From contig NZ_FPBK01000015.1 of NCBI RefSeq assembly GCF_900116665.1, positions 1 through 64,000 on the forward strand: a stretch of 64,000 bases of DNA, read 5' to 3'. The notes beneath the pieces were generated by a model. The model had not been told where the DNA came from. It saw nothing but the letters and a program-made list of their open reading frames with translations, and searched no databases. Each line of letters opens with the position of its first letter. The stretch's first letter is position 1. Both the position numbers and the translations under genes were made by a program. Positions 1 to 64,000 of this stretch are shown piece by piece. The stretch is from Pustulibacterium marinum. GTDB taxonomy: Bacteria; Bacteroidota; Bacteroidia; Flavobacteriales; Flavobacteriaceae.

Positions 1-101
1 CTTTTGCAATAGCTAAATCAGCAAGACCTTATGATGAAAATTATATCTCTAAATTATCCTAAATAGTCTTGTTTTTTAACTCAGATCTTTGTTGTGTGCA
101 G

Positions 102-866
102 TTATTTTTTATTATTAAAATCAAATTTGTAACCAAAACTCAAATTAAATGTTTGATTATAATATTTTTGAGGATTCGGTATTAAATCACCTCCATATGA
201 CTTTCCAAAACTTCTATTCCATATAAATTCAAGAATTAAATGATTTTTTTTGTTTGGAAGAAGGTAATTATATCCTATACCGACCAAAAATCCTTGCTCG
301 TTCTTATTTGCACCTCTGTCATTTGTATAGTCATATTTGTTTTCCGAAATTTTAATATCTCCTTTTTCCTTTGAGTTAATTAAATGTCCAAAGGTAAGTC
401 CACCAAGTATGTGTATTTCGTTTTGTTTTATGGGAAAATAGATTTTTAAAGGCAAATCAATTGTCCAGTAATTTTGAATCCATTTGATTGTTCCATCAAC
501 GTTTTCATATTCTTGAGTTTCACTATTCCAATGATTTGTTGCATTTATTTTTGAACCTTTTTGGATATAATTTGCTCCCAATCCTAAAGAAAGTCTTTTA
601 TTGAATCTAAATTCTATCAAACCACCTATGCTAACTCCGCTTTTTAGTTTCTTACTTGCTGGATTGTTTGCATAAAAATTTTCAGGTGAATCTCCATTTA
701 AAAAAGTTTCCGACTCTGCATCCTTTCCGTATTGATTTGCTAACATAAGTCCACTCTTAAAAGTGAAATCAAATCCCTTTTTTGTATCTTGTGCAAAGTT
801 GAAATTTGCAAATAAAATGGAAATGATTAAAGTTAGTAGTAGTTTGATTGTAAATTCCTTTTTCAT
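102..866 (-). CDS. outer-membrane beta-barrel protein (porin-like), signal peptide
   Basis: N-terminal signal peptide MKKEFTIKLLLTLIISILFANFNFAQ. Alternating amphipathic strands. C-terminus ends ...FGYKFDF, a typical terminal aromatic of OM beta-barrels. Confidence 0.55.
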   Translation of the reverse strand: MKKEFTIKLLLTLIISILFANFNFAQDTKKGFDFTFKSGLMLANQYGKDAESETFLNGDSPENFYANNPASKKLKSGVSIGGLIEFRFNKRLSLGLGANYIQKGSKINATNHWNSETQEYENVDGTIKWIQNYWTIDLPLKIYFPIKQNEIHILGGLTFGHLINSKEKGDIKISENKYDYTNDRGANKNEQGFLVGIGYNYLLPNKKNHLILEFIWNRSFGKSYGGDLIPNPQKYYNQTFNLSFGYKFDFNNKK

Positions 867-1750
867 AATTCAGTTTTTTAGATAGATACTCTTTTCTGAA
901 TAAAGTTGCGTCTAATTGCACACAACTCGTTTATATCATGAACAAGATATAACTTTTTACGCAATTTTAAATTTTTATTTCAAAAAAATCTTACAAACAG
1001 CCATCTAAAGACCATAGACATACACCTCCAAAAAGAGGAGTTTTGTATAAAAAGCATGGGGTTGGTTTCATCTCTTAGCTAAGGTCCAAAGGAATATCCC
1101 TCTGTATGTCGGGTTGGTTACCGATAGGCAGCACACATGCTAGGTGCTTATGGAAGCAAGTACATCGCTCTTAGAGCGAGGCTTCTTTGTTGCTAATACA
1201 ATAAAAACCAATACAGGAACTAAGATATAAAAAATGCAGCAATTGAAGATAGTTTGATAGCCGTACGCTCATTTCCCAAGGGGTTTGCTCCCAGTTTTGT
1301 TCCAGTCTTCCTTGGTAAAATGGCGTTTTCGTAAAGGAAACTCACCGTTTACTGCAACAACACTGCAACAAACACACCGGGGTGTTTTACGAAAATGTAA
1401 CAATTGGTCACGTTGGGTACATTTGAGTATCAGTACGTATGAACGGTAATAAAATGGTATCATACCCCACACATGGGTGCAGATTCCCACAGATATGCAC
1501 AAAATTGCACAAATTTGTAATGCTATTTCCAACAATTGCTACAAGTAACTGATATGTATTCCCTACCATAATACACTGGTTTTTAAATGAATTATCCATC
1601 AAATGGATCAAGGCTAAACTCCGTAAAACCTTGAAAATAAACAACCTACAAAAACATATCGGACACGTGCATTACAGTTGCGGACACTTCGTTTTAGTTA
1701 AAACGTTGATATACTGCATAGTAACCCAAACAAATCGGACACTTTAGTCA

Positions 1751-1880
1751 CGTTCTGTTACCGTTCTGTTACCGTTCTGTTACCATCCTGTAAGCGTTCT
1801 GTAAGCAAACACTATGCTCCCACTGCTCATCCTGTTACCAACCTTGTACCAACCTTCTGTATACCTTGTACCACTCCGTG
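1751..1880. repeat. iteron-like short direct repeats (cgttctgttac x3, then ctgtaagc x2 and ccttgtacca x3)
   Basis: Direct repeats read from the sequence: cgttctgttaccgttctgttaccgttctgttacc ... ctgtaagcgttctgtaagc ... ccttgtaccaaccttctgtataccttgtacca. Confidence 0.6.
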
Positions 1881-2175
1881 CTTTTTCTTTTGAGCTACTC
1901 TTACCACTTACTTTTTAGGTATATACAAACTGTATATTGAACATTTCCTTTGAGTTACACCTCAAAGTATCTCCTATAAGTATTTTGTAGTTAAGTATCC
2001 TCAATGAGCAACAAAATCATGATTAAGAACATGTACACTGGTGTATCCACTAGGTATGTTCTAATTGTTCATAAGGAAGATTGAATGAAAACAAACGGTT
2101 CATTGGATGTTTTCAACCGTTTGATTGAAAAGAAACACACGGGTGTTTTGAACAAAACGCACGTGCGTTTCTACA

Positions 2176-2215
2176 AAAACAGACGTCCGTTTTTTATAAA
2201 ACGGACGTCTGTTTT
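2176..2215. repeat. perfect 18-bp inverted repeat (aaaacagacgtccgtttt / aaaacggacgtctgtttt) with 4-nt spacer
   Basis: The right arm is the exact reverse complement of the left arm. It may be a protein-binding palindrome or a strong hairpin. Confidence 0.7.
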
Positions 2216-2350
2216 CAAGGGACTTTGGAAATAACAGTAAATAAAAGGTTTATCAAAGCCGTACCTAAAAGTAATAAAAAATATTGGATACATCATCATG
2301 CTACACTTTAATCTTGATTTCAATACCCCATGAAATTGAATATATATAAG

Positions 2351-3545
2351 GGGCAGTATCTCACCAACAAAACTAAAAATCTAATATACTAACACTCTAA
2401 ACTACTAGAAGAAACATTCAAAATAATAAAAAGGCTTCAGTACACTTTGCTCTATTGCATTCCGCAAAGCACTCAGCCACCGGAAAAGTAAACAGCTTTC
2501 AGCCATTAGCAGTCAGCCTTTAGCTGATAGTTGATAGATTCCGTATCACAGCACAGAATGACAATCGCATAATGCCTAAGTTTCAATTTTTGAATATACC
2601 GTCATCCTGAACTTGTTTCAGGATCTCACCAACAAATCTAAAAACCTAATATACTAACAGTCTAAACTACTAGAAGAAGCATTTAAAATAATAAAAGGCT
2701 TCGGTACACTTTGCTCCATTGCATTCCACAAAGCACTCAGCCACCGAGAGAGCAAAAAGATTCCGTGTCACAGCACGGAATGACAATCGCATAATGCCTA
2801 AGTTTCCATTTTTGAATACACCGTCATCCTGAACTTGTTTCAGGATCTCACTAACAAATCTAAAAATCTAATATACTAACACTCTAAACTACTAGAAGAA
2901 ACATTCAAAATAATAAAAAGGCTTCGGTACACTTTGCTCCATTGCATTCCACAAAGCACTCAGCCACCGGAAAAGTAAACAGCTTTCAGTCATTAGCAGT
3001 CAGCCTTTAGCTGATAGCTGACAGATTCCGTATCACAGCACAGATGACGGATATTTTAAAAGTGTTCAGTAAGCAGTTGCAGTAGGCAGTATCTCACCAA
3101 CAAAACTAAAAACCTAATATACTAACACTCTAAACTACTAGAAGAAACATTCAACATGTATAATTCAGCATTCAAAATAATAAAAAGGCTTCGGTACACT
3201 TTGCTCCATTGCATGCCACAAAGTACTCAGCCACCGGGAGAGCAAAAAGATTCCGTGTCACAGCACGGAATGACAATCGCATAATGCCTAAGTTTCCATT
3301 TTTGAATACACCGTCATCCTGAACTTGTTTCAGGATCTCACTAACAAATCTAAAAATCTAATATACTAACACTCTAAACTACTAGAAGAAACATTCAAAA
3401 TAATAAAAAGGCTTCGGTACACTTTGCTCCATTGCATTCCACAAAGCACTCAGCCACCGAGAGAGCAAAAAGATTCCATGTCGTGGCACGGAATAACGGA
3501 TAATTTATAAGTATTCAGTAAGCAGTAACAGTTTGCAGACTATCT
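2351..3545. repeat. tandem array (~5 copies) of a ~220-275-bp repeat in two alternating variants, each copy carrying conserved hairpins
   Basis: Unit starts (ctcacYaacaaaWctaaaaaYctaatatactaaca...) at ~2359, 2627, 2849, 3093 and 3338. Conserved hairpins are attccgtg-tcacag-cacggaat and atcctgaa-cttgt-ttcaggat. Variant A carries an extra ccggaaaagtaaacagctttcagYcattagcagtcagcctttagctgatag insertion. Confidence 0.85.
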
Positions 3546-3600
3546 ATAAACATATAAGACTTAAAACTGATAACTTCCAACGAATAACGAAACATACACC

Positions 3601-4176
3601 CTACAACATATCAGCAACAAACGCCTGTAGCTCAGTGAAAAAAGCAAAGAACTCCGTTTCAAAAGCATCGTAATGGGCTAGCAAACTGTCACCGGCAATG
3701 TCCAGTGCGCCTCTAAACTTGGTTTTGTGATGCATTTGTTTCAAAATGGTATCTATCCCTTCAATACTAGCATACATGACCAACCAATTGTATTGCAGCA
3801 TAGGTGGCATCAGTCGTAAAATTCGCGGAGGTAAAAGCGCTTCGTGTTCCTGTAAGCTTTTATAGAAATCAGCTGCATAAACATCCAGTGGAGTAGGGTG
3901 GAACTGTTCCCAGTGCTTAGCCAAAAAATGATCATAAAGCATGTCTACAATCACCCCGCTATAATGCCCGTGTACGGCATGGAGCTTCTTGGTACTTTGG
4001 CGTACAATGGGGTGCGCATCGGTATAAGTGTCTATAGCCCTGTGGAGTAGAATTCCTTTTTGAATATCCGGAGGGTAGGTTTGGTACTGTTTGCCTTTAA
4101 TACCGTCTGCAATAAAATTTCCTATGGTAAGTAGTTCATCCGCACCGGATAAATAGATATGGGCTAAGTAATTCAT
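3601..4176 (-). CDS. acpH: acyl carrier protein phosphodiesterase (AcpH family)
   Basis: The N-terminus MNYLAHIYLSG...NFIADGIKG... matches the AcpH signature (MNFLAHLHLA...). The ORF-track start at 4245 looks like an over-extension; the likely start is the MNYLAH Met. Confidence 0.7.
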   Translation of the reverse strand: MNYLAHIYLSGADELLTIGNFIADGIKGKQYQTYPPDIQKGILLHRAIDTYTDAHPIVRQSTKKLHAVHGHYSGVIVDMLYDHFLAKHWEQFHPTPLDVYAADFYKSLQEHEALLPPRILRLMPPMLQYNWLVMYASIEGIDTILKQMHHKTKFRGALDIAGDSLLAHYDAFETEFFAFFTELQAFVADML

Positions 4177-4238
4177 GATTCTAAAGTACAAAATCTTTCG
4201 GTATTTGATATATTTGTTACATAAACAACAAACATATA

Positions 4239-5630
4239 ATGACATTAATTAAATCAATATCAGGTATTCGTGGTACTATTGGAGGAAATGTAGGAGACAA
4301 CCTTACTCCGGTAGATGCAGTAAAGTTTGCTGCTGCCTATGGTACTTGGTTAAAACAAGCATACGCACATCGCCCTTCATTAAAAGTAGTGATGGGAAGA
4401 GATGCACGTATTTCAGGCGAAATGATTCAGGGATTGGTAACCAATACGTTACTTGGTTTGGGGATAGATGTGGTAGCACTAGACCTTTCCACAACGCCTA
4501 CGGTAGAAGTAGCAGTGCCCTTGGAAAATGCTGAAGGAGGAATCATTTTAACGGCAAGCCATAACCCAAAGCAATGGAATGCGCTGAAACTCTTAAATCA
4601 TAAAGGTGAATTTTTAAGCGCAGCGGATGGTGAGGCTATTTTGAAGATCGCTGAGGAGGCGTCTTTTGATTTTGCGGCTGTAGATAGTTTAGGAACTGTT
4701 ACAGCAAACGATGCTTATTTTGATATTCATATTGATGAGATTTTAAAGTTGCCATTAGTGAATGAAGAGGCTATTAAGAAAGCTAAGTTTGTAGTAGCCT
4801 TAGATGCTGTGAATTCTACGGGAGGTATTGCCATTCCTATGTTGTTAGACAGGCTAGGGGTAGAGTGCATCAAGATGTATTGTGATCCTACAGGTGAATT
4901 TCCTCACAATCCGGAACCATTGAAGGAGCATTTAACAGACATTGCGAACAAGGTACTAGAAACCAATGCAGATATGGGGATTGTAGTAGACCCCGATGTA
5001 GATAGATTGGCTTTTATGGCAGAAGATGGTGAAATGTTTGGAGAAGAATACACCCTGGTAGCTGTGGCAGATTACGTGTTGAGCAAAACACCGGGAAATA
5101 CAGTATCTAACATGTCTTCGTCAAGAGCGTTGCGCGATGTAACAGAGAAACATGGCGGAAGTTACGAAGCCAGTGCTGTAGGAGAAGTGAACGTAGTGTC
5201 GTTGATGAAAGAGAACAAGGCCGTGATTGGCGGTGAAGGGAATGGAGGAATCATTTATCCTGAACTGCATTACGGTCGTGATGCATTGGTAGGGATCGCT
5301 TTATTTTTATCGCATTTAGCAGAACAAAAAATGACGGTGAGCGAACTGCGCAAAACCTATCCTGCGTATTTTATGAGTAAGAAGAAGATCGCCTTAACAC
5401 CACAAATTGATGTAGATGCCATTTTGAAAGAAATGACACAGCAATATGCTTCGGAAAACATCACCACCATTGATGGAGTAAAGATTGATTTTCCGGAGAA
5501 TTGGGTGCATTTGCGTAAATCGAATACAGAACCTATTATCCGAATTTATACAGAAGCTACTTCTCAGGAAGCTGCCGATGCTTTAGCAGATCGTTTTATT
5601 ACAGAGATCAGTGCTATTGCAGGAATTTAA
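4239..5630 (+). CDS. glmM: phosphoglucosamine mutase / phosphohexomutase family
   Basis: The N-terminus is ISGIRGTIGG. The active-site serine loop TASHNP and the metal-binding motif DPDVDR are present. Length is 463 aa. Confidence 0.7.
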   Translation: MTLIKSISGIRGTIGGNVGDNLTPVDAVKFAAAYGTWLKQAYAHRPSLKVVMGRDARISGEMIQGLVTNTLLGLGIDVVALDLSTTPTVEVAVPLENAEGGIILTASHNPKQWNALKLLNHKGEFLSAADGEAILKIAEEASFDFAAVDSLGTVTANDAYFDIHIDEILKLPLVNEEAIKKAKFVVALDAVNSTGGIAIPMLLDRLGVECIKMYCDPTGEFPHNPEPLKEHLTDIANKVLETNADMGIVVDPDVDRLAFMAEDGEMFGEEYTLVAVADYVLSKTPGNTVSNMSSSRALRDVTEKHGGSYEASAVGEVNVVSLMKENKAVIGGEGNGGIIYPELHYGRDALVGIALFLSHLAEQKMTVSELRKTYPAYFMSKKKIALTPQIDVDAILKEMTQQYASENITTIDGVKIDFPENWVHLRKSNTEPIIRIYTEATSQEAADALADRFITEISAIAGI

Positions 5631-5684
5631 CGTAATAAGAATAACTCACCAACTTTATGTACAAATGCATAGGTTGGTGATTGC

Positions 5685-6518
5685 TTGCCAATGAAAAAAA
5701 TACTACCATACAGTTTATTGCTATGCCTATTGATGGGTCAATGGGTGATGGGGCAACAGTTCAGTAAAATTACCAGAGAAAATTACAAGCAATACATTGA
5801 AGAAGCGCCAAGGTTTACCATTTATGGTGATAACTATTTTGTAGCAGGTAAACAGCTAAACCAAAGTGCTTCGGATGCTAAAAGCGATGCCCGTTTTGAA
5901 ATTGGTTTCAAAGAACGTTTAATAGATCATCCGTTACCTTGGGATACCTATTTGTTTTTGGCGTATAGACAAAAGGCATTTTGGGAAGTGTATACGGAAT
6001 CGTTTCCGTTTAGAGCCTTAAACTACAACCCCAGTATAGGAATTGGAAAGGTGATCTTTGATAAGAACGACCGTTTGGAAGGTGCTTTTTGGTTTCAATT
6101 TGAACATGAATCCAATGGAGAAGGTGGAGATATTTCACGCAGTTGGAATCGTTTTTCATTATCGTACTTTATGCCCGTTAATGAACATTTTCTCTATACC
6201 TTCAAAGTATGGTTACCACTAGGATCCATGGAGGATAACAGAGATATTACAGATTATGTGGGGTACGGTCAAGTAGATATGAGCTACAAGACGAAAGAAG
6301 ACCGCTGGATTTTTGAAGCGGAAGCCAGAAAAGGAATGGTGGGCTTGCGAGGTAGCTTGCAATTGGGTGTAAATTATAGATTGTCTAAAAAAGGGAACGA
6401 GTATGTGTACTTGCAATTCTTTCAGGGATACGGTCAAGATTTGATCAACTACAACCGTGAACTTTCGTACATTCGGTTAGGCTTTAGTATCAAGGATATG
6501 AGCTTTAATTTCTATTAA
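5685..6518 (+). CDS. pldA: outer membrane phospholipase A1 (OMPLA)
   Basis: Signal peptide present. Conserved blocks HESNGEGGDISRSWNRF, DNRDITDYVGYGQ and QGYGQDLINYNRE align with E. coli PldA (HDSNGRSDPTSRSWNRLY, DNPDITKYMGYYQ, SGYGESLIDYNFNQ). Confidence 0.85.
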   Translation: MPMKKILPYSLLLCLLMGQWVMGQQFSKITRENYKQYIEEAPRFTIYGDNYFVAGKQLNQSASDAKSDARFEIGFKERLIDHPLPWDTYLFLAYRQKAFWEVYTESFPFRALNYNPSIGIGKVIFDKNDRLEGAFWFQFEHESNGEGGDISRSWNRFSLSYFMPVNEHFLYTFKVWLPLGSMEDNRDITDYVGYGQVDMSYKTKEDRWIFEAEARKGMVGLRGSLQLGVNYRLSKKGNEYVYLQFFQGYGQDLINYNRELSYIRLGFSIKDMSFNFY

Positions 6519-6592
6519 ATAGAAAAGTTCATCAAACAATTACTGGATAATCATTTGATGAGCTTTTTTATATGTATTGTAGAAGGCTAACG

Positions 6593-7024
6593 CTAAGAAG
6601 GTTCTTCGTCAAAGTTTACCATCCATTGGATACCAAATTTATCTGTAAACTGTCCAAACCAAGCGCCCCAAAAGGTTTTTTGTAATCCCATAGTTACTTT
6701 ACCACCTACCGATAGCTTTTCAAAAAGCGTTTCGGCTTCTTCCTTTGAATCGGTATTGATAGACACCGCAAAGTTGGTCCCTGCTGTTACCGCTCCGCTA
6801 AATTCATTGGTATCGCTCCCCATCAACATGGTTTCGGTACTAATAGGCAAACACACATGCATAATTTTATCGGCATCTTCAGGGTTCACTTCGCATTCAT
6901 CATTTTGTGGCATATCTTTAAACCTACCAATATAAGTGAACGCTTTATCAAAGACTGATTGGTAGAAAAGAAAGGCTTCTTCGCAGTTTCCGTTAAATGT
7001 AAGATAGATGTTTACTGTAGCCAT
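6593..7024 (-). CDS. VOC/glyoxalase-fold family protein (PhnB-like)
   Basis: The N-terminus MATVNIYLTFNGNCEEAFLFYQSVF is typical of PhnB-like VOC proteins. Length is 143 aa. Confidence 0.6.
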   Translation of the reverse strand: MATVNIYLTFNGNCEEAFLFYQSVFDKAFTYIGRFKDMPQNDECEVNPEDADKIMHVCLPISTETMLMGSDTNEFSGAVTAGTNFAVSINTDSKEEAETLFEKLSVGGKVTMGLQKTFWGAWFGQFTDKFGIQWMVNFDEEPS

Positions 7025-7126
7025 AATATGTTATTTTTTAGATATTTCTTCTTAAATGTAATGAATTTTCTTCAATCGATTGTTGGCTGTTAAGAATACT
7101 TTAGAGAAGTATTTGGTGGAAGCATA

Positions 7127-8665
7127 TTGATTTCCTTCGGATTTAATTATTTTTGCACAAAAGTAGATGCAATGCTGGCAACCAAAGAACCAAGAACCAC
7201 TTTAGAAAAGTATTTTCAACCCTTTAGAGAACAGATTATTGGTATTGATCAATCTTTTGAATCGCCCTATGGAACTCAAAAGATTGTATATGCAGACTGG
7301 ACGGCGAGTGGCCGACTTTATGGTCCTATTGAAAAGAAAATGCAAGAAGTGTTTGGGCCTTTTGTAGCCAATACACATACCGAAACTACACATTCTGGTA
7401 CGGCTATGACCATGGCGTATCACAAAGCAAAACGCATGATCAAAAAACATGTGAACAGCAATGAGAATGATGTATTGATACTAGATGGTAATGGAATGAC
7501 AGGTGTTGTAAATAAGTTTCAACGTATTTTGGGATTAAAGGTCCCAGAGAATTTGAAGAAGTTTACCAACGTGCCTGAGGAAATGAAACCGGTTGTTTTT
7601 ATTTCACATATGGAGCATCATTCCAACCAAACATCTTGGTTAGAAACAATCGCCATTGTAGAGGTAATTCCTCCTGGTGAAGATGGTTTATTCTGCATGC
7701 AAAGTTTTAAGGAAGTAGTGGCTAAATATGAAGCACATACCATCAAAATAGCTTCTATTACTGCGTGTAGTAACGTAACAGGATTAGCCACGCCATACCA
7801 CGAAGTAGCCAAAGTAATGCACCAAAATGGAGGTGTTTGTTTTGTAGATTTTGCGTGTTCTGCACCGTATGTAGAGATCAATATGCATCCAGAAGATGAA
7901 GAAGCATATTTAGACGCAGTATTCTTTTCTCCTCATAAGTTCTTGGGAGGTCCCGGAACTTCGGGTGTTTTGGTTTTTAATAAAAAACTTTACAAAAACA
8001 TGATTCCAGATTGTCCTGGAGGTGGTACCGTGAGTTGGACAAATCCCTGGGGAGAACACAAATACATAGATAATATTGAAGATCGTGAAGATGGTGGTAC
8101 TCCCGGTTTTTTACAAACCATTAGAACTGCTTTGGCCATACAGCTAAAAGAAGAAATGGGAGTTCAAAACATTTGGGATAGAGAGCATGAGATCTTAAGT
8201 CAGCTTTTTAGTGAGTTCAATGAGATTCCTAATTTAAATCTCTTGGCGCCACAACATGAAAATAGATTGGGTGTGTTATCATTTTACATAGATGATCTTC
8301 ATTACAATCTAGGAGTGAAGTTGTTGAATGATAAATTTGGAATTCAAACCCGTGGTGGTTGTAGCTGTGCGGGTACGTACGGGCATTATTTGTTGCATGT
8401 AGACAGAGAAACTTCCAACCAATTAACGCAGGAAATATCACTAGGGGAACTACTTAGAAAACCAGGATGGATTCGTTTGTCTATTCACCCAACGTTGTCT
8501 TGTGAAGAGATCAAGTACATTTGTGAAAGTGTAAAATCTTTAGCGGCTCACCATAAAGAATGGGCTAACGACTATGATTATGACAAAACTAAAAATGAGT
8601 TTATACATAAATCATTTCAGCAAGATATAGCTAGTGAAGTAAATACGTGGTTTACCTTAAAGTAA
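7127..8665 (+). CDS. aminotransferase class V-fold PLP-dependent enzyme (cysteine desulfurase-like)
   Basis: SPHKFLGGPGTSG is a PLP-lysine motif as in cysteine desulfurases/selenocysteine lyases. 512 aa. The real start may be MLATKEP (~7172). Confidence 0.55.
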   Translation: MISFGFNYFCTKVDAMLATKEPRTTLEKYFQPFREQIIGIDQSFESPYGTQKIVYADWTASGRLYGPIEKKMQEVFGPFVANTHTETTHSGTAMTMAYHKAKRMIKKHVNSNENDVLILDGNGMTGVVNKFQRILGLKVPENLKKFTNVPEEMKPVVFISHMEHHSNQTSWLETIAIVEVIPPGEDGLFCMQSFKEVVAKYEAHTIKIASITACSNVTGLATPYHEVAKVMHQNGGVCFVDFACSAPYVEINMHPEDEEAYLDAVFFSPHKFLGGPGTSGVLVFNKKLYKNMIPDCPGGGTVSWTNPWGEHKYIDNIEDREDGGTPGFLQTIRTALAIQLKEEMGVQNIWDREHEILSQLFSEFNEIPNLNLLAPQHENRLGVLSFYIDDLHYNLGVKLLNDKFGIQTRGGCSCAGTYGHYLLHVDRETSNQLTQEISLGELLRKPGWIRLSIHPTLSCEEIKYICESVKSLAAHHKEWANDYDYDKTKNEFIHKSFQQDIASEVNTWFTLK

Positions 8666-8678
8666 TAGCAATGCAGAA

Positions 8679-9590
8679 TTAAACAGCTTCCGAAGTAACC
8701 GTTTGTTTCTTTACAGGCATTTTATCTTTGTGCTTAAATCTATTGTGGGTCCAAAGATAATAGGCAGGTGCTTTACGAATTTGTTGTTCCAGAAGTCTGT
8801 TAAAGGTATCTGTAATTTGATAATTTGGTATCGATTTAGGATCATCCGTAATCACTTCAAAGGAAGCTTTATAATATCCTCGTTTTTGTTTTTCAACATT
8901 TAAAAATACCACCGGTGCATCGAATTTTTTAGACATAATTTCGGCTCCGGCATAAACAGGCACGTTAATACCTAAAAATTGAGTCCAGTAATGGGCGTGT
9001 TGTACTTGAGGAGATTGATCGCTTATAAGACCATAAATAACCAAACGCTTTTCAGTTCTATGCTTTAGCATGGTACGTACGGTATGGTGTCTGGATATCA
9101 AATAAGAATTATGACGTAAACGTACCTTTCTAATCAATCGATCTATATATTTATTGGCTAATGGAGTGTATACCGCATGCCCTTCATGCTTGATAAAATC
9201 GCCTAAAGACATTACCCATTCCCAATTACCATAATGACCAAGGACTAGCATGATACTTTGGTTATTATTTTCGAATTTCTTTAAAACATCAAGATTTGTG
9301 TATACAAAACGTTTTTTCAAAGCTTTTTCGGAAATGGTCATGGATTTAATCATTTCTAAGAACGTATCACAAAAATGATGGTAAAACTTCTTTTCAATTA
9401 ATTTAAGTTCATCATCACCTTTATCTGGAAAAGCTAATCGAAGATTTTTACGAACAACAGAAACTCTGTATCCCAATACTTTGTATACGATAAAACATGC
9501 CACATCAGACATTACGTATAGAAACGAGAACGGAAGTATAGATACAAACCAAAGTAGTGGATATAGTAATAGGTATACAATTAGTTGCAT
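8679..9590 (-). CDS. lysophospholipid / lipid A biosynthesis acyltransferase (LpxL/HtrB family)
   Basis: N-terminal TM helix followed by ...RKNLRLAFPDK... and HYGNWEW (an HX4D-like acyltransferase block). About 300 aa, typical of Kdo2-lipid IVA acyltransferases. Confidence 0.65.
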   Translation of the reverse strand: MQLIVYLLLYPLLWFVSILPFSFLYVMSDVACFIVYKVLGYRVSVVRKNLRLAFPDKGDDELKLIEKKFYHHFCDTFLEMIKSMTISEKALKKRFVYTNLDVLKKFENNNQSIMLVLGHYGNWEWVMSLGDFIKHEGHAVYTPLANKYIDRLIRKVRLRHNSYLISRHHTVRTMLKHRTEKRLVIYGLISDQSPQVQHAHYWTQFLGINVPVYAGAEIMSKKFDAPVVFLNVEKQKRGYYKASFEVITDDPKSIPNYQITDTFNRLLEQQIRKAPAYYLWTHNRFKHKDKMPVKKQTVTSEAV

Positions 9591-9605
9591 TAATAGAGTT
9601 TCGTT

Positions 9606-10301
9606 TTGTGCAAATATAGCTATATTTATTCTCTTAAAACTTATAATTTTTTTATGGATATCAGTTTAGTAGTAATTGTAATTATTGTTGCGAATGCTTT
9701 AATTTCTTTTCAAGGATTTAATAATTATTCATTTTTTGAACGTTATAAATTTCAAATTGGTGCTATTCAAAGAGGGGAGAAAGACCGAATGTTTACTTCC
9801 GGGTTTTTACATGTAGATCCTGGTCACCTTATTTTTAATATGATCACATTATATTTCTTTGGAGATGTAGTCGTGAATAATTTTGGTTCAGGATTATTTA
9901 TAGTGATTTATCTGGTTTCTCTTGTCAGCGGTAGTTTATTGGCATTGTATTTTCATAAAGATGAATATCACTATAGTGCGGTAGGCGCTAGTGGAGCAGT
10001 TATGGGTATTTTGTATTCTGCTATTCTATTATATCCTGAAATGAATCTAAGGTTTTTCTTTATACCTATAGATATTCCGGGTTATATTTTTGGAATCGGA
10101 TATTTATTGTACACTATTTATGGTATGAAGGCAAGGCACGATAATGTAGGCCATACCACGCACTTTGGTGGTGCTATAGGTGGTTATGTACTTACTTTAG
10201 CATTTGAACCTAACCTATTTTTTACAGAATTGAGAATGGTAATTTTACTAGCCATTCCTATTTTAATATTGTTTTATATGATTAAAACAGGTAAAATATA
10301 A
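9606..10301 (+). CDS. rhomboid family intramembrane serine protease
   Basis: A GASGAVMG motif (GxSG catalytic Ser) and a downstream HFGGAIGG (catalytic His-containing TM helix). Multi-TM protein. The start is possibly the MDISLVV Met (~9654). Confidence 0.7.
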   Translation: MCKYSYIYSLKTYNFFMDISLVVIVIIVANALISFQGFNNYSFFERYKFQIGAIQRGEKDRMFTSGFLHVDPGHLIFNMITLYFFGDVVVNNFGSGLFIVIYLVSLVSGSLLALYFHKDEYHYSAVGASGAVMGILYSAILLYPEMNLRFFFIPIDIPGYIFGIGYLLYTIYGMKARHDNVGHTTHFGGAIGGYVLTLAFEPNLFFTELRMVILLAIPILILFYMIKTGKI

Positions 10302-10317
10302 TTTACCCTTTAAAGAA

Positions 10318-10358
10318 ATAAAAAAGAGCTACTAACATATATGGTAGCTCTTTTTTTA
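10318..10358. terminator. bidirectional rho-independent terminator
   Basis: agagctac-N11-gtagctct followed by a T7 run, with an A-run on the other side. It lies between convergent genes. Confidence 0.6.
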
Positions 10359-10379
10359 TATTTATTATTTTCTTCAGAA

Positions 10380-11873
10380 TTATTTTTGTGCTTGTTCTGG
10401 TTCTTTTGAAGTTATTGTTTGTTTTGCTTCTTCTTTTCCTTGTTTTACGGCACAACCGAATAAGCATTTTTCTTCAATAAGATCTGCAATACCTTCTGGT
10501 AACATTTCTTGCCATCCATCTTCACCAGCTTCAATTTTCTTAAGAACATCTCTAGAGAAAATTTCTAAACTTTCTGGATCATATTGTTTGATGTCTACCA
10601 CTTTTCCATTGAACTTGAAGAACTTGTATAATTCTTTCATTCTAGGATGTACACGTAGGTTATCGCTATCAATAATTTGTCCAGTGTCTTGGTCTTTCAT
10701 TGGGTGAAGATATACGCGCAAGTCTCTGTAGAATAGTTTACCAAACGCTTCCAAAATACCACCACTTAAATGTCTGTAATAATTCTCGTCAAAAATTTCT
10801 ACCAAATTGTTAACTCCCATGGCAAGTCCCATTCGGTTTTTGGTATAGTTAGAGAAATATTCTACTACTCGGTAATATTCTTTAAAATTGGAGATCATCA
10901 CCGTTTGTCCCAATGAACAAAGTAGTTCTGCTCTGTCTAGGAAATCTTCTTCGTCAATTTCTCCTTGTGATTTTAAATTAGATAAAGTGATTTCAAAAAT
11001 AACTTCAGTTTTTTCTTTGTTCACTTTATTCTCTTTCAAGAACATTTCATATGATTTTTGATACATACTCATGTTCACCTTAGTTACAGGACGAAAGCTT
11101 CCACGTAAAGCCAATACATTTTTCTTGTATAAAATGGCTGCCGGTAATACGTTGTTTCCTGAAGGATCAAACATTACAGCTTCGGTCATTCCGTTTTTAA
11201 CGAGTTGTAAACTCATCAAACGGTTATCAACATTAGCAAACCGAGGACCGGAAAAATTTATAGTATCTATTTCTACGATATCTTTATCAAGATGATCATA
11301 TAAATATTTTAAAAGTTTCTTAGGCTTATTGTGTTTGTAAAAGGCACCGTAGATCAAATTTACACCTAGTGTACCTAAGGTTTCTTGTTGCAATCTTGCT
11401 TCAGTTTGATGAAAACGAATATGAAGAATAATCTCATTATAGTCTTCATCAGGATCTACTTGAAAACGAACTCCAACCCAACCATGACCTTTGTATTTTT
11501 TGGCAAAATCAATGGTAGTAACCGTATTGGCGTATGAAAAGAACATACGATCTGGATACTTATGTCTTAAACGCTCTTCCATTAGGTTCATCTCATGGGT
11601 AAGCATTTTTTTCAATCGAGGTTCTGTTACGTAACGTCCGTCATCTTCACGCCCATAAATAGCATCACTAAAATCTTTATCGTAAGCACTCATTGCCTTG
11701 GCAATAGTACCGGAAGCCCCTCCTGCTCTAAAAAAGTTACGAACCGTTTCTTGGCCGGCTCCAATTTCAGCGAAGGTTCCGTATATCTCTTCGTTAAGAT
11801 TTATGCGTAATGACTTAGCTTTTATAGAGGGAACATTTGCAATCTCTTTATCTCCTTTTAAAATAATAGCCAT
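10380..11873 (-). CDS. conserved hypothetical protein (497 aa, cytoplasmic)
   Basis: Long ORF with a clean start and no recognisable motif beyond a GAGQE/GGASG glycine-rich stretch near the N-terminus. I do not recognise the family. Confidence 0.5.
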   Translation of the reverse strand: MAIILKGDKEIANVPSIKAKSLRINLNEEIYGTFAEIGAGQETVRNFFRAGGASGTIAKAMSAYDKDFSDAIYGREDDGRYVTEPRLKKMLTHEMNLMEERLRHKYPDRMFFSYANTVTTIDFAKKYKGHGWVGVRFQVDPDEDYNEIILHIRFHQTEARLQQETLGTLGVNLIYGAFYKHNKPKKLLKYLYDHLDKDIVEIDTINFSGPRFANVDNRLMSLQLVKNGMTEAVMFDPSGNNVLPAAILYKKNVLALRGSFRPVTKVNMSMYQKSYEMFLKENKVNKEKTEVIFEITLSNLKSQGEIDEEDFLDRAELLCSLGQTVMISNFKEYYRVVEYFSNYTKNRMGLAMGVNNLVEIFDENYYRHLSGGILEAFGKLFYRDLRVYLHPMKDQDTGQIIDSDNLRVHPRMKELYKFFKFNGKVVDIKQYDPESLEIFSRDVLKKIEAGEDGWQEMLPEGIADLIEEKCLFGCAVKQGKEEAKQTITSKEPEQAQK

Positions 11874-11958
11874 TTTAGTCTGTTGTGGTTTTCACAAAGT
11901 TAAAAAGATTAACGTGGATTTCGCCAAAAAACTCATAAATTTGAAGAAAAATAGCTAA

Positions 11959-12720
11959 ATGCAAATTACTTTTCTGGGCACAGGAACTTCACAGGGAATA
12001 CCTATCATAGGAAGTGATCACCCCGTATGTTTAAGTAACGATTCCAAAGACAAACGTTTACGTGTTTCTGTTCTTATAGAATGGGATAATTATACGTATG
12101 TAATAGATTGTGGACCTGATTTTAGAGCGCAAATGCTAGCTAATAATGTTCAAAAAATTGATGGTATATTGTTTACGCATGAACATGCCGATCACACTGC
12201 GGGATTAGATGACATTCGCCCATTTTTCTTCCGTCAAGGAGACATACCTATTTATGCTCATGACCGCGTTCTTGATCAATTAAAGCAACGTTTTGAATAT
12301 ATTTTTGCAACTGAGAATAGATATCCTGGTGCGCCAGCTGTAAAAACTCAAACGGTGGAAAACAAACCTTTTAGATTGGCTAATACTACTGTGACTCCCA
12401 TAAATGTATGGCACAACAGATTGCAAGTTTTTGGATATCGTTTTTTTGATTTTGCCTATTTAACAGATGTAAAAACGGTGCCGGAAGAAGAAATGCAAAA
12501 ATTAACCGGATTAAAAGTTTTGGTAGTAAATGCACTTCGCATAGAACCCCATCATTCCCATTTCAATTTAGAAGAGGCGCTTGATTTTGTAGCAAAAGTG
12601 AAGCCCGAAAAGGCATATTTCACTCACATAAGTCACTTACTTGGTTTTCATGAGGAAGTAGAAAAGCAGTTGCCAGAAAATGTATTTTTAGCATACGATA
12701 ACCTCAAAATTTCAATATAA
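11959..12720 (+). CDS. MBL-fold metallo-hydrolase
   Basis: An HEHADH motif (HxHxDH) and further His/Asp ligands. 253 aa. Confidence 0.75.
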   Translation: MQITFLGTGTSQGIPIIGSDHPVCLSNDSKDKRLRVSVLIEWDNYTYVIDCGPDFRAQMLANNVQKIDGILFTHEHADHTAGLDDIRPFFFRQGDIPIYAHDRVLDQLKQRFEYIFATENRYPGAPAVKTQTVENKPFRLANTTVTPINVWHNRLQVFGYRFFDFAYLTDVKTVPEEEMQKLTGLKVLVVNALRIEPHHSHFNLEEALDFVAKVKPEKAYFTHISHLLGFHEEVEKQLPENVFLAYDNLKISI

Positions 12721-12745
12721 ACCCTTATCAAATTTTAATTAAAAC

Positions 12746-13237
12746 ATGAAGAAGCAAATTTTTATGTATTTGTTTGTGTTTGCCATTTTAGCACTCATTT
12801 TTCAATATGTAAACGCAAAAAAAGCATACGAAGATACTGGTAGACGCATAGATAATCTTGCAAAGGAGAATACTAAGTTGAAAGATTCTTTAAAGCATAT
12901 GTTGATAGAGCTATCAGATTATGAATATTTTTCTATTGAGAATGACACGCAGGCGCTTGAGTATTTTTATGATTACGACATTGATAACATCCAAAAATAT
13001 GTTTCAGATAAATTAATTGCTACCAATACCAAAGAAGGAAACCCTCTTATTCCTTATGTTGGTATTGATGGAACTATGCGCATTAATAAAATACGTGTTG
13101 TAAATCATCGTTGGGTTTTATGTGACTTTAGCGATGGTAAAAATTGGGGACAGTTGGTGATTGAGTATTTTATAAATGATGATTACAGCGTTGAATTTAA
13201 TACCATAGCGCATGTAATGTATCCACAGAACAGATAA
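12746..13237 (+). CDS. hypothetical protein with N-terminal signal/TM segment
   Basis: MKKQIFMYLFVFAILALIFQYVNA followed by a coiled-coil-like segment. Confidence 0.45.
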   Translation: MKKQIFMYLFVFAILALIFQYVNAKKAYEDTGRRIDNLAKENTKLKDSLKHMLIELSDYEYFSIENDTQALEYFYDYDIDNIQKYVSDKLIATNTKEGNPLIPYVGIDGTMRINKIRVVNHRWVLCDFSDGKNWGQLVIEYFINDDYSVEFNTIAHVMYPQNR

Positions 13238-13240
13238 TTT

Positions 13241-14191
13241 ATGGTTTGGATTATTTTCATAGCGCTTGTAGTTATTTGTCTAGCGCTTGATTTAGGTGTG
13301 TTTAATAAAAATGCACATGTGATTACCAATAAAGAAGCAGCAACCTGGACAATTGTTTGGGTGAGTGTGGCCACTTTATTTTCGGTTGCTATTTACTTTT
13401 TCTATCAATATGAATTGGTAGATAATGTAGAAAGTTTGAAGCCGTTTGACGCAGCTTTAAAATACATTACTGGTTATCTCATCGAATTGTCATTAAGTGT
13501 TGATAATATATTTGTCATTGCAGTGATATTTTCATCCTTTAAAATTCCGCAAAAATACCAGCACCGTGTATTATTTTGGGGAATTATTGGCGCTGTGGTT
13601 TTTCGTGCTAGTATGATTTTCTTTGGAGTTGCTTTGATGAACAAATTTGAATGGGTAACCTATATTTTTGGTGGATTTTTGATCTTTACAGCGGCGAAAA
13701 TGTTGTTTTCAAAAGAGGATGAAAATTATGATCCTAAAACCTCATTCATGTACCGAATGATAGGAAAAGTGTTTCCAATAGCTCATGAAATGGATGGAGA
13801 ACATTTCTTTAAAAAAATAGATCATAAGAAATATGCAACGCCATTATTTGTAGCATTGATCATTATTGAGTTTACAGATGTTCTTTTTGCGTTGGATAGT
13901 ATTCCTGCTATTTTAGGAATTACAAGAGATTCTTTTTTAGTTTTTAGTTCCAATATTATGGCAATTTTAGGATTGAGATCTATGTACTTCTTCCTTGCAA
14001 ATATGCTTAACAAGTTTGAAAAGCTGAATTACAGTTTAGTTGTGATTTTAACTTTTGTTGGAGTGAAACTTATTTTATCTGGGTTTGAAATTCATTTGCA
14101 TGAATGGATATCTTTAGCAGTTATTGGAGTTTCGCTAGGAGCTGGGATTTTGATTTCAGTTTTATCTAATAACGAAGAAGTAGCAGAATAA
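13241..14191 (+). CDS. TerC family integral membrane protein
   Basis: Multi-TM protein with an ELSLSVDNIFV motif characteristic of TerC/Alx proteins. Confidence 0.7.
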   Translation: MVWIIFIALVVICLALDLGVFNKNAHVITNKEAATWTIVWVSVATLFSVAIYFFYQYELVDNVESLKPFDAALKYITGYLIELSLSVDNIFVIAVIFSSFKIPQKYQHRVLFWGIIGAVVFRASMIFFGVALMNKFEWVTYIFGGFLIFTAAKMLFSKEDENYDPKTSFMYRMIGKVFPIAHEMDGEHFFKKIDHKKYATPLFVALIIIEFTDVLFALDSIPAILGITRDSFLVFSSNIMAILGLRSMYFFLANMLNKFEKLNYSLVVILTFVGVKLILSGFEIHLHEWISLAVIGVSLGAGILISVLSNNEEVAE

Positions 14192-14208
14192 AAACCGCGT
14201 TTATATAA

Positions 14209-14248
14209 AACAAAACATCCTGATGATTTCATCAGGATGTTTTGTTTT
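14209..14248. terminator. bidirectional rho-independent terminator
   Basis: aaaacatcctgatga-tttc-atcaggatgtttt, flanked by an A-run on one side and a T-run on the other. It lies between convergent TerC and esterase genes. Confidence 0.65.
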
Positions 14249-14900
14249 ATACTAATTTTTCTAACCAATTTTTGAAAGAAAAGAAGTTCTGAGGAGCAAC
14301 GCCGTGCCCAACAGGATATTCTTCAAAAACATACGGTATTTGAAGCTCGTCTAATGTTTCCTTTGCATTTCTAGCCCATTCAATAGGTAAAACTTGATCT
14401 TGCGTTCCGTGAGAAACATAGAAATTCAAATCTTTATGGTTTTTGGAAGCGTAATCACTCACCAATATTTCTTTGTTGATATACCCACTTAGAGCAATTA
14501 CATTTTTTACTTTTTCAGGGTAGGAGAGTGCCACGGCATAACTCAAAATGGTTCCTTGACTAAATCCAAGTAAAGTAACGTTTTCAGCATTTAAACTATA
14601 TGCATCGCAAGCCTCGGTGATGAAGTTAGCCATCAAATCACGAGAGTTTCTAGCTTGTTCGTCATCGCTCCATTTTGCTCCGTTAGCATCAAATTCTATA
14701 GCGTACCAAGCATAACCATATGGCGGTAATTGGTAAGGTGCTTGAACCGATATGATATAGATATCCTCAGAAAGTTCTTGTGCAAAAGAGAAGAGATCTT
14801 CCTCATTACTTCCGTATCCATGAAACATGAATAGAACAGGAGTCTCAGCCGTGTTTTCTTTAGCGGGTCTTGTAATATGTTGTAGCGATAAGTTAGCCAT
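14247..14900 (-). CDS. alpha/beta hydrolase (phospholipase/carboxylesterase family)
   Basis: GFSQG nucleophile elbow (GxSxG). 217 aa. Fold order is typical of the esterase family. Confidence 0.65.
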   Translation of the reverse strand: MANLSLQHITRPAKENTAETPVLFMFHGYGSNEEDLFSFAQELSEDIYIISVQAPYQLPPYGYAWYAIEFDANGAKWSDDEQARNSRDLMANFITEACDAYSLNAENVTLLGFSQGTILSYAVALSYPEKVKNVIALSGYINKEILVSDYASKNHKDLNFYVSHGTQDQVLPIEWARNAKETLDELQIPYVFEEYPVGHGVAPQNFFSFKNWLEKLV

Positions 14901-14903
14901 AAT

Positions 14904-15221
14904 TTAGTTGCCAATTGTGTAAAACCATTTTTGAAAATAACTTCCTAAAAACGGTAAAACTTGTTTTTTATATTGAATAGCTCCTATTAGGCAAATTACC
15001 CAGCAAACTGATGTTAAAATCAATAAACCAAGACTAACATAATTGTTAAAATATGTATCAATTACATTTGAAGAAATCTGCATAATGATGAGCCCTAGCA
15101 TTTGACGTACATGAAAATTCACATATTCACTTTGCATTTTGTCCTTATTGAAGTAATAAGCCAAAATAGTACCTACAAATGTACAATAGGCTACGATTCC
15201 CAGTGTTTTTTCGTTTTCCAT
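14904..15221 (-). CDS. small membrane protein, hypothetical
   Basis: 105 aa with three predicted TM helices. Tightly packed between neighbouring genes. Confidence 0.4.
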   Translation of the reverse strand: MENEKTLGIVAYCTFVGTILAYYFNKDKMQSEYVNFHVRQMLGLIIMQISSNVIDTYFNNYVSLGLLILTSVCWVICLIGAIQYKKQVLPFLGSYFQKWFYTIGN

Positions 15222-15224
15222 TTC

Positions 15225-16475
15225 TTAAAACGTAACTAGTTGGTTGTTGTTATAAATTCCGTAGGCTTTTCCTTGTAATTTGCTTCCAATAAAAGCACTG
15301 TTTTTTGTTGAAGAATAAATATGTTTTGATGTAAATACAAAAGATTCTCCCGGATTAAAAAGTGAAAGTTCAGCTTTGCTGCCAACTTGAATAGTATTCG
15401 ATGGAATTCCAAACCTTTCTTTGGAGTTGATTAAAAGAGTTACAGCCTTCTCAGCTCCAAAAAGCTTGTTTAATGCTCCAAAAGCAGTTTCTAAACCAAG
15501 TGTTCCGTATTCCGCTAAATCAAATTCCAATTTCTTATTTTCAATATCAATTGGCATATGATCAGAAGTCACAAAATCAATAGTGCCATCTAAAACAGCT
15601 TCTCTTAAAATGGTCACTTCATTTTCGGTACGTAATGGAGGTAATACTTTAAAATTACTATTGAAATTATCCAAGACGGCGTCTGTGAAAAACAAATTAT
15701 GAATAGCTACGCTACACGTTACATCTAAACCTTTTGCCTTTGCTTCCTTGATAGCTTTTACTGACGCTTCCGTAGAAATGGTTGGAATGTGCAGTTTTCC
15801 ACCTGTATATTCCAAAATGAAAAGATCTCTTGCCACTTGAAGCGACTCAGCCAGCGCAGGAATTCCTTTTAAACCTAATCTAGTTGCGTTAGCTTCTTCA
15901 TGAACAACACCTTTCCCGGCAATTTTCTTTTCATGTGGAAAAGACTGAATGAGTCCGCCGAAATTTTGAGCATAAAGCAATGCAATTTTTAAAAGATTTG
16001 GATTGCTAACAGGTACTTTATAATCACCAAAAGCAATGGCTCCACCTGTGTGCATATCGTACATTTCAGCAAGATCTACACTTTCACTTTTCATAGTCAT
16101 GGCACCAATAGGGAAAAGGTTTACGGCATTTCCTATAGCTTTTGAAGACAAGAAGGAAATAGCAGATTTGCTATCACTTACTGGTTTTGTATTCGAATTT
16201 ACGGCTATAGATGTAAAACCACTTTTTGCCGCTGTAAGGAGTCCGTTTTCCAAAGTTTCTCGTTCCTCATAACCTGGTTCTCCAAAGCTTACACTGCTAT
16301 CAAACCAGCCTTGTGACACGTGTAAATTGGGTAAATTTATTTCATTTGAAACGGATTCGTTGATAACATCGTCTATTTGAATGATAGTTCCGTTTTCTAT
16401 AAGAATATCTTTTGTTTGCAAGTGATATTCACTGCTAGCATCAATAATGGTGGCTGACTTGATTAGGGTTTTCAT
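15225..16475 (-). CDS. pyrC: dihydroorotase-like cyclic amidohydrolase
   Basis: An MKTLIKSATIID... N-terminus and Bacteroidetes-type dihydroorotase length (~417 aa). The ORF-track start at 16544 is probably an over-extension. A 4-nt overlap with the upstream gene suggests coupling. Confidence 0.6.
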   Translation of the reverse strand: MKTLIKSATIIDASSEYHLQTKDILIENGTIIQIDDVINESVSNEINLPNLHVSQGWFDSSVSFGEPGYEERETLENGLLTAAKSGFTSIAVNSNTKPVSDSKSAISFLSSKAIGNAVNLFPIGAMTMKSESVDLAEMYDMHTGGAIAFGDYKVPVSNPNLLKIALLYAQNFGGLIQSFPHEKKIAGKGVVHEEANATRLGLKGIPALAESLQVARDLFILEYTGGKLHIPTISTEASVKAIKEAKAKGLDVTCSVAIHNLFFTDAVLDNFNSNFKVLPPLRTENEVTILREAVLDGTIDFVTSDHMPIDIENKKLEFDLAEYGTLGLETAFGALNKLFGAEKAVTLLINSKERFGIPSNTIQVGSKAELSLFNPGESFVFTSKHIYSSTKNSAFIGSKLQGKAYGIYNNNQLVTF

Positions 16476-18388
16476 TTCAGAAATTTTAAAATAAACATTT
16501 CTACACATAAAAATAACAGCGCAAAAATAACAAACCATTTCCAAAGCTCGCTGTCTTCGCTTTGGGTTTTTAAGGTATCAAATATGGTTTCAAGATCAGT
16601 ATTTACAGGAAGATCATAACTAGATAATTGATAATACGTAAGATTACTTTCTTCTCTATTGTAATTATAACTGATGGTATTTATGGTATTTTCTTGATAT
16701 TGAATTGTATAGTTTCCGTCGGTTGCAGGAAGCTCTTTGGTAGTAATACTCACTTTGTTTGGAAAAGAAGCCTGCATAGGAATAAATTTAGATTCATTTC
16801 CTTCAATTTCTAGAACGGCATCTCCAGAAATTTGAGTTCGTATGTCCATTTTATTTTCTTTTCCAATCGTGTAGTACAACGTCGGGAGTTGTAGACTTTG
16901 CACGCCCATATTATAGAATGTTGGAACAATTAAAGGAGAATTCTTAAAGTTAGAGTTTTCTGCATCAAGTGGAGCGGCAAAAACGTAAAACTGTTTACTT
17001 GTAGCTAAAAATGGACTTCCATTATCAAGCAACAATGCATTGTTGTTGAAAGTTAATTTATAGTAAGATGTCACTTTTGGATACTGAAAATTGGTCACAG
17101 ATTTATCAAAAACATTTTCAAATAAAGGATGTGAAAAATTTATTTCAGTAATATTTTTTTCGGTTGATGATTTATAGTCGAAGGCGATGCCAGAATTCCC
17201 GAGCAATTGGTTAAAGCTTTGTGTATTGCTGTTTATAGAAGGAATAATCACCACTTTTCCTCCATTTGCACCAAAGGATTTCAAAGCATTAATAAGTCCG
17301 GAACTAATATCCTCCAGTTGATTTAATATAATAAGATTTTGTTGGGTAATTATAGTGTAATCTAAAGCAGCAATATCTTGAGAAGTGTATGAAAAAGCTT
17401 CGTCGTTGAATAACTTCTCTAAATAGGAATCGTTTGCATTAGAAATGGTAAATACTTTAATTTTTTCAGGCTTTTGAATACTGAAGTATAACGAATTGTC
17501 ATATTTTAAACCTTCATCAACAATTGAAATACGGCCATCAAAGCTTGAGTTTTTCGGAATAGAGAAGAGAGCTTCTCCTTTTAAGTTTTCATCTATCGTA
17601 GTTCCGGTTTTGGAAATTAAATCTTCATCGTTGAACAAAGAAACAGTAGTATTTTCAATTTTATGTTCAGCCGAAAGCAATACAGTAAGTTCAAGTGTAT
17701 TGGTTTCTGTATTGGAAATATACACAGAATCTATACTTATATTTTGAGTATTTTCTGGAGAAACTTGTAAAAAATGAGTGTTTACATTTGGTTGCAAATT
17801 GATGTCAAAATCTTCTTTTTTTTGTTGAAAATCAGAAATATAGATGAATTCTTTTGCTGTAGAAGCTTTATTGGAGAAATAGGAAGTTCCTTTCAGATAT
17901 GCTTCGTTATAACTTAGTTGATTATTACTATAATGAGTAGTTAATAATTCATTTTGAATAGGAGAGAGTGTGGTGTTTACAAAGCTGTTGTCATTCGTAA
18001 AAAGAGTGAAATTTGTGTCATCATCAATATTACCAATGAGATCTTGAATGGCTCTTTGCAATAAAGGACCTTTACTTCCCTTTGCTTGCATGCTAAAGGA
18101 ATTATCCACATAAATCACGGTTTCTTTTTCAGTAAACAAACTCGTCTTTGAAGGAAAATAGGGTTGAGCAAATGCTATAATTAATGATGCCAGTAAAAGT
18201 AAGCGTGTAATAAGCGTTAACCATTTTTTGAGCGTAGCACTTTTTCTGGTTTGTAACTGAATATTTTTTAGAAAGGCAACATTTGTAAAGAGAACTTTTT
18301 CAAACTTCCGAAGCTGAAAAAGGTGAATAATAATAGGAATAACAAGTAAAAAAAGCGCCCAAAGAAGTTCCGGATTTTTAAATTGCAT
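16472..18388 (-). CDS. BatA-domain (aerotolerance-regulator N-terminal) membrane protein
   Basis: MQFKNPELLWALFLLVIPIIIHL... followed by a second TM helix (the BatA_N double-TM signature). There is also a C-terminal TM helix. 638 aa. Confidence 0.55.
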   Translation of the reverse strand: MQFKNPELLWALFLLVIPIIIHLFQLRKFEKVLFTNVAFLKNIQLQTRKSATLKKWLTLITRLLLLASLIIAFAQPYFPSKTSLFTEKETVIYVDNSFSMQAKGSKGPLLQRAIQDLIGNIDDDTNFTLFTNDNSFVNTTLSPIQNELLTTHYSNNQLSYNEAYLKGTSYFSNKASTAKEFIYISDFQQKKEDFDINLQPNVNTHFLQVSPENTQNISIDSVYISNTETNTLELTVLLSAEHKIENTTVSLFNDEDLISKTGTTIDENLKGEALFSIPKNSSFDGRISIVDEGLKYDNSLYFSIQKPEKIKVFTISNANDSYLEKLFNDEAFSYTSQDIAALDYTIITQQNLIILNQLEDISSGLINALKSFGANGGKVVIIPSINSNTQSFNQLLGNSGIAFDYKSSTEKNITEINFSHPLFENVFDKSVTNFQYPKVTSYYKLTFNNNALLLDNGSPFLATSKQFYVFAAPLDAENSNFKNSPLIVPTFYNMGVQSLQLPTLYYTIGKENKMDIRTQISGDAVLEIEGNESKFIPMQASFPNKVSITTKELPATDGNYTIQYQENTINTISYNYNREESNLTYYQLSSYDLPVNTDLETIFDTLKTQSEDSELWKWFVIFALLFLCVEMFILKFLK

Positions 18389-18458
18389 TCCTTTAGTTTA
18401 GATTCCACCAAAGATAAGAACAATTTTAAAAAAGAAGGAGTTTACGCTTTAAAGATTT

Positions 18459-19688
18459 TTATTGCACAACAATCATTTCATAAGGTTTTGGTAATGAAAC
18501 TGTAAAGGTAGTTCCAACACCAACTTCTGAAGAAACTGAGATGGTGCCATCTAGCCCATCAACAATTTTTTTCACTGTTGCTAGCCCAATTCCGGTTCCT
18601 TTTTGCCCAAATCTATCCAAGGAATCTAGGTTATTAAAGAGTTCAAAAATCTTGTTTTGGTTTTCAGGTTTAATACCTATTCCATTATCTGAAATCACAA
18701 AAACATAGGACTCTACTTTTTCTAGATAATCTATTTTTACAATCGGGGTATTCTTGTCACAATACTTAATACTATTCGCAATGATATTTAGTAAAATTTG
18801 TCCAAGAGCAGTTTTGTTCAAATGAACAACAGTACCTTTTGGAGGCAATTTTATTTCGTATGAATTATCAACGTCTAGCATACCTATTATTTTTTTCAAA
18901 TAGGAGCGAAGTTTAATTTTCTTTACTTCATCATGAGAAGAATGATCACTTTTATAATATTGAAGCATTCCTTCAATATAAGCGCTCATGGATTGTGCAC
19001 TATTTTTCAAGTAACTAAAATAGGTGTCAATACTTCCATCTTGAATATTGGAAAGTTCCATTTTCTTTTTGAGAGTATCTATGGTGAGAACAATATTAGC
19101 CAATGGTGATTTCATGTCATGGGAAACCACACCGGCAAATAGTTCTAATTCATCATATCTTTTTTTAGCTTCTCTTGAAGCATTGTTCAAGTCGATATTG
19201 GCTTTCCGAAGCTCAAAAAGACGTACTACCTGAGTAGCAAGAATTCGTAAACTTTCCTTTTGTTCTTTGCTTAGTTTTTTCGGCTTATGATCTATAGTAC
19301 ATAATGTTCCAATAGCGTAACCACGGTCACTTACCAATGGAATACCCGTGTAAGCGATCACAGGATTTTTTCCATGCGCCAAAGGATTATCTTTGAAACG
19401 ATCGTCTTCTAAAGCATTCTCAACTTCTAAGATTTCTGCAGGATTTTTAATAGCGTGATTACAGTATGCAAGATCTCTGGAAGTTTCACTAAAATCTACA
19501 CCAAATTTAGACTTAAACCATTGCCTGTCTTTATCAATTATAGAAATCAAAGAAACTGGAGTACCGCAAATTTGTGACGCTAGTTTGGTAATATCATCTA
19601 GGTCCTTTTCAGGAAGCGTGTCTAAGATCTGTAAGCGCTTTACATCTTTAAGACGTAAGTTTTCTAAAATTTTAACTGCGGGCTTCAT
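18459..19688 (-). CDS. GAF-domain sensor histidine kinase
   Basis: An N-terminal GAF-like region. The H-box is ELFAGVVSHDMKSPL. The HATPase_c region has N/G boxes (NSIKYC..., DNGIGI, GTGIGLATV). Confidence 0.8.
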   Translation of the reverse strand: MKPAVKILENLRLKDVKRLQILDTLPEKDLDDITKLASQICGTPVSLISIIDKDRQWFKSKFGVDFSETSRDLAYCNHAIKNPAEILEVENALEDDRFKDNPLAHGKNPVIAYTGIPLVSDRGYAIGTLCTIDHKPKKLSKEQKESLRILATQVVRLFELRKANIDLNNASREAKKRYDELELFAGVVSHDMKSPLANIVLTIDTLKKKMELSNIQDGSIDTYFSYLKNSAQSMSAYIEGMLQYYKSDHSSHDEVKKIKLRSYLKKIIGMLDVDNSYEIKLPPKGTVVHLNKTALGQILLNIIANSIKYCDKNTPIVKIDYLEKVESYVFVISDNGIGIKPENQNKIFELFNNLDSLDRFGQKGTGIGLATVKKIVDGLDGTISVSSEVGVGTTFTVSLPKPYEMIVVQ

Positions 19689-19780
19689 GCTTAATTACGA
19701 ACAAAAATCATCTTAACAAAAATATTAATTTTTTGTTAAAGAAAAAGAGCTGTTTAAAGTTTTGCGCTTACAATTAAACG

Positions 19781-20569
19781 CTAATTGCTGAATTTTTCGA
19801 ACACACCCAAACCAAATAAAGCAAAATCATATTTAACAGGGTCGTCTTGGTCCAATGCACGTAAAGCATTGTCTAATTCCTGTAGCGCTTTGGCATCGTT
19901 TTGTTTTCGGGTTAATAGCCCAAGTTTACGAGCCACATTACCGGAATGAACATCTAATGGACATGAAAGTTGTGAAGGATTGATTTTATTCCAGATTCCA
20001 AAATCTACACCTTTGCTACCATCGCGCACCATCCATCTTAAAAACATATTGATGCGTTTTGCAGCAGAATTTTTTTCGGGATCTGAAATGTGTTTCATTG
20101 TTCTTGTAGGATGATCAATAGAAAAAAAGATCTTTTTAAATTCTGAAATAGATTTCTGTAAAGAACTTTCTTCACCATGCTTCGCGAAAACATTTTCTAA
20201 TCCACCATGTTGAGTGTAAATATTTTGAAGACTTTCCACAAAAAAAGAAGCATCGGTGGCATTAAAAGTTCTGTGTACAAAGCCATCAAATCTATAGGCA
20301 TCATTTTGAGAGTATTCCATCACAAAATCATACGGACTATTTCCCATAATATCCATAAGTCTATTGGCATTGTTGATAATACTTTTTCTATTTCCCCAAG
20401 CAATAGTAGCAGCTAAAAAACCTGCAATTTCTATATCTTCTTTTTGAGAAAATTTATGTGGAACTTGAATAGGATCTGAACTAATAAAATCTGGATGTTG
20501 GTATTTTTCAACCTTTTCATCCAAAAATTCCTTTAAAATATGTCGTGGTAATTTTTCAGTTTTCAACAT
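19781..20569 (-). CDS. TIGR02757/DUF2400 family protein
   Basis: 262 aa. The N-terminus ...HPDFISSDPIQVPHKFS...DIEIAGFLAATIAWGNR recalls the DUF2400 family common in Bacteroidetes. Recalled from memory, not searched. Confidence 0.45.
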   Translation of the reverse strand: MLKTEKLPRHILKEFLDEKVEKYQHPDFISSDPIQVPHKFSQKEDIEIAGFLAATIAWGNRKSIINNANRLMDIMGNSPYDFVMEYSQNDAYRFDGFVHRTFNATDASFFVESLQNIYTQHGGLENVFAKHGEESSLQKSISEFKKIFFSIDHPTRTMKHISDPEKNSAAKRINMFLRWMVRDGSKGVDFGIWNKINPSQLSCPLDVHSGNVARKLGLLTRKQNDAKALQELDNALRALDQDDPVKYDFALFGLGVFEKFSN

Positions 20570-21249
20570 TAAGAATGCAATACTTCACGATTAACAATGG
20601 TACCATCTACCATGGTAAGTTTTCTGTCGGCCATATCGGCGAGTTCTCTGTTGTGTGTTACAATTACAAAAGTTTGTCCAAATTCATCTCTAAGTTTAAA
20701 AAACAACTGGTGCAAATTTTCTGCCGATTCAGAATCTAAATTTCCACTAGGTTCGTCTGCGAAAATTACTGCAGGGTTGTTGATCAAAGCTCTGGCAACT
20801 GCTACACGCTGCTGTTCACCTCCCGATAATTCAGAAGGTTTATGGTGCGCACGTTCTTCTAAACCTAGAAAAGATAAAAGTTCTAAGGCGCGCTTTTCTG
20901 CTGTAGCTTTTGGCGTTTTTTTTATGAAAGCAGGAATGCAAATATTCTCTAAGGCAGTAAATTCTGGTAATAACTGATGAAATTGAAAAATAAAACCAAC
21001 ATGTTCATTTCTGAATTTTGAAAGCGCATTGCTTTTCAAATTAAAAACCGAAGTATCGTTGATGATTAATTCGCTATGATTAGAGCGATCCGGTTCTTCC
21101 AAAGTTCCTAAAATTTGTAGCAGTGTGGTTTTTCCAGCGCCACTAGCTCCAACGATGGCAACCACTTCACCTTTTTCTATATGAAGGTCAACACCTTTTA
21201 AAACTTCTAGTTGGCCGTATGTTTTATGTATATTTTTTACTGTAATCAT
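20569..21249 (-). CDS. ABC transporter ATP-binding protein (LolD/FtsE-like)
   Basis: Walker [13 protein letters not shown] signature [15 protein letters not shown], Walker [13 protein letters not shown]. 226 aa. Confidence 0.8.
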
Positions 21250-21385
21250 AAACTATTGAAATCTGATGTACAAAAGTACAAAGCTTCTAACAAAGTAAAT
21301 AACTTTCTTGGAAGTACAAATGTTGCGTTAAAAATATGGAGTTTTGAAAAGAAACAAATACATTTAAGCTTAAACTTATTTTACA

Positions 21386-21922
21386 ATGCAAAAAGCGATT
21401 TTCGCAGGCGGATGTTTTTGGTGTACGGAAGCAGTTTTTCTGAAAATAGAAGGAGTTCAAAAAGTAATTAGTGGATACACAGGAGGAAAAATTAAAAATC
21501 CATGTTATAGAGAAGTGGCAATGGGATTAACCAGCCATGCAGAAGCTATTCAAATAGAGTTTGACGAGAGTAAAGTTACCTATGAAAAGCTTTTGGAAAT
21601 ATTCTTTGCAACGCATGATCCTACAACGCTAAACAGACAAGGAAATGATGTAGGAACACAATATAGATCTGAAATATTTTATACAGATGAAAATCAAAAA
21701 AATATTGCAGAATCTTTTATTCAATGGTTAACAGAGGAGAATATTTTTTCAAAATCCATTGTAACTAAAATTTCACCTGCCATGCCATTTTATGAAGCAG
21801 AGGATTATCATCAAAACTATTACAATTTAAATAGCTCGCAACCCTATTGCCAAATCATCATAGATCCTAAAATTGCCAAATTGGAGAAATATTATGCGGC
21901 GCAACTAAAGAAAGCACAATAA
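21386..21922 (+). CDS. msrA: peptide-methionine (S)-S-oxide reductase
   Basis: A GGCFWC active-site motif near the N-terminus. 178 aa. Confidence 0.85.
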   Translation: MQKAIFAGGCFWCTEAVFLKIEGVQKVISGYTGGKIKNPCYREVAMGLTSHAEAIQIEFDESKVTYEKLLEIFFATHDPTTLNRQGNDVGTQYRSEIFYTDENQKNIAESFIQWLTEENIFSKSIVTKISPAMPFYEAEDYHQNYYNLNSSQPYCQIIIDPKIAKLEKYYAAQLKKAQ

Positions 21923-21994
21923 TTGGTATTGTTTTTGAGTTGTTTATTGTAATTTTAAGAAGTTTTTAGCGACTATTAGTAAGAACCAAAAAGT

Positions 21995-22321
21995 TTGATA
22001 GCAAGAATGAAGAAGAACAAGAAAAGATTTTTGATTGCCGGGATTCTGTTAGATTTAATAGGTATGGCCTCTTTTACGGTTCCGGTATTGGGTGAATTAT
22101 CAGATTTAGTATGGGCTCCAATTTCTGGATGGATCATGTCAAAAATGTATAAAGGAAAAGAAGGTAGAATTGCAGCGAAAATAGCAATGATTGAAGAGAT
22201 ATTACCTTTTTCAGATATTATCCCAACTTTTACCATTATGTGGATTTATACATATGTAATAAAATCTGAAGACAAGGATGAAGGAAGATTAATTCCTATT
22301 AGAATTCGTTCTAACAGATAA
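21995..22321 (+). CDS. small membrane protein, hypothetical
   Basis: 108 aa with two TM segments. It is followed by a strong terminator. An antisense 86-aa ORF (21976..22236) is an alternative; the coding strand is uncertain. Confidence 0.35.
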   Translation: MIARMKKNKKRFLIAGILLDLIGMASFTVPVLGELSDLVWAPISGWIMSKMYKGKEGRIAAKIAMIEEILPFSDIIPTFTIMWIYTYVIKSEDKDEGRLIPIRIRSNR

Positions 22322-22340
22322 TTAAAAATTATAAATAAAC

Positions 22341-22380
22341 AATAAAAGCGCAGTCACCAAAATGACTGCGCTTTTTATTT
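22341..22380. terminator. bidirectional rho-independent terminator
   Basis: gcgcagtca-ccaaaa-tgactgcgc with a T5 run downstream and an A-run upstream. It lies between convergent genes. Confidence 0.75.
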
Positions 22381-22416
22381 GAGGGAATATAGATTATTGA
22401 GGGAACAATAAAATGA

Positions 22417-22980
22417 TTATTCTACAGTAATAGGGAAGGTAGCATCAAAATCGGTTTCACCACCAGCGTTGGTCATGTCACCATCACTTACTCCTTCAGC
22501 ATCCTTTTCAGGTTCATGCTTTAAAACTATCTGTAAAGTAGCATCGCCTGCTTCACCAGTAGTTAGTATAAAATGAACTCCAACTGGATTTCCTTCATCT
22601 TCTATATCGTCATAAGTAGTACTAGCAATAGCTTCACCCGTTGCAATGTAAAAGAATTGGTGGTCTAAGTTTTCTTCTTCTACTTCTTCGGTTACATCTT
22701 CCGCTGGATCTTCAGTTTCGTTTAATAACTGAATGGTTCCGTTGTAAGTTGCATTGGCTGCAAAATTTCCATCAACAGTAATTACAGGATCATCTGGTCC
22801 GTCTCCATCTAAATCTTGAGATTGTAATGTGATGGTTTGTGAACCACTGGTTAAAGTAACATTCATGGTTGTAATTACTTCTTCTTCGTTAATAACTACA
22901 GGAGTATCATCGTCATCAGAACAACTGAATAATGTGATACTTGAAATAAATATTGCGCTTAATAATTGTAATTTTTTCAT
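22417..22980 (-). CDS. acidic lipoprotein, hypothetical, co-transcribed with a TonB-dependent receptor
   Basis: Lipoprotein signal MKKLQLLSAIFISSITLFSC followed by an SDDDD tract. Very acidic overall. Starts 3 nt after the TBDR stop. Confidence 0.5.
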   Translation of the reverse strand: MKKLQLLSAIFISSITLFSCSDDDDTPVVINEEEVITTMNVTLTSGSQTITLQSQDLDGDGPDDPVITVDGNFAANATYNGTIQLLNETEDPAEDVTEEVEEENLDHQFFYIATGEAIASTTYDDIEDEGNPVGVHFILTTGEAGDATLQIVLKHEPEKDAEGVSDGDMTNAGGETDFDATFPITVE

Positions 22981-22982
22981 AT

Positions 22983-25388
22983 TTAATAATTTAATGTAAG
23001 TTGTAATCTAAAGTTTCTACCTAGGTCATCTGCATAGTAGCGTTGTCTATTTAAATAGTTACGGTAACTAGTGTCTAAGATGTTATCTACGTAAAAACCT
23101 ATGTTTAAATCGTTTCTTTTAAATGTATTTAGTGTAATCTGAGAATTAAAATGTAATAATCCATATCCCTTTGGAGGTTTACTTAAAGCTACTGTTCTGG
23201 TCACTGTTCCCTCTGATGACGTATAAGTAGCTTCAAAATCGTTATTTGGATAACGAGTTTGGGTAAACACTGTTTGAGCTTTGAGCCCAAGTTGTAACTG
23301 ATGCCATTTTGGAATGTTGAATTTTATTTCATTGGTCCAATTGGCAGCAGGTATATCTATAATTGGAGTTTTTTCTTCTGAATTTTGAGCATACACGTAT
23401 GCAAATGAAGAATTAAGTTTCCATCTATCTGTAATGTTATAAGATGCATCAGCATCTACACCGGTAAAAAATGCATCTGCCTGGCTATATTCCCAAACAG
23501 GAAAAGCTCCTCGTGTGGTTTGCTCAATTCCAGTAGGTTGTAAAACAATAAAATCCTTGATAAAATTGATATACGGATTGATATTAAAATTGAAATCACC
23601 GTATTGTTTTTCAACTCCTAAGCTAATTTTTTTAGAGATCTCTTGTTGTAATCTAAGATCTCCTAGTTCTATGGTCGCAGCGGAATGGTGAAGACCATCA
23701 CTAAACAATTCTGCAGCATTGGGCGCTCTGCTCGCCATACTTGCATTGGCTGTGAAAATGTAATTGTTGTGAACAGATTTGATACCTGCTGTAGCTGAAA
23801 AATTGTGGTAATCAAAAATAGGATTGGTTAACCATTGCGTGTCATAATCTCCAATGATAATATCTTCAAAATCTTCGTCGTAACCACGTTCTGTCCATCT
23901 TGATTTTCTATAATATTTTTGAGCATCAATATGATTAAAATCATAACGAATACCTGCATCTATAATGGTATTATCTGTTAATTGATGTTCGGCTGTAAAA
24001 TAAGCTGCAGCGTTTATTTGTTCATAATCTGGTATAAGTCGTCTTACGCCGGTATCTGGATTAGGAGTGTTCTTTTGATACCCGCCTGAAAGTCCAAAAT
24101 TCATTTTCAACTTCTGAATTGCATCTAGTTGAAAGTCTGTATTTACCGTATGGGTATTCAGTACCATGTCCATAGAAGGCGTGTCACGGTCATCACCTCT
24201 TCGGATATCGTATTCTTTTCTTTGATTGTTTTGAAAATCATACTGAACCGATAATTTTCCTAATTCTGAAAAGCGCTTGTAAAAATCAGCTTTCACCAAA
24301 TGATGTTGTACATCTTGGTATGGATGTATTAAATCATACGTAAAATCATTGATAATCGTGGGCTCATTACTTTCCAAAGCGTCTACTAAATCTCCGATAC
24401 TTCCAATATGAGATGCTCGTAGAATACCTATTTGCGTATCATACAAACTGTAGTAAAGATTGAATCCGTAATCAAATTTTCGAACTCCCAATCCTAGTGA
24501 AAAGTCCTTTTCTGTAGAACCTGTGTTGGATAAGATATAATCTGGAGCTTCATAATCTCCAAATTTCTTGTAGGTTCCCTGTCCTTTTACGTACCAACCA
24601 TTTTGGAAAGACTTGGTCAAAGAAGACGTTAAACTTCCTCCTTGGCCGTTACTAACTCCTGTAAGCGTTGTTTTTCCATAAAGTGAATCAGATTTTATAG
24701 GTTGTGAACCATCAACTATGATTACACCTCCAATGGCGTCACCACCATATTTTAAAGCTGAAGCACCTTTTACAACGGTAATATGCGAAGCTGAATTAAT
24801 GTCCAAATTTGGAGCATGTTCTACACCCCATTCTTGGTCTTGTAAGCGTACGCCATTGTTAATTACTAAAACCCGGCTACTATGCATACCATGGATTACC
24901 GGTTTTACAATAGAACTCCCGGTGCTTAGGGAAGATACGCCACTTACGCTTGTAAGGGCCGTTCCCAAATTACTGCTGCTGTAAGCTTGAATAGCATCTT
25001 CGTTCAGTTCTTTGGTGTTTGAAGAAACTGATGCCGGATTTAATTTAACACCAGAAACGGTTACTTCACCAATTTCTTCTAAGTGGTGTTCAAGCTTTAT
25101 GTTTTGTTTCGTATCACCATCTATATTAAAAGTTACAATAGTGCTCTCACATTCCGGATGCGAAATTTGTAACTCAACAGTTCCGTTACAAAGTTGTGGT
25201 ATAATGTAATTACCATCAAAGTCGCTTGTTACTTCAGTATCTGTGCCTATTACTTGAATTAATGCTCCAAAAAGGGGAGAGCCATCATGAAAATCTGTAA
25301 TAGTCCCTGAAAGGGTTTGGTTACACTCCTGTGCTGAAGCAATCAAAGAAGTTGTCAAAAATAGAATGACAACAAATAATTGTTTCAT
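22983..25388 (-). CDS. TonB-dependent receptor with N-terminal carboxypeptidase-regulatory-like domain
   Basis: Signal peptide. A plug-domain region. 801 aa. The C-terminal residue is aromatic (...LQLTLNY), which is typical of TBDR barrels. Confidence 0.8.
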   Translation of the reverse strand: MKQLFVVILFLTTSLIASAQECNQTLSGTITDFHDGSPLFGALIQVIGTDTEVTSDFDGNYIIPQLCNGTVELQISHPECESTIVTFNIDGDTKQNIKLEHHLEEIGEVTVSGVKLNPASVSSNTKELNEDAIQAYSSSNLGTALTSVSGVSSLSTGSSIVKPVIHGMHSSRVLVINNGVRLQDQEWGVEHAPNLDINSASHITVVKGASALKYGGDAIGGVIIVDGSQPIKSDSLYGKTTLTGVSNGQGGSLTSSLTKSFQNGWYVKGQGTYKKFGDYEAPDYILSNTGSTEKDFSLGLGVRKFDYGFNLYYSLYDTQIGILRASHIGSIGDLVDALESNEPTIINDFTYDLIHPYQDVQHHLVKADFYKRFSELGKLSVQYDFQNNQRKEYDIRRGDDRDTPSMDMVLNTHTVNTDFQLDAIQKLKMNFGLSGGYQKNTPNPDTGVRRLIPDYEQINAAAYFTAEHQLTDNTIIDAGIRYDFNHIDAQKYYRKSRWTERGYDEDFEDIIIGDYDTQWLTNPIFDYHNFSATAGIKSVHNNYIFTANASMASRAPNAAELFSDGLHHSAATIELGDLRLQQEISKKISLGVEKQYGDFNFNINPYINFIKDFIVLQPTGIEQTTRGAFPVWEYSQADAFFTGVDADASYNITDRWKLNSSFAYVYAQNSEEKTPIIDIPAANWTNEIKFNIPKWHQLQLGLKAQTVFTQTRYPNNDFEATYTSSEGTVTRTVALSKPPKGYGLLHFNSQITLNTFKRNDLNIGFYVDNILDTSYRNYLNRQRYYADDLGRNFRLQLTLNY

Positions 25389-25444
25389 AAAAAATATAAT
25401 AAGTTAAATGATAAAAAGCGTATGCTTTTGTTTGTTGAAATCAA

Positions 25445-25756
25445 TTAACTTAAAAATGGAGGAGGTTTGTTGTACAGCGTAATAGCAGAGAGTTTGCTGT
25501 ACTGAATTTCTAACGCGGTAATTTCTGTTTGTTTATTGTAGTGCATTTCCGGTAGCGGATTGAAAACAATAACATCTGAAGAAATCAAAGGCAGTGCATC
25601 TTGAGAAAGTACAAATTTACAAACATCGCAATGTTCTACCTTATGCTTGTCTCCATCAATAATATGGCTTATAGCATGCAGATTTGACATTTTAACCGAT
25701 ACAAAAGCGATTAAAAAGAAAATAGCGATTCTATGTTTGTATACTTGTTTCATCAA
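25445..25756 (-). CDS. hypothetical secreted protein
   Basis: 103 aa. The N-terminus is a hydrophobic signal-like segment. Confidence 0.35.
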   Translation of the reverse strand: MMKQVYKHRIAIFFLIAFVSVKMSNLHAISHIIDGDKHKVEHCDVCKFVLSQDALPLISSDVIVFNPLPEMHYNKQTEITALEIQYSKLSAITLYNKPPPFLS

Positions 25757-25812
25757 GCTGCAAACTTAGATAATACTAAATGCTTTGTGTGTTAAAAAAA
25801 AGTAAAATGTAT

Positions 25813-26124
25813 TTATTTCTTTTTTTTAATAAATCTGCTAAATGTCTTTTTTTCAAAATTCCAGAAGAATTTAAATTGTCCAAAAACAGTTCCCACCAAA
25901 AGAAGTAATGGAAAATAGATGGGCAAAATAGCAATTATTTCAACTATGATGTATAGCACTTTTGCGTACCAGATATCTCCAAAAAATGTTTTAGAAAATC
26001 CCAGAGCATGTAAAATAGGACGTATGATATAGGCCGAAGTGGATCCGGTGATGGCAAAAACAATAAAAATGAGAGTTAATTGAAAATTGGAAGTAACGTT
26101 CCAGCGTTGTTTTAGCTTTTTCAT
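25813..26124 (-). CDS. hypothetical small membrane protein
   Basis: 103 aa with two or three TM helices. Confidence 0.35.
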   Translation of the reverse strand: MKKLKQRWNVTSNFQLTLIFIVFAITGSTSAYIIRPILHALGFSKTFFGDIWYAKVLYIIVEIIAILPIYFPLLLLVGTVFGQFKFFWNFEKKTFSRFIKKKK

Positions 26125-26127
26125 AAA

Positions 26128-26577
26128 TTATATGCGTGGAACAAATGGTCCCAAACGTTGTGCGTATTTGCGTTGAAAGTAAATAAAATAGTTGTAAAGT
26201 TGATAGTTTACTTCGTATCCATAATCAATATTGTTTTGGTAATTAATTTGCATTTCGTACAAATTTGGGTTGTATTGCATGGGTTGTGAAGCTCTACGAT
26301 TCCACTCATTTACATAAAAGATATTTCGGTTTTCTAAAAAAGTCTGAGAATAATAGCCTCTTGGTCTGGCAATTCCCTGTAACCAACTGTTGTAACCAGG
26401 GTCTATAATAATAATTTCATATTCTAGTGAGTCATTCTCTATGGTAACGGTATCGTTGGTTGATTTATTAAAAATATCATTTTCGGAAGCTGAAATGGTA
26501 GGTTTTGGTTGATTGCATGCAGTAATAGTTGCAAGTATTGCAAGAGCAAAAAAGAGATATGTATACCTTTTTTTCAT
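26128..26577 (-). CDS. hypothetical lipoprotein
   Basis: Lipobox ...LATITAC. 149 aa, Tyr/Asn-rich. Confidence 0.4.
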   Translation of the reverse strand: MKKRYTYLFFALAILATITACNQPKPTISASENDIFNKSTNDTVTIENDSLEYEIIIIDPGYNSWLQGIARPRGYYSQTFLENRNIFYVNEWNRRASQPMQYNPNLYEMQINYQNNIDYGYEVNYQLYNYFIYFQRKYAQRLGPFVPRI

Positions 26578-26759
26578 AGAAATATAAAGGTACGGAAATT
26601 TGATTGGGAAACCTTCAATTGTACTTGGTTTTATTTAGAATGAATTTAAACATGTTAAATTTTTAATTGATTCAAAAAAAATATCTAATTTAATAAAGAA
26701 TTTTCCTTCTATATGTTAATGCAGTTTCCCCCTGAATAAATAATATAAAATAGTAACGA

Positions 26760-27296
26760 ATGGGGACAGTCATAGATTGCTTTATACCTAAAGAAAAAAC
26801 ATACACTATTGAAGAACTGAATAGCATGTTAAGAGCTGTATATTTTGATTGTATGCTTGAGTATGAAAGCTTAGAAAAGTTGGGAAACTATTCGGAGGGT
26901 TTTCATGGTGAATGGTCATTTGAAAATGTAGAGGAAAGTTCAGAGAATTGTACATATATTACAGGTGAAGGCGGTAGTTTTTTTGTAGATATTTATGAAC
27001 ATGTGATTCATATTTGTTGTCTGGAAAGATTTTCTAATCTATATATTGAATTTTCCCCTATTTCTAGAGCTTTGTTGGTTATTTTTAAAGAATTGTGCAA
27101 GACACTGGCTCCAGAAAATACCCAAATGCTTTTGGTAATTGGAGGGAATGGAGAAACCGATGAAATACTAGATAGAATTGCTGAAAACCAAGTTACCATG
27201 CAAGATATTATGGCTGGTTTAGAATCGTTATTTTCTGATCCTGCAAGAATGCCTTCGGATCTAATAGAAAAAAACTGGCTGTTAACTTCTTTATAG
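26760..27296 (+). CDS. hypothetical cytoplasmic protein
   Basis: 178 aa with no recognisable motif. It converges on the XRE regulator with a 6-nt overlap. Confidence 0.4.
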   Translation: MGTVIDCFIPKEKTYTIEELNSMLRAVYFDCMLEYESLEKLGNYSEGFHGEWSFENVEESSENCTYITGEGGSFFVDIYEHVIHICCLERFSNLYIEFSPISRALLVIFKELCKTLAPENTQMLLVIGGNGETDEILDRIAENQVTMQDIMAGLESLFSDPARMPSDLIEKNWLLTSL

Positions 27297-28061
27297 TTTA
27301 TCCTTTAACTTTAAGAATTCCTGCTCTAAGAAACTAAGTTTTTCTTTAATATCCTCAGCTCCGCTATTCGTTTTAATCTCTGGAATTCTGTGATAAAAAC
27401 AATACCGTATTTTCCATAGCATTTGAATATCTTTCAAACTCAGCGTTATATCTTCAATACTTTTATGATCCGCTCTAAGAATTACCTTTTTATCAGTAAG
27501 ATAGAATCGTCTTAAAATTACTTTTTGATTTGCAATCACAACTACAATACTTCCATTAGGAATCTTTTTAAAAACATCTTTTGGAATCAATTCTCCAATG
27601 ACCACATCTTTAGGAAAAAGACCATGATCATGGTCGGTCATTTCAAGATTTTGAACTGTATAACCTAGAAATTCTTTTTGAGTATGTAAAGGAAGTTGGA
27701 GACAAGGAAGTGTTTCCATAAACTCAGGATTTTCAAAGTTATTCAGAAAGTCAGCCTCATTTCTTTCCGTAATACAAGGTATCGATTTGAATTTCTCCTT
27801 TAGTTTTTCTTCTACATTTAAAGATAAATCTCCTTGAAACTTTAGTAATTTATTTACCGTAAGTTCTTTGGTTAGTAAATCGTCTACAGTGATGCTAAAA
27901 TAATTAGCTATTTTTAGTAAGGTATCTATTTTTGGTTCACTTCGTCCTTCTTCATAAGCACCTAGTGTACCACGTTTTAGATCAAAAACATCGGCAAAAG
28001 CTTGCTGACTCATGTTCTTTACATTTCTAATCTTCCTAATATTTTTACCAAAAAAAGACAT
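27291..28061 (-). CDS. XRE-family HTH transcriptional regulator with a LexA/CI-like (S24-fold) C-terminal domain
   Basis: The N-terminal HTH_3 is NMSQQAFADVFDLKRGTLGAYEEGRSEPKIDTLLKIANYFSITVDDLL. The C-terminal beta-rich segment GSIVVVIANQKVILRRFY...KVILRADH has an S24-like pattern. The catalytic Ser-Lys dyad is not obvious, which suggests a non-autocleaving repressor. Confidence 0.6.
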   Translation of the reverse strand: MSFFGKNIRKIRNVKNMSQQAFADVFDLKRGTLGAYEEGRSEPKIDTLLKIANYFSITVDDLLTKELTVNKLLKFQGDLSLNVEEKLKEKFKSIPCITERNEADFLNNFENPEFMETLPCLQLPLHTQKEFLGYTVQNLEMTDHDHGLFPKDVVIGELIPKDVFKKIPNGSIVVVIANQKVILRRFYLTDKKVILRADHKSIEDITLSLKDIQMLWKIRYCFYHRIPEIKTNSGAEDIKEKLSFLEQEFLKLKDKL

Positions 28062-28063
28062 AT

Positions 28064-28195
28064 TTAGCTAATTTTATTTGCAATTATAAAAATATATTGT
28101 ATATTTATCTAAAAATATTAGCTAATATACAAATAAATTGCTAATCAGATCAACTTAGAGAATGTTTGTAGAAATATTTCTAAAATGATTAGCAA
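28064..28195. promoter_or_regulatory. divergent promoter/operator region with four palindromic TTAGCWAA motifs
   Basis: ATTTAGCTAAT at 28062-28072, ATTAGCTAAT at 28117-28126, TTGCTAAT at 28138-28145, and its reverse complement ATTAGCAA at 28188-28195. The paired sites are about 50-53 bp apart. The region is AT-rich with TAnnTTTG-like -7 elements on both strands. Confidence 0.45.
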
Positions 28196-28332
28196 AAGAA
28201 GTAGAATTATTTTTTAAACCAACCGTTATGATTACAGTATTTTTAATAACTTATGCCAAAATTATTTGCATACTAAAATGCTGCTGTGTGCTTTGGGGCA
28301 TTTTATAAAACCAACTTAAAATTTAGTAACGA

Positions 28333-28728
28333 ATGAAAGATCATTTTCAAATCACTAAAAACTATGTATTAGAACTCAACTTTACTATAACTTACGAAAG
28401 CCGCGAAGAAGAAGTGCTGGTAGTACAAAAAGAAGCCTTTGGAATCAAAAACCTGATTATTGGTGTAGCAGCTCCTATATTAATTATGGAGCAGTTTATT
28501 TTCAACATCAACAGTCAAAACGAAAAGGTGTTCAGAAACCTGTTACAGAAGAATCGTGATATTATTCATGGAGCGTTTTGTTTAGATGAAAGTGGTAAAC
28601 GCGTTATTTTCAGAGATACATTACAAATTGAAAATTTAGACCTCAACGAACTCAAGGGTTCGCTAAACTCATTAAGTTTATTAATGAGTGAATACTCAGA
28701 TAAGATTATTGAATTCTCAAAATATTAA
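28333..28728 (+). CDS. hypothetical protein, possibly YbjN-like, first gene of a PspA-flotillin operon
   Basis: 131 aa, cytoplasmic, mixed alpha/beta. Its stop is 11 nt before the pspA-like start. The YbjN assignment is a weak guess. Confidence 0.4.
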   Translation: MKDHFQITKNYVLELNFTITYESREEEVLVVQKEAFGIKNLIIGVAAPILIMEQFIFNINSQNEKVFRNLLQKNRDIIHGAFCLDESGKRVIFRDTLQIENLDLNELKGSLNSLSLLMSEYSDKIIEFSKY

Positions 28729-28739
28729 AGCCATCGATT

Positions 28740-29450
28740 ATGAACCTATTTAAAAGACTATTTAAAATTGGAGAAGCAGAAGCAAATTCTGCTATAGATA
28801 AAATGGAAGACCCTATCAAAATGACTGAACAGGGAATCCGCGATATGAAACAAGATCTTGAAAAAAGCTTGGAGGCTTTGGCACAAGTAAAAGCCATGTC
28901 TATTCGTTCAAAAAATGAACAGGAAGAGTATCAAGATAAAGCAGCTGATTATCAAAGTAAAGCGATTTTAATTTTGAAAAAGGCTGAAAAAGGAGATATG
29001 GAAACTGCAGAAGCAGATAGATTAGCACAACAGGCATTGATCAAAAAACAAGAGTCAGATCAACAAGCTGAGCGTGCAAAATTAGAAGCTAGTAAATTTG
29101 ATGATTCCATTGCACAACTGGAGAAAAACATTCAGAATATAAAAGCAAGTATCAGCAATTGGGAAAACGAATTGCGTACGCTAAAAGCAAGAGTAAAAGT
29201 ATCCAATGCTACCAAAAACCTGAACAAGCAAATGGCAGAGATTGATAGCAGTAGTACCGTTTCTATGTTAGAACGTATGAAAGAGAAAGTAGCCCAGGAA
29301 GAAGCGTTGGCAGAAGCTTACGGAGATATTGCAAATACTTCTAAATCTGTAGATGACGAATTAAATGCAGCCGTAGATACTACCGAAGCAAAAGCTACAG
29401 ACGATTTAGCAAAATTAAAACAACAATTAGGACTTAATAAACAGGAGTAA
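28740..29450 (+). CDS. pspA: PspA/IM30/Vipp1 family protein (ESCRT-III-like)
   Basis: MNLFKRLFKIGEAEANSAIDKMEDPIKMTEQGIRDMKQDLEKS aligns with the E. coli PspA N-terminus ([43 protein letters not shown]). Entirely coiled-coil. 236 aa. Confidence 0.8.
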   Translation: MNLFKRLFKIGEAEANSAIDKMEDPIKMTEQGIRDMKQDLEKSLEALAQVKAMSIRSKNEQEEYQDKAADYQSKAILILKKAEKGDMETAEADRLAQQALIKKQESDQQAERAKLEASKFDDSIAQLEKNIQNIKASISNWENELRTLKARVKVSNATKNLNKQMAEIDSSSTVSMLERMKEKVAQEEALAEAYGDIANTSKSVDDELNAAVDTTEAKATDDLAKLKQQLGLNKQE

Positions 29451-29452
29451 CC

Positions 29453-30163
29453 TTGAGCAACATAGGTCATATTATATTTTCAGAGGTAAATATAACCCTT
29501 ACCATTCTAATGCTTTTGCTGATCGTCTATTGGATTTTAACCATGGTCAGCGGCATTGACTTTGACTACGATGTAGACATCGATATAGATTTGGATGTAG
29601 ACGTAGATGCAGATGCGGGCATAGAAGGTGGAAATATGGATTTTCAGGATATCTCAAACGCAGAGGTAGACAAAGAGCAAGTAATAGGCAACAGAAGACA
29701 ACCGCTAAAGTGGTGGCAAATTGTGCTCATCTATTTCAACTTTGTAGGGCTACCATTTATGTTCACCTTTACCGCCTGGATTTTTATCTGGTGGTTTGCA
29801 ACAGTACTCATTACCAAATTAACGGGTAGCTATGAAAATGCCTTTGGCTTTGTAGTGATGCTTGGAGCCATGATTCCAGCATTGTTTGTTACCAAAATAT
29901 TTACAACTCCTTTTAAAGGATTCTTCAAGAATCTAAATAAAGACGGCGACAAGGCTGTGGAATATTTGGGCAGAACCGGAATCATGTTGTCTAGTATAGA
30001 AGGTGAACGCATGGGAAATGCCGAAGTCACAATCAACGGAGATTCGTATAACATTTATGTAAAGTCGTTAGACGGATCACCCTTGAAATACCAACAAAAA
30101 ATATTAATCATCAACCAGTCTGCAGACAAGAACTCTTTTCTTGTTCAGGCGTATAACAACTAA
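29453..30163 (+). CDS. NfeD-like (YqiJ-like) membrane protein with C-terminal OB-fold and an acidic (D-V/I)n tract
   Basis: Three TM helices. A DFDYDVDIDIDLDVDVDADAG acidic repeat lies after TM1. The C-terminal beta-rich GNAEVTINGDSYNIYVKS...KILIINQSADKNSFLVQ is typical of the NfeD OB domain. Starts 3 nt after the pspA stop and lies immediately upstream of the flotillin gene, as in yqiJK-type operons. Confidence 0.7.
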   Translation: MSNIGHIIFSEVNITLTILMLLLIVYWILTMVSGIDFDYDVDIDIDLDVDVDADAGIEGGNMDFQDISNAEVDKEQVIGNRRQPLKWWQIVLIYFNFVGLPFMFTFTAWIFIWWFATVLITKLTGSYENAFGFVVMLGAMIPALFVTKIFTTPFKGFFKNLNKDGDKAVEYLGRTGIMLSSIEGERMGNAEVTINGDSYNIYVKSLDGSPLKYQQKILIINQSADKNSFLVQAYNN

Positions 30164-30179
30164 ATAACTTTAATAACCA

Positions 30180-32270
30180 ATGGGAGAAATTTTATCAATT
30201 ATCGGAATGGGTGTAGGGCTTGTTCTGTTTTTGATAGTGGTATATTTTGCCATTATCGCAATGTTTTACAAAAAGGTACATCAGGGACAAGCCTTGGTAC
30301 GTACCGGATTTGGAGGAACCAAAGTAGCAACCGACAAAGGTTTGTACGTGGTGCCGGTTTTCCACAGAGTGGAAGTAATGGATATTTCAGTAAAGAAAAT
30401 TCAAATTGAACGTTTATCGCACGAAGGCTTAATCTGTAAAGACAACATGCGTGCAGATATCAAAGTAGCATTTTTCGTTCGTGTCAACAACGATGTTAAT
30501 TTTATAAAGAAAGTAGCGCAAACCATTGGGGTTGCGAGAGCTTCTCGTATAGAAACTTTGGAAGATTTGTTTGAAGCAAAATTCTCAGAGGCCTTGAAAA
30601 CCGTAGGGAAAAAGTTCGATTTTATTGAATTGTACGAAGCACGTCGTGAATTCCGTGATGAGATTGTAGACATCATCGGTACCGATTTAAACGGATATAC
30701 CTTAGAAGATTGTGCTATTGACTTTTTAGAGCAAACGCCTATTTCGCACTTAAAAGCTGATAACATTTTAGATGCAGAAGGTATTAAAAAGATCACGGAG
30801 CTTACGGCAAATCAAAATGTAAAAGCCAACTTAATCAAACGTGATGAAGAGAAAACCATTCGCAAGCAAGATGTCGAAGCACGCGAAGCGATTCTGGCGT
30901 TAGACAAACAATTGGCTGAAAAAGAAGAGCAACAAAAACGTGAGATTGCCAACATCAAGGCTCGTGAAGAAGCAGAAACCTTGAAAGTAGCCGAAGAAGA
31001 GCGTTTAAAATCAGAATCTGCAAGAATTGCTACGGAAGAAAAAGTAAAAGTAGCCGAAGAAAACATGCAACGTCAAATCATTGTAGCTGCTAAAAATAAA
31101 GAGCGTACCAATGCTATTGAAAACGAGCGTGTAGAAAAAGACAGAATGTTAGAAGCTACCGAAAGAGAACGCGTGGTAACACTGGCTCAGATAGAAAAAG
31201 AGAAAGTAGTAGAGGTAGAGAAGAAGAACATTCAAGATGTGATCAGAGACCGCGTGATGTTAGAAAAAGGCGTGGTAGAAGAGCAAGAAAGCATGAAAGA
31301 TATTGAAGCTTTCAAAACTGCTGATCGTGAGAAGAAAGTGAAGATTACCAATGCCGAAGCGAAAGCGCAGGAAGAATTGATCAAAACTATCAAAGAAGCT
31401 GAAGCGAAGAAAGAAGCAGCAAAACAACGTGCCGAAGAAATCAATATCGAAGCAATGGCGCGCAAAGAAGCCAGCGAAAAAGAAGCCGAAGCACGCAAAA
31501 CATTGGCAGAAGCCAAAGCGAAAGAAGAAGCCATTATTGGTATGTCTGAAGCGCAGGTAATGCATGCAAAAGCAGATGCTAGCGAACGTCAGGGAATTGT
31601 AGATGCATCGATCATTGAGAAGAAAGCAAAAGCCGAAGCTGCAGGAATCGAAGCAAAAGCACAAGCCGAATTGAAAGAAGGAAAAGCACAAGCCGAAGTT
31701 ATCAAAGACAAAGCCTTGGCCGATGCTGCCGGAATTGAAGAAAAAGCGGCTGCCATGAAGAAACTAGACGGTGTTGGTAAAGAACATGAAGAGTTCAAAC
31801 TACGTTTAGATAAAGAATTACAGGTAGACTTGGCAAACATTAATATTCAAAAAGAGATTGCAGACGCACAAGCCTTGGTATTGAGCGATGCCTTGAAAAA
31901 CTCGAAAATTGATATTGTGGGTGGAGAAACCATGTTCTTCGATCAAATTGTTGGACAAATTACCAGAGGTAAAGGAATCGACAGATTGGTACAGAACAGT
32001 GAAAACATTCAGCAAGTAAAAGATTCTATCTTAGGCAGCGATGACATTCAGGGAAACTTACTTGAAAAAGTAAAAGAGTTTTCTGCTAAGTATGGCATCT
32101 CTTCAGAAGACCTAAAGAACTTTACCATCGCTAATTTGTTGATGGATCTTAAAAAGAAATCTAACAGTGACAAAGAACACACCATGTTCAACAATTTGTT
32201 AAACCTGGCACAAGGCTTAGGATTGTCCGATAAAACTGTTGGAAGTATCAAAAGAGAACATTTAAAATAA
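30180..32270 (+). CDS. flotillin / SPFH (band-7) family protein, YqiK/FloT-like, extended
   Basis: N-terminal TM helix. The SPFH domain is ...ALVRTGFGGTKVATDKGLYVVPVFHRVEVMDISVKKIQIE.... A long EA-rich coiled coil follows (KAREEAETLKVAEEERLK...AEAKAQEEL...) and a C-terminal flotillin tail. 696 aa, longer than typical bacterial flotillins. Confidence 0.85.
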   Translation: MGEILSIIGMGVGLVLFLIVVYFAIIAMFYKKVHQGQALVRTGFGGTKVATDKGLYVVPVFHRVEVMDISVKKIQIERLSHEGLICKDNMRADIKVAFFVRVNNDVNFIKKVAQTIGVARASRIETLEDLFEAKFSEALKTVGKKFDFIELYEARREFRDEIVDIIGTDLNGYTLEDCAIDFLEQTPISHLKADNILDAEGIKKITELTANQNVKANLIKRDEEKTIRKQDVEAREAILALDKQLAEKEEQQKREIANIKAREEAETLKVAEEERLKSESARIATEEKVKVAEENMQRQIIVAAKNKERTNAIENERVEKDRMLEATERERVVTLAQIEKEKVVEVEKKNIQDVIRDRVMLEKGVVEEQESMKDIEAFKTADREKKVKITNAEAKAQEELIKTIKEAEAKKEAAKQRAEEINIEAMARKEASEKEAEARKTLAEAKAKEEAIIGMSEAQVMHAKADASERQGIVDASIIEKKAKAEAAGIEAKAQAELKEGKAQAEVIKDKALADAAGIEEKAAAMKKLDGVGKEHEEFKLRLDKELQVDLANINIQKEIADAQALVLSDALKNSKIDIVGGETMFFDQIVGQITRGKGIDRLVQNSENIQQVKDSILGSDDIQGNLLEKVKEFSAKYGISSEDLKNFTIANLLMDLKKKSNSDKEHTMFNNLLNLAQGLGLSDKTVGSIKREHLK

Positions 32271-32387
32271 GGGTTGGGGAATCCTGTTGCATGTTACGCC
32301 TGGCCTCCGGGTTGGGAGTAGCATGCTATATTTTGAATGTGAATACTAACAGGAAACTTTTAAAATCGAAAGTTTCCGTTTACCGTT

Positions 32388-35300
32388 ATGAATTTACGTA
32401 TGCAAGAAGAAGATAAAAAACAACCTGATGCGCAAGTGCTCGAAGGCGGAACCTATGAGATTATTCAGGGCCGTTTGCAAAAGCAAAAGCAGGATCTTCA
32501 GCAACGCTTACAACGGTTAAATGAAGATCGTAAAAAGGTATTTGGTTCGTTAGAAACCAAACTGTTGGCCAACAATCGCGTCAGTACAGAAAACAATTGT
32601 ATTACCCGCGACATTGTTACCATAGAATCCTATTGCATTTTTGGCTATAATGTGCATTTCGGACTGCGAACAGAGATTACACTGTCCGATGTGTTCAGTA
32701 TTTATCAGTACCAGGAGCAGCAATTTAAAACGGTGGATTTATCGTTGTTACAAGACGAAACCTTTATCACCGATTTTACGAATCTTTATAAATACTATCG
32801 CAATACCATATTTGCTAAGTTCTCTGTTATTGGGAATTACCTCTATATGGTGTTTCAATTAAGCGATAGTGTAACCGATATCAAAGCGTTTAAATGGTTG
32901 ATCAAAGATGGGCAATTGCACTACATTGACAACCGAAGCGACCATGAGGTAAAATATCCTGCGCAGCACGAATTTAAATGGTTGGAAGCAGGCCGCGATA
33001 ATCAGCGTTACGGCGAACATGCCCATGTTTCCATTTTAGATAAGGTTTTTGTAGAAACCATTGGTGGCGATCTTACCATTAAGGTGGAAGACAATACCAA
33101 CGACGGACAAGGGATTTATTCCGAACCTGTTGAAATGGTAGATCAAACCCTGGATGACGGACAATTCCGTTATGCAGACTTGGGTAACTTGATTGCATTA
33201 GAGATCAAACCCTTTCAGGAGGCACCCCGCTATTTTGTCTACAATCACAAGATCAAAGAGGTGCAAAAGATTGAGAGCATCAAGGAAGCCGCCATCTTAT
33301 TACCGGACGAACAGGGGATTATTTTCCCGAATGGCTATTATTTACAAACCGGAGAGTATCAGGTTTTTGATAGCGATACCGATAACCTGAAGTTTTTAAA
33401 ACGCATTGCTTCGCCAAATGGGGAAGATTACCTGTTTGTGTTCTACGGAGCTGCTTTGGGCACTTATGTCCTCATGCAATACAACGTTATTGAGCAAACC
33501 GTGCAAACACCTATCATTTGTAATGGTTTTACCATTCATGGGAATGGTGAATTGTGCTACTTTAAACAGGAAGAAGAGCAAACCAAACACCACATGATGC
33601 AGATTTGGCAAACACCTTTCTTAAAAGGAGATATTATGCCGTCTCAGCATCAAGATACCTTGTTGTACAAGATAGGGAATAAGGATATTGTGCGTGCTAT
33701 GGCCGAGTCTCAGGAGTTGATCAACTTGTTAAGCAAAGAAGATTCCTATAGCGGATTGTATGCAGACATTGCCAAGCTTTCCAAAGACATTTTAGATGCC
33801 TATTATTGGTTAACGGAGGAAGAAACCCAGCAATTAAAACTGCCCTTAGCAGAGATCAACAAAGCTGCGAATGCCGCTATTGATGAGTTTGCCAAAGTGG
33901 TACAATTAAAGAAGACTGCCGGAAAAGAAACCGAAGTATTACAAGGCAAAGCCGATGCTGTTTTTGGCAAGGTGAAAAGCACTTCCTTTAAATCGATTGA
34001 CGATTTTGTGTTGTTGCTCAACCAATTGCGAACATTGCGTGGCGAAGCCATTGGTTTGTACGAGATCAGGTATGTAGATACGCAATTTATCAAAGGGATA
34101 GAGGAAGAAATCGCCGCACATACCCAAAAAATATCAGAGCGTTGTGTGCAGTTTTTGCTAGACGACAAAGCTTTGGCTCCATATCATGAAAGAGTAGCCG
34201 AAAAAGAGCAGCACTTAGCCGAAATTCACAAAGTAATCGATGCTAAAAAGCTGGAAGAAGAGGTAAATCAGATTGCGAACGATCTGGAGATGTTAATCGA
34301 TATTGTTTCCAATCTTTCTATTGAAGATACTTCGCACTCTACCAAGATTATTGACAATATTTCGTTGATTTTCGCCACTTTAAATCAGTTAAAGGCGGGC
34401 ATTAAAAACAAACGCAAGTCACTGGGTAGCAAAGAAGCCAAAGCCGATTTTGTAGCACAGTTAAAACTGGCCGATCAAAGTATCATCAATTACTTAGATA
34501 TTGCTGATACGGTGGAGAAGTGTGATGAATTTCAAACGAAGATCACCATTCAGTTAGAAGAGCTGGAAGGGAAGTTTGCCGATTACGAAGAATTCATTGC
34601 ACAGATCATTGAAAAGCGCGAAGAGGTGTACAATGCCTTTGAAGGCAGAAAAACCGCCATTGCAGAAAAGCGTAACAAAAAGAGTTTAGCGCTGGAGAAT
34701 GCCGCCGATCGTATTTTAAAAGGAGTTGACAAACGAGCGCAAAGCTTGGGCAGCAACACCGAGATCAATGGGTATTTTGCTTCGGATTTAATGGTGAACA
34801 AGTTGCGCGATATTGTGCAGCAGTTAAAAGAATTAGACGATACCGGAAGGGCCGAAGAAATAGAAACCAAGCTAAAAGTGGCCCGCGAGGATGCCTTACG
34901 CAAGTTAAAAGACAAACTTGAGTTGTACGAAGACGGTGATAAGGTGATCAAGTTTGGGAAACATAAGTTTGGGGTTAACAAGCAGGTGTTAGACCTTACC
35001 ATTGTGTACAAAAATAATAGTTTGCAGTACCATTTAACCGGAACCGACTTTTACGAAACGGTAACCGACAAAACCTTGTTGAATTCCCGCCAGTTATGGG
35101 AACAGGAATATATTTCGGAGAACAATGCCGTGTATCGTAGTGCCTATTTGGCGTATAAATTGTTTACCAGCATTCCTTCCGAAGTCTTGGAAAACGCTAC
35201 TTCCGAAGAATTGTTAAAGATAGTGCAGGAAGAGAGCAGCAGTAATTATTCCGAAGGGTATATCAAAGGCGTGCACGATGTTGATGCAGCCGCTATTTTG

Positions 35301-37274
35301 GAAACCTTGGTGAAAAAGCATGCCAAATTGGGCTTGTTAAGCTTTGATCCGCAGGTGAGAGCCGCTGCACAATTCTTTTGGCATAGTTTAGATACCGAAG
35401 TACAACAGAATTATGACGAATTACTCAAAGCTTCGGGCGCTGTACTCAGCATTTTTCCGGAGTCTAGAGAGTATGAGTTCTTATTGTTAGAGCTTACAGA
35501 TTATATAGCTGATTTTTCGGTGGAATCTGGTTTGTTTGCTGAAGAACTCAGCGCTGAGGTGGCTACGTATTTGTTTGACGAACTCAAAACTGATGCTACG
35601 TTTATGGTCAGTGGCGATGCTTTGAAGCTAAAAGAAGATTTTCTAAAAGCTTTACAAAGCAAACAGGCCGACCTTCAGTTTAGAAACAGTTATGAGAAGC
35701 TCAGCAACTTTGAAGCGCAGGTACGTTTGGTGCGCCAATGGGTAACTTCCTTCATCAAATCGCATCAAAATGAATATGATGTGGCGTATGCTGATGAGGT
35801 GGTGTGTACTTTGTTGTTTGATACCAAAGCGGTACAGAAAAACACCTATGCGCCAGCCACTACGGTGATAGAAGGACTGAAGGGAGACCATGCCAGCATT
35901 AACGATGGTGTGTATGCGTTCAATTACCATGCGTTCACGCGTTTGTTGGCTACGTATGTGGCCGAAACAGTGCCGGCATTTCAGGAATTTAAAAAGGCAA
36001 AACACGAAGTCACCGAAACTTTGAAAGCCGAACTGAAATTACAAGAGTTAAAACCTAGAGTATTGACGTCTTTTGTGCGTAACAAGCTCATAGACCAGGT
36101 ATACTTGCCGTTGTTTGGCGATAATTTGGCCAAACAATTGGGTACGGTGGGCGATAACAAACGTACCGACCGTATGGGAATGCTCTTATTACTGTCGCCA
36201 CCCGGATACGGAAAAACAACCTTGATGGAATACATGGCCAACCGTTTGGGCTTGGTGTTTATGAAGATTAACGGACCCGCTATTGGTCATGAAGTAACCT
36301 CGGTAGACCCGGCATCGGCTACTAATTCTGCGGCACGCGAAGAGTTAAAGAAACTCAACCTTGCTTTAGAGATGGGCAACAATGTAATGCTGTATTTAGA
36401 TGATATTCAGCATTGCAATCCGGAGTTTTTACAGAAGTTTATTTCGCTTTCCGATGGTACCCGTCGTATAGAAGGGGTGTACAAAGAGAAACCCAAAACC
36501 TACGACCTGCGTGGGAAGAAGTTTTGTGTAATTATGGCCGGAAACCCGTATACCGAAAGCGGTGAAAAGTTCCGTATACCCGATATGTTGGCCAACCGTG
36601 CCGATATTTACAATCTGGGTGACATTATTGGCGATACCGCACATTTGTTTAAACTTAGTTTGATAGAGAATGCGTTGACATCGAACCCGGTGTTGCAGCA
36701 ATTGAGCAGTAAGTATTTTGACGATGTGTACAAATTGCTAGATAAGGTAGAAAACAAAAATCTGGAGGTGCAACTAGAGGGCAACCACACCACGCAAGAG
36801 ATAGAAGAGTACGTAGCGGTGATAGAAAAGGTGGTTACCATACGCAATACGGTGTTAAAGGTGAACGAAACCTATATAAAATCGGCTGCGATGGAAGACG
36901 AATACCGTACCGAACCTTCGTTTAAACTGCAAGGCTCGTATAGAGATATGAACAAACTGGTAAGCAAGGTAGTACCTATTATGAATGAGGCCGAATTGCA
37001 GCGCCTGTTGCTATCGCATTACGAGAGTGAGTCGCAAACCTTAACCTCGGCTGCCGAAGCCAACCTGTTAAAGTACAAAGAACTCATAGGTGAGCTCAAT
37101 ACCACCGAGCAAGACCGTTGGGACAGTATTAAAGTAACGTTTCAGAAAAACAACAAGCTCAAAGGCTTTGGAAACCAAAACGAAATGGCACAAGTACTTA
37201 CCCAAATGATGGCTTTTACCGATAATCTGGAAGGCATTAAAAAAGTATTAGAACAAGGACTCAAAAACGAGTAA
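32388..37274 (+). CDS. giant (1,628-aa) multidomain protein: aromatic/Cys-rich N-terminal globular region, ~800-aa coiled coil, C-terminal AAA_5 (MoxR/dynein-like) P-loop ATPase
   Basis: Walker A LLLLSPPGYGKTTL (nt ~36200-36223). Walker B VMLYLDDIQ. Sensor-1 FCVIMAGNPYTE. A putative Arg finger in IPDMLANRADIY. This pattern matches AAA_5/MoxR (DEINRA...ATQNP). Residues ~430-1230 are heptad-rich and helical. Residues ~60-420 are rich in Y/F/W/C (ESYCIFGYNVHFG, ICNGFTIHGNGELCYF). A strong terminator follows. Confidence 0.75.
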   Translation: MNLRMQEEDKKQPDAQVLEGGTYEIIQGRLQKQKQDLQQRLQRLNEDRKKVFGSLETKLLANNRVSTENNCITRDIVTIESYCIFGYNVHFGLRTEITLSDVFSIYQYQEQQFKTVDLSLLQDETFITDFTNLYKYYRNTIFAKFSVIGNYLYMVFQLSDSVTDIKAFKWLIKDGQLHYIDNRSDHEVKYPAQHEFKWLEAGRDNQRYGEHAHVSILDKVFVETIGGDLTIKVEDNTNDGQGIYSEPVEMVDQTLDDGQFRYADLGNLIALEIKPFQEAPRYFVYNHKIKEVQKIESIKEAAILLPDEQGIIFPNGYYLQTGEYQVFDSDTDNLKFLKRIASPNGEDYLFVFYGAALGTYVLMQYNVIEQTVQTPIICNGFTIHGNGELCYFKQEEEQTKHHMMQIWQTPFLKGDIMPSQHQDTLLYKIGNKDIVRAMAESQELINLLSKEDSYSGLYADIAKLSKDILDAYYWLTEEETQQLKLPLAEINKAANAAIDEFAKVVQLKKTAGKETEVLQGKADAVFGKVKSTSFKSIDDFVLLLNQLRTLRGEAIGLYEIRYVDTQFIKGIEEEIAAHTQKISERCVQFLLDDKALAPYHERVAEKEQHLAEIHKVIDAKKLEEEVNQIANDLEMLIDIVSNLSIEDTSHSTKIIDNISLIFATLNQLKAGIKNKRKSLGSKEAKADFVAQLKLADQSIINYLDIADTVEKCDEFQTKITIQLEELEGKFADYEEFIAQIIEKREEVYNAFEGRKTAIAEKRNKKSLALENAADRILKGVDKRAQSLGSNTEINGYFASDLMVNKLRDIVQQLKELDDTGRAEEIETKLKVAREDALRKLKDKLELYEDGDKVIKFGKHKFGVNKQVLDLTIVYKNNSLQYHLTGTDFYETVTDKTLLNSRQLWEQEYISENNAVYRSAYLAYKLFTSIPSEVLENATSEELLKIVQEESSSNYSEGYIKGVHDVDAAAILETLVKKHAKLGLLSFDPQVRAAAQFFWHSLDTEVQQNYDELLKASGAVLSIFPESREYEFLLLELTDYIADFSVESGLFAEELSAEVATYLFDELKTDATFMVSGDALKLKEDFLKALQSKQADLQFRNSYEKLSNFEAQVRLVRQWVTSFIKSHQNEYDVAYADEVVCTLLFDTKAVQKNTYAPATTVIEGLKGDHASINDGVYAFNYHAFTRLLATYVAETVPAFQEFKKAKHEVTETLKAELKLQELKPRVLTSFVRNKLIDQVYLPLFGDNLAKQLGTVGDNKRTDRMGMLLLLSPPGYGKTTLMEYMANRLGLVFMKINGPAIGHEVTSVDPASATNSAAREELKKLNLALEMGNNVMLYLDDIQHCNPEFLQKFISLSDGTRRIEGVYKEKPKTYDLRGKKFCVIMAGNPYTESGEKFRIPDMLANRADIYNLGDIIGDTAHLFKLSLIENALTSNPVLQQLSSKYFDDVYKLLDKVENKNLEVQLEGNHTTQEIEEYVAVIEKVVTIRNTVLKVNETYIKSAAMEDEYRTEPSFKLQGSYRDMNKLVSKVVPIMNEAELQRLLLSHYESESQTLTSAAEANLLKYKELIGELNTTEQDRWDSIKVTFQKNNKLKGFGNQNEMAQVLTQMMAFTDNLEGIKKVLEQGLKNE

Positions 37275-37286
37275 CCTACTATACAC

Positions 37287-37323
37287 AAAACCCCTTTGCT
37301 ATAACTAGTAAAGGGGTTTTTTA
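37287..37323 (+). terminator. rho-independent terminator after the giant ATPase gene
   Basis: aaaacccctttgc-tataactagt-aaaggggtttttt. Confidence 0.75.
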
Positions 37324-37480
37324 TGGTTTGTTATTACTTATATTTCTACGGTTATGAAGTATTTGCTATCTTTTCACAGCATTTTTTAGGAATACTATTT
37401 CATAACTAACACTTACTAACGCTAGGCTAGATAAAAGAATGTGTAGAAGTTTTGTAAATGGATTCTTGATTAAAAATACA

Positions 37481-37915
37481 TTATGGTAACTCATGTGCAT
37501 TTTCATAATCTTCTTGTGTAATGGTAAATTCATAGGTATGCCCTTCTGTATTGATGAATTTTTCTGAAGTAGTCCAGGGCCAATTTTCATTTCCAAAACC
37601 TAAGGATTCATCTCCGCCAATGCTAGTGATGTATCCTTTTCCATTAGGAAATACAAATTGTATAGAATCTATACCGCATATACCATAACCAGCAAAACCA
37701 ATATCTTCATATAAACATTCCTGACCTTTTTCTCCGGCTTGTAAAGAAGTAGTATTTATATCTGTACTATTTTCATAGGTAATAACTTCTAAAACTTCGG
37801 AACTATTATTTTTAATAAATAATCTATAATATTCATATTTACCTTTTTGAGAACAAGAAGAAAGTACTCCTAAAAGAAGTAAATAAAAGATTGGTAGTAT
37901 ACTTTTTAATCGCAT
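37481..37915 (-). CDS. hypothetical lipoprotein
   Basis: MRLKSILPIFYLLLLGVLSSCSQ lipobox. 144 aa. Its start overlaps the stop of the upstream metalloprotease-like gene by 10 nt. Confidence 0.5.
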   Translation of the reverse strand: MRLKSILPIFYLLLLGVLSSCSQKGKYEYYRLFIKNNSSEVLEVITYENSTDINTTSLQAGEKGQECLYEDIGFAGYGICGIDSIQFVFPNGKGYITSIGGDESLGFGNENWPWTTSEKFINTEGHTYEFTITQEDYENAHELP

Positions 37916-39771
37916 ATGTTATACATGTATTGGTTAAATAATTCATTTATGGCAGCATCATCATTTCCATTAATATTCATTATACGTTTTTTCCATCCGT
38001 CAATACCTCTTGAGATATTGAGTGCTGATTGAATTTGAGATAGAGTATAACCAGAAACATTATCAATAGGTTGTACTCCACTCCAAAATCCTGGTGTATT
38101 TTGGTTAAGGTTATCTATTAAATCTACTACAATTGGAGTATACTCGTCAATATCAGCAATAGTTAGAGTTTGTAAACGGTCATTATGGTTTGTTAACCCA
38201 GCATTGAATAAATTAGCGTTATTTTGAGCTTGAGTAGAAACATAATTATTAGAAAGTTGATTGTATCTGTCATTTGTTAAAATAGTTTCTGCGCCTTCTG
38301 CCCAGCTTTCTGCCATAGGTCCTATTCGTTCACATGATGGCCAATTAGCAAAGAAATTTCGATCTAGTCTATAATGACTAGCATGTGTCATTTCATGAAC
38401 TACAGTTCCATATATTCTATCACTACCAGCATATGTGCCTTGACTTTTTCTTCCAACTCGTATTTCTGAATAAAATGATAAAAGAGGAATAAATGGTATT
38501 TGTCCATTAGGGTTTATATCTAAATGATTGGATTGCCCTATTGTATTATTGAATTTAGCACTTATTCGTAACCAACTTTGATTTGGTTTTTTTAACCCAA
38601 ATGTATTGACTGCTCTAGAATAATAATCATATGCTGCATTATGAACTAATGCATAAAAATGACTTCTAACCCCTGTATTATTAAAATCCTGATACCAACA
38701 TTTTCTTTTATACTTACGATGACCTCTATGTCTTGCATCCCAAAATATTGTACCTGCTTTCACTTTAAAACGTTTATCTGAATTTCTAAAGTAAACAGCG
38801 TATTTCACTCTTTTTGTTCTTGTGCTTGATGTTTGAAAATCTCCATTATTATTGGTGTATGCTTTACGTATCACCAACCAACCCCATTTACGTACTTTAA
38901 CTCTTGCTCCTGCTACACCTATGTTTTGGTTTAGAACATCTTCTCTAACTGTAATTCTACCACAAGGATTCCATTTTCTTCTTCTTCCAAATAGTCTAGA
39001 TTCTTGTATATTATCTAGCTCATTTGGTTCTAGTTCATAGTTTATTTGTACATCTTTAACTTTTAATCCTAATCTTTTTAAATCATCATATGTTAATTTT
39101 TCACTAGGATCATTTAAAAAATATGTATGTTCAAATTTTTCATCTTCTTCTAGATTATCAGATATTTTTAATGCTTCTGTATTAAGATCTTCATAAAAAT
39201 CAAGAATTTGTTCTTCTGTAGTAGATGGTGAATCTCTAATTTCATCTTCCTTAGTAAAATGGAGATTATCAATTATTGTATATGGAACATTTGTAGGTAT
39301 TGTATAATTTATAGGTACAACAGAATAGTAAGCTGTAAATGTACTATCAATAGTTCTAGGATCTAAATAAACAGAACCTTCACTTATTACTTCATATTCA
39401 AAAGGTTCATCAGATACGGCTAATATAGTATCATTAATGATTTTATTATATTGAATACTATCTTGAGGTTGAAATTTTACATATAAATGTGTTCTATTTA
39501 TATTGTAATATCCATTTGGGTGTTTTATAGCAGTAGGGTTTTTTAAAAGGTTTTTATAAGCATTAGACATATTTTCAGTAGAACAAGGTATTTCTTTTTT
39601 ATTACCTAGCACAGTAAATTTGCCATCCCCACTTGTCCCTCGAGCAAACTCACTATTATATTGTGATGTGTAAGTGGTTGTATCTTCATAGATATCATCT
39701 TGATTACAAGATATTATTAAACCTAATTGTAATAGGAGTAAAATAAAAATAAATTTAAGTTTTTTTATTGT
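37906..39771 (-). CDS. putative zinc-metalloprotease lipoprotein (HExxH), probably with a non-ATG or mutated start
   Basis: HEMTHASHY (HExxH) with a downstream Glu (AESWAEG), suggesting a gluzincin. The ORF track starts at a GTG (39612). The same frame continues upstream without a stop, encoding IKKLKFIFILLLLQLGLIISCNQDD, a textbook lipoprotein signal peptide. Its first codon is ATA (39769-39771); there is no in-frame ATG/GTG/TTG before the stop at ~39787. Confidence 0.5.
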   Translation of the reverse strand, partial: TIKKLKFIFILLLLQLGLIISCNQDDIYEDTTTYTSQYNSEFARGTSGDGKFTVLGNKKEIPCSTENMSNAYKNLLKNPTAIKHPNGYYNINRTHLYVKFQPQDSIQYNKIINDTILAVSDEPFEYEVISEGSVYLDPRTIDSTFTAYYSVVPINYTIPTNVPYTIIDNLHFTKEDEIRDSPSTTEEQILDFYEDLNTEALKISDNLEEDEKFEHTYFLNDPSEKLTYDDLKRLGLKVKDVQINYELEPNELDNIQESRLFGRRRKWNPCGRITVREDVLNQNIGVAGARVKVRKWGWLVIRKAYTNNNGDFQTSSTRTKRVKYAVYFRNSDKRFKVKAGTIFWDARHRGHRKYKRKCWYQDFNNTGVRSHFYALVHNAAYDYYSRAVNTFGLKKPNQSWLRISAKFNNTIGQSNHLDINPNGQIPFIPLLSFYSEIRVGRKSQGTYAGSDRIYGTVVHEMTHASHYRLDRNFFANWPSCERIGPMAESWAEGAETILTNDRYNQLSNNYVSTQAQNNANLFNAGLTNHNDRLQTLTIADIDEYTPIVVDLIDNLNQNTPGFWSGVQPIDNVSGYTLSQIQSALNISRGIDGWKKRIMNINGNDDAAINELFNQYMYNICD

Positions 39772-39994
39772 TTTATTTATTAGTTAATAATAAGTTTTAC
39801 AAATGTAAGTATAAATGTGTTAAATTAACGTTTCTTTAATATTATTATACGTAAAAACTTATTTTACAACGTAGTCTATTGAGGTGAGGTGAGTGAGTTA
39901 AATCCTATATATAATTATACAATTTTTACCCTAAAACGTACCAATAAAAAACCGCTGCATACACAAGGCATACAGCGGTTGGGTTGGGTAGGGA

Positions 39995-40624
39995 TTAAGG
40001 CGCTACTATGCTGGTAATGGGTGCATAGTATACTTTATCACTCGCGTTGCGGTAGGCTGCCGAAACATAATAGGTAACCCCACTGGTGAGTCCGGTGATT
40101 TCTACACTGGTTTGCTTGCTAGAGACTTGTTGCATCTTAGCCGGATCGGTAATCGTAGAATCATCGGTATAGGCAAACACATAAAAGTCGGCTTGTTTTA
40201 AATTAGTTACCTGCACTAAAATGCTGCCTTTGGCTTTGCCCACTTGCACCGATACAAATTCCGGGGCGTTTAATGGCTTGCTAGGTTCGGGAGTCTTGGC
40301 TAACGGAAACCCGCTGCTTTGTAGTTTGTCTTTATCGCCATAAGCTTGCAGATTTACCATACTGGCTAGTTGGCGCAAAAGGTCTAAAACTTCAGCACGG
40401 GCATTGTTTTTAGCAGTAGTATTGGTGCGCGTACCATTAGGACTTAGTGTATTGTACAAATCTAAATAGGTGGCATCGGCCGTAGCTAAATTTGTAAGCA
40501 TACCTTCCGCCAAAGTAAAATTGGTATTACCGGTAAGGTTGCTAAGAATATGATTCGCAAACGGACTTACTTCGGCATCTTTTAAATAAAAATAACTTAT
40601 TAATACTTTATAGTTTTTCATCAT
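39995..40624 (-). CDS. hypothetical protein (possible C-terminal Ig/Fn3-like domain) in a GC-richer island
   Basis: 209 aa. The C-terminal TSVEITGLTSGVTYYVSAAYRN... is Fn3-like. Local GC is visibly higher than the flanks. Confidence 0.4.
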   Translation of the reverse strand: MMKNYKVLISYFYLKDAEVSPFANHILSNLTGNTNFTLAEGMLTNLATADATYLDLYNTLSPNGTRTNTTAKNNARAEVLDLLRQLASMVNLQAYGDKDKLQSSGFPLAKTPEPSKPLNAPEFVSVQVGKAKGSILVQVTNLKQADFYVFAYTDDSTITDPAKMQQVSSKQTSVEITGLTSGVTYYVSAAYRNASDKVYYAPITSIVAP

Positions 40625-40804
40625 TTTTAAGTTGTAAAATTGATATTATATGTTGTTTTGATAAAGAGTATAGTGTAGTTGCCAACAGGCAAATACAGCT
40701 TAGCCCAAGCCAAATGGTTTTGGTTGAGAGGTCCATGCGTTTGCTACACATAGGCTAGTACATATAGAATCAGCAGTAGTGCTTTTAGCTTATAATTGTC
40801 TGTT

Positions 40805-41025
40805 ATAAGCGATCACTTTTTTGGCTAAAGCGATCACTTTTTTGGCTAAAGCGATCACTTTTTTGGCTAAAGCGATCACTTTTTCGGCTAAAGCGATCAC
40901 TTTTTTGACTAAAGCGATCACTTTTTTGGCTACAGCAATCACTTTTTTGACTAAAGCGATCACTTTTTCGGCTACAGCAATCACTTTTTTGGCTACAGCA
41001 ATCACTTTTAAGCCTAAAGCACTTC
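40805..41025. repeat. 21-bp tandem minisatellite (agcgatcacttttttggctaa)n, ~10 copies with point variants
   Basis: Read directly. The units vary at three or four positions (g/a, t/c, g/a, a/c). Both strands yield artefactual heptad-repeat ORFs (KKVIALA / AITFLAK). Confidence 0.85.
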
Positions 41026-41438
41026 TTTTTTACTGTACTACTACCTATGCTAGCAGTGTGTTGTTACTACGTAGTATTCTTATATATATAGACCAATTTC
41101 CCCGTGAAGAAATTGTGATGAAAATACAAAGTGGATGCTGCTATACAATCGTTTTTGCATCCATCTGCATAGCGTTGGGGAGTGGGCTATGTAAGGTTCG
41201 TAATGTTAACCTGTCAGTAAGTGTTTGACAGTTAATGTATTATTTTCTCAATATATAACTTTTTTTTATACGATTTACATGGCATTTAAAAAAAAGTAAA
41301 AAAATACGTAGGGTGCTAAGGGTAGGGCTAGGGTAGCTCGTGTGGCTTTTAGTGGAACCATCTGTAGACATAGCTACTAACAAAAACCCCTCATATATTA
41401 CTTACATGAGGGGTTGGTATAGGGTATCCTTGTTAGGA

Positions 41439-42056
41439 TTACGATATTCTTTTAGACATGATCATAACGCTAGGTCCTTGATGAGCAGCCGCTTTTTTGG
41501 CTGGTTTGCGTAGTTCTATCAATACGCTATGTTCGTGTACTTCGTTAGGGGTTATTACACACAATTTTTCAATGTTGATAGTGTCATACAACGAACTTTC
41601 TGCAATGGCAATGGCTTGCGTAACGTCGGTATCAGACGGTAATGGTAACCAAAGCGATACCTGGCCTAATGGTCTTAGTACGCGGTGTAGCTCGTTTAAA
41701 TAAACCGATAATGAATTAGGATATGATAAATCCGGATCAAAACTGATTACACGGTGAAAAAAATTGTTGACGTACGGAATTTCTATTCCATCAAAATGAT
41801 CAAAACAAATTCTTTTCTTTTGTGAAGGTTGTGTATAAGTAGCTTCTATGTCGGTAAGGTCAATAGCATCATTTTCCAATCCAAAATATCCTGATGAAGG
41901 ATGTTCCAAAACCATGTTTACGGCAGGGTATTTGGCAAAATAAGGTTGTAGCACGCGTTCTTTAGGTGCTAAGGCAATCGCCGTTTCTAATTGTTCCTGC
42001 AAGGCTGCCCAGGTAATTTGTTGATAAGCGGTAGCAGGGGGAATTACTGTTGTCAT
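41439..42056 (-). CDS. hypothetical protein (GC-rich codon usage)
   Basis: 205 aa with no recognised motif. Composition differs from the bulk of the window. Confidence 0.4.
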   Translation of the reverse strand: MTTVIPPATAYQQITWAALQEQLETAIALAPKERVLQPYFAKYPAVNMVLEHPSSGYFGLENDAIDLTDIEATYTQPSQKKRICFDHFDGIEIPYVNNFFHRVISFDPDLSYPNSLSVYLNELHRVLRPLGQVSLWLPLPSDTDVTQAIAIAESSLYDTINIEKLCVITPNEVHEHSVLIELRKPAKKAAAHQGPSVMIMSKRIS

Positions 42057-42593
42057 TAAAATAATTTAAACTTTTTAAATGGTTATATGAGTTGTTGGAT
42101 TGGTTTTGTGAATAGTGAACGTTTTAGAAAACGTTATATTGTTTAAAGTTTTGCGGGCGCAAAAATATAAAAAGATCCCTTTAGTTTGAAGTTAACTATT
42201 TGTTATAGCCAAAAATTTGCTGTATAAAGTGGTAGTGTTATGTGAATCAAATTGTTAAAAAGGTATTTTATTGCTAAAGGAATGCCCGAAAGCCTGTAAA
42301 AAACCTAGTGTAAATAAAACGTTACATAACAAAAAACGCTAGCCAAGCATTTTTGATGCGTATTTTTTGCAAGCACATAACAGCTATTGGATGGCTGCTG
42401 TTTTTTGAAGTTCTTGTTGTTTCTTATGAATGGCTGCTACCTATGCTGGGGACTATTGTTAGATGTTGTAGGGTTGGTTTCCTATAAGCGTGGTACTAGT
42501 TGGTGGATGTTCTTGAAAAGAAAAGCTTTATTTTTATAAAAAGAGAAAGCAGCGCTACAAAGTAGGTATAGCGCCGCTTTAAAAACAAATTAC

Positions 42594-44375
42594 TCACTCC
42601 ACGTGGTAATGTCTTAGGGCATGTTCTTGTTGCCTGTGACTGCTAAAGCTAGAGACTCTTTTTAGGTAGCCAATAATGCGAGTAGCATGGTCTATGTCTT
42701 TAGATTCGCAACTAGGGCAGCGGTGCAAGGTACGTTTGTCTATGGTGCCACAGGTGTTGCAAATGGTGATTTTTACGTTGAAACAAAAATAGTTGCATCC
42801 GGCTTTGGCAGCAGCGGTGATGAGTTTTAAAAATCCGTGGGCATTGGGGTAGGCTTCGAGGTTTAAATGCAAGGCCGATCCGCCATCTAAATAGGCAATC
42901 ATGTCTTTGCCGTGCAAAAACATTTTGTCGAGGATGTTTAGTTCTTCATTTTCTACTGGATAGAAGTACGAATTGTAACAGTCTCGTTGCACTTGGTAAC
43001 CGTCTTCTTTATCCCAACGGGCATTTTTAACGCCTAGGTTTTCCGCCGGAACAAATTCAGTATTGAATAAATATCCATAAGTAGCTTTGGCTTCTTTATT
43101 GGCGTTGTAGATTTTCTGTAACTGATGGCGCACAAAATCTTTATAATCCGGATTATTAGTAGCGGCAATGCCTAGGCTTTCGGCAGCTTCTACCATTCCG
43201 TTAACACCAATGGTTAGAAACTGTTTGTCTAAATGAATAAATCCGGCATCGTAGACAGGGAGCATTCCAGCATTTTTGTAAGATTCTATTAGTTTTCTAT
43301 ACGCTACTTGGTATTTATGAATCTTTTTAACCTCTACGCCCAAGTCTTTTCCTTGTTGTAGCATTCGGTTTACATTCATGGTAATCACGTTGATAGAACC
43401 TGTAGCCACGCCACCAGCTCCTAAGGAATAACTAAAGGTGTTGTCGGCAATTTCATTACGCAATCTACAGCAAGACGCCAAACTATCGGCACTTTCTGAT
43501 TGATAAATGAAGAACGAATTACCTTCGCTAAGTTCTTTGGCACAAAACTGCGCAAAATGGGTGTCGGCAGGTTGTCCCTCTTTAATCAGCATGGCCGCTG
43601 TGACTACCGGAAAGGTGAGGAGTGCTTTGTTTCGTTCGGCATTGAACCACTCCATAAAGAAGCGTTGCAAAGCAGCCAGACTTTCCCAGTTAGGTCGGGT
43701 TCCGTTCGGGAACACAAAATCTTGAAACATGCTTTCAAAATAGAAACTATCATAAATAGAGATGTTCCAAAAAACCGATTGGTAGCCACGGGCCGCTGCT
43801 GGTTGGTTAATGGCATACACTACGTGTTGCAAATGGTTTGCTATGGTGGTAGTATTGGTGGTTAAGTAGGCATCACCATAGTCTTTTCGGGCAAAAAAGT
43901 CAAAATATAATAAAAACTCAACCGTTGCTAAGGCTCCGGCAAATTGTGAGCTTACAGCAAACACCAAATTGACAAACTCTCCGCAAAAGCTTTCCAAATG
44001 TTGCGGTGCTTTGCTTTCGCCTCCAATTTTGGTGAGTCCGTCTAACAAAAACGGATACATGCTAATAGAAACGCAGTAGGGTTTTAAAGAGGTTTCGTCA
44101 TGTATGTAGATTTCGTGGTTTTCTATTTGTCGCAAGTATTCCTGAGCCAGTTCACTGCCAAACAATTCGGCAATTTTGTTGTGTACCAATTGTCGGTTTA
44201 CTTGTATGTTAATGTCTTTGTTCAACTCGGCCTCCATCGTGGCAATGTTCTTCGAGGTAACATTGGCGTTGGCGTCTACGCTAGAGCCATCGGCAGCGTT
44301 GTTGGCTTGTAAATACTGTTCAATAAACGCAATCTTTTTATTGACTTGTTCGGTGCTTAATCTTATCATGAGCAA
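42594..44375 (-). CDS. nrdD: anaerobic ribonucleoside-triphosphate reductase (class III RNR)
   Basis: The C-terminal zinc ribbon is CNTCGT...CPSCES. The glycyl-radical motif is ATRIIGYLKRV (RxxGY). 593 aa. Confidence 0.8.
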   Translation of the reverse strand: MLMIRLSTEQVNKKIAFIEQYLQANNAADGSSVDANANVTSKNIATMEAELNKDINIQVNRQLVHNKIAELFGSELAQEYLRQIENHEIYIHDETSLKPYCVSISMYPFLLDGLTKIGGESKAPQHLESFCGEFVNLVFAVSSQFAGALATVEFLLYFDFFARKDYGDAYLTTNTTTIANHLQHVVYAINQPAAARGYQSVFWNISIYDSFYFESMFQDFVFPNGTRPNWESLAALQRFFMEWFNAERNKALLTFPVVTAAMLIKEGQPADTHFAQFCAKELSEGNSFFIYQSESADSLASCCRLRNEIADNTFSYSLGAGGVATGSINVITMNVNRMLQQGKDLGVEVKKIHKYQVAYRKLIESYKNAGMLPVYDAGFIHLDKQFLTIGVNGMVEAAESLGIAATNNPDYKDFVRHQLQKIYNANKEAKATYGYLFNTEFVPAENLGVKNARWDKEDGYQVQRDCYNSYFYPVENEELNILDKMFLHGKDMIAYLDGGSALHLNLEAYPNAHGFLKLITAAAKAGCNYFCFNVKITICNTCGTIDKRTLHRCPSCESKDIDHATRIIGYLKRVSSFSSHRQQEHALRHYHVE

Positions 44376-44820
44376 TGAATAAATGATTTAACTTTTTTCC
44401 TGTGGAAACTTCAATAAATTGTTGATTGGTTTTGGTATTGTTAAGTCCGCCCAGGTTTGGTATCCATGGACCAAGCTTTACGTAGGTAAGTTGTTGTAAT
44501 ATCATTGGGGCTACGGAGTTTTCTCCGGTATATAAACAGGTAGCATAGCCTAGTTGGCGTGCTTCTTTTAAATAATTGATAAGCGTTTCGGGGTGCCATT
44601 CGCCTCCCATAAAGAGTATACAACTGGCAAAACCCTGGTATTGTTGTAAAAGTTTTTGATAGTGGGGCGCAGTTAATAGTTTTCCGGATCCTGCTTTCCA
44701 GGTATGTGGCGAATGGCAGCCCATACAGCGTAACGGACAGCCCGTAATACTGAAACACAGACTGATTTCGCCCGGAACTTCTTGATGAACAACATCTATA
44801 TGTGCATACCGCATTGGCAT
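44338..44820 (-). CDS. nrdG: anaerobic RNR activating protein (radical SAM)
   Basis: CPLRCMGCHSPHTW (CxxxCxxC) close to the N-terminus. Overlaps the nrdD start. The likely start is MPMRY (the ORF track extends to 44880). Confidence 0.75.
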   Translation of the reverse strand: MPMRYAHIDVVHQEVPGEISLCFSITGCPLRCMGCHSPHTWKAGSGKLLTAPHYQKLLQQYQGFASCILFMGGEWHPETLINYLKEARQLGYATCLYTGENSVAPMILQQLTYVKLGPWIPNLGGLNNTKTNQQFIEVSTGKKLNHLFIAHDKIKHRTSQ

Positions 44821-44896
44821 AACGCTACTTTTGCTTTTTGAAACCTTATTGACCGCAAGCCATGCATTATCCCGAAACATGAATTGCTACTGTAAT

Positions 44897-45055
44897 AAGG
44901 CAGGTCTTCTGACTTGCATAAGCTTTGGCGTCTTCCCACCCTTATTAAAAGGATAGTGACAACAGTAGAGGCCAAGCTTTGTGATAGCTTACAGCTGCGG
45001 GAACAGTTTGGGAGTTACACCCAATTCCCTTTTCATTTAACACCCCCGAAAAGAG
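44897..45055 (-). ncRNA. cobalamin (AdoCbl) riboswitch upstream of nrdG-nrdD
   Basis: The minus-strand sequence reads aaaagggaattgggtgtaactcccaaactgttcccgcagctgtaagc...gtcactatcc...gggtgggaagacgccaaag...agtcagaagacctgcc. It shares the conserved GGGAA, GGTG, CCCGCAnCTGTAAG, B12-box-like and AGNCAGGAGACCTGCC elements with the second riboswitch at 55.7 kb. Confidence 0.75.
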
Positions 45056-45262
45056 CTGTTAAAACCTTACTACAGCTTAAAGATACAAACTAAAAAAGCC
45101 GGGGCGTTTCTAATAGGGATGGAGTTATAAACCGAGTTGTAAACAGTAGCGTCAATTTCTTTGGCCACAAAGAGTTATCCCTTTTCCAGAAAACGAGTCA
45201 ATGATTTTTGTTAGATTTCAGGAGTAGTGAGGTGTTTTTTATAAAAGTATGGGTTAAGCTTG

Positions 45263-46582
45263 CTATTCAATCAGCACTTTAAAAGTCTTAGTGGTGGTAG
45301 CAGTAGTGATCTGCACTATATAAGTTTGTGGTGCCAATGGTAGATCAAAAGGTTGAATGCCTTCTGGAATCCTGATATCCTTATAAACAAATTGTCCTTG
45401 CAGGTTGTACACCTGTATCGTTGCCGGAGTGGGAGATTTGACAAAAAAATGCCCGTTAGAAGGGTTTGGATATAGTTGAATGGAAGTGCTTTCTGCAAAA
45501 GAATCCAAGGCCAACACAGTATTGTTCAGTTGATACGAGAGATCGTAAGACCAAATAATATCTGGTAACGTGTCATTATTAAGATCTGCTGTAGTTACTT
45601 CCGAAATAAGATCTTCGGTATCTTGTACAGTGGTGGTTGTAAAATTACCATCGCCGTCGTTTGTAAACAAAACCACATCAAATTCTTCAGAAATGATGAT
45701 GTCTATAGCGCCATCATTGTTAAAATCTGCAATTTCTCCATTGTAGATTTGAACACCACTATCACTAACAATTTGAGAAGTAGTAAAGTTATTGTTGCCA
45801 TCATTGGCATACCATTTTACACCATCGTTGATATGATCTGCAATAATAAGATCGGTATCACCATCGCCATCAACATCGGCGCCACGAATCAAAAAAGAAT
45901 CGGACTGGTTGATACTGCTGTTAGAAAGGGTAGGGTTGTAAGTAATGGTGCCTTCATTATTTTTGTAGACAGAAGTGTTGCTTCCGCCGGTTATAATATC
46001 CAGGTAACCATCAGCATCAATATCGGTAGTGGTTACTTCTATAAAATCTTCTATCATTGGATGTGAAATTGCTTCCATAGTAAAATTAGCATTGCCATCA
46101 TTGTAAAGTACTTTGATAGTATCTCCTGCCACAGCAATAATATCTAGGTCATTATCATTATCTATATCTGCCGTAGTAATATCACTATCAAAAAAGAACC
46201 AGGTATCCAAGACGGTTTCGGTAAAACTAAGATTGTTATTGATGAATATTTTTAGTTCGTTATTAGCATCGCCTATAGACACTACATCTTCCCAGCCATC
46301 GTTGTTAAAATCTCCTACGGCTATTTGTGTATAAATGGTAAAACCTGCATCTAAAGAGGTTTCAGGGCCAAAATTCCCTTCGCCATCATTAAGGTAATAG
46401 GTGATAACATCACTACTTATTTTCTTTACTACCAAAAGATCCATAAAGGAATCATTGTTGAGATCTGCTGGTTTAATGTGGGTAACTAAGTGACTATCTT
46501 CTTCAACAGTTACAGGTGCGCTGAATTGTGCGTAGCCTTGGCAAAGAAAGCCAAAAAGGAATAGGGGTAGAATTTTTTTCAT
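45263..46582 (-). CDS. T9SS C-terminal-sorting-domain protein with FG-GAP/VCBS-like repeats
   Basis: Signal peptide. Repeated DxDGDGxxD/NNDG calcium-binding-like beta-propeller blades. C-terminal LYPNPSNGHFFV...ATIQVYNLQGQFV...VQITTATTTKTFKVLIE matches the T9SS type-A sorting domain. Confidence 0.75.
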   Translation of the reverse strand: MKKILPLFLFGFLCQGYAQFSAPVTVEEDSHLVTHIKPADLNNDSFMDLLVVKKISSDVITYYLNDGEGNFGPETSLDAGFTIYTQIAVGDFNNDGWEDVVSIGDANNELKIFINNNLSFTETVLDTWFFFDSDITTADIDNDNDLDIIAVAGDTIKVLYNDGNANFTMEAISHPMIEDFIEVTTTDIDADGYLDIITGGSNTSVYKNNEGTITYNPTLSNSSINQSDSFLIRGADVDGDGDTDLIIADHINDGVKWYANDGNNNFTTSQIVSDSGVQIYNGEIADFNNDGAIDIIISEEFDVVLFTNDGDGNFTTTTVQDTEDLISEVTTADLNNDTLPDIIWSYDLSYQLNNTVLALDSFAESTSIQLYPNPSNGHFFVKSPTPATIQVYNLQGQFVYKDIRIPEGIQPFDLPLAPQTYIVQITTATTTKTFKVLIE

Positions 46583-46846
46583 GATGATATATAACGTTTG
46601 GATGATTGATTTATAGGATAAAAATAATAGATTTCTTACGAATTTAATAGTGGTAAACGTTAGAAAAATTTTATACGAGTTAATTTTGACACAAATGGTA
46701 GATGGTTTGACCTAAATTGAAAAGTTGTTTTGTATTGAAGCATAAATAGGAAAATAAGGATTCGGCAAATTTTATAAGGTTATTTTTTTTCAATTGAGTA
46801 TAAAAAACAGTACTTTCAGTTTTTTAAACTAACCTACAAAACAGCC

Positions 46847-47440
46847 ATGAACCGAACGAAATTCTGTGAACTTTGCGAACTTCAAAAAATGGATTTCCAC
46901 AAAGGCTCACGATGCGGAGTCACCGATGCATTACCTACTTTTACAGGCAACTGTCCTAAAATTGTTTTGCAAGATAAATTTCAGAATAAATTAAAGGAAG
47001 TAAATGTTCAGTATACCAAAGAATCAAACTTTGCGCCCTATGCGTATACCTATTTTTTCATCTTTGTAGCCGTAGGTTTAGCGATAATTCTTGGTGGAGT
47101 ATATATGATGGTCTATTTATGGGATCATGCCATTATCTCAACAGGACCTATTTCTGTGATGGTAATTGGCGCCATTCCTTTAGGTATGGCATTTGCGGTG
47201 TACAATGGCCACAGAACCCGTATGAAGATTAACAAAAGAAAGAAACAGTTGGTAGACGAGGTTTTAAAAGAATATCGGATTACCTATGATTACACCGTTA
47301 AATTTGGGAAGAAGATTCATGGCGATGAAGAGGTTTTTGTGGACTTTCAATTACAAGGCGGTAACGGCATTACATTTCCCAAGAAGATCAAAGAATCCTA
47401 TTTTTTAAAGAAAGAAGCGCACGTTCCATTATACAATTAG
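46847..47440 (+). CDS. hypothetical membrane protein
   Basis: 197 aa with two central TM helices. Confidence 0.4.
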   Translation: MNRTKFCELCELQKMDFHKGSRCGVTDALPTFTGNCPKIVLQDKFQNKLKEVNVQYTKESNFAPYAYTYFFIFVAVGLAIILGGVYMMVYLWDHAIISTGPISVMVIGAIPLGMAFAVYNGHRTRMKINKRKKQLVDEVLKEYRITYDYTVKFGKKIHGDEEVFVDFQLQGGNGITFPKKIKESYFLKKEAHVPLYN

Positions 47441-47470
47441 AAATTGATATGAAATTCACCGCAGCCATTT

Positions 47471-48001
47471 TTATTTTGAAGGATGCTTTAGAAATAGAGT
47501 TCTTACTTTTTGAACAGTATGGTCTTCAATAAAACGAATGGTATCTAAATCTTTGTTTCTAAAATGAAGCTCCCACGGATAAAATTCTCCATAAGGAAGG
47601 ATACTGTCTCTATGTTTTTGATAGCAGATTGTTACGCTGTCTTTTTGTGCAGTGCTTATGGTTTGTAAAGAATCATTTATATAGACCTTGAAACTATGGA
47701 AATATGTTACTTTCCAATGTTTGTTGGCATTTGGATGGTAGCCTATTTGTTCAAGTGGAGAATGGTCAAGAAGAAGCACGTAATGATCCATATTGTAATG
47801 ATGAACCGCAATTTCTATAGCTTCTTTTTGCTGTAGAAGTTCGTTATGCTCATTAAGATATATATCCAGAAGTGTTTTGGTTTTGAGATTTAGTGTTGTA
47901 GTAGCATAAGTAGTATTGTAATGATTACAAGAAGAATTTGTAGAACAGCTGATTAATACCAAACAAATAATTAGATAATTTAATATGGAGAAGCGATACA
48001 T
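47471..48001 (-). CDS. hypothetical lipoprotein
   Basis: MYRFSILNYLIICLVLISCS lipobox. 176 aa. Confidence 0.4.
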   Translation of the reverse strand: MYRFSILNYLIICLVLISCSTNSSCNHYNTTYATTTLNLKTKTLLDIYLNEHNELLQQKEAIEIAVHHYNMDHYVLLLDHSPLEQIGYHPNANKHWKVTYFHSFKVYINDSLQTISTAQKDSVTICYQKHRDSILPYGEFYPWELHFRNKDLDTIRFIEDHTVQKVRTLFLKHPSK

Positions 48002-48318
48002 ACCTATATTATCGAGTAAAATAGTCAGTCAAACGGTTCACAACCTTATCTACACTATTTGTTAGGTGATTGAAGTATTTGTCAATAGCTATGTATTGAA
48101 TTACTGAGATTGATTGTTTGATCACGTTCATGCATTAAAAGTAATGAAAATATGTATATTTCTTTATACAGTTAAGGTTGTCCACACTCATTTTTTTCTT
48201 ACCTTGAATTCAAACTTTCCAGGTGTGGTTTTAGGTCACGCATAGTCTTTAATTTTTAACTTTTCTACTTGAGATGTCCCGTAGATACCCCGTGTATCTC
48301 CCGTATATGTCCCGTGTT

Positions 48319-48594
48319 TTAAATAATGGGCAACCCATCCGCTACCGAACCGCAATACATGGGACGCCATGGCCAAAAGTAGCTAAGCCCAATGATAGCA
48401 AGTGGTGGGAGCATTACAAATTGTTTTGGTAGCCAAATAAAGCTAAAGAGAGTATCAAGAAGTGAAAGAACAAACCTTCGGAAAGAATCCCAATCAGCAT
48501 GAAGACGAAGCAGAGAATTAATAACTGTTGGGAATGTAAAAATCACAGTGCATAATAGGAATGGTGTTATGTAAATAAATTCGCCAATGTTCAT
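48319..48594 (-). CDS. small membrane protein, hypothetical
   Basis: 91 aa with two or three TM helices. Confidence 0.3.
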   Translation of the reverse strand: MNIGEFIYITPFLLCTVIFTFPTVINSLLRLHADWDSFRRFVLSLLDTLFSFIWLPKQFVMLPPLAIIGLSYFWPWRPMYCGSVADGLPII

Positions 48595-48634
48595 ATGTTT
48601 TTTTGTATTTTAGAAGACTACTAAACCTAATTCT

Positions 48635-50803
48635 ATGCAAAAAGGAATCATTTTATCCGTCCTAAGCCTTACATTTGCGGCTTCGTGTACAACAAAAAAT
48701 TCTACAACACCTATGAAGGATATACAAGCTCCTGTAGCAAAAAAGATTCCTGAAACTTTAGAAATTCACAACGATCAACGTATAGATAATTATTTCTGGA
48801 TGCGTCTTTCAGACGAGCAAAAAGCAGCTGAAACACCCGATGCACAAACACAAGATGTGTTAGATTATCTGAATGCTGAAAATGATTATACAGATAGCAT
48901 TACTGCGCATACCAAGGATTTTCAGAAAGACTTGTTCGAGGAAATGAAAGGGCGTATCAAAGAAGCAGACGAATCGGTTCCTTATAAGTTCAACGGCTAT
49001 TGGTATGTGACCAAATACGAGGAAGGCAAAGATTATCCTATTTACACCCGTAGAAAGGAAAGCATGGATGCTGAAGAAGAAATTTTGTTTGATTGTAACG
49101 AAATGGCCGAAGGGCATGCGTATTTCCGTTTGAGTGGTATCAATATCAGTCCGGATAACAAATATGCAGCGTTTGGAATTGATACGGTGAGTAGACGTAT
49201 TTATACTATTCAAATTAAGAATTTAGAAACAGGCGAAGTATTGCCATATAAGATTGAAAATACCACAGGTGGAAGCACTTGGGCCAATGATAATAAAACC
49301 TTATTCTTTACTCGTAAAGACGCACAAACTTTACGCTCTAATCAGATCTTTAAATACAAATTAGGGGAAGACCCAACAAAGGCGGAATTGATTTTTGAAG
49401 AGACTGATGAAACTTATTACGCTTTTGTGTACAAGACCAAATCGAAGAAGTTTTTAGTGATTGGTTCTACAAGTACCATGACTTCAGAATATCAAATTTT
49501 AGACGCGAATAATCCAGATGGCGAGTTTAAGATTTTCCAACCGAGAACCCGAGGTATGGAATATAGCATTTCGCACTATGATGATACCTTCTATGTAGTG
49601 ACCAATGCAGATGGCGCAACCAACTTCAAACTGATGAAAACTCCGGATACCGCTACCGAAAAGGATAACTGGGTAGAGGTAATTCCGCATCGCGAAGATA
49701 CCATGTTGGAAGATATTGATATTTTCAAAGACTTTCTTGTGGTAAGCGAGCGCACCAATGGCTTGAACCGTATTCACATTCAACGTTGGGATGAAACTGC
49801 AGCGTATTATTTACCGTTTGATAACGAAACGTATACCGCATATACGACCACCAATATTGAGTTTGATACGCAAACATTACGCTATGCCTACAACTCATTG
49901 ACCACTCCAAGTTCGGTAATCGACTTTGATATGGTGACCAAAGAAAAGACGGTTAAAAAAGAACAGGAAGTACTAGGAGGGAAGTTTGATAAAGAAAATT
50001 ATGCTTCGGAAAGAGTATGGGCTACAGCCGAAGATGGTACGCAAATCCCTATTTCGTTAGTCTACAAAAAGGGAATCAAAAAAGATGGTAGCACACCGTT
50101 ACTACTATACGGATATGGTTCGTATGGTTCTACGATTGACCCTTATTTTTCTACCGTGCGTTTGAGCTTGTTAGACCGTGGATTTATCTACGCCATTGCA
50201 CACATTAGAGGAGGAGAATACTTAGGACGTCAATGGTACGAAAACGGAAAATTGTTAACCAAGAAAAATACGTTTACCGACTTTATAGACTGCGGAAAAT
50301 ATTTAGCCGAACAACACTATTCGTCTCCAGCACATATGTACGCCATGGGAGGTTCAGCCGGTGGATTGTTGGTAGGAGCAGTGATCAATATGGCTCCCGA
50401 TTTGTTCAATGGAGTTATCGCAGCCGTGCCGTTTGTAGATGTAGTTTCAACTATGTTGGATGAATCGATTCCATTAACTACCGGAGAATTTGACGAATGG
50501 GGAAATCCAAAAGATGAGGAATATTATCACTACATCAAATCGTATTCTCCGTATGATAATGTAGAGGCAAAAGCCTATCCTAATTTATTAGTGACTACTG
50601 GGTATCATGATTCACAGGTGCAATACTGGGAACCGGCTAAGTGGGTTGCTAAGTTAAGAGAGTTAAAAACAGACGACCATATTTTGTTGTTAAGAACTAA
50701 CATGGAAGTCGGTCATGGCGGGGCTTCCGGACGTTTTGAAGCACTCAAAGAAGTAGCCGAAGAATATGCCTTCTTATTAGATTTGGAAGGAATATCAGAA
50801 TAA
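48635..50803 (+). CDS. ptrB: S9A prolyl oligopeptidase family peptidase (oligopeptidase B-like), lipoprotein signal
   Basis: Catalytic GGSAGG (GxSxG). A beta-propeller N-terminal region plus a C-terminal alpha/beta hydrolase. 722 aa. Confidence 0.75.
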   Translation: MQKGIILSVLSLTFAASCTTKNSTTPMKDIQAPVAKKIPETLEIHNDQRIDNYFWMRLSDEQKAAETPDAQTQDVLDYLNAENDYTDSITAHTKDFQKDLFEEMKGRIKEADESVPYKFNGYWYVTKYEEGKDYPIYTRRKESMDAEEEILFDCNEMAEGHAYFRLSGINISPDNKYAAFGIDTVSRRIYTIQIKNLETGEVLPYKIENTTGGSTWANDNKTLFFTRKDAQTLRSNQIFKYKLGEDPTKAELIFEETDETYYAFVYKTKSKKFLVIGSTSTMTSEYQILDANNPDGEFKIFQPRTRGMEYSISHYDDTFYVVTNADGATNFKLMKTPDTATEKDNWVEVIPHREDTMLEDIDIFKDFLVVSERTNGLNRIHIQRWDETAAYYLPFDNETYTAYTTTNIEFDTQTLRYAYNSLTTPSSVIDFDMVTKEKTVKKEQEVLGGKFDKENYASERVWATAEDGTQIPISLVYKKGIKKDGSTPLLLYGYGSYGSTIDPYFSTVRLSLLDRGFIYAIAHIRGGEYLGRQWYENGKLLTKKNTFTDFIDCGKYLAEQHYSSPAHMYAMGGSAGGLLVGAVINMAPDLFNGVIAAVPFVDVVSTMLDESIPLTTGEFDEWGNPKDEEYYHYIKSYSPYDNVEAKAYPNLLVTTGYHDSQVQYWEPAKWVAKLRELKTDDHILLLRTNMEVGHGGASGRFEALKEVAEEYAFLLDLEGISE

Positions 50804-50887
50804 TTTAAAAAATATTAATTACATTTGCCTGTTGTGTGGTTTTAAAAAATGATGAAAATTTAAAACAACATCCCTAACAAATACAAT

Positions 50888-51928
50888 ATGGAACATAAGA
50901 TAGATGCTTATAACAACGTATTAGAGCTGGTAGGAAACACTCCTTTAATCAAACTTAGCAAACTCGCTTCAGAAATTCCAGGTAACTTCTATGCTAAGGT
51001 TGAGGCTTTTAATCCGGGGCACTCTTCAAAAGACAGAATAGCACTTCATATTATTGAAGATGCTGAAAGAAAAGGAATTCTTAAACCGGGAGATACTATT
51101 ATAGAAACTACTTCAGGAAACACAGGTTTTAGTGTAGCCATGGTAAGTATCATTAAAGGGTACGACTGTATTTTAGCAGTAAGCTCTAAATCTTCTCCTG
51201 ATAAAATAGACATGCTAAGAGCTATGGGCGCTAAAGTATATGTTTGTCCTGCAAACGTAAGCGCAGACGATCCAAGATCGTACTACCAGGTAGCGAAAAG
51301 AATGCATGAAGAATTGAAAGGTTCTGTGTACATCAATCAATATTTTAATGATTTGAACTTAGATGCACATTACCAATCTACAGGTCCTGAGATTTGGAAT
51401 CAAACTAAAGGGCAAATCACGCACTTAATTGCTTGTAGTGGAACAGGAGGAACTATCTCTGGTACTGCTAAATATTTGAAAGAGCAAAACAAAGATGTAA
51501 AAGTGATTGGAGTAGATGCGTATGGTTCTGTATTGAAAAAGTACCACGAAACACGCGAGTTTGACAGAGGCGAAATTTACCCATACCGTATTGAAGGTTT
51601 AGGTAAAAACTTAATTCCTACAGCAACTGATTTTGATGTAATAGATAAATTTATCAAAGTTACTGATGAAGAAAGTGCACATACTGCAAGAGAAATTTCG
51701 AAAACAGAAGGACTTTTTGTAGGATATACTTCAGGAGCTGCTTTCCAAGCTATTAAACAATTAGCAGAAGAAGGAGAGTTTGATGAAAATAGTGTAGTAG
51801 TAGCTATTTTTCCAGATCATGGTTCTCGTTACATGAGTAAAGTGTACAGTGATAAGTGGATGGCAGATCAAGGTTTCTTTGATAGCAAAAACATCGAAGA
51901 AGAACAAAAAATAGAATACATTAAGTAA
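50888..51928 (+). CDS. PLP-dependent cysteine synthase / cystathionine beta-synthase family protein
   Basis: A PLP-lysine block SSKDRIAL. Glycine-rich loops GTGGTISG and ETTSGNTG. 346 aa. Confidence 0.7.
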
Positions 51929-51952
51929 TCAACCGATTACGAAAAGATATGA

Positions 51953-51985
51953 AAAAGCAACCTATATAGGTTGCTTTTCTTTTTA
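51953..51985 (+). terminator. rho-independent terminator
   Basis: aagcaacc-tatata-ggttgctt followed by ttctttttag. Confidence 0.55.
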
Positions 51986-52008
51986 GTGAAAAAATGTATC
52001 TTTAGCGT

Positions 52009-52542
52009 ATGAGCCAGACCTATATTTCTTTAGAAACTGAAAGATTGTTGTTAACGCCTTCTTCTCTAGACGATGCAGCATTTATGCTTACGTTGTTAAA
52101 CACGCCTAAATATATTCAGTTTATTGCAGACAGAAATGTACGTACCTTAGACGATGCAGCAGCATATGTAAGAAACAGAATGCTTCCACAACTAGAGAAA
52201 TTAGGGTTTTCAAACTTCACGGTAAGTCTTAAAGAAGATGGAACCAAAATAGGCAGTTGTGGCTTATATGAGCGCGAAGGTTTGGAGATTCGCGATATAG
52301 GATTTGCATTTCTACCGGAGTATGAAGGAAAAGGCTATGCGTATGAGGCGGCTAATGCCGTAAAAAAAGCTGCTTTTGAAACCTTTCATCAACGAGCTAT
52401 CTGTGCAATAACGACAAGAGAAAACAAGAGCTCCCAAAAACTCATAGAACGATTAGGATTAACATTTCAGAAGATTGTTCGTATCCCAAATGATCCGGAA
52501 GACTTGTTGTATTATGAGTTTACAGCCGCAGATTACCGTTAA
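52009..52542 (+). CDS. GNAT family N-acetyltransferase (RimJ/RimL-like)
   Basis: 177 aa with acetyl-CoA-binding-like motifs (...IGSCGLY...YEGKGYAYEA...). Confidence 0.65.
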   Translation: MSQTYISLETERLLLTPSSLDDAAFMLTLLNTPKYIQFIADRNVRTLDDAAAYVRNRMLPQLEKLGFSNFTVSLKEDGTKIGSCGLYEREGLEIRDIGFAFLPEYEGKGYAYEAANAVKKAAFETFHQRAICAITTRENKSSQKLIERLGLTFQKIVRIPNDPEDLLYYEFTAADYR

Positions 52543-53327
52543 GTATTGACTTTAAAACTACCTGTAGCAGCATCAAAAACGATGAGGTCTTCAGGGAATA
52601 GTTTTGCAAAACTACCCTCCGTGATCAAGTTACAAGGTTGATCTATCACAAAATCATCTGCTGTGAGCACCATCATTTGATCACATAGTTGAATAGCCAA
52701 TGTAACCTCGTGTGTAGAGAACAAAATAGTTTTTTGAGTCGTATGAGCTACTTCTTTAAGCAATTTCATAATATAGGCTTTGTGGTAAACGTCTAGATGG
52801 GTGGTAGGCTCGTCTAGCACAATTATGTCAGTATCTTGTGCTAAAGCTCTTCCTAACAGCACTTTCTGTAATTGACCATCACTTAGTTCAGTACATTTTC
52901 GTGTTGCTAAAGACTCTAGTCGGAGTAATTGCAATACTTCTTTTACTTTTGCTTTGTCCGCAGTGCTAAGTGTTCCTATCCAATTGGTATAAGGTTGTCT
53001 TCCTAAAGCAATAATCTCTGCAACGGTAAGGTTACTGGGCGGAATACTCTCGGTAAAAACAATGCTCAATACTTTAGAAAGCGCTGTAGCATCGTAGGTA
53101 TGAATAGATTTTTGCTGAATATTGATGGTTCCTTGTAGGGGTTTAAGCGTGCCACAAATGGTTTTCAATAAGGTAGATTTTCCAATCCCATTAGGTCCTA
53201 CTAAGGCTATGAGATTTCCTTTTGCCAGTTGAAAATTGATGTTTTTCGCAAGCGTAGTCTTTTCCTTTTTATGCAGGTAACCAATGGAAAGATTGGTAGC
53301 TTTCATGGTGATTTCATTCGCCTCCAT
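52539..53327 (-). CDS. ABC transporter ATP-binding protein (FecE/BtuD-like)
   Basis: Walker A GPNGIGKST, signature LSDGQLQKVLLGRAL, Walker B IIVLDEPTTHLD. Confidence 0.8.
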   Translation of the reverse strand: MEANEITMKATNLSIGYLHKKEKTTLAKNINFQLAKGNLIALVGPNGIGKSTLLKTICGTLKPLQGTINIQQKSIHTYDATALSKVLSIVFTESIPPSNLTVAEIIALGRQPYTNWIGTLSTADKAKVKEVLQLLRLESLATRKCTELSDGQLQKVLLGRALAQDTDIIVLDEPTTHLDVYHKAYIMKLLKEVAHTTQKTILFSTHEVTLAIQLCDQMMVLTADDFVIDQPCNLITEGSFAKLFPEDLIVFDAATGSFKVNT

Positions 53328-54349
53328 TACAAAACAATTTTACGTTTACGCATTAATAGCCAAATAACAACGGGAGCCCCTACAATAGAAGTGATGGCGT
53401 TGATAGGTAAAGTAAGTTCACTACCCGGCAATTGCGCAATGCTATCACAACACAATACAATAATAGCTCCCACCAATGCTGTAGCAGGAATAAGTATGCG
53501 ATGATCTGCCGATTTAAAAATGAGCCGGGTAATATGCGGAACGGCCAATCCAATGAAGGCAATAGGCCCGGCAAAAGCAGTAATGCTACCAGCTAATAAA
53601 CTAGTTGCAAGCATCACTAACAGTCGAATATTTTTGATAGCAACTCCCATACTTTTAGCGTATTGCTCACCCAATAGCAAAGCATTAAGACCTTTGATAC
53701 AAAATACAGCCATTAACAGCCCCATCAAAATGATCAAAGCAAAAAGACTAACTTGTGTCCAGCTAAGATCGCCAAGACTTCCTAAACTCCAAAAGACATA
53801 TTGCTGAAGTTTCTCCATACTTGCAAAAAAGGATAGAATGTTCACTACCGCAGCGGTGATACTGCCAAACATCAATCCTATGATCAAAATAGCCATGGTA
53901 TCTCTAATGTTTCTGGCTGCTATTAAAATAGCAACTAAAACAAGAAAACTCCCTAAACTAGCTGCAATAGCCAAAGAAACCGTAGCATTTAAAAAAGAAA
54001 AACCAATCAAAGAACTGCCCATCACTAAAAGTGCTACTCCTAAACTAGCTCCAGAACTAATACCAAGTACAAAAGGTCCGGCTAGTGGATTTCTAAAAAG
54101 TGTTTGCATTAGTAGTCCTGAAATAGACAAACCAAAGCCAACCAAAATAGCCGTGATGGCTTTGGGTAAACGATAATGAATAATAATATGTTCCCACGTT
54201 TTTTTGGAAGCATCTTGTCCTAAGAGAATATGACCTATATCACTCAACGGAATCTTTACAGAGCCAAGACTAATATTAACTAACAAAGCAGCCATGAGTC
54301 CCGTAACTAGTAAAATGAAGATGATTTTGTATGATGTTTTTGGATGCAA
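53327..54349 (-). CDS. FecCD/BtuC-family ABC permease
   Basis: 340 aa with ~9 TM helices. Typical FecCD length. 1-nt overlap with the ATPase gene. Confidence 0.75.
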   Translation of the reverse strand: MHPKTSYKIIFILLVTGLMAALLVNISLGSVKIPLSDIGHILLGQDASKKTWEHIIIHYRLPKAITAILVGFGLSISGLLMQTLFRNPLAGPFVLGISSGASLGVALLVMGSSLIGFSFLNATVSLAIAASLGSFLVLVAILIAARNIRDTMAILIIGLMFGSITAAVVNILSFFASMEKLQQYVFWSLGSLGDLSWTQVSLFALIILMGLLMAVFCIKGLNALLLGEQYAKSMGVAIKNIRLLVMLATSLLAGSITAFAGPIAFIGLAVPHITRLIFKSADHRILIPATALVGAIIVLCCDSIAQLPGSELTLPINAITSIVGAPVVIWLLMRKRKIVL

Positions 54350-54352
54350 TGG

Positions 54353-55486
54353 TTATTCTAATGGTTTAAAAAAGAAAGGTTCATATTCTGGTGTTATTTC
54401 AGGGTGCAAAATATGAATAATATCTTTTAAAACGATATCCGGACGGTTAGGAGCTAATTCATAATATAACAAACCGCCTGTGCTACCTTTGGTATTGCTG
54501 TAAGTGTAGACTTTGTGTTTTTGATAGGCTTCAAAATCAGTATAAGCACTGTTCGTGCTACTCATTTGCTCGTACGAAGTAAATTGTCCAGGTCCCAACC
54601 AAATATCGGCTTGCTGCGCTTTGTCGTATACGTTTTCAAAACTAAGTGCTAAACTTCCGGTATCTTCATTAGTCGCCCAAAGATAAGCACCATTAGCATC
54701 GGTAATAAATTGTGCCATCCAACTTTGTCCGCCTGGTAAATACCAAACATCTTTAAACATTGCACCACTCAAAACAGTAGGTTGCTCTGCAGTTTGGGTA
54801 GCTAAATCTTTGGCTGAGTTGTAGCTTTTCTCTATGGTTTTAAAAATACTATCAGCTTCTTTTTCTTTTCCAAAAAATGGAGCAAAAAATTTGATCCATT
54901 CTGCCTTCCCTAAGGGTGTTTGTTCTGTCCAATCACCATTATAAACCACAGGTATTCCAGATCTTTCGAGAGTTTGATATGCTTTGTTCTGACCATTGAT
55001 ACTAAATCCGAAAATAACCTCTGGAGCAATGTCTAAAAGTAATTCAGTATTAATGTTTTCATTCATCCCAACATCTGTAATCTTTCCAGATTCAATGCGT
55101 TGTCTAGTGCGTTCCGAAGAAATATACTGAGTATCAGGAAAAGCAACAAGTGTTTCGGTAGCGTTCAGTGCTTCCAAAGCAGGAATGTGGGTAGTAGAAG
55201 TAGCCATAGTAGTAGTTACAGGAACTTCTATAACCGCATTATAGGTATCTTTTTGAATGTTACTACCTTTTGGAACTAAAGCATATACATACGGTTGTTG
55301 TGCCTCTGGCCATGGACTGGTAACAGTAATTAAAGTGATATTCTCTTTTTTTTCAATGTGAAAACCTTTCGCATATGAAAGTGAAGTATCGGGCTGGGTT
55401 ACTGTTTCAGTAGCTTTCGGTGTGGTGTTACAACTGCTAATAAAAAGTGCGATGACCACCAAAAAAAGGAATTGATTTTTTTTCAT
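54353..55486 (-). CDS. periplasmic-binding-protein-fold substrate-binding lipoprotein (BtuF/hemin-like)
   Basis: The lipoprotein signal MKKNQFLFLVVIALFISSC is the probable true start. Class III PBP fold typical of B12/siderophore/haem binders. First gene of the SBP-permease-ATPase operon. Confidence 0.65.
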   Translation of the reverse strand: MKKNQFLFLVVIALFISSCNTTPKATETVTQPDTSLSYAKGFHIEKKENITLITVTSPWPEAQQPYVYALVPKGSNIQKDTYNAVIEVPVTTTMATSTTHIPALEALNATETLVAFPDTQYISSERTRQRIESGKITDVGMNENINTELLLDIAPEVIFGFSINGQNKAYQTLERSGIPVVYNGDWTEQTPLGKAEWIKFFAPFFGKEKEADSIFKTIEKSYNSAKDLATQTAEQPTVLSGAMFKDVWYLPGGQSWMAQFITDANGAYLWATNEDTGSLALSFENVYDKAQQADIWLGPGQFTSYEQMSSTNSAYTDFEAYQKHKVYTYSNTKGSTGGLLYYELAPNRPDIVLKDIIHILHPEITPEYEPFFFKPLE

Positions 55487-55729
55487 GCAGTAAAGGTAAA
55501 AAAAACAAAAACTAACAAATGTCATTTTTAACTATAACGTTTTCGTTTACTTTTAAATAAAATTTAATGGTTATGCTAAGCGACGAAAAATACATTATGG
55601 TAACCGTGCTATTTTATATTATACTGCTTTTTTTTATTTTCTTAATCATGAAAATTACTGATAAAGAAGCGCACTAAATAGTAAGTGTTCATAGGTACAC
55701 AATACAGATATATTGTGTACCTTTGCCGA

Positions 55730-55915
55730 GAATTCGGGTTCTGAAGAAACCACAATTCAGGTTCACAGATTAAAAGGGAATTCGGTGTAATACCGAAGCT
55801 GTTCCCGCAACTGTAAGCGACGTTTTATTGATTGAAACGGTGTTTGTAACTACTTTGCCACTGGAGTTTTTCCGGGAAGGTAACAAACATACGCAAGCCA
55901 GGAGACCTGCCCGCA
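55730..55915 (+). ncRNA. cobalamin riboswitch upstream of a btuB-like TonB-dependent receptor
   Basis: ...ttaaaagggaattcggtgtaataccgaagctgttcccgcaactgtaagcgacg...ttgccactggagtttttccgggaaggtaacaa...caagccaggagacctgcccgc. Contains a canonical B12 box (GCCACTG), CCCGCAACTGTAAG and AGCCAGGAGACCTGCC. Confidence 0.85.
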
Positions 55916-55959
55916 TTCTGAAAATAGTAATTAGCCTTCGGGATAAAGGTTATAGGTTT

Positions 55960-57786
55960 ATGAAGCAATTTTATCTTTTCATTAGTTTTATTTCGTGCTT
56001 AGCTTGTAAATTACAAGCACAGGATACTATTCCTTTGGCTGAAGTAGAAGTTTCGGACACACAATTAAAACGGTTTTCCGATACGCAACAAACTATAGAA
56101 CTGTCTGATAGTATCAGTATCAAAAATCAAGCTTCGCTTACATCTTTATTAAACTTCAACTCATTTATCTATTTTAAGCAAAATGGGCTAGGAATGGTTT
56201 CTTCTCCATCTTTTAGAGGAACTACGGCACAACAGACTGCTGTTCTTTGGAACGGAATCAACATCAATTCTCAATTCAATGGGCAAACGGATTTTAATAC
56301 CATTAATATAAGAAATTTTGATGCGGTAGAAGTGCGCAGTGGAGGAGGAAGTGTGCTGTTTGGGAGTGGTGCTATTGGTGGCTCTATTCACTTAAATGAT
56401 TATATAAAATTTAGTGAAGGATTTAAAAATACTGCCTTTGTAAAATATGGTAGTTTTAATACGATAGATGGAAGTTATAAAAGTTCATACAGCTCAGAAA
56501 AATTGAGTTTGAATATTGCATTGAGCAGAGTGAACTCAGATAATAATTATGAGTATGTAGGTAAAGATAGGAACAATAGTAACGGACAGTTTTATAATCA
56601 GTCTGTGTCAGCAAATGTGGGATATAAATTGAATGAAAACAATTTAGTAAAGTTCTTTACTTATATCTATGATGGAGACCGAAATTTTTCGTTAATAGTA
56701 CCTACTGAGACGCGAACTTCTTATTCGGATTTTAACACCAGAAACATGCTAGAATGGGATGGTTTCTATGGTAAATTCATTTCCAAATTAAAAGTAGCCT
56801 ATACTACTGAACATTATAAATACTATGCAAATATTTATAATGATTCTTATACTGAAGGGAAAGCAAACTCTGTGATTGGTAAATATGATTTAGCATACCA
56901 TATATCCGATGGAATACTATTGAATTTTGTTTCAGACATAAATCATACTAATGGAGAAGGAAGTAGTATAGCTCAAAATAAACGTACTATTACTGCATTT
57001 AATGTGATGTGGAAACATATATTGTCCAATAAATTTCTATACGAAGTTACATCTAGAAAAGAATTCACACAAAATTATGAAAGTCCGTTTTTATTTAGTC
57101 TAGGAGCTAAATACAAATTGCTAAATGACTATGAAATCACATTGAATGGTTCTAAGAATTTTAGAATACCTACCTACAACGATTTGTTTTGGGCTGGGAG
57201 TGGAAACCCAGATTTAAACCCGGAAACTTCTTATCAATTAGAGTTTGGAAATCATTTCAAACTTAATAAAGTTGATCTTTCTATTACAGGATATTATAAT
57301 GATATTACAGATATGATTCGCTGGGTACCGCAAGGTTCTGTTTGGAAACCTGTAAATACCCAACACGTAGCTACCTATGGCATTGAGTCAAAATTGAAAT
57401 ATCAAAAGAAATTTGGAAAACATACGATGACTATCAACGGTACTTACACTTATACCAAAGCTAAAGATTTAGATAGTGAAAAAGAACTTATTTATGTGCC
57501 CAATCATAAAGCAACAGGAATGTTACAATATAAGTATAAAAGGTTGCAAGCATACTACCAATATATGTTTGTAGGGAATGTTTATACGGACTCAGATAAC
57601 AATCCTCTTTACAGTTTAGATGCTTACGGTATAAGTAACACCGGACTTAGTTACCATTTTGGACGTCAAAAGGGTTACCAAATAGGAACGGAAATAAATA
57701 ATCTTTGGAATGTAAATTATCAAAGCGTTCGAAATAGATTTATGCCGGGTATCAACTACGCAATTTATATGAAACTTAAATTTTAA
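55960..57786 (+). CDS. btuB: TonB-dependent vitamin B12 receptor (BtuB-like)
   Basis: The signal peptide MKQFYLFISFISCLACKLQAQD is the probable true start (the ORF track extends upstream through the riboswitch). Plug domain, short 22-strand barrel (~609 aa), C-terminal ...MKLKF. Confidence 0.75.
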   Translation: MKQFYLFISFISCLACKLQAQDTIPLAEVEVSDTQLKRFSDTQQTIELSDSISIKNQASLTSLLNFNSFIYFKQNGLGMVSSPSFRGTTAQQTAVLWNGININSQFNGQTDFNTINIRNFDAVEVRSGGGSVLFGSGAIGGSIHLNDYIKFSEGFKNTAFVKYGSFNTIDGSYKSSYSSEKLSLNIALSRVNSDNNYEYVGKDRNNSNGQFYNQSVSANVGYKLNENNLVKFFTYIYDGDRNFSLIVPTETRTSYSDFNTRNMLEWDGFYGKFISKLKVAYTTEHYKYYANIYNDSYTEGKANSVIGKYDLAYHISDGILLNFVSDINHTNGEGSSIAQNKRTITAFNVMWKHILSNKFLYEVTSRKEFTQNYESPFLFSLGAKYKLLNDYEITLNGSKNFRIPTYNDLFWAGSGNPDLNPETSYQLEFGNHFKLNKVDLSITGYYNDITDMIRWVPQGSVWKPVNTQHVATYGIESKLKYQKKFGKHTMTINGTYTYTKAKDLDSEKELIYVPNHKATGMLQYKYKRLQAYYQYMFVGNVYTDSDNNPLYSLDAYGISNTGLSYHFGRQKGYQIGTEINNLWNVNYQSVRNRFMPGINYAIYMKLKF

Positions 57787-57788
57787 CT

Positions 57789-58856
57789 ATGAAGTATTTT
57801 TTTAAATCTTGTTTAGCTTTATTAGCTACAGCTTGTATGTTTACATCTTGTGATGATAACGATGATGATGATGTAATTGTAGAACCTACTGGAGAATATG
57901 CAGACGGTTACTTTATTTTAAATGAAAATGGTGGACTTGGAGCATCAATCGCAACTTTTGTAGGAGATGATGGAGTTGTAACCGCCGACCCAATTGGGAC
58001 TGTTAATACAGACTTTGACGTAACAACAACAGGAACCTATTTACAAGATATGTTTTTTGATGATAGCAGAGCATTTGTAATTTCAGGAAGTGGAAACCTG
58101 GTTTTGGTATTTGATAGATATACAATGGAGTACATTACAACAGTAGATACAGATTTTGCTTCTCCACGTTATGGAACTGTAGTAGGTGATTATGCCTATG
58201 TTACCAATTATAATGATTACAGTGTTGGTGAAGATGATTTTGTCACTATCATTAATTTAAATGATTATACTACTACAACTTTAGATGTTAATAATAACGC
58301 AGAAAAGATTATGTCTGAAGATGGTTTGGTGTATATAGCAAATGGATATTATGGATCAGGTAATGCTGTAACTATCTTAGATCCGTCTACAAATGGTTTA
58401 ACTTCTATAGATTTAGGTACTGGAAACACACCAAATTCTTTTGAGGAAGAAGATGGGTATTTATATGTGCTTACCTATAATTATACCAATGCAGCATTGT
58501 TCACTATAGACTTAGCTGCAAATCAAGTAGTAGCTCAAACAGATTTCCCTGCAGCAATCGGAGAAGCTTCTAATTTAGAGATCGAAGATGATGTAGTATA
58601 TTTTACAGTGTCTAATGCTGTTTACAGCATGCCTTTAAACGCTACAGAAGTGCCAACAGAGCCAATTTTTAGTTATGAATCTGATTCAGCTTGGGGAGTT
58701 ATGTATGGTTTTGCAGTTGAAGATAATACTATTTATATAGCAGATGGTGGAGACTTTTCTTCAAACAGTACTGCGTATGAATATTCTTTAGATGGACAAT
58801 TATTGAACACAATTACAACAGGAGTGGGGCCAAACAGTTTCCATTTTAACGACTAA
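57789..58856 (+). CDS. surface-exposed beta-propeller lipoprotein, candidate BtuG-like B12-capture protein
   Basis: Lipobox ...MFTSCDDNDDDD. The body is a repetitive beta-rich (YncE-like propeller) 355 aa. It lies immediately downstream of riboswitch-controlled btuB (2-nt gap), the arrangement described for Bacteroides BtuG. Confidence 0.5.
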   Translation: MKYFFKSCLALLATACMFTSCDDNDDDDVIVEPTGEYADGYFILNENGGLGASIATFVGDDGVVTADPIGTVNTDFDVTTTGTYLQDMFFDDSRAFVISGSGNLVLVFDRYTMEYITTVDTDFASPRYGTVVGDYAYVTNYNDYSVGEDDFVTIINLNDYTTTTLDVNNNAEKIMSEDGLVYIANGYYGSGNAVTILDPSTNGLTSIDLGTGNTPNSFEEEDGYLYVLTYNYTNAALFTIDLAANQVVAQTDFPAAIGEASNLEIEDDVVYFTVSNAVYSMPLNATEVPTEPIFSYESDSAWGVMYGFAVEDNTIYIADGGDFSSNSTAYEYSLDGQLLNTITTGVGPNSFHFND

Positions 58857-58929
58857 GAAAAGATCATAATTTTCAACGTTCATTTTTTAAGGGCTTAATA
58901 GAAAATCAGGGGTGAATTTTTTATTAAGC

Positions 58930-58965
58930 AGAAAGGCTCCCAATTTGGGAGCCTTTTGTTTTACT
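58930..58965 (+). terminator. rho-independent terminator
   Basis: aaaggctccc-aattt-gggagcctttt followed by gtttt. Confidence 0.7.
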
Positions 58966-59066
58966 AAATACCCTTATACTGGTATGTAGACTTTTACAAT
59001 AGTCAGTTTTTTAAGAATATAGTTCCTTACTAGATGAAAGACATTAGTGGAATTTTCTTTTATGAG

Positions 59067-59104
59067 TTTAAAAAGCCGAATGCATTTCAAATGCATTCGG
59101 CTTT
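59067..59104 (-). terminator. rho-independent terminator for the minus-strand gene above it
   Basis: gccgaatgcatt-tcaa-aatgcattcggc, with ttttt on the minus-strand side. Confidence 0.7.
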
Positions 59105-59134
59105 ATAAAATGTATAGTATAAGCAATTTTTAAT

Positions 59135-60256
59135 CTATCTACCTCTTCCTGCATTACTACTTCTAGTAGAAACTGTTTTTCTAGTAGTTGAAGCTTTTCT
59201 TGCATTGTTAGAAGTAGTACTTCTCGTAGTTCTAGTAGTAGAACGATTACTGATTTTTGGAGTTGTTCTCTTTGTTATTGTTCTGGTAGTATTTCTAGTG
59301 GCAGGCGTACTCACTTGTTTTCTAGTAGTACTTCTTACTGAATTAGAATTAGAAGTACTTCTTGGTGTAATAGATCTTGTAACTGACCTTGTACTGCGGG
59401 TTCCGTTTATTGAGCTTGAATTTCCACCTCTTGTAACACTAGTTCCTGTATTTCTAGTATTTTGGTTATTTCTATCTCTATTTATGGTAGTACTACTACT
59501 TCTGTTTGGAGTTGTAGTTCTAGTAATATTTCTAGAGGAATTGTTTCTTGTAGTAGTAGCAGTTTCTCTACGGTTATTTGCATTTGCATACAAACGTCTA
59601 CCTCTAGAGTTTTCGGTTGCTCTATATGTTCTACCAATTGCTACCGTTGCCTTTCTACTGTTTCTGTAATAAGGTCCATAATAGGTGTAACGCGTAGGTG
59701 TATAGTATCTTCTATAAGGAGTTGTATACACAATATTATAAGTAGGTCTCATAAAACATCTGTAATAAGGCTGATACACATAGGTTCTGTTGTATACATT
59801 AATATAACCTGAATAGTGGCTATATACACCTGCATTGTAATAGATGTGTAATCCTCCAATTCTTACCAATCTTCCTGAATTGTATAAAATATCAACGGAA
59901 CCAATTGAAGTTACTCTTCCGTAATAATCATAATAGATAGGAATGTTTTCAATTTGTATGATAGCTCCGTAATCGTCATACTGTACGTAAGGGTTATAAT
60001 CATATCCCTGATTAAATGTAATATTCATATTGCCTACATTCACGTTGGCATTTACGTTTACACTATTATTTATATAAAAATCAAATTCTCCGTTAGGGTA
60101 TACTGAAAATGTAATTCCATTTTCTTGAAAAATAAAGTTATCTCCATATCCGTATCTTCTATTTATGTCTTCTACATTTTCGATTTCTGTGGTGTTCGCA
60201 TTTACTGCAAAAGCAGATAAAAATGCAACTGTGATCATTGTGACTAATTTTTTCAT
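59135..60256 (-). CDS. secreted protein: Tyr-rich N-terminal domain plus ~180-aa Ser/Thr/Arg/Asn-rich basic low-complexity tail
   Basis: Signal peptide MKKLVTMITVAFLSAFAVNA. Repeats of YYxYYGR/YNxGxxY in the N-terminal half. The tail is ...TRNNSSRNITRTTTPNRSSSTTINRDRNNQNTRNTGTSVTRGG...RSTTRTTRSTTSNNARKASTTRKTVSTRSSNAGRGR. Confidence 0.55.
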   Translation of the reverse strand: MKKLVTMITVAFLSAFAVNANTTEIENVEDINRRYGYGDNFIFQENGITFSVYPNGEFDFYINNSVNVNANVNVGNMNITFNQGYDYNPYVQYDDYGAIIQIENIPIYYDYYGRVTSIGSVDILYNSGRLVRIGGLHIYYNAGVYSHYSGYINVYNRTYVYQPYYRCFMRPTYNIVYTTPYRRYYTPTRYTYYGPYYRNSRKATVAIGRTYRATENSRGRRLYANANNRRETATTTRNNSSRNITRTTTPNRSSSTTINRDRNNQNTRNTGTSVTRGGNSSSINGTRSTRSVTRSITPRSTSNSNSVRSTTRKQVSTPATRNTTRTITKRTTPKISNRSTTRTTRSTTSNNARKASTTRKTVSTRSSNAGRGR

Positions 60257-60573
60257 AACTCAAAAATTTTAGAAACGTAAGCTTACCGTTTGAATTGATA
60301 TCTTATAGTAAACAACCACCGTGCCAAAAAATAAAATGCCTTGAAACCTCCAGCAAATACAAGGAAAAAAGAAAGCCTCGCAAGTATCTTACAACTTAAC
60401 AAGGCTTTCTGACTAACTAACCAACCAAAAAAATCTAACTATGAAATCTTTATCTATTTTGTCGTAACAATTTCTAAAACTTGCACACTATGTAAATTAA
60501 TTTGTTACGCCTAGTATATTTCAAATCATATGCCAAACTTTAATTTCATTAGTTAGTTACATGTAATATTATG

Positions 60574-63351
60574 TTAAAGTTTATCCTTTAAAAATTCAGC
60601 GGTGTAACTTTCTTTTACTTTTAGAATTTCTTCTGGAGTTCCGCTAGCTATGAGATTTCCTCCTTTTTCACCACCATCTATTCCCAAGTCTATAATATGG
60701 TCTGCGCATTTTATCAGATCGATGTTGTGTTCAACCACAATTATAGAGTGACCTTTTTCGATCAACGCATCGAAAGATTTTAATAATTTCTGGATATCAT
60801 GAAAATGCAAACCTGTTGTTGGCTCATCAAAAATAAATAGCGCTTTTTCTTTGGTATTACCTTTAATAAGAAAGGATGCTAGTTTAATTCTCTGTGCTTC
60901 ACCACCAGAAAGAGTAGAGGATGATTGTCCTAAACTTACGTAGCCTAAACCAACGTCTTGAAGCGGTTGTATCTTGTTAACAATTTTTGTTTGGTTGTGT
61001 TTTTTAAAGAAATCTATAGCATTGTCAATCGTCATGTTAAGAATATCATCAATATTCTGATCTTCATATTTTACTTCTAAAATTTCTTTTTTAAAGCGTT
61101 TACCATGACAGGTTTCACATTCCAAATGTACGTCGGCCATAAACTGCATTTCAATGGTAACGGTACCTTCTCCTTTACAAGTTTCACATCTACCGCCATC
61201 AACATTAAAAGAAAAGTGTTTTGGTTGAAAACCTCTTAATTTTGCCACTTTCTGTTTAGAGAATAAATCTCGAATATCATCATACGCTTTAATGTAGGTA
61301 ACCGGGTTTGAACGTGACGAACGCCCTATAGGGTTTTGATCAACAAACTCTACCGTTTTTACATTACTGTATTTCCCTTCTAACTTTGTGAATTGACCTG
61401 CTTTTTCTCCATAAGCGTCGGTTTCTTTCATCATAGCAGGGTACAAAATTTTCTTTACCAAAGTACTTTTACCACTTCCAGAAACACCAGTGACTACCGT
61501 AAGTGTATTTAATGGAAAAGTGACATCAATATTTTTTAGGTTATTTTCTCGCGCACCAATAACATCAATATATTGCTTGTAAGATCTTCTAACAGTAGGG
61601 ACTTTTATATTCATGCGTCCACTTAGGTATTTTCCTGTAAGTGTATCTGCAGTTAAAAGTTCAGTATAGGTACCTGAACTTACTACTTCACCACCATAAG
61701 TACCTGCTTCTGGACCAATATCAATAATAGCATCTGCAGCTTTCATAATATCTTCATCATGTTCTACTACAATTACTGTATTTCCTAAATCGCGTAATGA
61801 TTTTAAAACACCAATTAATTTTTCGGTGTCCTTTGGATGTAGACCAATACTTGGTTCATCTAAAATGTACATGGAACCAACTAAACTACTTCCTAGAGAG
61901 GTGGCTAGGTTAATTCGCTGACTTTCACCACCAGATAATGTATTTGATTTTCTGTTGAGCGTAAGGTATTGTAATCCTACGTTTGATAGAAACTCTAACC
62001 TGCTATTGATTTCCTTTAAAAGTCTTGTAGCAACTTTCATATCAAATTCTGAAAGCGTTAATTCTTTAAAGAAATCTGCTAGTTTTTCTAGTGGCATTTC
62101 TACCAGATCAGTAATCGTTTTGCCACCAATGGTTACAAAGTTTGCTTCTGGTCGTAATCTTTTTCCTTTACACGTAGGACATTTAGTTTTTCCACGATAG
62201 CGAGAAAGCATTACTCTATTCTGAATTTTATAACTTTTCTCTTCTAATTCTGTGAAGAAGTCATGTAAACCGGTAAAATACTGATTTCCATCCCAAACTA
62301 ATTGCTTTTGAGCTTCTGTAAGTTCAAACCATGGTTTATGAATAGGAAAATCAAAACGGTATGCATTGTTAACCAATTGATCTTTGTACCAGCTAAGTTT
62401 TTCACCTCTCCAAGGAAAAACGGCACTTTCGTAAACAGAAAGTCCTGTGTTAGGAATTACCAAGTCTTCATCTATCCCAATTACATCACCGTAACCTTCA
62501 CATTTTGGGCATGCTCCGTAAGGATTATTAAAACTGAACAAATGTAAGTTTGGCTCTAGAAATGAAATACCATCTAATTCAAACTTATTACTGAATTTAG
62601 TCTGATTTCCATTAGACAATTCTTCAATAAAACAGGTTCCTTTGCCCTCAAAGAAAGCAGTGTCTACTGCATCGGCCAATCGATTTATAAAATCTTCATC
62701 ATTCTTAACAATGATACGGTCTACTACAAGCTCAAAATCATCATTGAAACTATTGTTTAATTCATCTATTCGTAAAACACCATCTTTGGTTTTAATTCTG
62801 GCAAACCCTTGCTGTTCTAAAACCTTTACCGTTTCATATGGAGTTCTTTTTTCTGGAATGGAAACCGGAGCTAAAAGCAATAATTTGGTTCGTTCTTCAA
62901 AATTGGAAGTGAAATTTACTACATCTGTAACCGTATGTTTTCTAACTTCTTTTCCCGAAATAGGAGAGAAGGTTTTTCCAATTCTAGCATAGAGTAACTT
63001 TAGATAGTCATAAATCTCTGTGGTGGTTCCAACAGTAGACCTAGGGTTTGTAGAATTTACTTTTTGCTCTATAGCAATTGCTGGTGCAATTCCTTTAATA
63101 GCGTCCACTTTTGGCTTGTCAAGTCGGCCCAAAAACTGTCTAGCATAGGAAGATAAACTTTCTACATAACGGCGTTGCCCCTCTGCGTATAATGTATCAA
63201 AAGCTAAACTAGATTTTCCGGAACCCGACAAACCAGTGATAACTACAAGTTTATTTCTGGGAATAGCTACTGATATATCTTTAAGATTGTGTAGCTTGGC
63301 TCCAAGGATTAAAATATTTTCTTTTGTATTGAGTTGTGATATGTCTTTCAT
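60574..63351 (-). CDS. uvrA: excinuclease ABC subunit A
   Basis: Two ABC modules: [15 protein letters not shown] and [11 protein letters not shown] Walker A, with [12 protein letters not shown] and [12 protein letters not shown] signatures. Zinc-finger Cys clusters ([16 protein letters not shown]). ~925 aa. Confidence 0.9.
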
Positions 63352-63596
63352 AGCAAAATAAACAAGTTGCAAAGATACAAATCATAACGCTGTCGAGGAA
63401 ATTTGATTATTGTAGAAGAAATGTTAAAGTTTAAGATTTTTTTTGCATTTTCAATTCAGAATCAGTTATATTTGGAACAATTCAAGCAAAAAACTCATTC
63501 GCCTATACAATAAAATTACTTTTAAAAACTAAGTTAAACAACACTACACGGAATACCCCTATTATTCCTGTGTTTAAACGACTAAAAGTAATTGGT

Positions 63597-64000
63597 ATGG
63601 GAAAACTACTGCAAGATTCAGAATTGGTATCAAAGTACATTAAAGGGAATGAAGGTGCTTTAGAAATATTGATAGAGAGACACAATCAACGTATTTATAG
63701 TTTTATTTTTTCAAAGGTCTATGATAAAGAAGTAGCTGATGATATTTTTCAGGATACTTTTATTAAAGTGATCAATACCTTGAAAAAAGGTAAGTATAAT
63801 GAAGAAGGTAAATTTTTACCTTGGGTAATGCGTATTGCACATAACTTGGTAATTGATTATTTCAGAAAGAACAAACGAATGCCTAAGTTTGAAGGTAATG
63901 ACGATTTTAATATTTTTTCTGTGATTGCAGACGGCTCTTTGAATGCGGAAAATCAAATTATTAAGGATCAAGTGGATTTTGATGTACGTAGATTGATGGA
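63597..64000 (+). CDS. RNA polymerase ECF-type sigma-70 factor (partial, runs off the window end)
   Basis: The translation MGKLLQDSELVSKYIKGNEGALEILIERHNQRIYSFIFSKVYDKEVADDIFQDTFIKVINTL...FLPWVMRIAHNLVIDYFRKNKR shows region 2 (YxFxxxxxxDxxxAxDIxQDTF) and the region 2.4 LVIDYFRK motif. There is no stop within the window. Confidence 0.75.
   Translation, partial: MGKLLQDSELVSKYIKGNEGALEILIERHNQRIYSFIFSKVYDKEVADDIFQDTFIKVINTLKKGKYNEEGKFLPWVMRIAHNLVIDYFRKNKRMPKFEGNDDFNIFSVIADGSLNAENQIIKDQVDFDVRRLM

Follow-up and report, generated by a model that had tools for sequence, protein, structure and literature searches.

REPs of the CGTC superfamily are defined by a CGTC tag (variants: TGTC and CCTC) and an 8-9-bp stem with A-T at its first two positions, together with a loop of 4-5 nt, which takes other lengths in some families, and an unpaired 3-nt tail with the consensus CCA (PMC3733652). 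The superfamily has been reported in Bacteroidetes, e.g. in G. forsetii (Di Nocera, De Gregorio & Rocco 2013, BMC Genomics 14:522; PMC3733652). These REPs are without a cognate transposase, their outward-tagged pairs typically enclose a spacer of 20-100 bp, and their clusters are rare outside Neisseria and Wolbachia (PMC3733652). The NIMEs of Neisseria are arrays of dRS3 (ATTCCC-N8-GGGAAT, a CGTC-1 REP) between RS segments, which are typically about 50-150 bp long with a range of 19-214 bp (Bentley et al. 2007, PMC1797815), and arrays of this kind have been described as unseen outside Neisseria.

We analysed a 64-kb window (the whole stretch of DNA under study) of Pustulibacterium marinum, in which positions 2352-3553 are occupied by a tandem array containing two short hairpins, REP1 and REP2. 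The array is probably a BIME/NIME-like cluster of CGTC-tagged REPs, in which a REP pair and its flanking DNA were reiterated in tandem. Its likeness to BIME and NIME mosaics suggests fairly ordinary repetitive intergenic DNA and no new genetic system, and the array appears to be devoid of a dedicated gene-like function.

The features shared with the CGTC superfamily are an unpaired C/TGTC tag, an AT-initial 8-bp stem, a short loop, a 3-nt tail, inverted partners, G.T stem pairs, the lack of an associated transposase among the ORFs of at least 120 aa in 1-58,856, and a position downstream of an ORF, between unidirectional genes. Unlike in usual CGTC REPs, the elements are clustered here, the head-to-head (outward-tagged) spacer measures 132-175 nt instead of 20-100, the REP1 loop is 6 nt long, and the tails are CTC and CTT, not CCA. 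As in NIMEs, ATTCC...GGAAT-type palindromes of about 20 bp are clustered with AT-richer repeat segments in a wave of G+C content, and the whole is intergenic, variable between relatives and located beside a surface-protein gene. NIME arrays, however, usually mix many RS families dispersed over the genome, whereas only one spacer family (module A) was seen here, in five copies; besides, the host is a flavobacterium of the Bacteroidota, and the ORFs of at least 120 aa in 1-58,856 yielded neither phage nor recombinase genes. Given this host and the lack of a recombinase there, we regard the array as NIME-like in its working and not as a NIME member.

With the BIMEs of E. coli the array has in common REP hairpins of alternating orientation, conserved linkers, tandem reiteration and a 3' untranslated/intergenic location. 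The REPs of BIMEs are, however, GTAG-tagged and linked to RAYT transposases, whereas the tags here are CGTC/TGTC, and BIME periods, being tens of bp, are much shorter than the 222-265 bp of the present units. REPIN/RAYT systems were reportedly treated by Bertels and Rainey in 2011. An inverted REP pair around a conserved spacer, i.e., a potential non-autonomous unit, recalls REPINs, from which the array differs in the CGTC (not GTAG) tag, the tandem (not dispersed) copies and the much longer spacer. Moreover, the ORFs of at least 120 aa across 1-58,856 yielded neither a RAYT gene nor a RAYT/Y1 transposase domain, with two large ORFs (59135-60256 and 60574-63372) lying outside this domain scan.

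Organisation of the tandem array

TRF and a repeat search detected five head-to-tail units of 222-265 bp each, and the alignment and segment map add the degenerate partial start of a sixth (about 3539-3553), the whole array spanning 2352-3553. The units begin at 2352, 2617, 2839, 3085 and 3329, with a spacing of 265, 222, 246 and 244, which bears out the original prediction of five head-to-tail copies of ~245 bp. Of the extent proposed there (2351-3545), the end has to be moved to about 3553, where the partial sixth unit stops. A higher-order period of 490 bp was also detected by TRF, and 2693-2988 is 97% identical to 3183-3478. The A-rich tract expected in each copy is present in all five units, as is GGCTTCGGTAC.

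Common to all units is a 125-nt core, module A, in which an AT-rich half (21-29% GC) is followed by a GC-richer half (46-60% GC). Its copies are 93.5-100% identical to each other, and it is for this core that the predicted identity of >90% holds. By the segment map and core alignment, copies 1, 2, 3 and 5 lie at 2358-2482, 2623-2746 (with a 1-nt deletion in the A-run), 2845-2969 and 3335-3459, respectively, copies 3 and 5 being identical; copy 4, placed by the alignment and segment map at 3091-3236, carries an additional 21-nt insertion at 3148-3168.

The same two analyses revealed the units to be mosaics, with two independent dimorphisms among the five copies. Firstly, units 1 and 3 possess a 54-nt segment rich in palindromes and heptads (2484-2537 and 2971-3024), while units 2, 4 and 5 possess a 14-nt segment. 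The ~55-bp insertion anticipated earlier is thus real, but the two variants do not simply alternate. Secondly, the tail of units 1, 2 and 4 consists of a spacer and hairpin 2, and that of units 3 and 5 of a CAGT-heptad link without hairpin 2. The former spacer (X spacer, 36 nt) is placed by the segment map between the REP1 and REP2 tags, forming a tail-to-tail junction, at 2564-2599, 2786-2821 and 3276-3311. The latter (Y link; TTCAGTA AGCAGTT GCAGTAG GCAGTAT) replaces both the X spacer and REP2, and was located by the repeat search and alignment at 3049-3089 and 3498-3538. The segments between REPs are 36 nt and 132-175 nt long, repeated five times. As these long inter-hairpin segments are near-identical (93.5-100%) and not unique, the array is not a CRISPR, in line with what had been supposed, and the ORFs of at least 120 aa across 1-58,856 revealed no cas gene. 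Integron attC and dif sites were dismissed on inspection, which found no R'/R'' cores and no integrase.

Within the 64-kb window, no part of the array has a copy outside it. In 185,579 species genomes, a collection that holds genomes other than that of P. marinum itself, a 21-mer from module A had no match, and a 26-mer and a 21-mer had none in two scans of JGI metagenomes. Six matches to an 18-mer of module A were obtained in viral contigs, none of them similar beyond the seed. The X spacer had no match in viral contigs, and a heptad 17-mer gave 26 matches, about the number estimated for chance.

The array was predicted to lie outside any ORF, and indeed no frame in it is open for more than 42 aa, no conserved ORF was found, and a convincing gene is absent across the whole of 867-3600. 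In all five units, a minus-strand frame (…RWLSALWNAMEQSVPKPFYYFECFF) runs open through module A, as would be expected of small-peptide genes in an array or of a decayed, internally repetitive coding sequence. Such an origin is nevertheless scarcely credible, as (i) the start codons differ or are missing, (ii) all five substitutions in it are non-synonymous and a frameshift affects unit 2, (iii) the unit lengths are not multiples of three, and (iv) the ORF fragments of the neighbouring stretch 867-2350 gave no Pfam match at or above the curated cut-off and only weak ones below it (E values of 0.016 and 0.088). Short repeats with an 11-nt periodicity were also seen at 1740-1873, within the ORF-free tract.

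The hairpins and predicted RNA from the acpH strand

REP2 is a canonical CGTC-type REP on the plus strand, CGTC-ATCCTGAA-CTTGT-TTCAGGAT-CTC, located at 2600-2627 and matched exactly in genomes as well as in plasmids and viral contigs; the segment map places two further copies at 2822-2849 and 3312-3339. Its stem motif atcctgaa/ttcaggat has these three occurrences only (2600, 2822 and 3312). REP1 lies on the minus strand of every unit. It is intact in unit 2 (2760-2785; TGTC-ATTCCGTG-CTGTGA-CACGGAAT-CTT), where it is followed by CTTTTTG and is terminator-like, and in unit 4 (3250-3275), where terminator scoring and the segment map indicate a minus-strand U-tract behind it. The copy of unit 1 (2538-2563), assigned by the segment map and folding, is degenerate, with two stem transitions that yield G.U pairs on the minus-strand RNA only. 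That of unit 3 (3025-3049), assigned by alignment and folding, is also degenerate and has a 1-nt deletion, and the variant of unit 5 (3473-3498) is followed by a U-tract. The stem motif attccgtg/cacggaat is accordingly perfect in units 2 and 4 only and degenerate in units 1, 3 and 5. Two 8-bp hairpins had been attributed to each copy, which proved incorrect, since both are intact in just two of the five units. All eight REP copies of the 64-kb window fall inside the array.

The tag of REP2 is CGTC in three of three copies, and the minus-strand tag of REP1 is TGTC in units 1, 2 and 4, CGTC in unit 3 and CGTT in unit 5. Both stems (ATCCTGAA/TTCAGGAT and ATTCCGTG/CACGGAAT) comprise 8 bp and begin with AT. 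The loop of REP2 (CTTGT) has 5 nt, inside the family norm of 4-5 nt, and that of REP1 (CTGTGA) has 6 nt; the 3-nt tails are CTC in REP2 and CTT in REP1. Judged from their sequences, both hairpins conform to the structural definition of the CGTC-tagged REP superfamily (PMC3733652), with the loop of REP1 one nucleotide over the norm. A stack of terminator/REP-like elements, one of the options offered by the original prediction, was therefore essentially the right description, given that the CGTC-type REP definition fits and that three copies are terminator-like. The exact REP1 sequence had no match in viral contigs, and a literature search with the hairpin sequence itself returned no paper.

The array adjoins the downstream side of acpH (ACP phosphodiesterase; 3601-4176, minus strand), on the transcribed strand of this gene. 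Because the 3' end of acpH faces the array, any read-through RNA would contain the array's minus strand. The first hairpin that it would meet beyond the acpH stop, 107 nt away, is REP1 of unit 5. Substitutions in the REP1 stems kept a G.U pair on the minus-strand RNA and left an A.C mismatch on the plus strand in three of three events, so that the strand argument amounts to three substitution events (p about 0.125). In folding, the REP1 hairpin of unit 1 reaches -7.0 kcal/mol on the minus strand vs no hairpin on the plus strand, and that of unit 5 reaches -8.3 vs -6.3 kcal/mol. Three REP1 copies, together with CTTTTTG, obtained a terminator-like score on the minus strand. With RNA stems on the acpH strand that tolerate G.U pairs, and with U-tracts behind three of them, the hairpins look like terminators. 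Most likely, the REP1 hairpins with U-tracts are putative redundant terminators or 3'-end stabilisers of acpH read-through RNA.

The same strand could instead carry an array of independently transcribed small-RNA genes. Each module A would then supply a promoter with TAnnTTTG, the Bacteroidetes -7 box consensus, for a ~95-nt RNA that begins with a REP2 hairpin at its 5' end, continues through the X spacer as a single-stranded 'seed' of 36 nt and ends in a terminator made of REP1 and its U-tract. Y-type units would yield a longer variant, and neighbouring units would be insulated from one another by a second terminator-like hairpin, located in module A. The motif scan did find one perfect TAnnTTTG on the minus strand of each of the five units, just upstream of REP2 (TAGATTTG at 2855-2862; the others at 2368-2375, 2633-2640, 3101-3108 and 3345-3352), and the sole substitution in these boxes is at an 'n' position (TAGATTTG vs TAGTTTTG). 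Nevertheless, the motif is frequent, with 113 occurrences in the window or about one per 1.1 kb per strand, and the boxes of the array are without a -33 TTG at the usual spacing. REP1 with CTTTTTG scores as a terminator on the minus strand, whose fold presents three hairpins and an exposed linker, but the complete cassette is present in only two of the five units, and the best match in the window to the X spacer by complementarity is at chance level. The substitutions that preserve G.U pairs point to a constraint at the level of minus-strand RNA, which is equally expected of mere acpH read-through RNA.

Structural comparisons gave the small-RNA genes little to stand on. The covariance models of Rfam 15 produced no array match at the gathering threshold and, at E<=10, one chance-level match to an lncRNA (E=9); searches for tRNA and tmRNA were negative. 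Folding z-scores reach only -1.5 to -2.2 and arise from the REP hairpins themselves. No homologue of module A was found in the genomes or metagenomes searched, so that there is no conservation or covariation to measure. The suggestion of an array of small structured RNAs thus gained no positive support, having no Rfam match, z-scores of about -2 and a promoter-like motif that is common, and a functional-RNA reading is weakened by the original prediction's own criterion of units confined to this site, none having been found elsewhere in the window or the collections searched. We therefore consider an array of independently transcribed small-RNA genes unlikely, and it is quite unlikely that REP hairpins were co-opted as the scaffold of a tandemly amplified minus-strand small-RNA gene family with the predicted cassettes. 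If small RNAs are genuinely made, a small-RNA array composed of CGTC-type REPs would be described for the first time, and this in a phylum whose small-RNA biology is poorly known.

Genomic neighbourhood and formation of the array

The left neighbour of the array, 1.5 kb away, is a gene for an OMP beta-barrel (named 'opacity protein-like' in JGI), the homologues of which (78-83%) have very different surroundings and in several cases stand immediately behind an IS3-family transposase. On the acpH side, Neptunitalea chrysea, the nearest genome available, with an AcpH 74% identical, has a peptidase gene 49 nt past acpH and no array. An 87% relative is represented by a 1.9-kb contig ending 126 nt past acpH, of which the first ~48 nt align. 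Beyond acpH, homology to relatives extends for 48 nt from the stop; on the other side it ends about 45-77 nt upstream of the OMP gene, and the break in synteny falls exactly at the array. From the lack of matches and the array-free site in a relative, the module A array is judged to be lineage-specific. A tblastn search of 867-3600 with the transposase and neighbour proteins from the contigs of the OMP homologues found nothing.

This setting is what a NIME-type recombination array, promoting exchange or relocation of the neighbouring OMP gene, might leave behind: synteny is broken exactly at the array, the OMP homologues occur in different contexts, and the architecture is NIME-like, with ATTCC...GGAAT palindromes, AT-richer segments of 36-175 nt between them and a periodic G+C wave. 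Such a function is nonetheless quite improbable, as the ORFs of at least 120 aa in 1-58,856 yielded no recombinase, transposase or phage gene, the OMP gene is 1.5 kb off and beyond a stack of putative terminators, and the role of a recombinase is still a hypothesis even in Neisseria (PMC1797815).

A long ORF-free tract at a synteny break, with 11-nt-periodic repeats at 1740-1873 and the regularly spaced repeats of the array, could also point to a mobile element, integrated or former, whose centromere-like, iteron or origin site this would be. Yet the units of 222-265 bp far exceed known iterons or parS sites, no plasmid or phage match was obtained apart from the REP2 hairpin, and the ORFs of at least 120 aa in 1-58,856 include no ParA/ParB or other Par, Rep, integrase, transposase, relaxase, recombinase or phage gene. 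DnaA boxes are not enriched in the window (14 found vs 21 expected), form no cluster and are absent from 867-3600. Hence the proposal of a centromere or partition site went unsupported, and we regard a site of this whole class as highly improbable. oriC was ruled out by the non-enriched DnaA boxes; GC skew is uninformative so near the window edge.

Returning to the REP cluster, local amplification is indicated by the confinement of all eight REPs to the array, the 490-bp repeat at 97% identity, the identity of module A copies 3 and 5, and the partial last unit. An inverted REP pair (REP2 on the plus strand, REP1 on the minus strand) enclosing the 125-nt spacer, module A, would have been multiplied in tandem with about 36 nt of flanking DNA, via either unequal recombination or replication slippage, and indels and gene conversion may later have reshuffled the copies. 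As DNA, the array would be a recombination-prone tract, unstable in copy number. The head-to-head spacer of 132-175 nt, the 6-nt loop of REP1, the lack of viral-contig matches to the exact REP1 sequence and the rarity of CGTC clusters elsewhere count against a REP cluster, as does the resemblance of module A to an intergenic 'terminator plus promoter' module, which fits small-RNA genes too. If the array is genuinely a REP cluster, the matter is mainly one of annotation, and for such stretches the label of REP cluster is to be preferred to that of candidate RNA gene or CRISPR-like array. The array would also be a clear case of clustered NIME-like CGTC-type REPs in a marine flavobacterium, and a compact natural case of a REP pair and spacer that were amplified and then diversified (490-bp super-repeat, indels and gene conversion).

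REP2 in other genomes

Letter-for-letter copies of CGTCATCCTGAACTTGTTTCAGGATCTC exist in many phyla, in a total of at least 120 genome stretches, with unrelated flanks every time. The hosts among the matches listed belong to Bacteroidota, Alphaproteobacteria, Patescibacteria, Spirochaetes, Melainabacteria and others. REP2 25-27-mers are matched exactly in eight sphingomonad plasmid records (26-nt matches at 100% identity), and REP2 is found exactly in 22 viral contigs of 28-71% GC. Module A is absent from the fetched REP2 loci of other genomes.

Across these genomes REP2 is clearly multi-copy, and identical copies carry CTC, CTA or CCA tails. Perfect hairpins of the REP2 form number 224 at the listed genome loci vs 0-1 in shuffled sequence, and a 6-nt loop, as in REP1, occurs in just one of the 224. 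Head-to-head spacers around REP2 elsewhere (66 in number) measure 5-112 nt vs 132-175 nt here. One 27-nt REP that is identical across many phyla and a range of 28-71% GC may be of more interest to specialists than the array, and bears on how CGTC REPs without a known transposase spread or are maintained. Tandem arrays analogous to the present one were seen in two MAGs: one of Pedobacter, with a 94-nt period and 2.8 copies, and one of Gastranaerophilales, with a period of roughly 211 nt and at least two copies of 92-96% identity.

Modular organisation of the array

The tandem repeat of the original prediction proved to be real, and a repeat search resolved it into five head-to-tail units (starts at 2352, 2617, 2839, 3085 and 3329; spacing 265, 222, 246 and 244). 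The array terminates at ~3553 with the degenerate beginning of a sixth unit. Tandem Repeats Finder reported a 490-nt period (2.3 copies over 2354-3459), and positions 2693-2988 and 3183-3478 are 97% identical. The two cleanly alternating variants also proposed were ruled out by an alignment and a motif map, in which the units proved to be modular. All five carry a 125-nt core, module A (2358-2482, 2623-2746, 2845-2969, 3091-3236 and 3335-3459), the copies of which are mutually 93.5-100% identical, those of units 3 and 5 being identical; unit 4 bears a 21-nt insertion. In units 1 and 3, module A is followed by 54 nt rich in palindromes and heptads, in units 2, 4 and 5 by a segment of 14 nt; hairpin 1 (ATTCCGTG..CACGGAAT) comes after either. 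Units 1, 2 and 4 end with a 36-nt spacer, X, and hairpin 2 (ATCCTGAA..TTCAGGAT), and units 3 and 5 with a link of CAGT heptads, Y. The claim of two hairpins per copy thus held in part: hairpin 1 is perfect in units 2 and 4 only, and hairpin 2 is absent from units 3 and 5. No part of the array is repeated elsewhere within the 64-kb window. Heptad tracts (CAGTAGCAGTTTTCAGT...) resembling link Y (window 3060-3089 and 3509-3538) also occur in another flavobacterium, a Lutibacter flavus MAG (L149:5600-5961), inside a 122-nt tandem array.

As originally described, the array lies outside any ORF, the longest within it being at most 42 aa. One minus-strand frame through module A is open in all five units. 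Nevertheless, none of the five substitutions in this frame is synonymous, unit 2 has a frameshift and the start codon varies; we therefore judged the frame non-coding, and a coding relic is effectively excluded.

REP hairpins and their tandem clusters

Hairpin 1 on the minus strand (TGTC-ATTCCGTG-CTGTGA-CACGGAAT-CTT) and hairpin 2 on the plus strand (CGTC-ATCCTGAA-CTTGT-TTCAGGAT-CTC) are one design in two versions, oppositely oriented. They match the CGTC-tagged superfamily of repetitive extragenic palindromes (REPs) described by Di Nocera et al. 2013 (PMC3733652), which is found in Bacteroidetes, has no associated transposase and occurs mostly as dimers, clusters being rare except in Neisseria and Wolbachia. 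Hairpin 2 (REP2) has all the characters of a CGTC-REP, and hairpin 1 (REP1) all except loop length (6 nt). In the terms of the same study (PMC3733652), REP2, module A and REP1 form a head-to-head (HH) pair with the tags outside, and REP1-X-REP2 a tail-to-tail (TT) junction with the tags inside.

The closest architectural analogues are the NIMEs of Neisseria, arrays of dRS3 (ATTCCC-N8-GGGAAT), a CGTC-1 REP (PMC3733652), with intervening RS segments of typically ~50-150 bp (range 19-214 bp) and a G+C wave (PMC1797815) that our array shares. Two comparable tandem REP2 arrays were found among the loci compared. The same REP2 is reiterated with a 94-nt period (2.8 copies) in a Pedobacter MAG (L128:68-334), and with a ~211-nt period (at least two copies, 92-96% identity) in a Gastranaerophilales MAG (L116:5800-6262), the latter array additionally carrying a CCCTCCC..GGGAGGG palindrome. 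Therefore, tandem reiteration of REP-bearing segments recurs across unrelated genomes.

The array contains every one of the eight REP copies of the window. Together with the 490-bp super-repeat, the two identical copies of module A, the partial end unit and the mosaic distribution of variant sites, this points to an array that grew locally, through unequal recombination or slippage, and not by repeated insertion. Two features stand out as unusual: the HH spacer of the array (132-175 nt) is longer than all 66 HH spacers around REP2 elsewhere (5-112 nt), and module A was found nowhere else in the species genomes, metagenomes and REP2 loci compared. The superfamily of the hairpins and the phenomenon of tandem REP clusters are already described; the modest novelty is that a flavobacterium has such REPs clustered in the manner of NIMEs, with an orphan spacer of unusual length.

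When two units were compared with plasmids by distant BLAST, the sole match was 26 nt of hairpin 2 (100% identity) in eight sphingomonad records, which carry similar hairpins with compensating stem changes nearby. Exact copies of the REP2 25-mer are present in 22 viral contigs (28-71% GC, flanks unrelated), and species-representative genomes contain the 27-mer in at least 120 stretches. Among the matches listed, these stretches belong to Bacteroidota (including Winogradskyella, Lutibacter, Psychroserpens, Christiangramia and Pedobacter), Alphaproteobacteria, Patescibacteria/CPR, Spirochaetes, Melainabacteria, Elusimicrobia and others. The 854 kb of these stretches hold 224 perfect GTCAT-stem-loop-stem hairpins, against 0-1 in shuffled sequence. 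REP2 itself, GTCATCCTGAACTTGTTTCAGGATC(TC) (window 2600-2627, 2822-2849 and 3312-3339), is letter-for-letter identical over many phyla, Firmicutes and Desulfobacterota also among them (loci L001-L002, L011-L032 and L059-L178); among the matches listed, its genome loci are 29-60% GC with flanks always unrelated, and about half of the copies are accompanied by an inverted partner at a distance of 5-112 nt. No transposase is known for the CGTC-REP class that would account for so wide a spread or upkeep of an identical 27-mer.

Probable action on the acpH strand

The minus strand is the transcribed strand for acpH (3601-4176, minus), and the array lies 3' of this gene. Three REP1 copies are followed on that strand by CTTTTTG and were scored as terminator-like, the first standing 107 nt past the acpH stop. 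The suggestion of a stack of REP-like elements or terminators is thus supported by both the CGTC-REP hairpins and these REP1 copies. With each of the three substitution events in the REP1 stems, minus-strand RNA keeps G.U pairing where the plus strand has A.C mismatches, although three events (p about 0.125) give the strand argument small statistical weight. Degenerate REP1 copies consequently still fold on the minus strand (predicted -7.0 kcal/mol in unit 1 and -8.3 kcal/mol in unit 5), whereas on the plus strand the hairpin is predicted to be lost in unit 1 and weakened to -6.3 kcal/mol in unit 5. A predicted hairpin in module A, followed by a T-run, likewise forms well on the minus strand only (-17.5 vs -9.7 kcal/mol).

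The array of small structured RNAs that had been envisaged, here in the form of small-RNA genes on the minus strand, seems unlikely. Every unit carries, just upstream of REP2 on that strand, a perfect Bacteroidetes -7 box (TAnnTTTG), and a succession of promoter, 5' hairpin, 36-nt linker and terminator can be drawn in principle. Nevertheless, the window contains 113 occurrences of the motif, only two units are complete and a -33 element is not evident. Furthermore, folding z-scores are about -2, no Rfam match was obtained in the array, and searches of species genomes and metagenomes detected no conservation elsewhere.

We favour an action through acpH transcripts: read-through RNA would carry the array, and its REP hairpins would probably terminate transcription or protect 3' ends, as long hypothesized for REPs and BIMEs (PMC3733652). 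The array would otherwise be largely neutral, recombination-prone DNA.

Neighbourhood and other features of the window

AcpH and the left-hand outer membrane protein (OMP) are 100% identical to Pustulibacterium marinum (Flavobacteriaceae) proteins. The array lies 1.5 kb upstream of the OMP beta-barrel gene (102-866, minus), in an ORF-free tract (867-3600). The glmM side is syntenic in Neptunitalea chrysea, whose AcpH is 74% identical, but there a peptidase gene begins 49 nt after acpH; in an 87% relative, ~48 nt past the acpH stop codon align before its contig ends. OMP homologues (78-83% identical) have different surroundings, an IS3-family transposase immediately preceding several of them, and their homology to the window ends 45-77 nt upstream of the OMP start. 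As the homology of relatives ends near the acpH stop and upstream of the OMP gene, 944-3553 is orphan DNA at a synteny break.

The OMP gene (JGI name 'opacity protein-like surface antigen') has 78-89% homologues in many metagenome contigs (L179-L187). Contigs L180-L184, one lineage from five independent samples, have it 55 nt downstream of an IS3-family transposase, suggesting that it travels with mobile DNA. This context prompts the idea of a NIME-like recombination role of the array for the adjoining gene. Pfam scans of ORFs of at least 120 aa in 1-58,856 and of short ORFs in 1269-2323, however, revealed ordinary chromosomal genes and no transposase, RAYT, integrase, Par or Rep protein; lacking a recombinase among these ORFs, such a role is quite improbable. 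As no Par or Rep protein turned up among the ORFs scanned and DnaA boxes are not enriched in the window, a partition, iteron or origin site, including the centromere-like site once suggested, is effectively excluded.

The ~1.4 kb that separates the array from the OMP promoter region (944-2350) is orphan and free of ORFs: it is not homologous to relatives, and neither Pfam (at or above the curated cut-off) nor Rfam gave a match. An 11-nt-periodic tract at 1740-1873 (CGTTCTGTTAC ~4.7 times, then CCTTGTACCAA-like units) looks like phased protein-binding sites. Between this tract and the array stand three or four successive A/T-flanked palindromes (2089-2215: AAACAAACGGTT..AACCGTTTGATT, AAACACACGGGTGTTT, AAACGCACGTGCGTTT and, at 2176-2215, an 18-nt inverted repeat without mismatch), which look like bidirectional intrinsic terminators. 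Rfam gave weak small-RNA matches there, the best at E=1.6e-4 and far short of the gathering score; terminator mimicry probably accounts for them.

Two cobalamin riboswitches were detected, at 44882-45084 (-) and 55719-55928 (+), scoring 111 and 106 bits. One is upstream of anaerobic ribonucleotide reductase genes (a Fer4_12 activase-like ORF, 44338-44880, and NrdD, 42594-44375), and the other upstream of a TonB-dependent receptor (55828-57786) adjoining a FecCD/ABC/periplasmic-binding transporter. At 40807-41020, a 21-nt unit, AAGCGATCACTTTTTTGGCTA, is repeated in 10.2 tandem copies (90% matches) overlapping the start of a 135-aa ORF (40821-41228) without Pfam match; the copies may encode heptapeptide repeats or, alternatively, form a non-coding array. 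Finally, a plus-strand cluster at 28333-37274 encodes a CesT_Tir_1-like protein, PspA/IM30, an uncharacterised 236-aa protein, an SPFH/Band-7 protein (696 aa) and a DUF3686/DUF7902/AAA_5 ATPase (1628 aa); its G+C content (~40-42%) is above that of its surroundings, and the cluster may be a stress- or defence-related island.

Follow-up and report, generated by a model that had tools for sequence, protein, structure and literature searches.

In this work, we analyzed a locus of Pustulibacterium marinum lying within a 64,000-nucleotide stretch of DNA, the window hereafter. ORF calls place five co-directional genes opposite one divergent gene for an HTH regulator, followed by a strong terminator (Table 1). 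The five encode, in order, a CesT/Tir-like protein, a PspA/IM30 protein, an NfeD-like protein, a flotillin-type SPFH protein and a giant ATPase, and both ORF and domain calls bear out the gene content given in an earlier, sequence-only reading. Its spacers of 3-16 nt measure 11, 2 and 16 nt, a trivial difference, and the 117-nt gap before the ATPase gene is as it had been described. The strong terminator claimed after the ATPase gene is likewise there: a hairpin whose 15-bp stem closes on a 4-nt loop and is followed by a T-run, the strongest terminator-like site between 26.5 and 38.5 kb. The boundaries of the module were set at 27291-37323 because none of the flanking genes of the window is conserved beside the module in other loci.

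Table 1 Features of the P. marinum locus, in window coordinates.
Feature	Position	Strand	Basis
Regulator gene	27291-28061	-	ORF call; HTH_3 match
Divergent control region, 271 nt	28062-28332		clustered ATTAGCWAA sites
CesT/Tir-like gene, 131 aa	28333-28728	+	ORF call; CesT_Tir_1 match
PspA/IM30 gene, 236 aa	28740-29450	+	ORF call; PspA_IM30 match
YqiJ/YuaF-type NfeD-like gene, 236 aa, TTG start	29453-30163	+	TM prediction; homologue matches
Flotillin-type SPFH gene, 696 aa	30180-32270	+	ORF call; Band_7 match
Structured spacer, 117 nt	32271-32387	+	folding
Giant ATPase gene, 1,628 aa	32388-37274	+	Pfam; AlphaFold2 models; fold searches
DUF3686 region, aa 36-473	32493-33806	+	Pfam DUF3686 3e-180
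AAA+ module, aa ~1230-1450	36075-36737	+	Pfam; fold search; motifs
Intrinsic terminator	37287-37320	+	hairpin with T-run

The first product, labelled YbjN-like in the sequence-only reading, is more precisely a CesT_Tir_1 protein, as it matches this Pfam family (PF22550) over its full length at 2.5e-54 and YbjN at 0.002, under the Pfam cut-off. The second is identified by its sequence as a PspA/IM30 protein of the ESCRT-III superfamily, with a PspA_IM30 match above the Pfam cut-off (2.7e-42) and residues 1-229 matching the Vipp1/PspA structures 6zvr and 8qbw (E 4e-17). The NfeD-like protein gave no direct Pfam match even to E 10. It is nonetheless predicted to have 3-4 TM segments, an acidic loop with DxD repeats and a beta-rich (OB-like) C-terminal domain, a topology that fits a YqiJ/YuaF-type NfeD homologue; among 46 of its homologues 19 match Pfam YqiJ_N and 2 match NfeD, and the best PDB match of the family profile, a weak one, is YuaF (2k14, E 0.029). 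The flotillin combines an N-terminal membrane anchor (predicted TM, residues 1-34), an SPFH/Band_7 domain (6e-15) and a long E/A/K-rich coiled coil of ~350 aa (about residues 220-560) with a conserved C-terminal region, and is strongly conserved among 69 ATPase-linked homologues from several phyla. A YqiJ/YuaF-type gene directly upstream of a flotillin with N-terminal anchor, SPFH domain and coiled coil recalls the NfeD2-SPFH2 flotillin operons yqiJK of E. coli and yuaFG-floT of B. subtilis (Hinderhofer et al. 2009, PMC2636767). The P. marinum flotillin, with its 696 aa, is longer than those encoded there. The latter operons are not known to encode an AAA+ ATPase, a PspA or a CesT-like protein.

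The ATPase, which has no predicted TM segment, begins with a helix and a beta-propeller; helical bundles and a middle alpha/beta domain lead on to an AAA+ domain of MoxR type, and a conserved helical domain forms the C-terminus. Its two AlphaFold2 models, of high confidence (pLDDT 87.1 and 86.9), display the propeller, the helical arms and the AAA+ domain. In addition to DUF3686, Pfam recognizes DUF7902 (2.5e-27, aa 594-678) and the AAA+ region (aa 1266-1390; AAA_5 3.9e-8, AAA 2.4e-6) and no other family in the protein, so that no MIT domain was detected. The DUF3686 region had been taken for an aromatic/Cys-rich globular head. Its model instead comprises a helix (residues 15-52) and a divergent beta-propeller of ~26 strands (~aa 58-408), and its Foldseek matches in the PDB are all beta-propellers (Elp1, DCAF1 WDR, Vps18, clathrin N-terminal domain and YncE), with E values down to 2.3e-7. 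The assignment of the C-terminal domain to the AAA_5/MoxR/dynein-midasin type was upheld by the fold search, in which MoxR, midasin and dynein are structurally closest and Vps4 ranks well below. We located the Walker A (G1273-T1277), Walker B (D1338-D1339, DDIQH), sensor-1 (N1386) and Arg finger (R1404) motifs; Walker A (SPPGYGKT), both aspartates, N1386 and R1404 are invariant among 42 diverse homologues, and the degeneracy that the sequence-only reading had considered is thus not found. Motifs and models therefore point to a domain of MoxR type that is predicted to be ATPase-competent. Since Walker B is DD and not DE, fast motor-like hydrolysis is not assured, and the pore-loop-1 position reads GHEVTS, without an aromatic residue. 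MoxR ATPases usually work with VWA partners. No VWA match was obtained in any operon protein or flanking gene, and the protein differs from the MoxR family (CbbQ, NorQ, RavA) and from the AAA_5 domains of midasin and dynein in having no encoded VWA/MIDAS partner, in its Walker B and in its single AAA+ module, which follows an N-terminal extension of 1,200 residues.

PGAP calls the protein "DNA repair ATPase", and across PGAP and Pfam it bears either this name or "ATPase involved in DNA repair". Together with the long helical regions, these names would suit a DNA repair ATPase with an SMC/Rad50-like coiled coil whose membrane-gene neighbours are incidental. However, there is no ABC/SMC head, the sole NTPase being the C-terminal MoxR-type AAA+ domain; neither a nuclease nor a DNA-binding domain occurs in the ATPase, and its surroundings are free of repair genes; no mention of DUF3686 was found in the literature searched; and the linkage to flotillin/NfeD is near-universal in the loci sampled. 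We consider a role in DNA repair extremely improbable.

This linkage was quantified in a gene-neighbourhood census of the 80 loci most similar to the flavobacterial query plus 8 hand-picked distant loci, the ATPase family as a whole extending over at least 588 species (933 clusters at 50% identity). In the 60 informative loci, for which 6.5 kb or more of upstream sequence was available, a flotillin gene precedes the ATPase gene on the same strand in 58 cases and an NfeD-like gene, itself upstream of the flotillin gene, does so in 56, only two loci (L055 and L056) lacking a nearby flotillin. The NfeD-like/flotillin/ATPase trio is present in all eight more distant loci, which belong to other phyla and include Actinomycetota, Deinococcota, three Pseudomonadota and two metagenomic clades at 26% identity. 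Such recurrence in several phyla puts the arrangement well outside what chance would give, and the linkage of the ATPase to its neighbours is non-random, as had been proposed. PspA behaves differently. The CesT-PspA pair and the regulator join the trio in 31 of the 60 loci, all from Bacteroidota and in the same gene order, the CesT/Tir-like gene being always accompanied by that of PspA. A PspA gene lies near the ATPase gene in 32/60 loci and is adjacent in one of the eight distant ones, and none is nearby in 28/60 (23 of them with the flotillin/NfeD-like pair alone) and in six of the eight. The CesT-PspA pair with the regulator is thus an add-on to the trio, and the consistent adjacency about which the sequence-only reading had asked is seen in the sampled loci for flotillin/NfeD and not for PspA.

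The combination was not recognized as a described system in the sequence-only reading, but the same operon has been published from comparative genomics: an identical architecture, including the regulator, was reported in Dokdonia donghaensis DSW-1 (example ANH61663.1) by Ravi et al. (2024, mSystems 9:e00847-23, PMC11237479), who described the CesT/Tir-like partner of PspA, noted that a shortened trio occurs more widely and proposed a chaperone-like, membrane-dynamics role for the neighbourhood. The two loci agree in gene order and orientation, in their domain architecture and in having a divergent cHTH plus "protease" regulator, with no structural difference, and the P. marinum locus is an orthologue in another flavobacterial genus. 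The Dokdonia ATPases with which its own was compared, 72% identical to it, come from two strains other than the D. donghaensis example. The gene arrangement is therefore already known. New in this work are (i) the quantified census in which the ATPase tracks flotillin/NfeD, (ii) the fold-level assignment of its AAA+ domain to the MoxR clade, (iii) the evidence for a degenerate S24-like domain in the regulator and (iv) the candidate operators in the divergent control region.

In a model that takes up the comparison with Vps4 made in the sequence-only reading, the ATPase would be the bacterial functional counterpart of Vps4, binding the ESCRT-III-like PspA polymers and driving with ATP their disassembly or recycling, with flotillin as no more than a platform. 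PspA is indeed encoded in the operon here and near the ATPase in the 32 loci mentioned above; a second, independently assembled fusion of PspA and the trio is carried by the Pseudomonas plasmid pQBR103, together with an annotated YjfI family protein, which the CesT profile does not detect, and a polyamine module; and in locus L081 PspA lies 6 kb downstream. Furthermore, bacteria are without a Vps4-like disassembly factor for PspA according to reviews (PMC7619361), and ESCRT-like analogies have been suggested for PspA-AAA+ links (Ravi et al. 2024, PMC11237479). Archaeal Vps4-ESCRT-III loci in which SPFH genes are present as well (Makarova et al. 2024, PMC10936438) share with the P. marinum operon the combination of an AAA+ ATPase with an SPFH protein and a member of the ESCRT-III superfamily. 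Against the Vps4-like role, PspA is linked to the ATPase in some lineages only whereas flotillin/NfeD are almost never missing in the loci sampled, and the MoxR/dynein-type fold lies outside the Vps4/classical AAA clade. None of the marks of a Vps4-type ATPase (classical AAA fold, aromatic pore loop 1, MIT domain, obligate co-occurrence with ESCRT-III) was found. We therefore regard the Vps4-like role as doubtful. Given the linkage to flotillin/NfeD in the census, with PspA as an add-on, the ATPase is most likely a remodeller of a flotillin scaffold.

SPFH-AAA+ pairings such as HflK/C-FtsH are established, and these, as well as prohibitin and the m-AAA protease, functionally join a membrane-located SPFH scaffold with an AAA+ enzyme of its own, which we use as a working analogy for the mechanism. 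FtsH, however, is anchored in the membrane, falls within the classical AAA clade and has a protease domain, whereas the ATPase described here is soluble, of MoxR type and without protease, and bears a beta-propeller and long helical arms; its coupling to flotillin, unlike that of HflK/C-FtsH, is deduced from gene linkage.

The regulator has a clear HTH_3 domain (6.3e-12), a Peptidase_S24 score of 22.7 bits, short of the 23.3 that Pfam requires, and a homologue in the same divergent position in 31/31 loci carrying CesT-PspA. In an alignment of 33 orthologues the HTH is conserved, no Ser/Lys dyad is conserved at the expected positions of the C-terminal domain, and M141 and R184 alone are partly conserved in the S24-like part. 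From the earlier designation as an XRE/S24-like regulator the XRE-type HTH can be retained; the protein joins a conserved N-terminal XRE/Cro-type HTH to a poorly conserved, probably non-catalytic S24-like domain. A self-cleaving S24 repressor of LexA/CI type was rejected on the sub-threshold score and the lack of a conserved dyad. Sites matching ATTAGCWAA occur at 28064-28072, 28117-28126 (a 10-bp palindrome, ATTAGCTAAT) and 28188-28196; four of the six matches in the whole window fall inside the control region, and the related 8-mers TTAGCAAA and ATTAGCAA are present in 12-14 of 31 orthologous intergenic regions, making these sites candidate operators.

The resemblance of the regulator to the CI/LexA architecture, together with weak matches to PADLOC HTH and control-protein models, might also suggest an anti-phage or abortive-infection module, in which the propeller-AAA+ protein would sense infection and flotillin and PspA would alter membrane integrity under control of an XRE/S24 regulator resembling phage repressors. 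A patchy distribution across phyla, with megaplasmids among the carriers, and the mobile genes, including RAYT-like transposases, drawn to the flotillin-ATPase junction of other loci would be in line with this possibility. Nevertheless, the PADLOC-DB 2.0 matches come down to the generic HTH of the regulator, the other proteins giving none or E >= 0.003; the window shows no defence genes in the neighbourhood, and 50,697 phage records contain no homologues; the S24-like domain is without the catalytic dyad; and the trio, well conserved in sequence and kept in synteny throughout entire families of Flavobacteriia, behaves more as genes for housekeeping or stress typically do. Defence thus seems improbable to us.

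Starting from what was observed, namely the genes present, the folds of their domains, the conserved motifs and the gene linkage, we infer a mechanism of flotillin-scaffold remodelling, and with it every physical contact between the proteins, the direction in which remodelling runs and the signal that induces the operon. The NfeD-like protein and the long flotillin would form an oligomeric scaffold at the cytoplasmic side of the inner membrane, to which the giant soluble MoxR-type ATPase would be dedicated. The latter might oligomerise through its C-terminal AAA+ ring, dock its propeller heads, carried on long helical arms, onto flotillin/NfeD assemblies and use ATP binding and hydrolysis, in a regulated manner, for the assembly, remodelling or dismantling of these. 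In Bacteroidota, the trio would have gained the CesT-like chaperone-PspA pair, presumably as a membrane-sealing effector, PspA being held or delivered by its chaperone and presumably recruited to the flotillin platform; in B. subtilis, membrane localisation of PspA requires the SPFH protein YdjI, as cited in PMC10936438 and PMC7619361. The XRE-type repressor, gained with CesT-PspA, would probably keep the operon silent until it is relieved by some signal related to the membrane. To this mechanism as a whole, a flotillin/NfeD scaffold with a dedicated ATPase, a CesT-PspA add-on and a repressor, and jointly to the locus being an orthologue of a conserved membrane-dynamics module already described in silico, we give an even chance of being right. 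Only tentatively do we suggest that the ATPase could be the first dedicated ATP-driven assembly/disassembly motor for a flotillin (SPFH) cage and, with CesT-PspA, part of an ESCRT-like membrane-repair analogue made of an SPFH platform, an ESCRT-III-like polymer and a non-Vps4 AAA+ recycler; if true, this would explain the turnover of bacterial flotillin and PspA assemblies.

Finally, the spacer between the flotillin and ATPase genes folds into two strong hairpins (~32289-32326 and 32352-32377) with an MFE of -42.1 kcal/mol (z -4.09), an equally good fold arising in 0/200 shuffles; it matches no Rfam family, has no further copy in the window and is not conserved in other loci. At the same junction, unrelated genes are inserted in ~20 other loci, which, together with the structured spacer here, suggests that the ATPase gene may in part have its own transcription or regulation.

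The neighbourhood of the giant ATPase (1,628 aa) was surveyed with its N-terminal 700 aa as the query, which gave 933 clusters at 50% identity (E up to 1e-3); full-length family members typically have 1,600-1,900 aa, and scanning one genome for each GTDB species places the family in at least 588 species. Eighty loci from these species, spanning Bacteroidota, Planctomycetota, Verrucomicrobiota, Desulfobacterota, Kiritimatiellota and Clostridia, were searched with profiles built iteratively from the window proteins, and the counts use the 60 of them whose sequence extends at least 6.5 kb upstream. Flotillin lies upstream of the ATPase on the same strand in 58/60 loci, and an NfeD-like gene is present in 56/60. 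The full set of regulator, CesT/Tir-like chaperone, PspA, NfeD-like protein and flotillin was found in 31 of the 60, all Bacteroidota, while 23 hold only the trio of NfeD-like protein, flotillin and ATPase. The trio also occurs in all eight further, more distant loci (Natronoglycomyces, Streptomyces, Deinococcus, Proteus, Vibrio, the Pseudomonas plasmid pQBR103 and two metagenomic clades (26% identity)). Flotillin and the NfeD-like protein are the invariant partners of the ATPase. The sequence-only reading had asked whether ATPase homologues consistently adjoin PspA and/or flotillin/NfeD genes; the second association holds, whereas many loci are without PspA, and the mechanistic emphasis placed on PspA should shift to flotillin/NfeD, to which the census directs experiments as the primary ATPase partner.

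PspA is linked to the trio in more than one way. On pQBR103 (locus L084, a 425-kb environmental megaplasmid of Pseudomonas fluorescens SBW25; record 84437-97641), the trio lies downstream of another PspA module, in the order YjfI-PspA-rhomboid-DUF2491-DUF350-DUF1190-glutathionylspermidine synthase. Its YjfI protein was not detected by the CesT profile, and the PspA link therefore takes at least two forms, this fusion being a second, independent one.

As a gene combination, the operon is already known. It had been taken as undescribed, which is wrong because Ravi et al. 2024 (mSystems, PMC11237479) describe an operon that joins the CesT/Tir-PspA pair to three further genes, including a 3TM YqiJ/YuaF protein, and their Table S3 example from Dokdonia donghaensis DSW-1 has the same order together with a divergent "cHTH+Protease" regulator. 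The window ATPase is 72% identical to that of two other Dokdonia strains (not DSW-1). PspA-band 7/FloT-NfeD-HTH neighbourhoods were likewise noted by Popp et al. 2022. Our literature search for DUF3686 or for experiments on the ATPase found none, and any value of the operon lies in experimental follow-up rather than in the gene combination.

The window belongs to Pustulibacterium marinum (Flavobacteriaceae), in which an NCBI entry matches the ATPase at 100% identity. The ORFs called here coincide exactly with those first reported (table), the gaps between the five plus-strand genes being 11, 2, 16 and 117 nt in order. Because the flanking genes of the window are not conserved beside the module at other loci, they were ruled out as parts of it and the limits remain as listed. 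The module proves real and conserved, and its delineation was correct.

Features of the module and its surroundings (window positions)
Feature	Position	Strand	Remark
Repeats	~2414-3402		identical 12-nt matches at 2414, 2901, 3391
TonB-dependent receptor gene	22983-25388	-	ordinary neighbour
DUF6146 and DUF6787 genes	25813-26577		
Module limits	27291-37323		
Regulator gene	27291-28061	-	ORF call
Divergent intergenic region	28062-28332		271 nt
ATTAGCWAA sites	28064-28072, 28117-28126, 28188-28196		divergent promoter region
Gene 1 (CesT/Tir-like)	28333-28728	+	ORF call
Gene 2 (PspA)	28740-29450	+	ORF call
Gene 3 (NfeD-like)	29453-30163	+	ORF call, TTG start
Higher-GC stretch	30001-36000		GC 0.40-0.42
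Gene 4 (flotillin)	30180-32270	+	ORF call
Flotillin-ATPase spacer	32271-32387		117 nt
Gene 5 (ATPase)	32388-37274	+	ORF call
GVHDxDA motif	35268-35288		ATPase aa 961-967
Terminator-like hairpin	37287-37320		operon end; strongest of region
Low-GC stretch	37366-42056		GC 0.296 at 38-40 kb
Anaerobic ribonucleotide reductase gene (NrdD)	42594-44375	-	ordinary neighbour

The domain assignments made by eye were largely right. Pfam identifies gene 2 as PspA_IM30 (2.7e-42) and gene 4 as Band_7, and no PDB match was obtained for the flotillin by sequence. Gene 1, formerly called YbjN-like, is instead CesT_Tir_1 (PF22550, 2.5e-54, vs 0.002 for YbjN). In the gene 3 product, 3-4 TM segments are predicted and the C-terminus is rich in beta structure; its "NfeD" label finds no Pfam match of its own but is acceptable as "YqiJ/YuaF-type NfeD-like", given that 19/46 homologues match YqiJ_N and that the top PDB match of the family profile is the NfeD-like protein YuaF.

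In the ATPase, Pfam detects DUF3686 (aa 36-473, 3e-180), DUF7902 (aa 594-678) and AAA_5/AAA (aa 1266-1390); there is no match elsewhere, so that MIT, VWA, nuclease and DNA-binding domains went undetected, and no TM segment is predicted. In two confident AlphaFold2 models, covering residues 1-720 and 700-1628 (pLDDT 87.1 and 86.9), a helix (15-52) is followed by a beta-rich domain (58-408), helical bundles, a middle region mixing alpha and beta elements, the AAA+ domain and, C-terminally, a conserved helical domain. Conservation is highest in the AAA+ segment, whose catalytic motifs are intact rather than degenerate: Walker A (SPPGYGKT), D1338-D1339, sensor-1 N1386 and R1404 are invariant in 42 homologues (28-50% identity). 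Walker B reads DD, not DE. In DnaA a DDIQ Walker B is likewise functional, which would suggest regulated, switch-like hydrolysis for the ATPase rather than inactivity. Searched by sequence against the PDB, the N-terminal 1,101 aa matched nothing and the C-terminal 528 aa gave only short matches to VAT/p97 around Walker A; the membership of the classical AAA clade that these might imply was overturned by the fold search. The PGAP/Pfam name "DNA repair ATPase / ATPase involved in DNA repair" is supported by neither domains, structure nor gene context; this widespread label, which we now flag as unsupported, looks like a propagated annotation artefact. As a separate observation, the middle domain, flanked by the helical arms on one side and the AAA+ module on the other, contains a GVHDxDA motif whose G961, H963 and D966 are invariant in 42 diverse homologues, as are G857 and E911.

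The best-supported reading makes the ATPase a dedicated MoxR-type AAA+ remodeller of an SPFH scaffold, with HflK/C-FtsH and other SPFH-AAA+ pairs as a working analogy. The flotillin/NfeD-like scaffold would be served by the ATPase and, in Bacteroidota, a chaperone-PspA pair would join the module as effector, with an XRE-type repressor in control; we infer all physical interactions of the module proteins, as well as the inducing signal. A Vps4-like factor is lacking in bacteria according to a 2025 review (PMC7619361). The scaffold reading has supporting context in that archaeal ESCRT loci also encode SPFH proteins (PMC10936438) and that both papers describe the B. subtilis SPFH protein YdjI as putting PspA at the membrane. 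A Vps4-like role of the ATPase, as proposed from the sequence, is possible for PspA-containing lineages but fails to explain the many PspA-less loci. The case for a defence system is circumstantial: the six module proteins gave nothing significant in PADLOC except generic HTH models, and the ATPase N-terminal 700 aa found no match in phage genomes. The SPFH scaffold-remodeller reading bears on the assembly, regulation and recycling of bacterial flotillin cages and PspA (ESCRT-III-like) polymers, and the operon family, in its at least 588 species, offers a concrete candidate enzyme for the question of flotillin/PspA turnover.

The flotillin-ATPase junction resembles a hotspot for insertions: about 20 related loci (L002, L004, L015, L021, L030, L043, L044, L052, L053, L066, L067, L077 and others) have unrelated small genes between the two, encoding RAYT-like transposases, DUF559-like endonuclease-fold proteins, lipoproteins and small TM proteins; heterogeneous and mostly unrelated, they were ruled out as a hidden conserved component. 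In the window, the spacer forms two strong hairpins (-42.1 kcal/mol, z -4.09, 0/200 shuffles folding as well) and may act as an attenuator or processing site or be left over from an insertion. It has no Rfam match, with nothing near gathering scores across 26.5-38 kb, and it was rejected as a REP-like repeat or conserved element, since it occurs once in the window and shows no conservation across 88 loci.

The regulator matches HTH_3, with an S24 match slightly under the cut-off. Among 33 orthologues the HTH is strongly conserved, and LexA-like self-cleavage appears unlikely because the S24-like part is poorly conserved and lacks a Ser/Lys dyad; the C-terminal domain more probably serves in sensing or dimerisation. 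Of the six ATTAGCWAA matches in the 64-kb window, four fall within the divergent intergenic region, among them a perfect 10-bp palindrome, ATTAGCTAAT, and related 8-mers recur at orthologous intergenic regions. These sites are candidate operators of the XRE-type regulator. A sigma-70 promoter scan, whose model is unsuited to Bacteroidota promoters, did not exceed shuffled expectation.

Base composition also varies along the region. GC is higher over the flotillin and ATPase genes than in the flanks (0.30-0.35), with a strongly positive AT skew across the flotillin gene, which may reflect its E/A/K-rich coiled-coil codons or a horizontal origin. The low-GC stretch 3' of the terminator has minus-strand ORFs of 144, 568, 209 and 205 aa, without Pfam matches and not conserved next to the module elsewhere, and may be recently acquired DNA. 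Far upstream, the 12-nt matches, a BLAST by-product, recur about 489 nt apart and suggest a gene with long tandem repeats.

Follow-up and report, generated by a model that had tools for sequence, protein, structure and literature searches.

The locus that concerns us here lies in the window, by which we mean the whole 64,000-nucleotide stretch of Pustulibacterium marinum DNA that was analysed, and it is organised as two divergent units separated by a 271-bp gap, with a regulator gene on the minus strand and a row of genes headed by CesT and PspA on the plus strand. The regulator gene (27291-28061, minus strand) encodes a protein of 256 amino acids that matches a protein of P. marinum, a flavobacteriaceous species, at 100% identity and is built from an XRE-type helix-turn-helix (HTH), a linker, an S24-like beta domain that lacks the catalytic residues, and a C-terminal helix. 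On the plus strand, the first long gene of the operon is CesT/Tir-like (YbjN-like; 28333-28728; Pfam CesT_Tir_1, 2.5e-54), and it is followed by genes for PspA/IM30 (28740-29450; PspA_IM30, 2.7e-42), a membrane protein (29453-30163), a Band-7/flotillin protein (30180-32270; Band_7, 6e-15) and a DUF3686-DUF7902-AAA+ ATPase of 1628 amino acids (32388-37274; DUF3686, 3e-180; AAA_5, 3.9e-8). A Pfam search returned no match for the membrane protein, which is assigned to the YqiJ/YuaF-like slot by its conserved position only. Ahead of the CesT-like gene, in the operon leader, there is also a small, conserved plus-strand ORF of 26 amino acids (28228-28308; MITVFLITYAKIICILKCCCVLWGIL). The gene content and order of this operon are the same as those of P. 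aeruginosa bacABCDEF (PMC10948618) and of an operon class set out by Ravi et al. 2024 (PMC11237479), which comprises CesT/Tir, PspA, a YqiJ/YuaF-like TM protein, a TM-band-7-flotillin and an AAA+ ATPase whose N-terminal part is a propeller or coiled coil.

To place this arrangement in a wider context, a profile of regulator homologues was used to collect 80 genomic loci from about 20 genera of Flavobacteriaceae, with protein identities of 54-69%. The regulator is divergent to CesT-PspA, in the order CesT-PspA-YqiJ-flotillin, in 78 of these loci; the membrane-protein and flotillin genes come next in most of the 78, and nine loci yielded nothing beyond CesT or CesT-PspA. In the two others, L053 and L058, tblastn found no CesT/PspA gene upstream of the regulator. 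The Dokdonia loci show the regulator divergent to CesT-PspA, and the accessions ANH61662.1 and ANH61663.1, which Ravi et al. 2024 (PMC11237479) present as archetypes of the CesT/Tir-PspA-flotillin-AAA+ operon, directly follow that of the D. donghaensis regulator orthologue, ANH61661.1 (= WP_035325255.1).

What kind of protein is the regulator? Pfam recognises HTH_3 (PF01381; 6.3e-12) at residues 8-62, and the Peptidase_S24 profile (PF00717) scores 22.7 bits, below its cut-off of 23.3, over profile positions 29-110 only; with HTH_3 and the S24-like domain the inventory is complete, as Pfam detected neither a sigma-54 AAA+ domain nor a two-component system. In an AF2 model (pLDDT 79) the chain opens with five or six helices, continues as a beta domain and closes with a helix at residues 235-255. 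The best Foldseek matches of this model in the PDB are T. maritima LexA (3k2z) and lambda CI (3bdn), and its beta domain (about residues 92-222, strands E92-97 to E212-222) compares with the LexA/CI C-terminal domains at an rmsd of 2.4-3.5 A. The initial annotation had described the protein as HTH_3 joined to a LexA/CI-like fold, and both the Pfam and the Foldseek results agree with it. [quoted passage not shown] 2021, PMC8565304). For one member of the second group, P. actiniarum P0271 (WP_025606010.1), specificity for CTAA-N5-TTAG was established by EMSA with dyad and spacer mutants (PMC8565304), and this is the protein to which the regulator is related at E = 3e-28 by BLASTP (26% identity over 240 amino acids). 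[quoted passage not shown]

The likeness stops at the residues that matter for self-cleavage. In the alignment, the scissile Ala-Gly pair is absent, its place being taken by A103-D104 here and by x-D/E/A in the regulator family; the GDSM of the SOS protein aligns to NLEM, so that the catalytic Ser becomes an invariant E140, and its FKR aligns to LRR, so that the catalytic Lys becomes an invariant R184. His199-Lys200, in the same vestigial cleft as Glu140 and Arg184, is invariant as well. A different register, in which the Ser would pair with F149, comes from a HMMER alignment to P. aeruginosa LexA; we set it aside, because it arose from a PDB sequence search with the C-terminal domain, which gave weak LexA matches, and because the much closer Pontibacter protein leads to E140, although no Ser is found under either alignment. 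The initial annotation had noted that the catalytic Ser seemed to be missing, and we can now add that the Lys and the Ala-Gly cleavage site have gone with it. Nor is this confined to close orthologues: among 134 relatives at 30-50% identity, Glu fills the Ser position more often than any other residue does (56 of the 135 sequences aligned, counting the window protein) and Arg occupies the Lys position in 82 of the 135, a pattern in so diverse a set that points to a large non-catalytic branch. Since Ala-Gly, Ser and Lys are all replaced, RecA-type self-cleavage cannot lift repression by a protein of this kind, and induction would therefore need another input.

Turning to the DNA that this protein might read, the initial annotation had picked out four strings in the gap, ATTTAGCTAAT (28062-28072), ATTAGCTAAT (28117-28126), TTGCTAAT (28138-28145) and ATTAGCAA (28188-28195), all of which are present at these positions. 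It had taken them as copies of an 8-bp palindrome, TTAGCWAA, set about five helical turns apart. Neither the unit nor the spacing survives comparison between genomes. From the alignments, the repeated and conserved unit is a 15-bp dyad, GCTAA-N5-TTAGC, and each of the four strings is one half-site of a different dyad, so that the distances of ~53 and ~50 bp join halves that belong to different operators; the spacings that are conserved measure 41-42 bp and 32 bp, or approximately four and three turns. Over the 64-kb window none of the motifs as first defined is enriched, neither TTAGCTAA (3 observed, 2.28 expected) nor TTAGCWAA (13 against 12.6) nor the hexamer ATTAGC (34 against 44), and the local clustering of these motifs is their sole unusual feature. 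It was because the 8-mer and 6-mer lacked enrichment across the window that a comparative analysis was undertaken.

That analysis bears directly on the idea that the 8-bp palindromes, five turns apart, are themselves the binding units of a dimer or tetramer. The sequences do exist, and TTAGCTAA recurs at the second operator, O2, in 56 of the 78 loci; at the first, O1, it is found in only three, which makes its presence there in P. marinum a local accident. What is conserved is the partner half-site, 10 bp away, and a half-site separation of about 5 bp, as the 8-mer would demand, does not suit the usual geometry of an XRE-type HTH dimer. In the related protein, moreover, the dyad and the length of its spacer affect binding while positions adjacent to the dyad do not (PMC8565304), and we give the palindromes next to no chance of being the functional units. 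The 15-bp dyad is another matter. With at most one mismatch it occurs eight times in the window against 2.83 expected, and four of the eight lie within 300 bp of the regulator start; three such sites were observed in the intergenic region, and none of 20,000 Markov-1 simulations trained on that region reached at least three. When up to two mismatches are allowed, the 78 orthologous intergenic regions hold 12.5 dyads per kb, and the remainder of these loci 0.62 per kb.

The intergenic sites form an ordered array. O1 (28067-28081; GCTAATTTTATTTGC) lies 6 bp from the regulator ATG, and all 10 of its dyad positions are 100% conserved in the 78 loci, including a universal T-to-A departure from the consensus (GCAAA on the regulator strand). 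O2 (28108-28122; TCTAAAAATATTAGC) covers the predicted transcription start of the operon, and its GCTAA..TTAG is conserved at 98-100% across the same loci. O3 (28140-28154; GCTAATCAGATCAAC) has one perfect half and one that is weak in this genome, and this imbalance is general: most of the 78 loci keep the good half, which reads TTAGC on the regulator strand, at about -83, and the other half is degenerate, nCTmA. A distal operator, O4 (28179-28193; TCTAAAATGATTAGC), carries one mismatch to the dyad and pairs with O2 as a direct repeat, D1, in a repeat search; a distal site with at most one mismatch is present in 41 of the 78 loci, 30-63 bp past O3. A possible weak fifth site with two mismatches (28255-28269; GCCAAAATTATTTGC) lies within the small ORF and has a counterpart at the corresponding position only in the two closest genera, L005 and L006, and its membership of the array is doubtful. 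Measured from the regulator ATG, most or nearly all loci have TTAGC at -10, -64 and -83 and GCTAA at -61, and the remaining spacer diverges. The layout is as constant as the letters, with O1 and O2 41-42 bp apart in 77 of the 78 loci and O2 and O3 32 bp apart in 70; in the window, the centres of successive operators from O1 to O4 are 41, 32 and 39 bp apart. The regulator's own promoter region thus holds CTAA-N5-TTAG sites in every one of the 78 loci as regards O1 and O2, and in most as regards O3, which is another feature shared with the CTAA-N5-TTAG group of non-canonical LexA proteins, where the same dyad and spacer recur at several sites in the gene's own promoter.

The array is also interwoven with what we take to be a promoter. 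A sigma-70 promoter and terminator scan is uninformative for Bacteroidetes, and was replaced by a scan for TTTG and TAnnTTTG, following the flavobacterial sigma-A consensus of a -33 TTTG and a -7 box TAnnTTTG, the latter spanning -12 to -5 in F. psychrophilum (PMC9723704). On the operon strand, TTTG-N19-TAnnTTTA occurs at one conserved position in all 78 intergenic regions. In the window the candidate -33 element, TTTG (28077-28080, plus strand), sits inside O1, and the candidate -7 box, TATATTTA (28100-28107, plus strand), follows after 19 nucleotides, as it does in all loci; its last letter is always A versus the G of the consensus. The universal departure in O1, TTTGC for TTAGC, is precisely what creates the TTTG, so the putative -33 element is built into the operator. 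Transcription of the operon is predicted to start at about 28112, inside O2, in which case O3 and O4 would fall in a transcribed leader of ~220 nt. A candidate promoter for the regulator has a mirror layout, with a -33 TTG in the spacer of O2 and a -7 element at -34 to -27. The scan recovers this promoter in only some 40 of the 78 loci, with a poor call in the window, and its position must be regarded as tentative.

One further dyad lies outside the gap altogether. Oi (27894-27908; GCTAAAATAATTAGC), the sole zero-mismatch dyad in the window, is embedded in the regulator gene, where it spans codons A52-N-Y-F-S56. Its half-site codons are fixed: Ala is GCT in 75 of 75 loci (42% usage elsewhere in the regulator genes), Phe is TTT in 75 of 75 (87% elsewhere) and Ser is AGC in 72 of 75 (19% elsewhere). 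The spacer codon is free, with AAT and AAC at their background ratio (56 to 19). Across 22 representative genomes the codon entropy at the Ala, Phe and Ser positions is 0, 0 and 0.27 bits, as against 0.5-1.8 bits for other invariant Ala or Ser codons of the same gene, and in this set the other AGY serines favour AGT by 18:3 and 18:4. The dyad columns are invariant across the ~20 genera, whereas neighbouring third codon positions vary freely. Fixed half-site codons and such low entropy point to selection on the DNA sequence itself, and we think that Oi is an attractive example of codon choice constrained by a predicted DNA-binding site within a regulator's own gene.

These observations help in judging whether the conserved blocks might be nothing but promoter elements and an AT-rich leader, with incidental dyad symmetry and no dedicated factor. 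O1 and the O1-O2 block do match the Bacteroidetes -33/-7 consensus, and the 8-mer is not enriched in the window. A promoter, however, hardly accounts for a dyad present in five copies whose spacer is always 5 nt, nor for the copy that lies in coding sequence with frozen synonymous sites, nor for a motif identical to that proven by EMSA for a homologous protein (PMC8565304), and so we attach very little credence to this explanation. RNA hairpins were likewise entertained as a reading of the dyads and discarded by reasoning, as their stems would be short (5 bp), AT-rich and weak, and a protein of a related family is proven to bind this very motif.

If a protein does read the sites, which one? 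One competitor is a separate, cleavable LexA-like repressor of the CTAA-N5-TTAG type, for which the sites would be SOS boxes; the operon and the regulator would then form part of a DNA-damage regulon, and the sites would be occupied mainly by that repressor instead of the adjacent protein. [quoted passage not shown] Against this stands the fact that the sites track the regulator gene, one of them from inside it. L053 and L058, in which no CesT/PspA gene was detected, still carry O1, O2 and Oi, from which it follows that the sites go with the regulator; and none of the 80 loci has an SOS gene adjoining the sites. It was also reported that Flavobacteriaceae carry homologues of both groups, with the SOS regulon following the GGA-N5-TCC regulator, and D. 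donghaensis has only two family homologues listed, namely the regulator orthologue and one of the GGA-N5-TCC type (PMC8565304). Taken together, this makes control by a separate SOS repressor improbable in our eyes. The proposal of the initial annotation that the operator-like sites belong to the adjacent regulator is strengthened by the same comparative evidence, that is, by their retention in L053 and L058 and by the codon constraint within the gene.

The association also extends past the family level. A homologue at 44% identity keeps O1, O2, O3 and Oi beside the full operon, and another, at 36% identity, adjoins CesT-PspA but has a different dyad, GTATA-N5-TATAC.

The interpretation that we favour, and consider likely to be correct, is that a non-cleavable paralogue of the LexA family represses both its own gene and the PspA operon through the adjacent operator array at 27894-28193. 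Dimers of the regulator would bind the 15-bp dyads, the HTH reading the CTAA half-site and the S24-like domain providing the dimer contact. As the candidate sigma-A promoter that serves the CesT-PspA-YqiJ-flotillin-AAA+ operon has its -33 element within O1 and its predicted start within O2, a regulator bound at these two operators would block that promoter, and probably the one of its own gene as well, so that occupancy should shut off the operon and the divergent regulator gene together. Spacings of four and three turns would set O1, O2 and O3 on roughly one face of the DNA, which allows cooperative occupancy; O3, O4 and Oi may add further cooperative or auxiliary binding, with Oi as a possible looping site, although its distance from O1, 173 bp or about 16.5 turns, is not obviously in phase. 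The autoregulating, non-cleavable repressor suggested by the initial annotation is in this respect well supported by the comparative evidence and by homology.

Repression is favoured because of where the operators sit relative to the conserved promoter, and because of how the relatives behave. We have nevertheless asked whether the regulator might bind these sites mainly as an activator of the operon, or as a dual regulator. LexA-family proteins are also able to activate transcription, which counts against pure repression, and ClgR, an XRE-type HTH protein, is described as an activator of the mycobacterial PspA operon. In addition, the authors of the study on non-canonical LexA proteins state that activation by family members is not excludable without mutant data (PMC8565304). 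Yet operators that cover a conserved promoter at its -33 element and its predicted start, with more sites downstream of that start, are badly placed for activation, and the characterised relatives act as repressors that are induced on damage (PMC8565304), so we rate a chiefly activating or dual role as unlikely, albeit less so than control by a separate SOS repressor. On the repressor model, the inducing input can be guessed at: it might be a protein partner or a ligand tied to membrane stress. The homologous bacABCDEF operon of P. aeruginosa is under negative control by its CesT-like protein, BacA (PMC10948618), which makes an operon-encoded partner a reasonable candidate for that input.

A bolder scenario can be sketched, and we offer it as a tentative possibility that we would not ourselves bet upon. 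A LexA-like SOS-repressor lineage might have dropped self-cleavage, kept its DNA specificity and become the sensor-repressor of an ESCRT-III-like PspA/flotillin membrane-repair operon, in the sampled Flavobacteriaceae genera and at least one distant relative. Induction would then proceed through the vestigial cleft (Glu140, Arg184, His199-Lys200) or the terminal helix, either of which could bind the CesT-like protein, PspA or a stress ligand, with looping via Oi, which is embedded in codons of the regulator's HTH, and the hydrophobic leader peptide as possible extra layers of control.

It is useful to set the predicted circuit beside better known ones. Lambda CI and LexA share the two-domain fold, as judged by Foldseek, and the inferred likeness extends to a dimer on palindromes, operators placed at helical-turn intervals over divergent promoters, and autoregulation; the difference is that the regulator has neither the catalytic dyad nor the cleavage site, with a Peptidase_S24 score below the cut-off, and could not undergo RecA-stimulated autoproteolysis. 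Tn10 tetR-tetA has a similarly compact divergent control region, in which palindromic operators lie over promoter elements in both directions, and lacZ O2 and galE OI, as auxiliary intragenic operators of lac and gal, recall Oi as an extra operator in coding sequence; the proteins involved belong to unrelated families, and looping at the window locus is putative. Among known regulators of Psp systems, ClgR is likewise of the XRE-type HTH class. PspF (a sigma-54 activator), LiaRS and ClgR, the last named in PMC11237479, also resemble our case in that a dedicated regulator gene stands beside pspA, and they differ from it in that the window regulator is a predicted repressor with a dead S24 domain, free of any sigma-54 AAA+ domain and of a two-component system. 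In P. aeruginosa bacABCDEF, negative control is ascribed to BacA (PMC10948618), unlike the S24-like repressor predicted here.

How much of this was known before? The dyad motif and the protein family were both already described. [quoted passage not shown] Its orthologue WP_035325255.1 appears in PMC8565304 only in Table S9, among additional BLASTP homologues, and is absent from the catalytic-residue alignment, the tree and the site tables, and neither that paper nor its supplements mention PspA or flotillin; conversely, the single word ‘S24’ is absent from the main text of PMC11237479. We found no paper linking the regulator to the PspA operon, and none of those that we found reports the catalytic loss, the proposed rewiring to membrane stress, the conserved operator-promoter design or the putative intragenic operator. 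One locus joins two literatures, with an extra homologue (WP_035325255.1) in Sanchez-Osuna et al. 2021 and its neighbour genes as archetypes in Ravi et al. 2024. It matters, in our view, on two counts. Firstly, it furnishes a concrete handle on the control of the widespread CesT-PspA-flotillin-AAA+ operon beyond Proteobacteria and Firmicutes: the operator sequence is defined, there is a candidate for the repressor, and the predicted promoter has its -33 element inside an operator. Secondly, it suggests the exaptation of a regulator, in which a family so far known only for DNA-damage repressors has a catalytically dead branch that would have kept CTAA-N5-TTAG specificity and been wired to a membrane-stress operon.

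Some smaller observations concern a possible published orthologue and the operon leader. T. dicentrarchi AUW17_RS09270 (Table S5 of PMC8565304) was considered as an orthologue, as it carries CTAATTTTATTTG, which equals the O1 core, and was rejected since its sites, spaced at 19, 64 and 83 bp, depart from the layout of the regulator family. An Rfam search of 27800-28800 gave sub-threshold chance matches only, and no known RNA element. The small ORF, by comparison with chance, is a persistent feature of the leader: a hydrophobic ORF starting with ATG stands at its position in 76 of the 78 loci, and a leader ORF of at least 16 codons is present in 87% of loci, compared with 29% in simulations and 32% when the opposite strand is read.

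The operator dyad identified in the intergenic spacer, 15 bp of the form GCTAA-N5-TTAGC, also occurs in perfect form inside the regulator gene itself (Oi, 27894-27908), where it falls within the HTH-coding part, on the codons for A-N-Y-F-S. The synonymous positions of the codons that hold this dyad are frozen, and the gene for the SOS regulator of P. actiniarum (L081) carries a site with one mismatch in the very same codons, at +154. Elsewhere in the window, GCTAATTTTTTTAGA at 23622-23636 departs from the dyad by one mismatch; it lies deep within a TonB-dependent receptor gene (22983-25388, minus strand) and is probably there by chance. In the spacer, there is a perfect 10-nt inverted repeat, TTGCTAATCA / TGATTAGCAA, at 28138-28147 and 28186-28195 with 38 nt between its arms; this is repeat I16 of the repeat search, and it links the good halves of the operators O3 and O4.

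At the locus L084, a homologue 36% identical to the regulator adjoins CesT-PspA only. No CTAA-N5-TTAG site is found in the spacer of this locus (3871-4000), which holds a GTATA-N5-TATAC dyad at -70 together with ATTGTCAT repeats, and judging by sequence, operator and recognition helix (LKRTSVGAYEEGR) may have co-varied here.

Downstream of O4 and ahead of the CesT-like gene, the operon leader contains a conserved small ORF (28228-28308, plus strand) of 26 aa, MITVFLITYAKIICILKCCCVLWGIL. At this position 76 of 78 loci have an ATG-initiated ORF for a hydrophobic peptide of 12-27 aa that opens with an MI.LIIY-like sequence, and 87% of loci, vs 29% of simulations, have an ORF there that reaches 16 codons or more; the product may act as a leader peptide or be a very small membrane protein. 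Among L004-L080, some 60-90 nt 5' of the CesT-like gene, there is also a block with the conserved sequence TTTT(C)GTAWTATTRA(AC)C (L016 and L025 are examples). It is shared by Aquimarina, Tenacibaculum, Nonlabens, Gillisia and Dokdonia; within this set it is not found in the Pustulibacterium, Mesonia, Zhouia, Salegentibacter clade, nor is it in the window at 28270-28332. Band-7 genes of F. psychrophilum are reported to be driven by an ECF-type -10 box containing CGT (PMC9723704), and since the block shares this CGT it may, by analogy, represent a second promoter.

On its other side, the regulator gene meets a converging 178-aa ORF (26760-27296, plus strand), which has no match in a Pfam search and whose 3' end overlaps that of the regulator gene by 6 nt. 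Relatives in which Glu replaces the Ser and Arg the Lys make up a large non-catalytic branch (representative proteins P0121-P0270), and there are 741 clusters at 50% identity with E <= 1e-10. Some of the matches are long proteins with many tandem HTH copies, such as P0136, with 11 matched stretches in 1002 aa.

Follow-up and report, generated by a model that had tools for sequence, protein, structure and literature searches.

What governs the building and dismantling of flotillin cages and of PspA/ESCRT-III polymers in bacteria is an unresolved question, and according to a 2025 review (PMC7619361) no Vps4-like ATPase is known in bacteria. The locus analyzed here encodes a member of an ATPase family that bears on this question. 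In the window, i.e., the whole 64,000-nt stretch of Pustulibacterium marinum DNA that we analyzed, the gene of a large AAA+ ATPase lies at the end of an operon that also encodes a flotillin. What kind of ATPase is this, and on what does it act? The gene is a single ATG-to-stop ORF and lies where an earlier note, made from the sequence alone, had placed it:

32388..37274, + strand: ATPase gene, 1,628 aa

The encoded protein is cytosolic, without a transmembrane (TM) segment, and is identical to a P. marinum GenBank entry annotated as 'AAA domain (dynein-related subfamily)'. The earlier note had suggested a new family of stalked AAA+ machines, which our searches do not support, because the protein is a member of a family characterized by DUF3686, DUF7902 and a C-terminal AAA module. 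It matches Pfam DUF3686 with 599.9 bits (cut-off 25, E 3e-180, aa 36-473) and DUF7902 with 95.3 bits (cut-off 26, aa 594-678, in the helical region). Clustering of the homologues gives more than 4,000 groups at 90% identity and 922 at 50%, they come from at least five phyla, and most of their records are named 'DNA repair ATPase'. Family members of 1,600-1,900 aa match in single stretches that span aa ~15-1198, down to 26% identity, and a full-length alignment (mean column identity 40%) is colinear, with the AAA module at the C-terminus. The architecture and the operon have also been described by Ravi, Anantharaman et al. (mSystems 2024, PMC11237479), who reported a 'Betapropeller+Coiled-coil+AAA-ATPase' in a CesT/Tir-PspA-YqiJ/YuaF-flotillin operon of Dokdonia donghaensis DSW-1 and proposed for the same operon a role in sub-membrane dynamics. 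The gene order there, including a divergent HTH+protease regulator, and the Pfam domains are equal to ours, and Dokdonia homologues are about 72% identical to the window protein over 99% of its length. The window protein is the orthologue of the Dokdonia protein and differs from it in nothing essential. With architecture and operon already in Pfam and in the literature, the discovery value is small; what we add is the AAA clade (MoxR/dynein-type), the resolution of the 'coiled-coil' into four structural units, the motifs of the alpha domain and the near-invariance of the domain lengths. In literature searches on the Pfam families of the protein and on MoxR in connection with flotillin or SPFH, no experimental work on any family member came up.

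The operon consists of genes for a CesT-like chaperone, PspA, a YqiJ/YuaF-like membrane protein and a membrane-anchored flotillin, followed by the ATPase gene as the last one. These genes, the divergent regulator gene and a hairpin downstream are located as follows:

27291..28061, - strand: divergent regulator with HTH_3 and S24-like domains
28333..28728, + strand: CesT/Tir-like chaperone, 131 aa (Pfam CesT_Tir_1, E 2.5e-54)
28740..29450, + strand: PspA/IM30 (ESCRT-III superfamily), 236 aa (Pfam PspA_IM30, E 2.7e-42)
29453..30163, + strand: YqiJ/YuaF-like membrane protein, 236 aa; three hydrophobic segments, then a beta-rich domain at the C-terminus
30180..32270, + strand: flotillin-like SPFH protein, 696 aa (Pfam Band_7, E 6e-15), with an N-terminal anchor (TM aa 1-34)
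37287..37320, + strand: strong hairpin of the intrinsic-terminator type, 15 pairs with a T run behind them, 3' of the AAA gene

The hairpin probably marks the end of the operon. The YqiJ/YuaF-like protein was assigned by topology and context, without a profile match of its own: Pfam returned nothing for it even at E up to 10, NCBIfam had no match for either this protein or the flotillin-like protein, and a weak YqiJ_N match was obtained for a neighbour in locus L086. The regulator gene is present in 58 of the 71 close loci described below, and its class is listed as 'cHTH+Protease' in Table S3 of PMC11237479. A search of the whole window against Rfam gave no match in or near the operon, and the GC-rich stretch that separates the flotillin gene from the AAA gene, checked as a possible regulatory element, is not conserved. 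The genes around the operon in the window are housekeeping genes, e.g., those for a TonB receptor and MsrA.

We compared this neighbourhood with 71 close loci and six distant ones. The close loci were obtained with a single-sequence query and comprise close relatives only (nearly all Flavobacteriaceae, plus one Echinicola), whereas the distant loci were looked up separately and include Pseudomonas, Sulfidibacter, Saccharobesus and a Bacteroidia MAG; the contig look-up for a Persicimonas homologue (P0346) gave no distant context. A flotillin-like gene lies immediately upstream of the AAA gene in every close (71/71) and every distant (6/6) locus, and the YqiJ-like, flotillin and AAA genes occur together in all 71 close Flavobacteriia loci. 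Sixty of the 71 also have CesT and PspA, and a PspA and a CesT-like chaperone accompany the AAA gene in Pseudomonas indica as well. PspA is missing from five of the six distant loci, whereas flotillin is always present. The distant flotillins are 45-58% identical to that of the window, compared to 35-47% for the first 1,200 residues of the ATPase. TM segments are found in the flotillin and in the YqiJ-like protein but not in the ATPase. In many relatives a hairpin resembling a terminator, or a spacer of 0.6-2.2 kb, lies between the flotillin and AAA genes, so co-transcription of the two genes is not assured. Overall, the gene linkage shows that these proteins work together; what the ATPase does to its partners is not given by linkage.

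Two AF2 models of the ATPase, one of them N-terminal (pLDDT 85.1 and 83.7), establish the domain order from N- to C-terminus as beta-propeller, helical region of fixed length, small beta domain, globular alpha domain, AAA+ module and helical extension. The parts that precede the AAA+ module are:

32451..32543, + strand: N-terminal charged helix, aa 22-52, heptad-like by a crude score (AF2 N-terminal model)
32559..33611, + strand: beta-propeller, aa 58-408, the DUF3686 core; all-beta in the AF2 model, about 27 strands
33660..34925, + strand: helical region, aa 425-846, 13 helices in AF2; contains DUF7902
34944..35060, + strand: small five-stranded beta domain, aa 853-891, in both AF2 models
35136..35819, + strand: globular all-alpha domain, aa 917-1144, 11 short helices of at most 23 aa each (AF2)
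35859..36140, + strand: beta-hairpin (aa 1158-1179) and linker helices (aa 1180-1216 and 1233-1251) into the ATPase (AF2)

With about 27 strands in the predicted model, the propeller probably has six to seven blades, a figure taken from the strand number rather than from a blade count. Several beta-propellers (Elp1, CyRPA, prolyl oligopeptidase and WDR91) are among the best PDB matches of the N-terminal model in Foldseek, and this region is indeed rich in Y, F, W and C, as had been observed before (14.8% in aa 60-430 vs 6.8% in aa 430-880). The ~800-aa coiled-coil stalk that had been proposed to follow it holds only in part. While aa 425-846 are helical, they form 13 helices, the longest being aa 484-531 (48 aa), 648-705 (58 aa) and 734-785 (52 aa) in AF2, rather than one stalk, and aa 430-1230 are not uniformly helical, as two beta elements and the globular alpha domain interrupt them in the models. 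Nor is the middle region disordered, its pLDDT being mostly 80-94. A home-made crude score, which is indicative only and is not COILS or Marcoil, marks 34% of aa 431-880 and 10% of aa 881-1230 as heptad-like; the two heptad-like peptides singled out earlier map to aa 483-509 and aa 725-753. A profile search also linked the helical region weakly to the Habc bundle of syntaxin-1A (E 0.008). Among 30 family sequences at 29-49% identity the domains hardly vary in length, with 417-427 aa for the helical region. In the alignment of these 30 members, G857, F861 and T886 of the small beta domain are invariant. The alpha domain carries a family-conserved motif, YxEGYxKG[VI]HDxDA (aa 955-967), and a second conserved motif, SExxxYRxEYLA (aa 910-922), lies just upstream of it. 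Searched in isolation against Pfam, neither the alpha domain nor the small beta domain gave a match even at E up to 10.

The AAA+ module and the helices behind it are composed of:

36171..36614, + strand: AAA+ alpha/beta core, aa 1262-1409 (Pfam, AF2)
36195..36221, + strand: Walker A, SPPGYGKTT, aa 1270-1278 (GYGKTT aa 1273-1278)
36390..36404, + strand: Walker B, LYLDD, aa 1335-1339
36465..36506, + strand: pre-sensor-1 beta-hairpin, RIEGVY / KPKTYD, aa 1360-1373; AF2 strands aa 1360-1365 and 1368-1373 (model residues 521-526 and 529-534)
36537..36548, + strand: sensor 1, AGNP, aa 1384-1387, N1386 invariant
36591..36611, + strand: ANRADIY, aa 1402-1408, with invariant R1404
36615..36977, + strand: helical region after beta5, aa 1410-1530 (AF2), including invariant QGSYR (R1519) at a helix start
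36978..37271, + strand: C-terminal helices, aa 1531-1628 (AF2)

The four motifs quoted in the earlier note are present at the places given there, with GYGKTT exactly at nt 36204-36221 instead of 36200-36223. The core is the best-conserved part of the protein, with 43% of its columns at least 90% conserved. Across the 30 family members (29-49% identity), G1273, K1276, T1277, D1338, D1339, N1386 and R1404 are invariant, which indicates that the motifs are under selection and do not occur by chance. Judging from this invariance of Walker A, Walker B, sensor 1 and R1404, the ATPase is likely catalytically competent. The acidic pair of Walker B is an invariant Asp-Asp and not Asp-Glu, which could point to slow hydrolysis or to a function as a switch. 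As had been claimed, the module is single, since neither predicted structure contains a further alpha/beta P-loop region; about 220 helical residues trail it. Among these, QGSYR (R1519) is a candidate sensor 2, and the ~100 helical residues before it are a candidate pre-sensor-2 insertion, an element that repositions the lid. An 18-residue conserved segment between beta2 and alpha2 (aa 1296-1313), near the place of a helix-2 insert (a beta-hairpin in alpha2), is modelled by AF2 as coil and not as a hairpin, and no aromatic pore-loop residue occurs in the loop after beta2 (consensus NGPALGHxVTSLDP in 30 family members). AF2 confidence is lowest near sensor 1 and the presumed arginine finger (pLDDT 58-64).

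The assignment to the AAA_5 type (AAA+ clade 7: MoxR, McrB, dynein and midasin) rather than the Vps4/ClpB type, made earlier from the motifs, is borne out. Pfam AAA_5 (PF07728) spans the core, with 28.3-36.8 bits (cut-off 22), and its positions 2-126 (of 139) are aligned in all four diverse members searched, i.e., the window protein and three distant homologues. Walker A, Walker B, sensor 1 and the arginine finger are present in AAA+ order. The pre-sensor-1 hairpin sits between alpha3 and beta4 in the predicted structure, whereas the classic AAA clade has no beta-hairpin at this position. In addition to the sensor-1 Asn, the Arg of ANRADIY is invariant; its location at the end of alpha4, as in AAA_5-type modules, is consistent with the arginine finger that had been suspected there. 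The classic clade (Vps4, p97, spastin, ClpB-D1; PF00004), a further mark of which is a second region of homology with paired arginines, was rejected, given the hairpin and only a partial PF00004 alignment, found in three distant homologues. AAA_3, the model for MoxR proper, reaches 12.7 bits only, and the closest structural matches of the module are CbbQ and NorQ. PDB sequence and profile searches matched only 35-60 residues around Walker A (p97, RuvB and NVL; E about 1e-3 to 1e-4), without indicating a clade, and NCBIfam gave P-loop-level matches only.

Compared to MoxR proteins (CbbQ, NorQ and RavA; AAA_5/AAA_3), which have about 250-500 aa, the window ATPase carries ~1,260 additional N-terminal and ~100 additional C-terminal residues, has a Walker B DD instead of DE and lacks a nearby VWA partner. 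MoxR-type ATPases are usually partnered by a VWA/MIDAS protein; no VWA/MIDAS domain is encoded by the neighbours in the seven loci examined. Dynein and midasin (Rea1/Mdn1) are eukaryotic, with six concatenated AAA modules per chain and stalks that emerge within a module, whereas the window ATPase has one module per chain and its helical part is N-terminal to the module.

The ATPase probably uses ATP to remodel membrane assemblies of flotillin and PspA. The family is large, extends over several phyla and is strictly linked to flotillin, which makes it an obvious candidate for the missing energy source. The absence of an aromatic pore-loop motif, together with the MoxR/dynein-like module, favours lever-type remodelling over threading of the Vps4/ClpB type. 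We have moderate confidence in the whole explanation, in which an AAA+ ring with levers remodels a flotillin/PspA scaffold. The AAA+ modules would form a ring, which like those of CbbQ, NorQ and RavA would most likely be hexameric. Arms made up of the propeller and the helical region would extend from this ring and, at the inner side of the cytoplasmic membrane, attach to the flotillin assembly and also to PspA polymers wherever these occur. Through the rigid, length-conserved helical and alpha domains, ATP hydrolysis would then act on these scaffolds, and under envelope stress the ATPase would assemble, reshape or dismantle them. A pairing of this kind resembles FtsH with its HflK/C cage, where an SPFH-family scaffold in the membrane and a partner of the NfeD type likewise go with an AAA+ protein; FtsH, however, is a membrane-anchored classic-clade AAA protease inside the cage, whereas the window ATPase has neither a TM segment nor a protease domain. 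More tentatively, the whole family may serve bacterial flotillin cages, and PspA/ESCRT-III polymers wherever these occur, as their dedicated motor driven by ATP, in which a ring of MoxR/dynein-type modules has rigid propeller-tipped arms of fixed length that open, close or dismantle the scaffolds on the membrane. If so, it would fill the missing bacterial 'Vps4-like' role by lever and not by threading, and the alpha domain with YxEGYxKGVHDxDA would be a new coupling or catalytic element.

Could the ATPase instead be a bacterial equivalent of Vps4, i.e., a threading unfoldase that specifically disassembles PspA (ESCRT-III-like) polymers, with flotillin only as a platform? Like Vps4, it is an AAA+ ATPase coupled genetically to an ESCRT-III-superfamily protein, and the proposed outcome, remodelling of a membrane polymer, would be equal. 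PspA and the CesT-like chaperone are encoded here, in most Flavobacteriia loci and in P. indica, and the role appears vacant, as a Vps4-like ATPase is seemingly absent from bacteria (PMC7619361). But PspA is dispensable in most of the distant loci while flotillin is always present, Pfam found no MIT domain in the ATPase, the loop after beta2 lacks the aromatic residue and the AAA clade is a different one; we consider this unlikely. That the protein is a classical MoxR-type maturation chaperone, which would insert a cofactor or activate an enzyme (as CbbQ does for Rubisco and NorQ for nitric oxide reductase) and would have nothing to do with membrane scaffolds, is suggested by the structural matches to CbbQ and NorQ. 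Nevertheless it is very improbable, because the examined loci contain no VWA/MIDAS adaptor and no linked candidate client enzyme, MoxR proteins have nothing that corresponds to the 1,260 N-terminal residues, and the gene is strictly linked to flotillin.

Also quite unlikely is a function in anti-phage defence or conflict, with the ATPase as a sensor of infection that would switch on effectors acting on the membrane (flotillin/PspA or, in proteobacterial versions, the PLD-family hydrolase). Large multidomain ATPases are common in defence systems, a PLDc_2 hydrolase gene lies 3' of the AAA gene in P. indica, a phage-repressor-like HTH regulator adjoins the operon, and an AAA_15/AAA_21 ATPase and an Apyc1-like gene are found nearby in L086. 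However, PADLOC-DB 2.0 gave one weak match for the ATPase (mad8, E 0.0034, P-loop core only) and no significant match for the six neighbours (only marginal coiled-coil-type PspA matches, E >=0.005), the synteny is stable in 71 Flavobacteriia genomes, which is atypical of mobile defence islands, and the window neighbours are housekeeping genes. As for DNA repair, we give it hardly any credence: it is backed by the name in the Pfam DUF3686 description and in NCBI product names and by the LexA-like regulator next to the operon, while Pfam, NCBIfam and PDB searches found no DNA-binding, nuclease or ABC/SMC-type ATPase domain, the ATPase fold is MoxR-type AAA+ and the conserved neighbours are all membrane-associated proteins. 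The S24-like domain of the regulator appears to lack the catalytic Ser and Lys, judging from a by-eye comparison with E. coli LexA. An SbcC/RecN/SMC-type DNA-repair ATPase was likewise rejected, since the protein has an AAA+ module, and searches of it and of its neighbourhood found no ABC-type split head with a signature motif and no nuclease or DNA-repair genes. The widespread label 'DNA repair ATPase' is thus without support, and it probably stems from a spurious coiled-coil similarity to SbcC/RecN-type proteins.

For remodelling of flotillin/PspA scaffolds by a AAA+ ring, the reading that we prefer, the domain map and the motifs yield constructs and point mutants at K1276 (Walker A), D1338/D1339 (Walker B), R1404 (candidate arginine finger), R1519 (candidate sensor 2) and H963/D964/D966 (alpha domain).

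The ATPase is encoded by one ATG-to-stop open reading frame (32388..37274, +; 1,628 aa) with a terminator-like hairpin of 15 pairs (37287-37320) on its 3' side, and is 100% identical to a Pustulibacterium marinum (Flavobacteriaceae) GenBank protein annotated as "AAA domain (dynein-related subfamily)". The reading frame and four AAA+ motifs reported in the earlier note were all confirmed in place. Two AlphaFold2 models built on 44 diverse homologues (aa 1-900, pLDDT 85.1; aa 840-1628, pLDDT 83.7 and pTM 0.69) together span the whole chain and supply the predicted structural elements listed here with the motifs and Pfam matches.

Features of the ATPase (+ strand)
aa 22-52: charged helix (model)
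aa 36-473: Pfam DUF3686, E 3e-180, Pfam description "ATPase involved in DNA repair"
aa 58-408: all-beta region, ~27 strands (model)
aa 425-846: helical region, thirteen helices, the longest of 48, 58 and 52 residues (model)
aa 483-509 and 725-753: two helical peptides quoted in the earlier note
aa 594-678: Pfam DUF7902, E 2.5e-27
aa 853-891: five-stranded beta domain (model)
aa 917-1144: globular alpha domain, eleven short helices bundled (model)
aa 1158-1179: beta-hairpin, then two linker helices (model)
aa 1262-1409: AAA+ alpha/beta core (model)
aa 1266-1390: Pfam AAA_5, 33.8 bits (cut-off 22)
aa 1273-1278 (nt 36204-36221): GYGKTT, Walker A
aa 1335-1339: LYLDD, Walker B
aa 1384-1387: AGNP, sensor 1
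aa 1402-1408: ANRADIY
after the AAA+ core: C-terminal part, ~220 helical residues (model)

The catalytic residues are conserved: an alignment of 30 family members, 29-49% identical to the window protein, shows no variation at G1273, K1276, T1277, D1338, D1339, N1386 or R1404. The protein had been thought to represent a possible new family, which is wrong. It matches DUF3686 and DUF7902, its homologues form >4,000 clusters (90% identity) at E <= 1e-10, and the same operon was described by Ravi, Anantharaman, Aravind, Gennaro and colleagues (mSystems 2024; PMC11237479); family, architecture and operon are thus already known. A search with aa 1-1200 gave 922 clusters (50% identity) at E <= 1e-10; single colinear matches across aa ~15-1198 reached identities as low as 26%, in proteins 1,600-1,900 aa long. 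Named members are found in Bacteroidota, Gammaproteobacteria (Pseudomonas, Hahella, Reinekea and Paraglaciecola), Acidobacteriota, Planctomycetota and Persicimonas, and most are labelled "DNA repair ATPase"; Dokdonia homologues are ~72% identical to the window protein. Literature searches returned no paper naming DUF3686, DUF7902 or PF12458, and no experimental work on the ATPase.

The N-terminal region is rich in aromatic residues and cysteine as first noticed (Y+F+W+C 14.8% in aa 60-430 vs 6.8% in aa 430-880), and the best PDB matches of its all-beta part in Foldseek include the beta-propellers Elp1, CyRPA, prolyl oligopeptidase and WDR91. The coiled-coil stalk of ~800 aa proposed in the earlier note held in part: aa 430-1230 are predicted to be mostly helical, but the models divide them into several folded domains rather than one coiled coil. 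By a home-made score, heptad-pattern windows cover more of aa 431-880 (34%) than of aa 881-1230 (10%). Domain lengths are near-constant across the family (417-427 aa for the helical region, n=30 sequences), which suggests an element that is rigid and geometrically fixed, not a plastic spacer. No family matched the alpha domain (aa 917-1144) in a Pfam search, and it is weakly conserved outside its motifs. SExxxYRxEYLA just before its first helix (aa 910-922, window 35115-35153) and YxEGYxKG[VI]HDxDA inside it (aa 955-967, window 35250-35288) are both strongly conserved, as are R991, E1137 and H1168, the last in the adjoining hairpin; this motif set could serve as an active site or as a docking surface.

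The AAA+ module is single and of the AAA_5 type (MoxR/dynein), as had been proposed. AAA_5 was the sole Pfam model to span the core (profile 2-126 of 139; 28-37 bits) both in the window protein and in three distant homologues, and PF00004 gave no more than partial alignments in those three homologues. A predicted beta-hairpin between alpha3 and beta4 (aa 1360-1373) corresponds to the pre-sensor-1 hairpin, which is not known from the classic Vps4/p97 clade. Foldseek was less discriminating on the AAA type, and PDB sequence searches gave matches confined to the Walker A neighbourhood. Two other clade-7 features were looked at: the helix-2 insert position holds a conserved 18-residue segment modelled as coil, and ~100 helical residues at the pre-sensor-2 insert position precede an invariant QGSYR, a candidate sensor 2 by its sequence pattern. 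Unlike typical MoxR proteins, the ATPase has an invariant Asp-Asp (aa 1338-1339, window 36399-36404) instead of Asp-Glu in Walker B, no aromatic pore-loop residue in the loop after beta2 (aa 1291-1314, window 36258-36329, consensus NGPALGHxVTSLDP) and no VWA partner encoded nearby. A substrate-threading AAA+ protein would not usually have such a Walker B or a non-aromatic loop.

Four same-strand genes lie upstream of the ATPase, with a divergent regulator before them.

Genes upstream of the ATPase
27291-28061 (-): divergent regulator, HTH_3 plus S24/LexA-like domain
(+): CesT/Tir-like chaperone
(+): PspA/IM30
29453-30163 (+): YqiJ/YuaF-like protein by its topology, 236 aa, three hydrophobic segments, beta-rich C-terminus
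(+): flotillin-like protein, Band_7, 696 aa, membrane-anchored

The ATPase itself has no transmembrane segment. The putative YqiJ-like protein found no match in Pfam or NCBIfam even at E 10; it carries an acidic alternating loop, DFDYDVDIDIDLDVDVDADAG, between hydrophobic segments one and two (aa ~36-56). The S24-like domain of the regulator scored 22.7 bits against a Pfam cut-off of 23.3 (lexA TIGRFAM, E 1.3e-5). A by-eye comparison with E. coli LexA suggests that the catalytic Ser and Lys of the domain are replaced (NLEMTD, VILRRF), and self-cleavage is therefore doubtful. The remaining neighbours are housekeeping genes unrelated to the operon. Two full-length cobalamin riboswitch aptamers (RF00174) occur at 44882-45084 (-) and 55719-55928 (+), with 111 and 106 bits.

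Linkage of the ATPase to the flotillin and the YqiJ-like protein is strict, all three genes being present in 71/71 related Flavobacteriia loci with full flanks; CesT and PspA were found in 60 of these and the divergent HTH regulator in 58. In six distant loci (Pseudomonas indica, Sulfidibacter corallicola, Saccharobesus litoralis, a Bacteroidia MAG and two others) a flotillin-like gene is always directly upstream of the ATPase, and these flotillins, 45-58% identical to that of the window, are better conserved than the first 1,200 residues of the ATPase (35-47%). Among the six, only Pseudomonas has PspA and a CesT-like gene, the latter of the DUF2170/YjfI type. The same locus (L081) has a PLDc_2 gene (13305-13997; HKD phospholipase D family) directly after the ATPase, which agrees with the PLD hydrolase described in some Proteobacteria, alongside shortened operons without PspA (PMC11237479). 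Linkage of PspA, band-7/FloT, NfeD and an HTH regulator has also been reported (Popp et al. 2022).

Overall, we modestly favour a role for the ATPase as a remodeller of flotillin/PspA assemblies; the architecture and partnership in this explanation are near certain, the mode of action much less so. The AAA modules would form a ring, by analogy with CbbQ, NorQ and RavA; the propeller-tipped arms would attach to the flotillin scaffold, and also to PspA polymers where these exist, and ATP hydrolysis would reshape or dismantle these assemblies under envelope stress. Because the module is of the MoxR/dynein type and lacks an aromatic pore loop, rigid-body lever action is probably likelier than threading.

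A 2025 review notes that a Vps4-like ATPase seems absent from bacteria (PMC7619361). That the present protein is a PspA-specific analogue of Vps4 is unlikely, as PspA is missing from five of the six distant loci and the AAA clade speaks against it. A defence or conflict system is slightly less probable again, given the stable synteny and the lack of a meaningful PADLOC hit, and a client-specific MoxR chaperone would be expected to have a VWA partner or a linked client enzyme, neither of which is encoded nearby, making it very improbable. We give the least credence to a DNA repair ATPase, for which the database name is the sole support. The protein is a very large, widespread, flotillin-locked motor that goes under a misleading database name.

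The flotillin-ATPase spacer (32271-32387) opens with ~60 GC-rich bases in a genome of 36% GC and contains GGGTTGGG twice (32271 and 32309; a third copy is at 39981), followed by a hairpin at 32352-32377. It was rejected as a conserved regulatory element because its sequence is not conserved among related loci; its length varies from 78 to 2167 nt in 79 of them. A hairpin was present in 4/5 inspected spacers, two with a clear T run, so the AAA gene may rely on read-through or be expressed on its own. In about one third of the related Flavobacteriia loci (L004 and ~25 others), the flotillin-ATPase gap is 0.6-2.2 kb, which leaves room for an extra gene.
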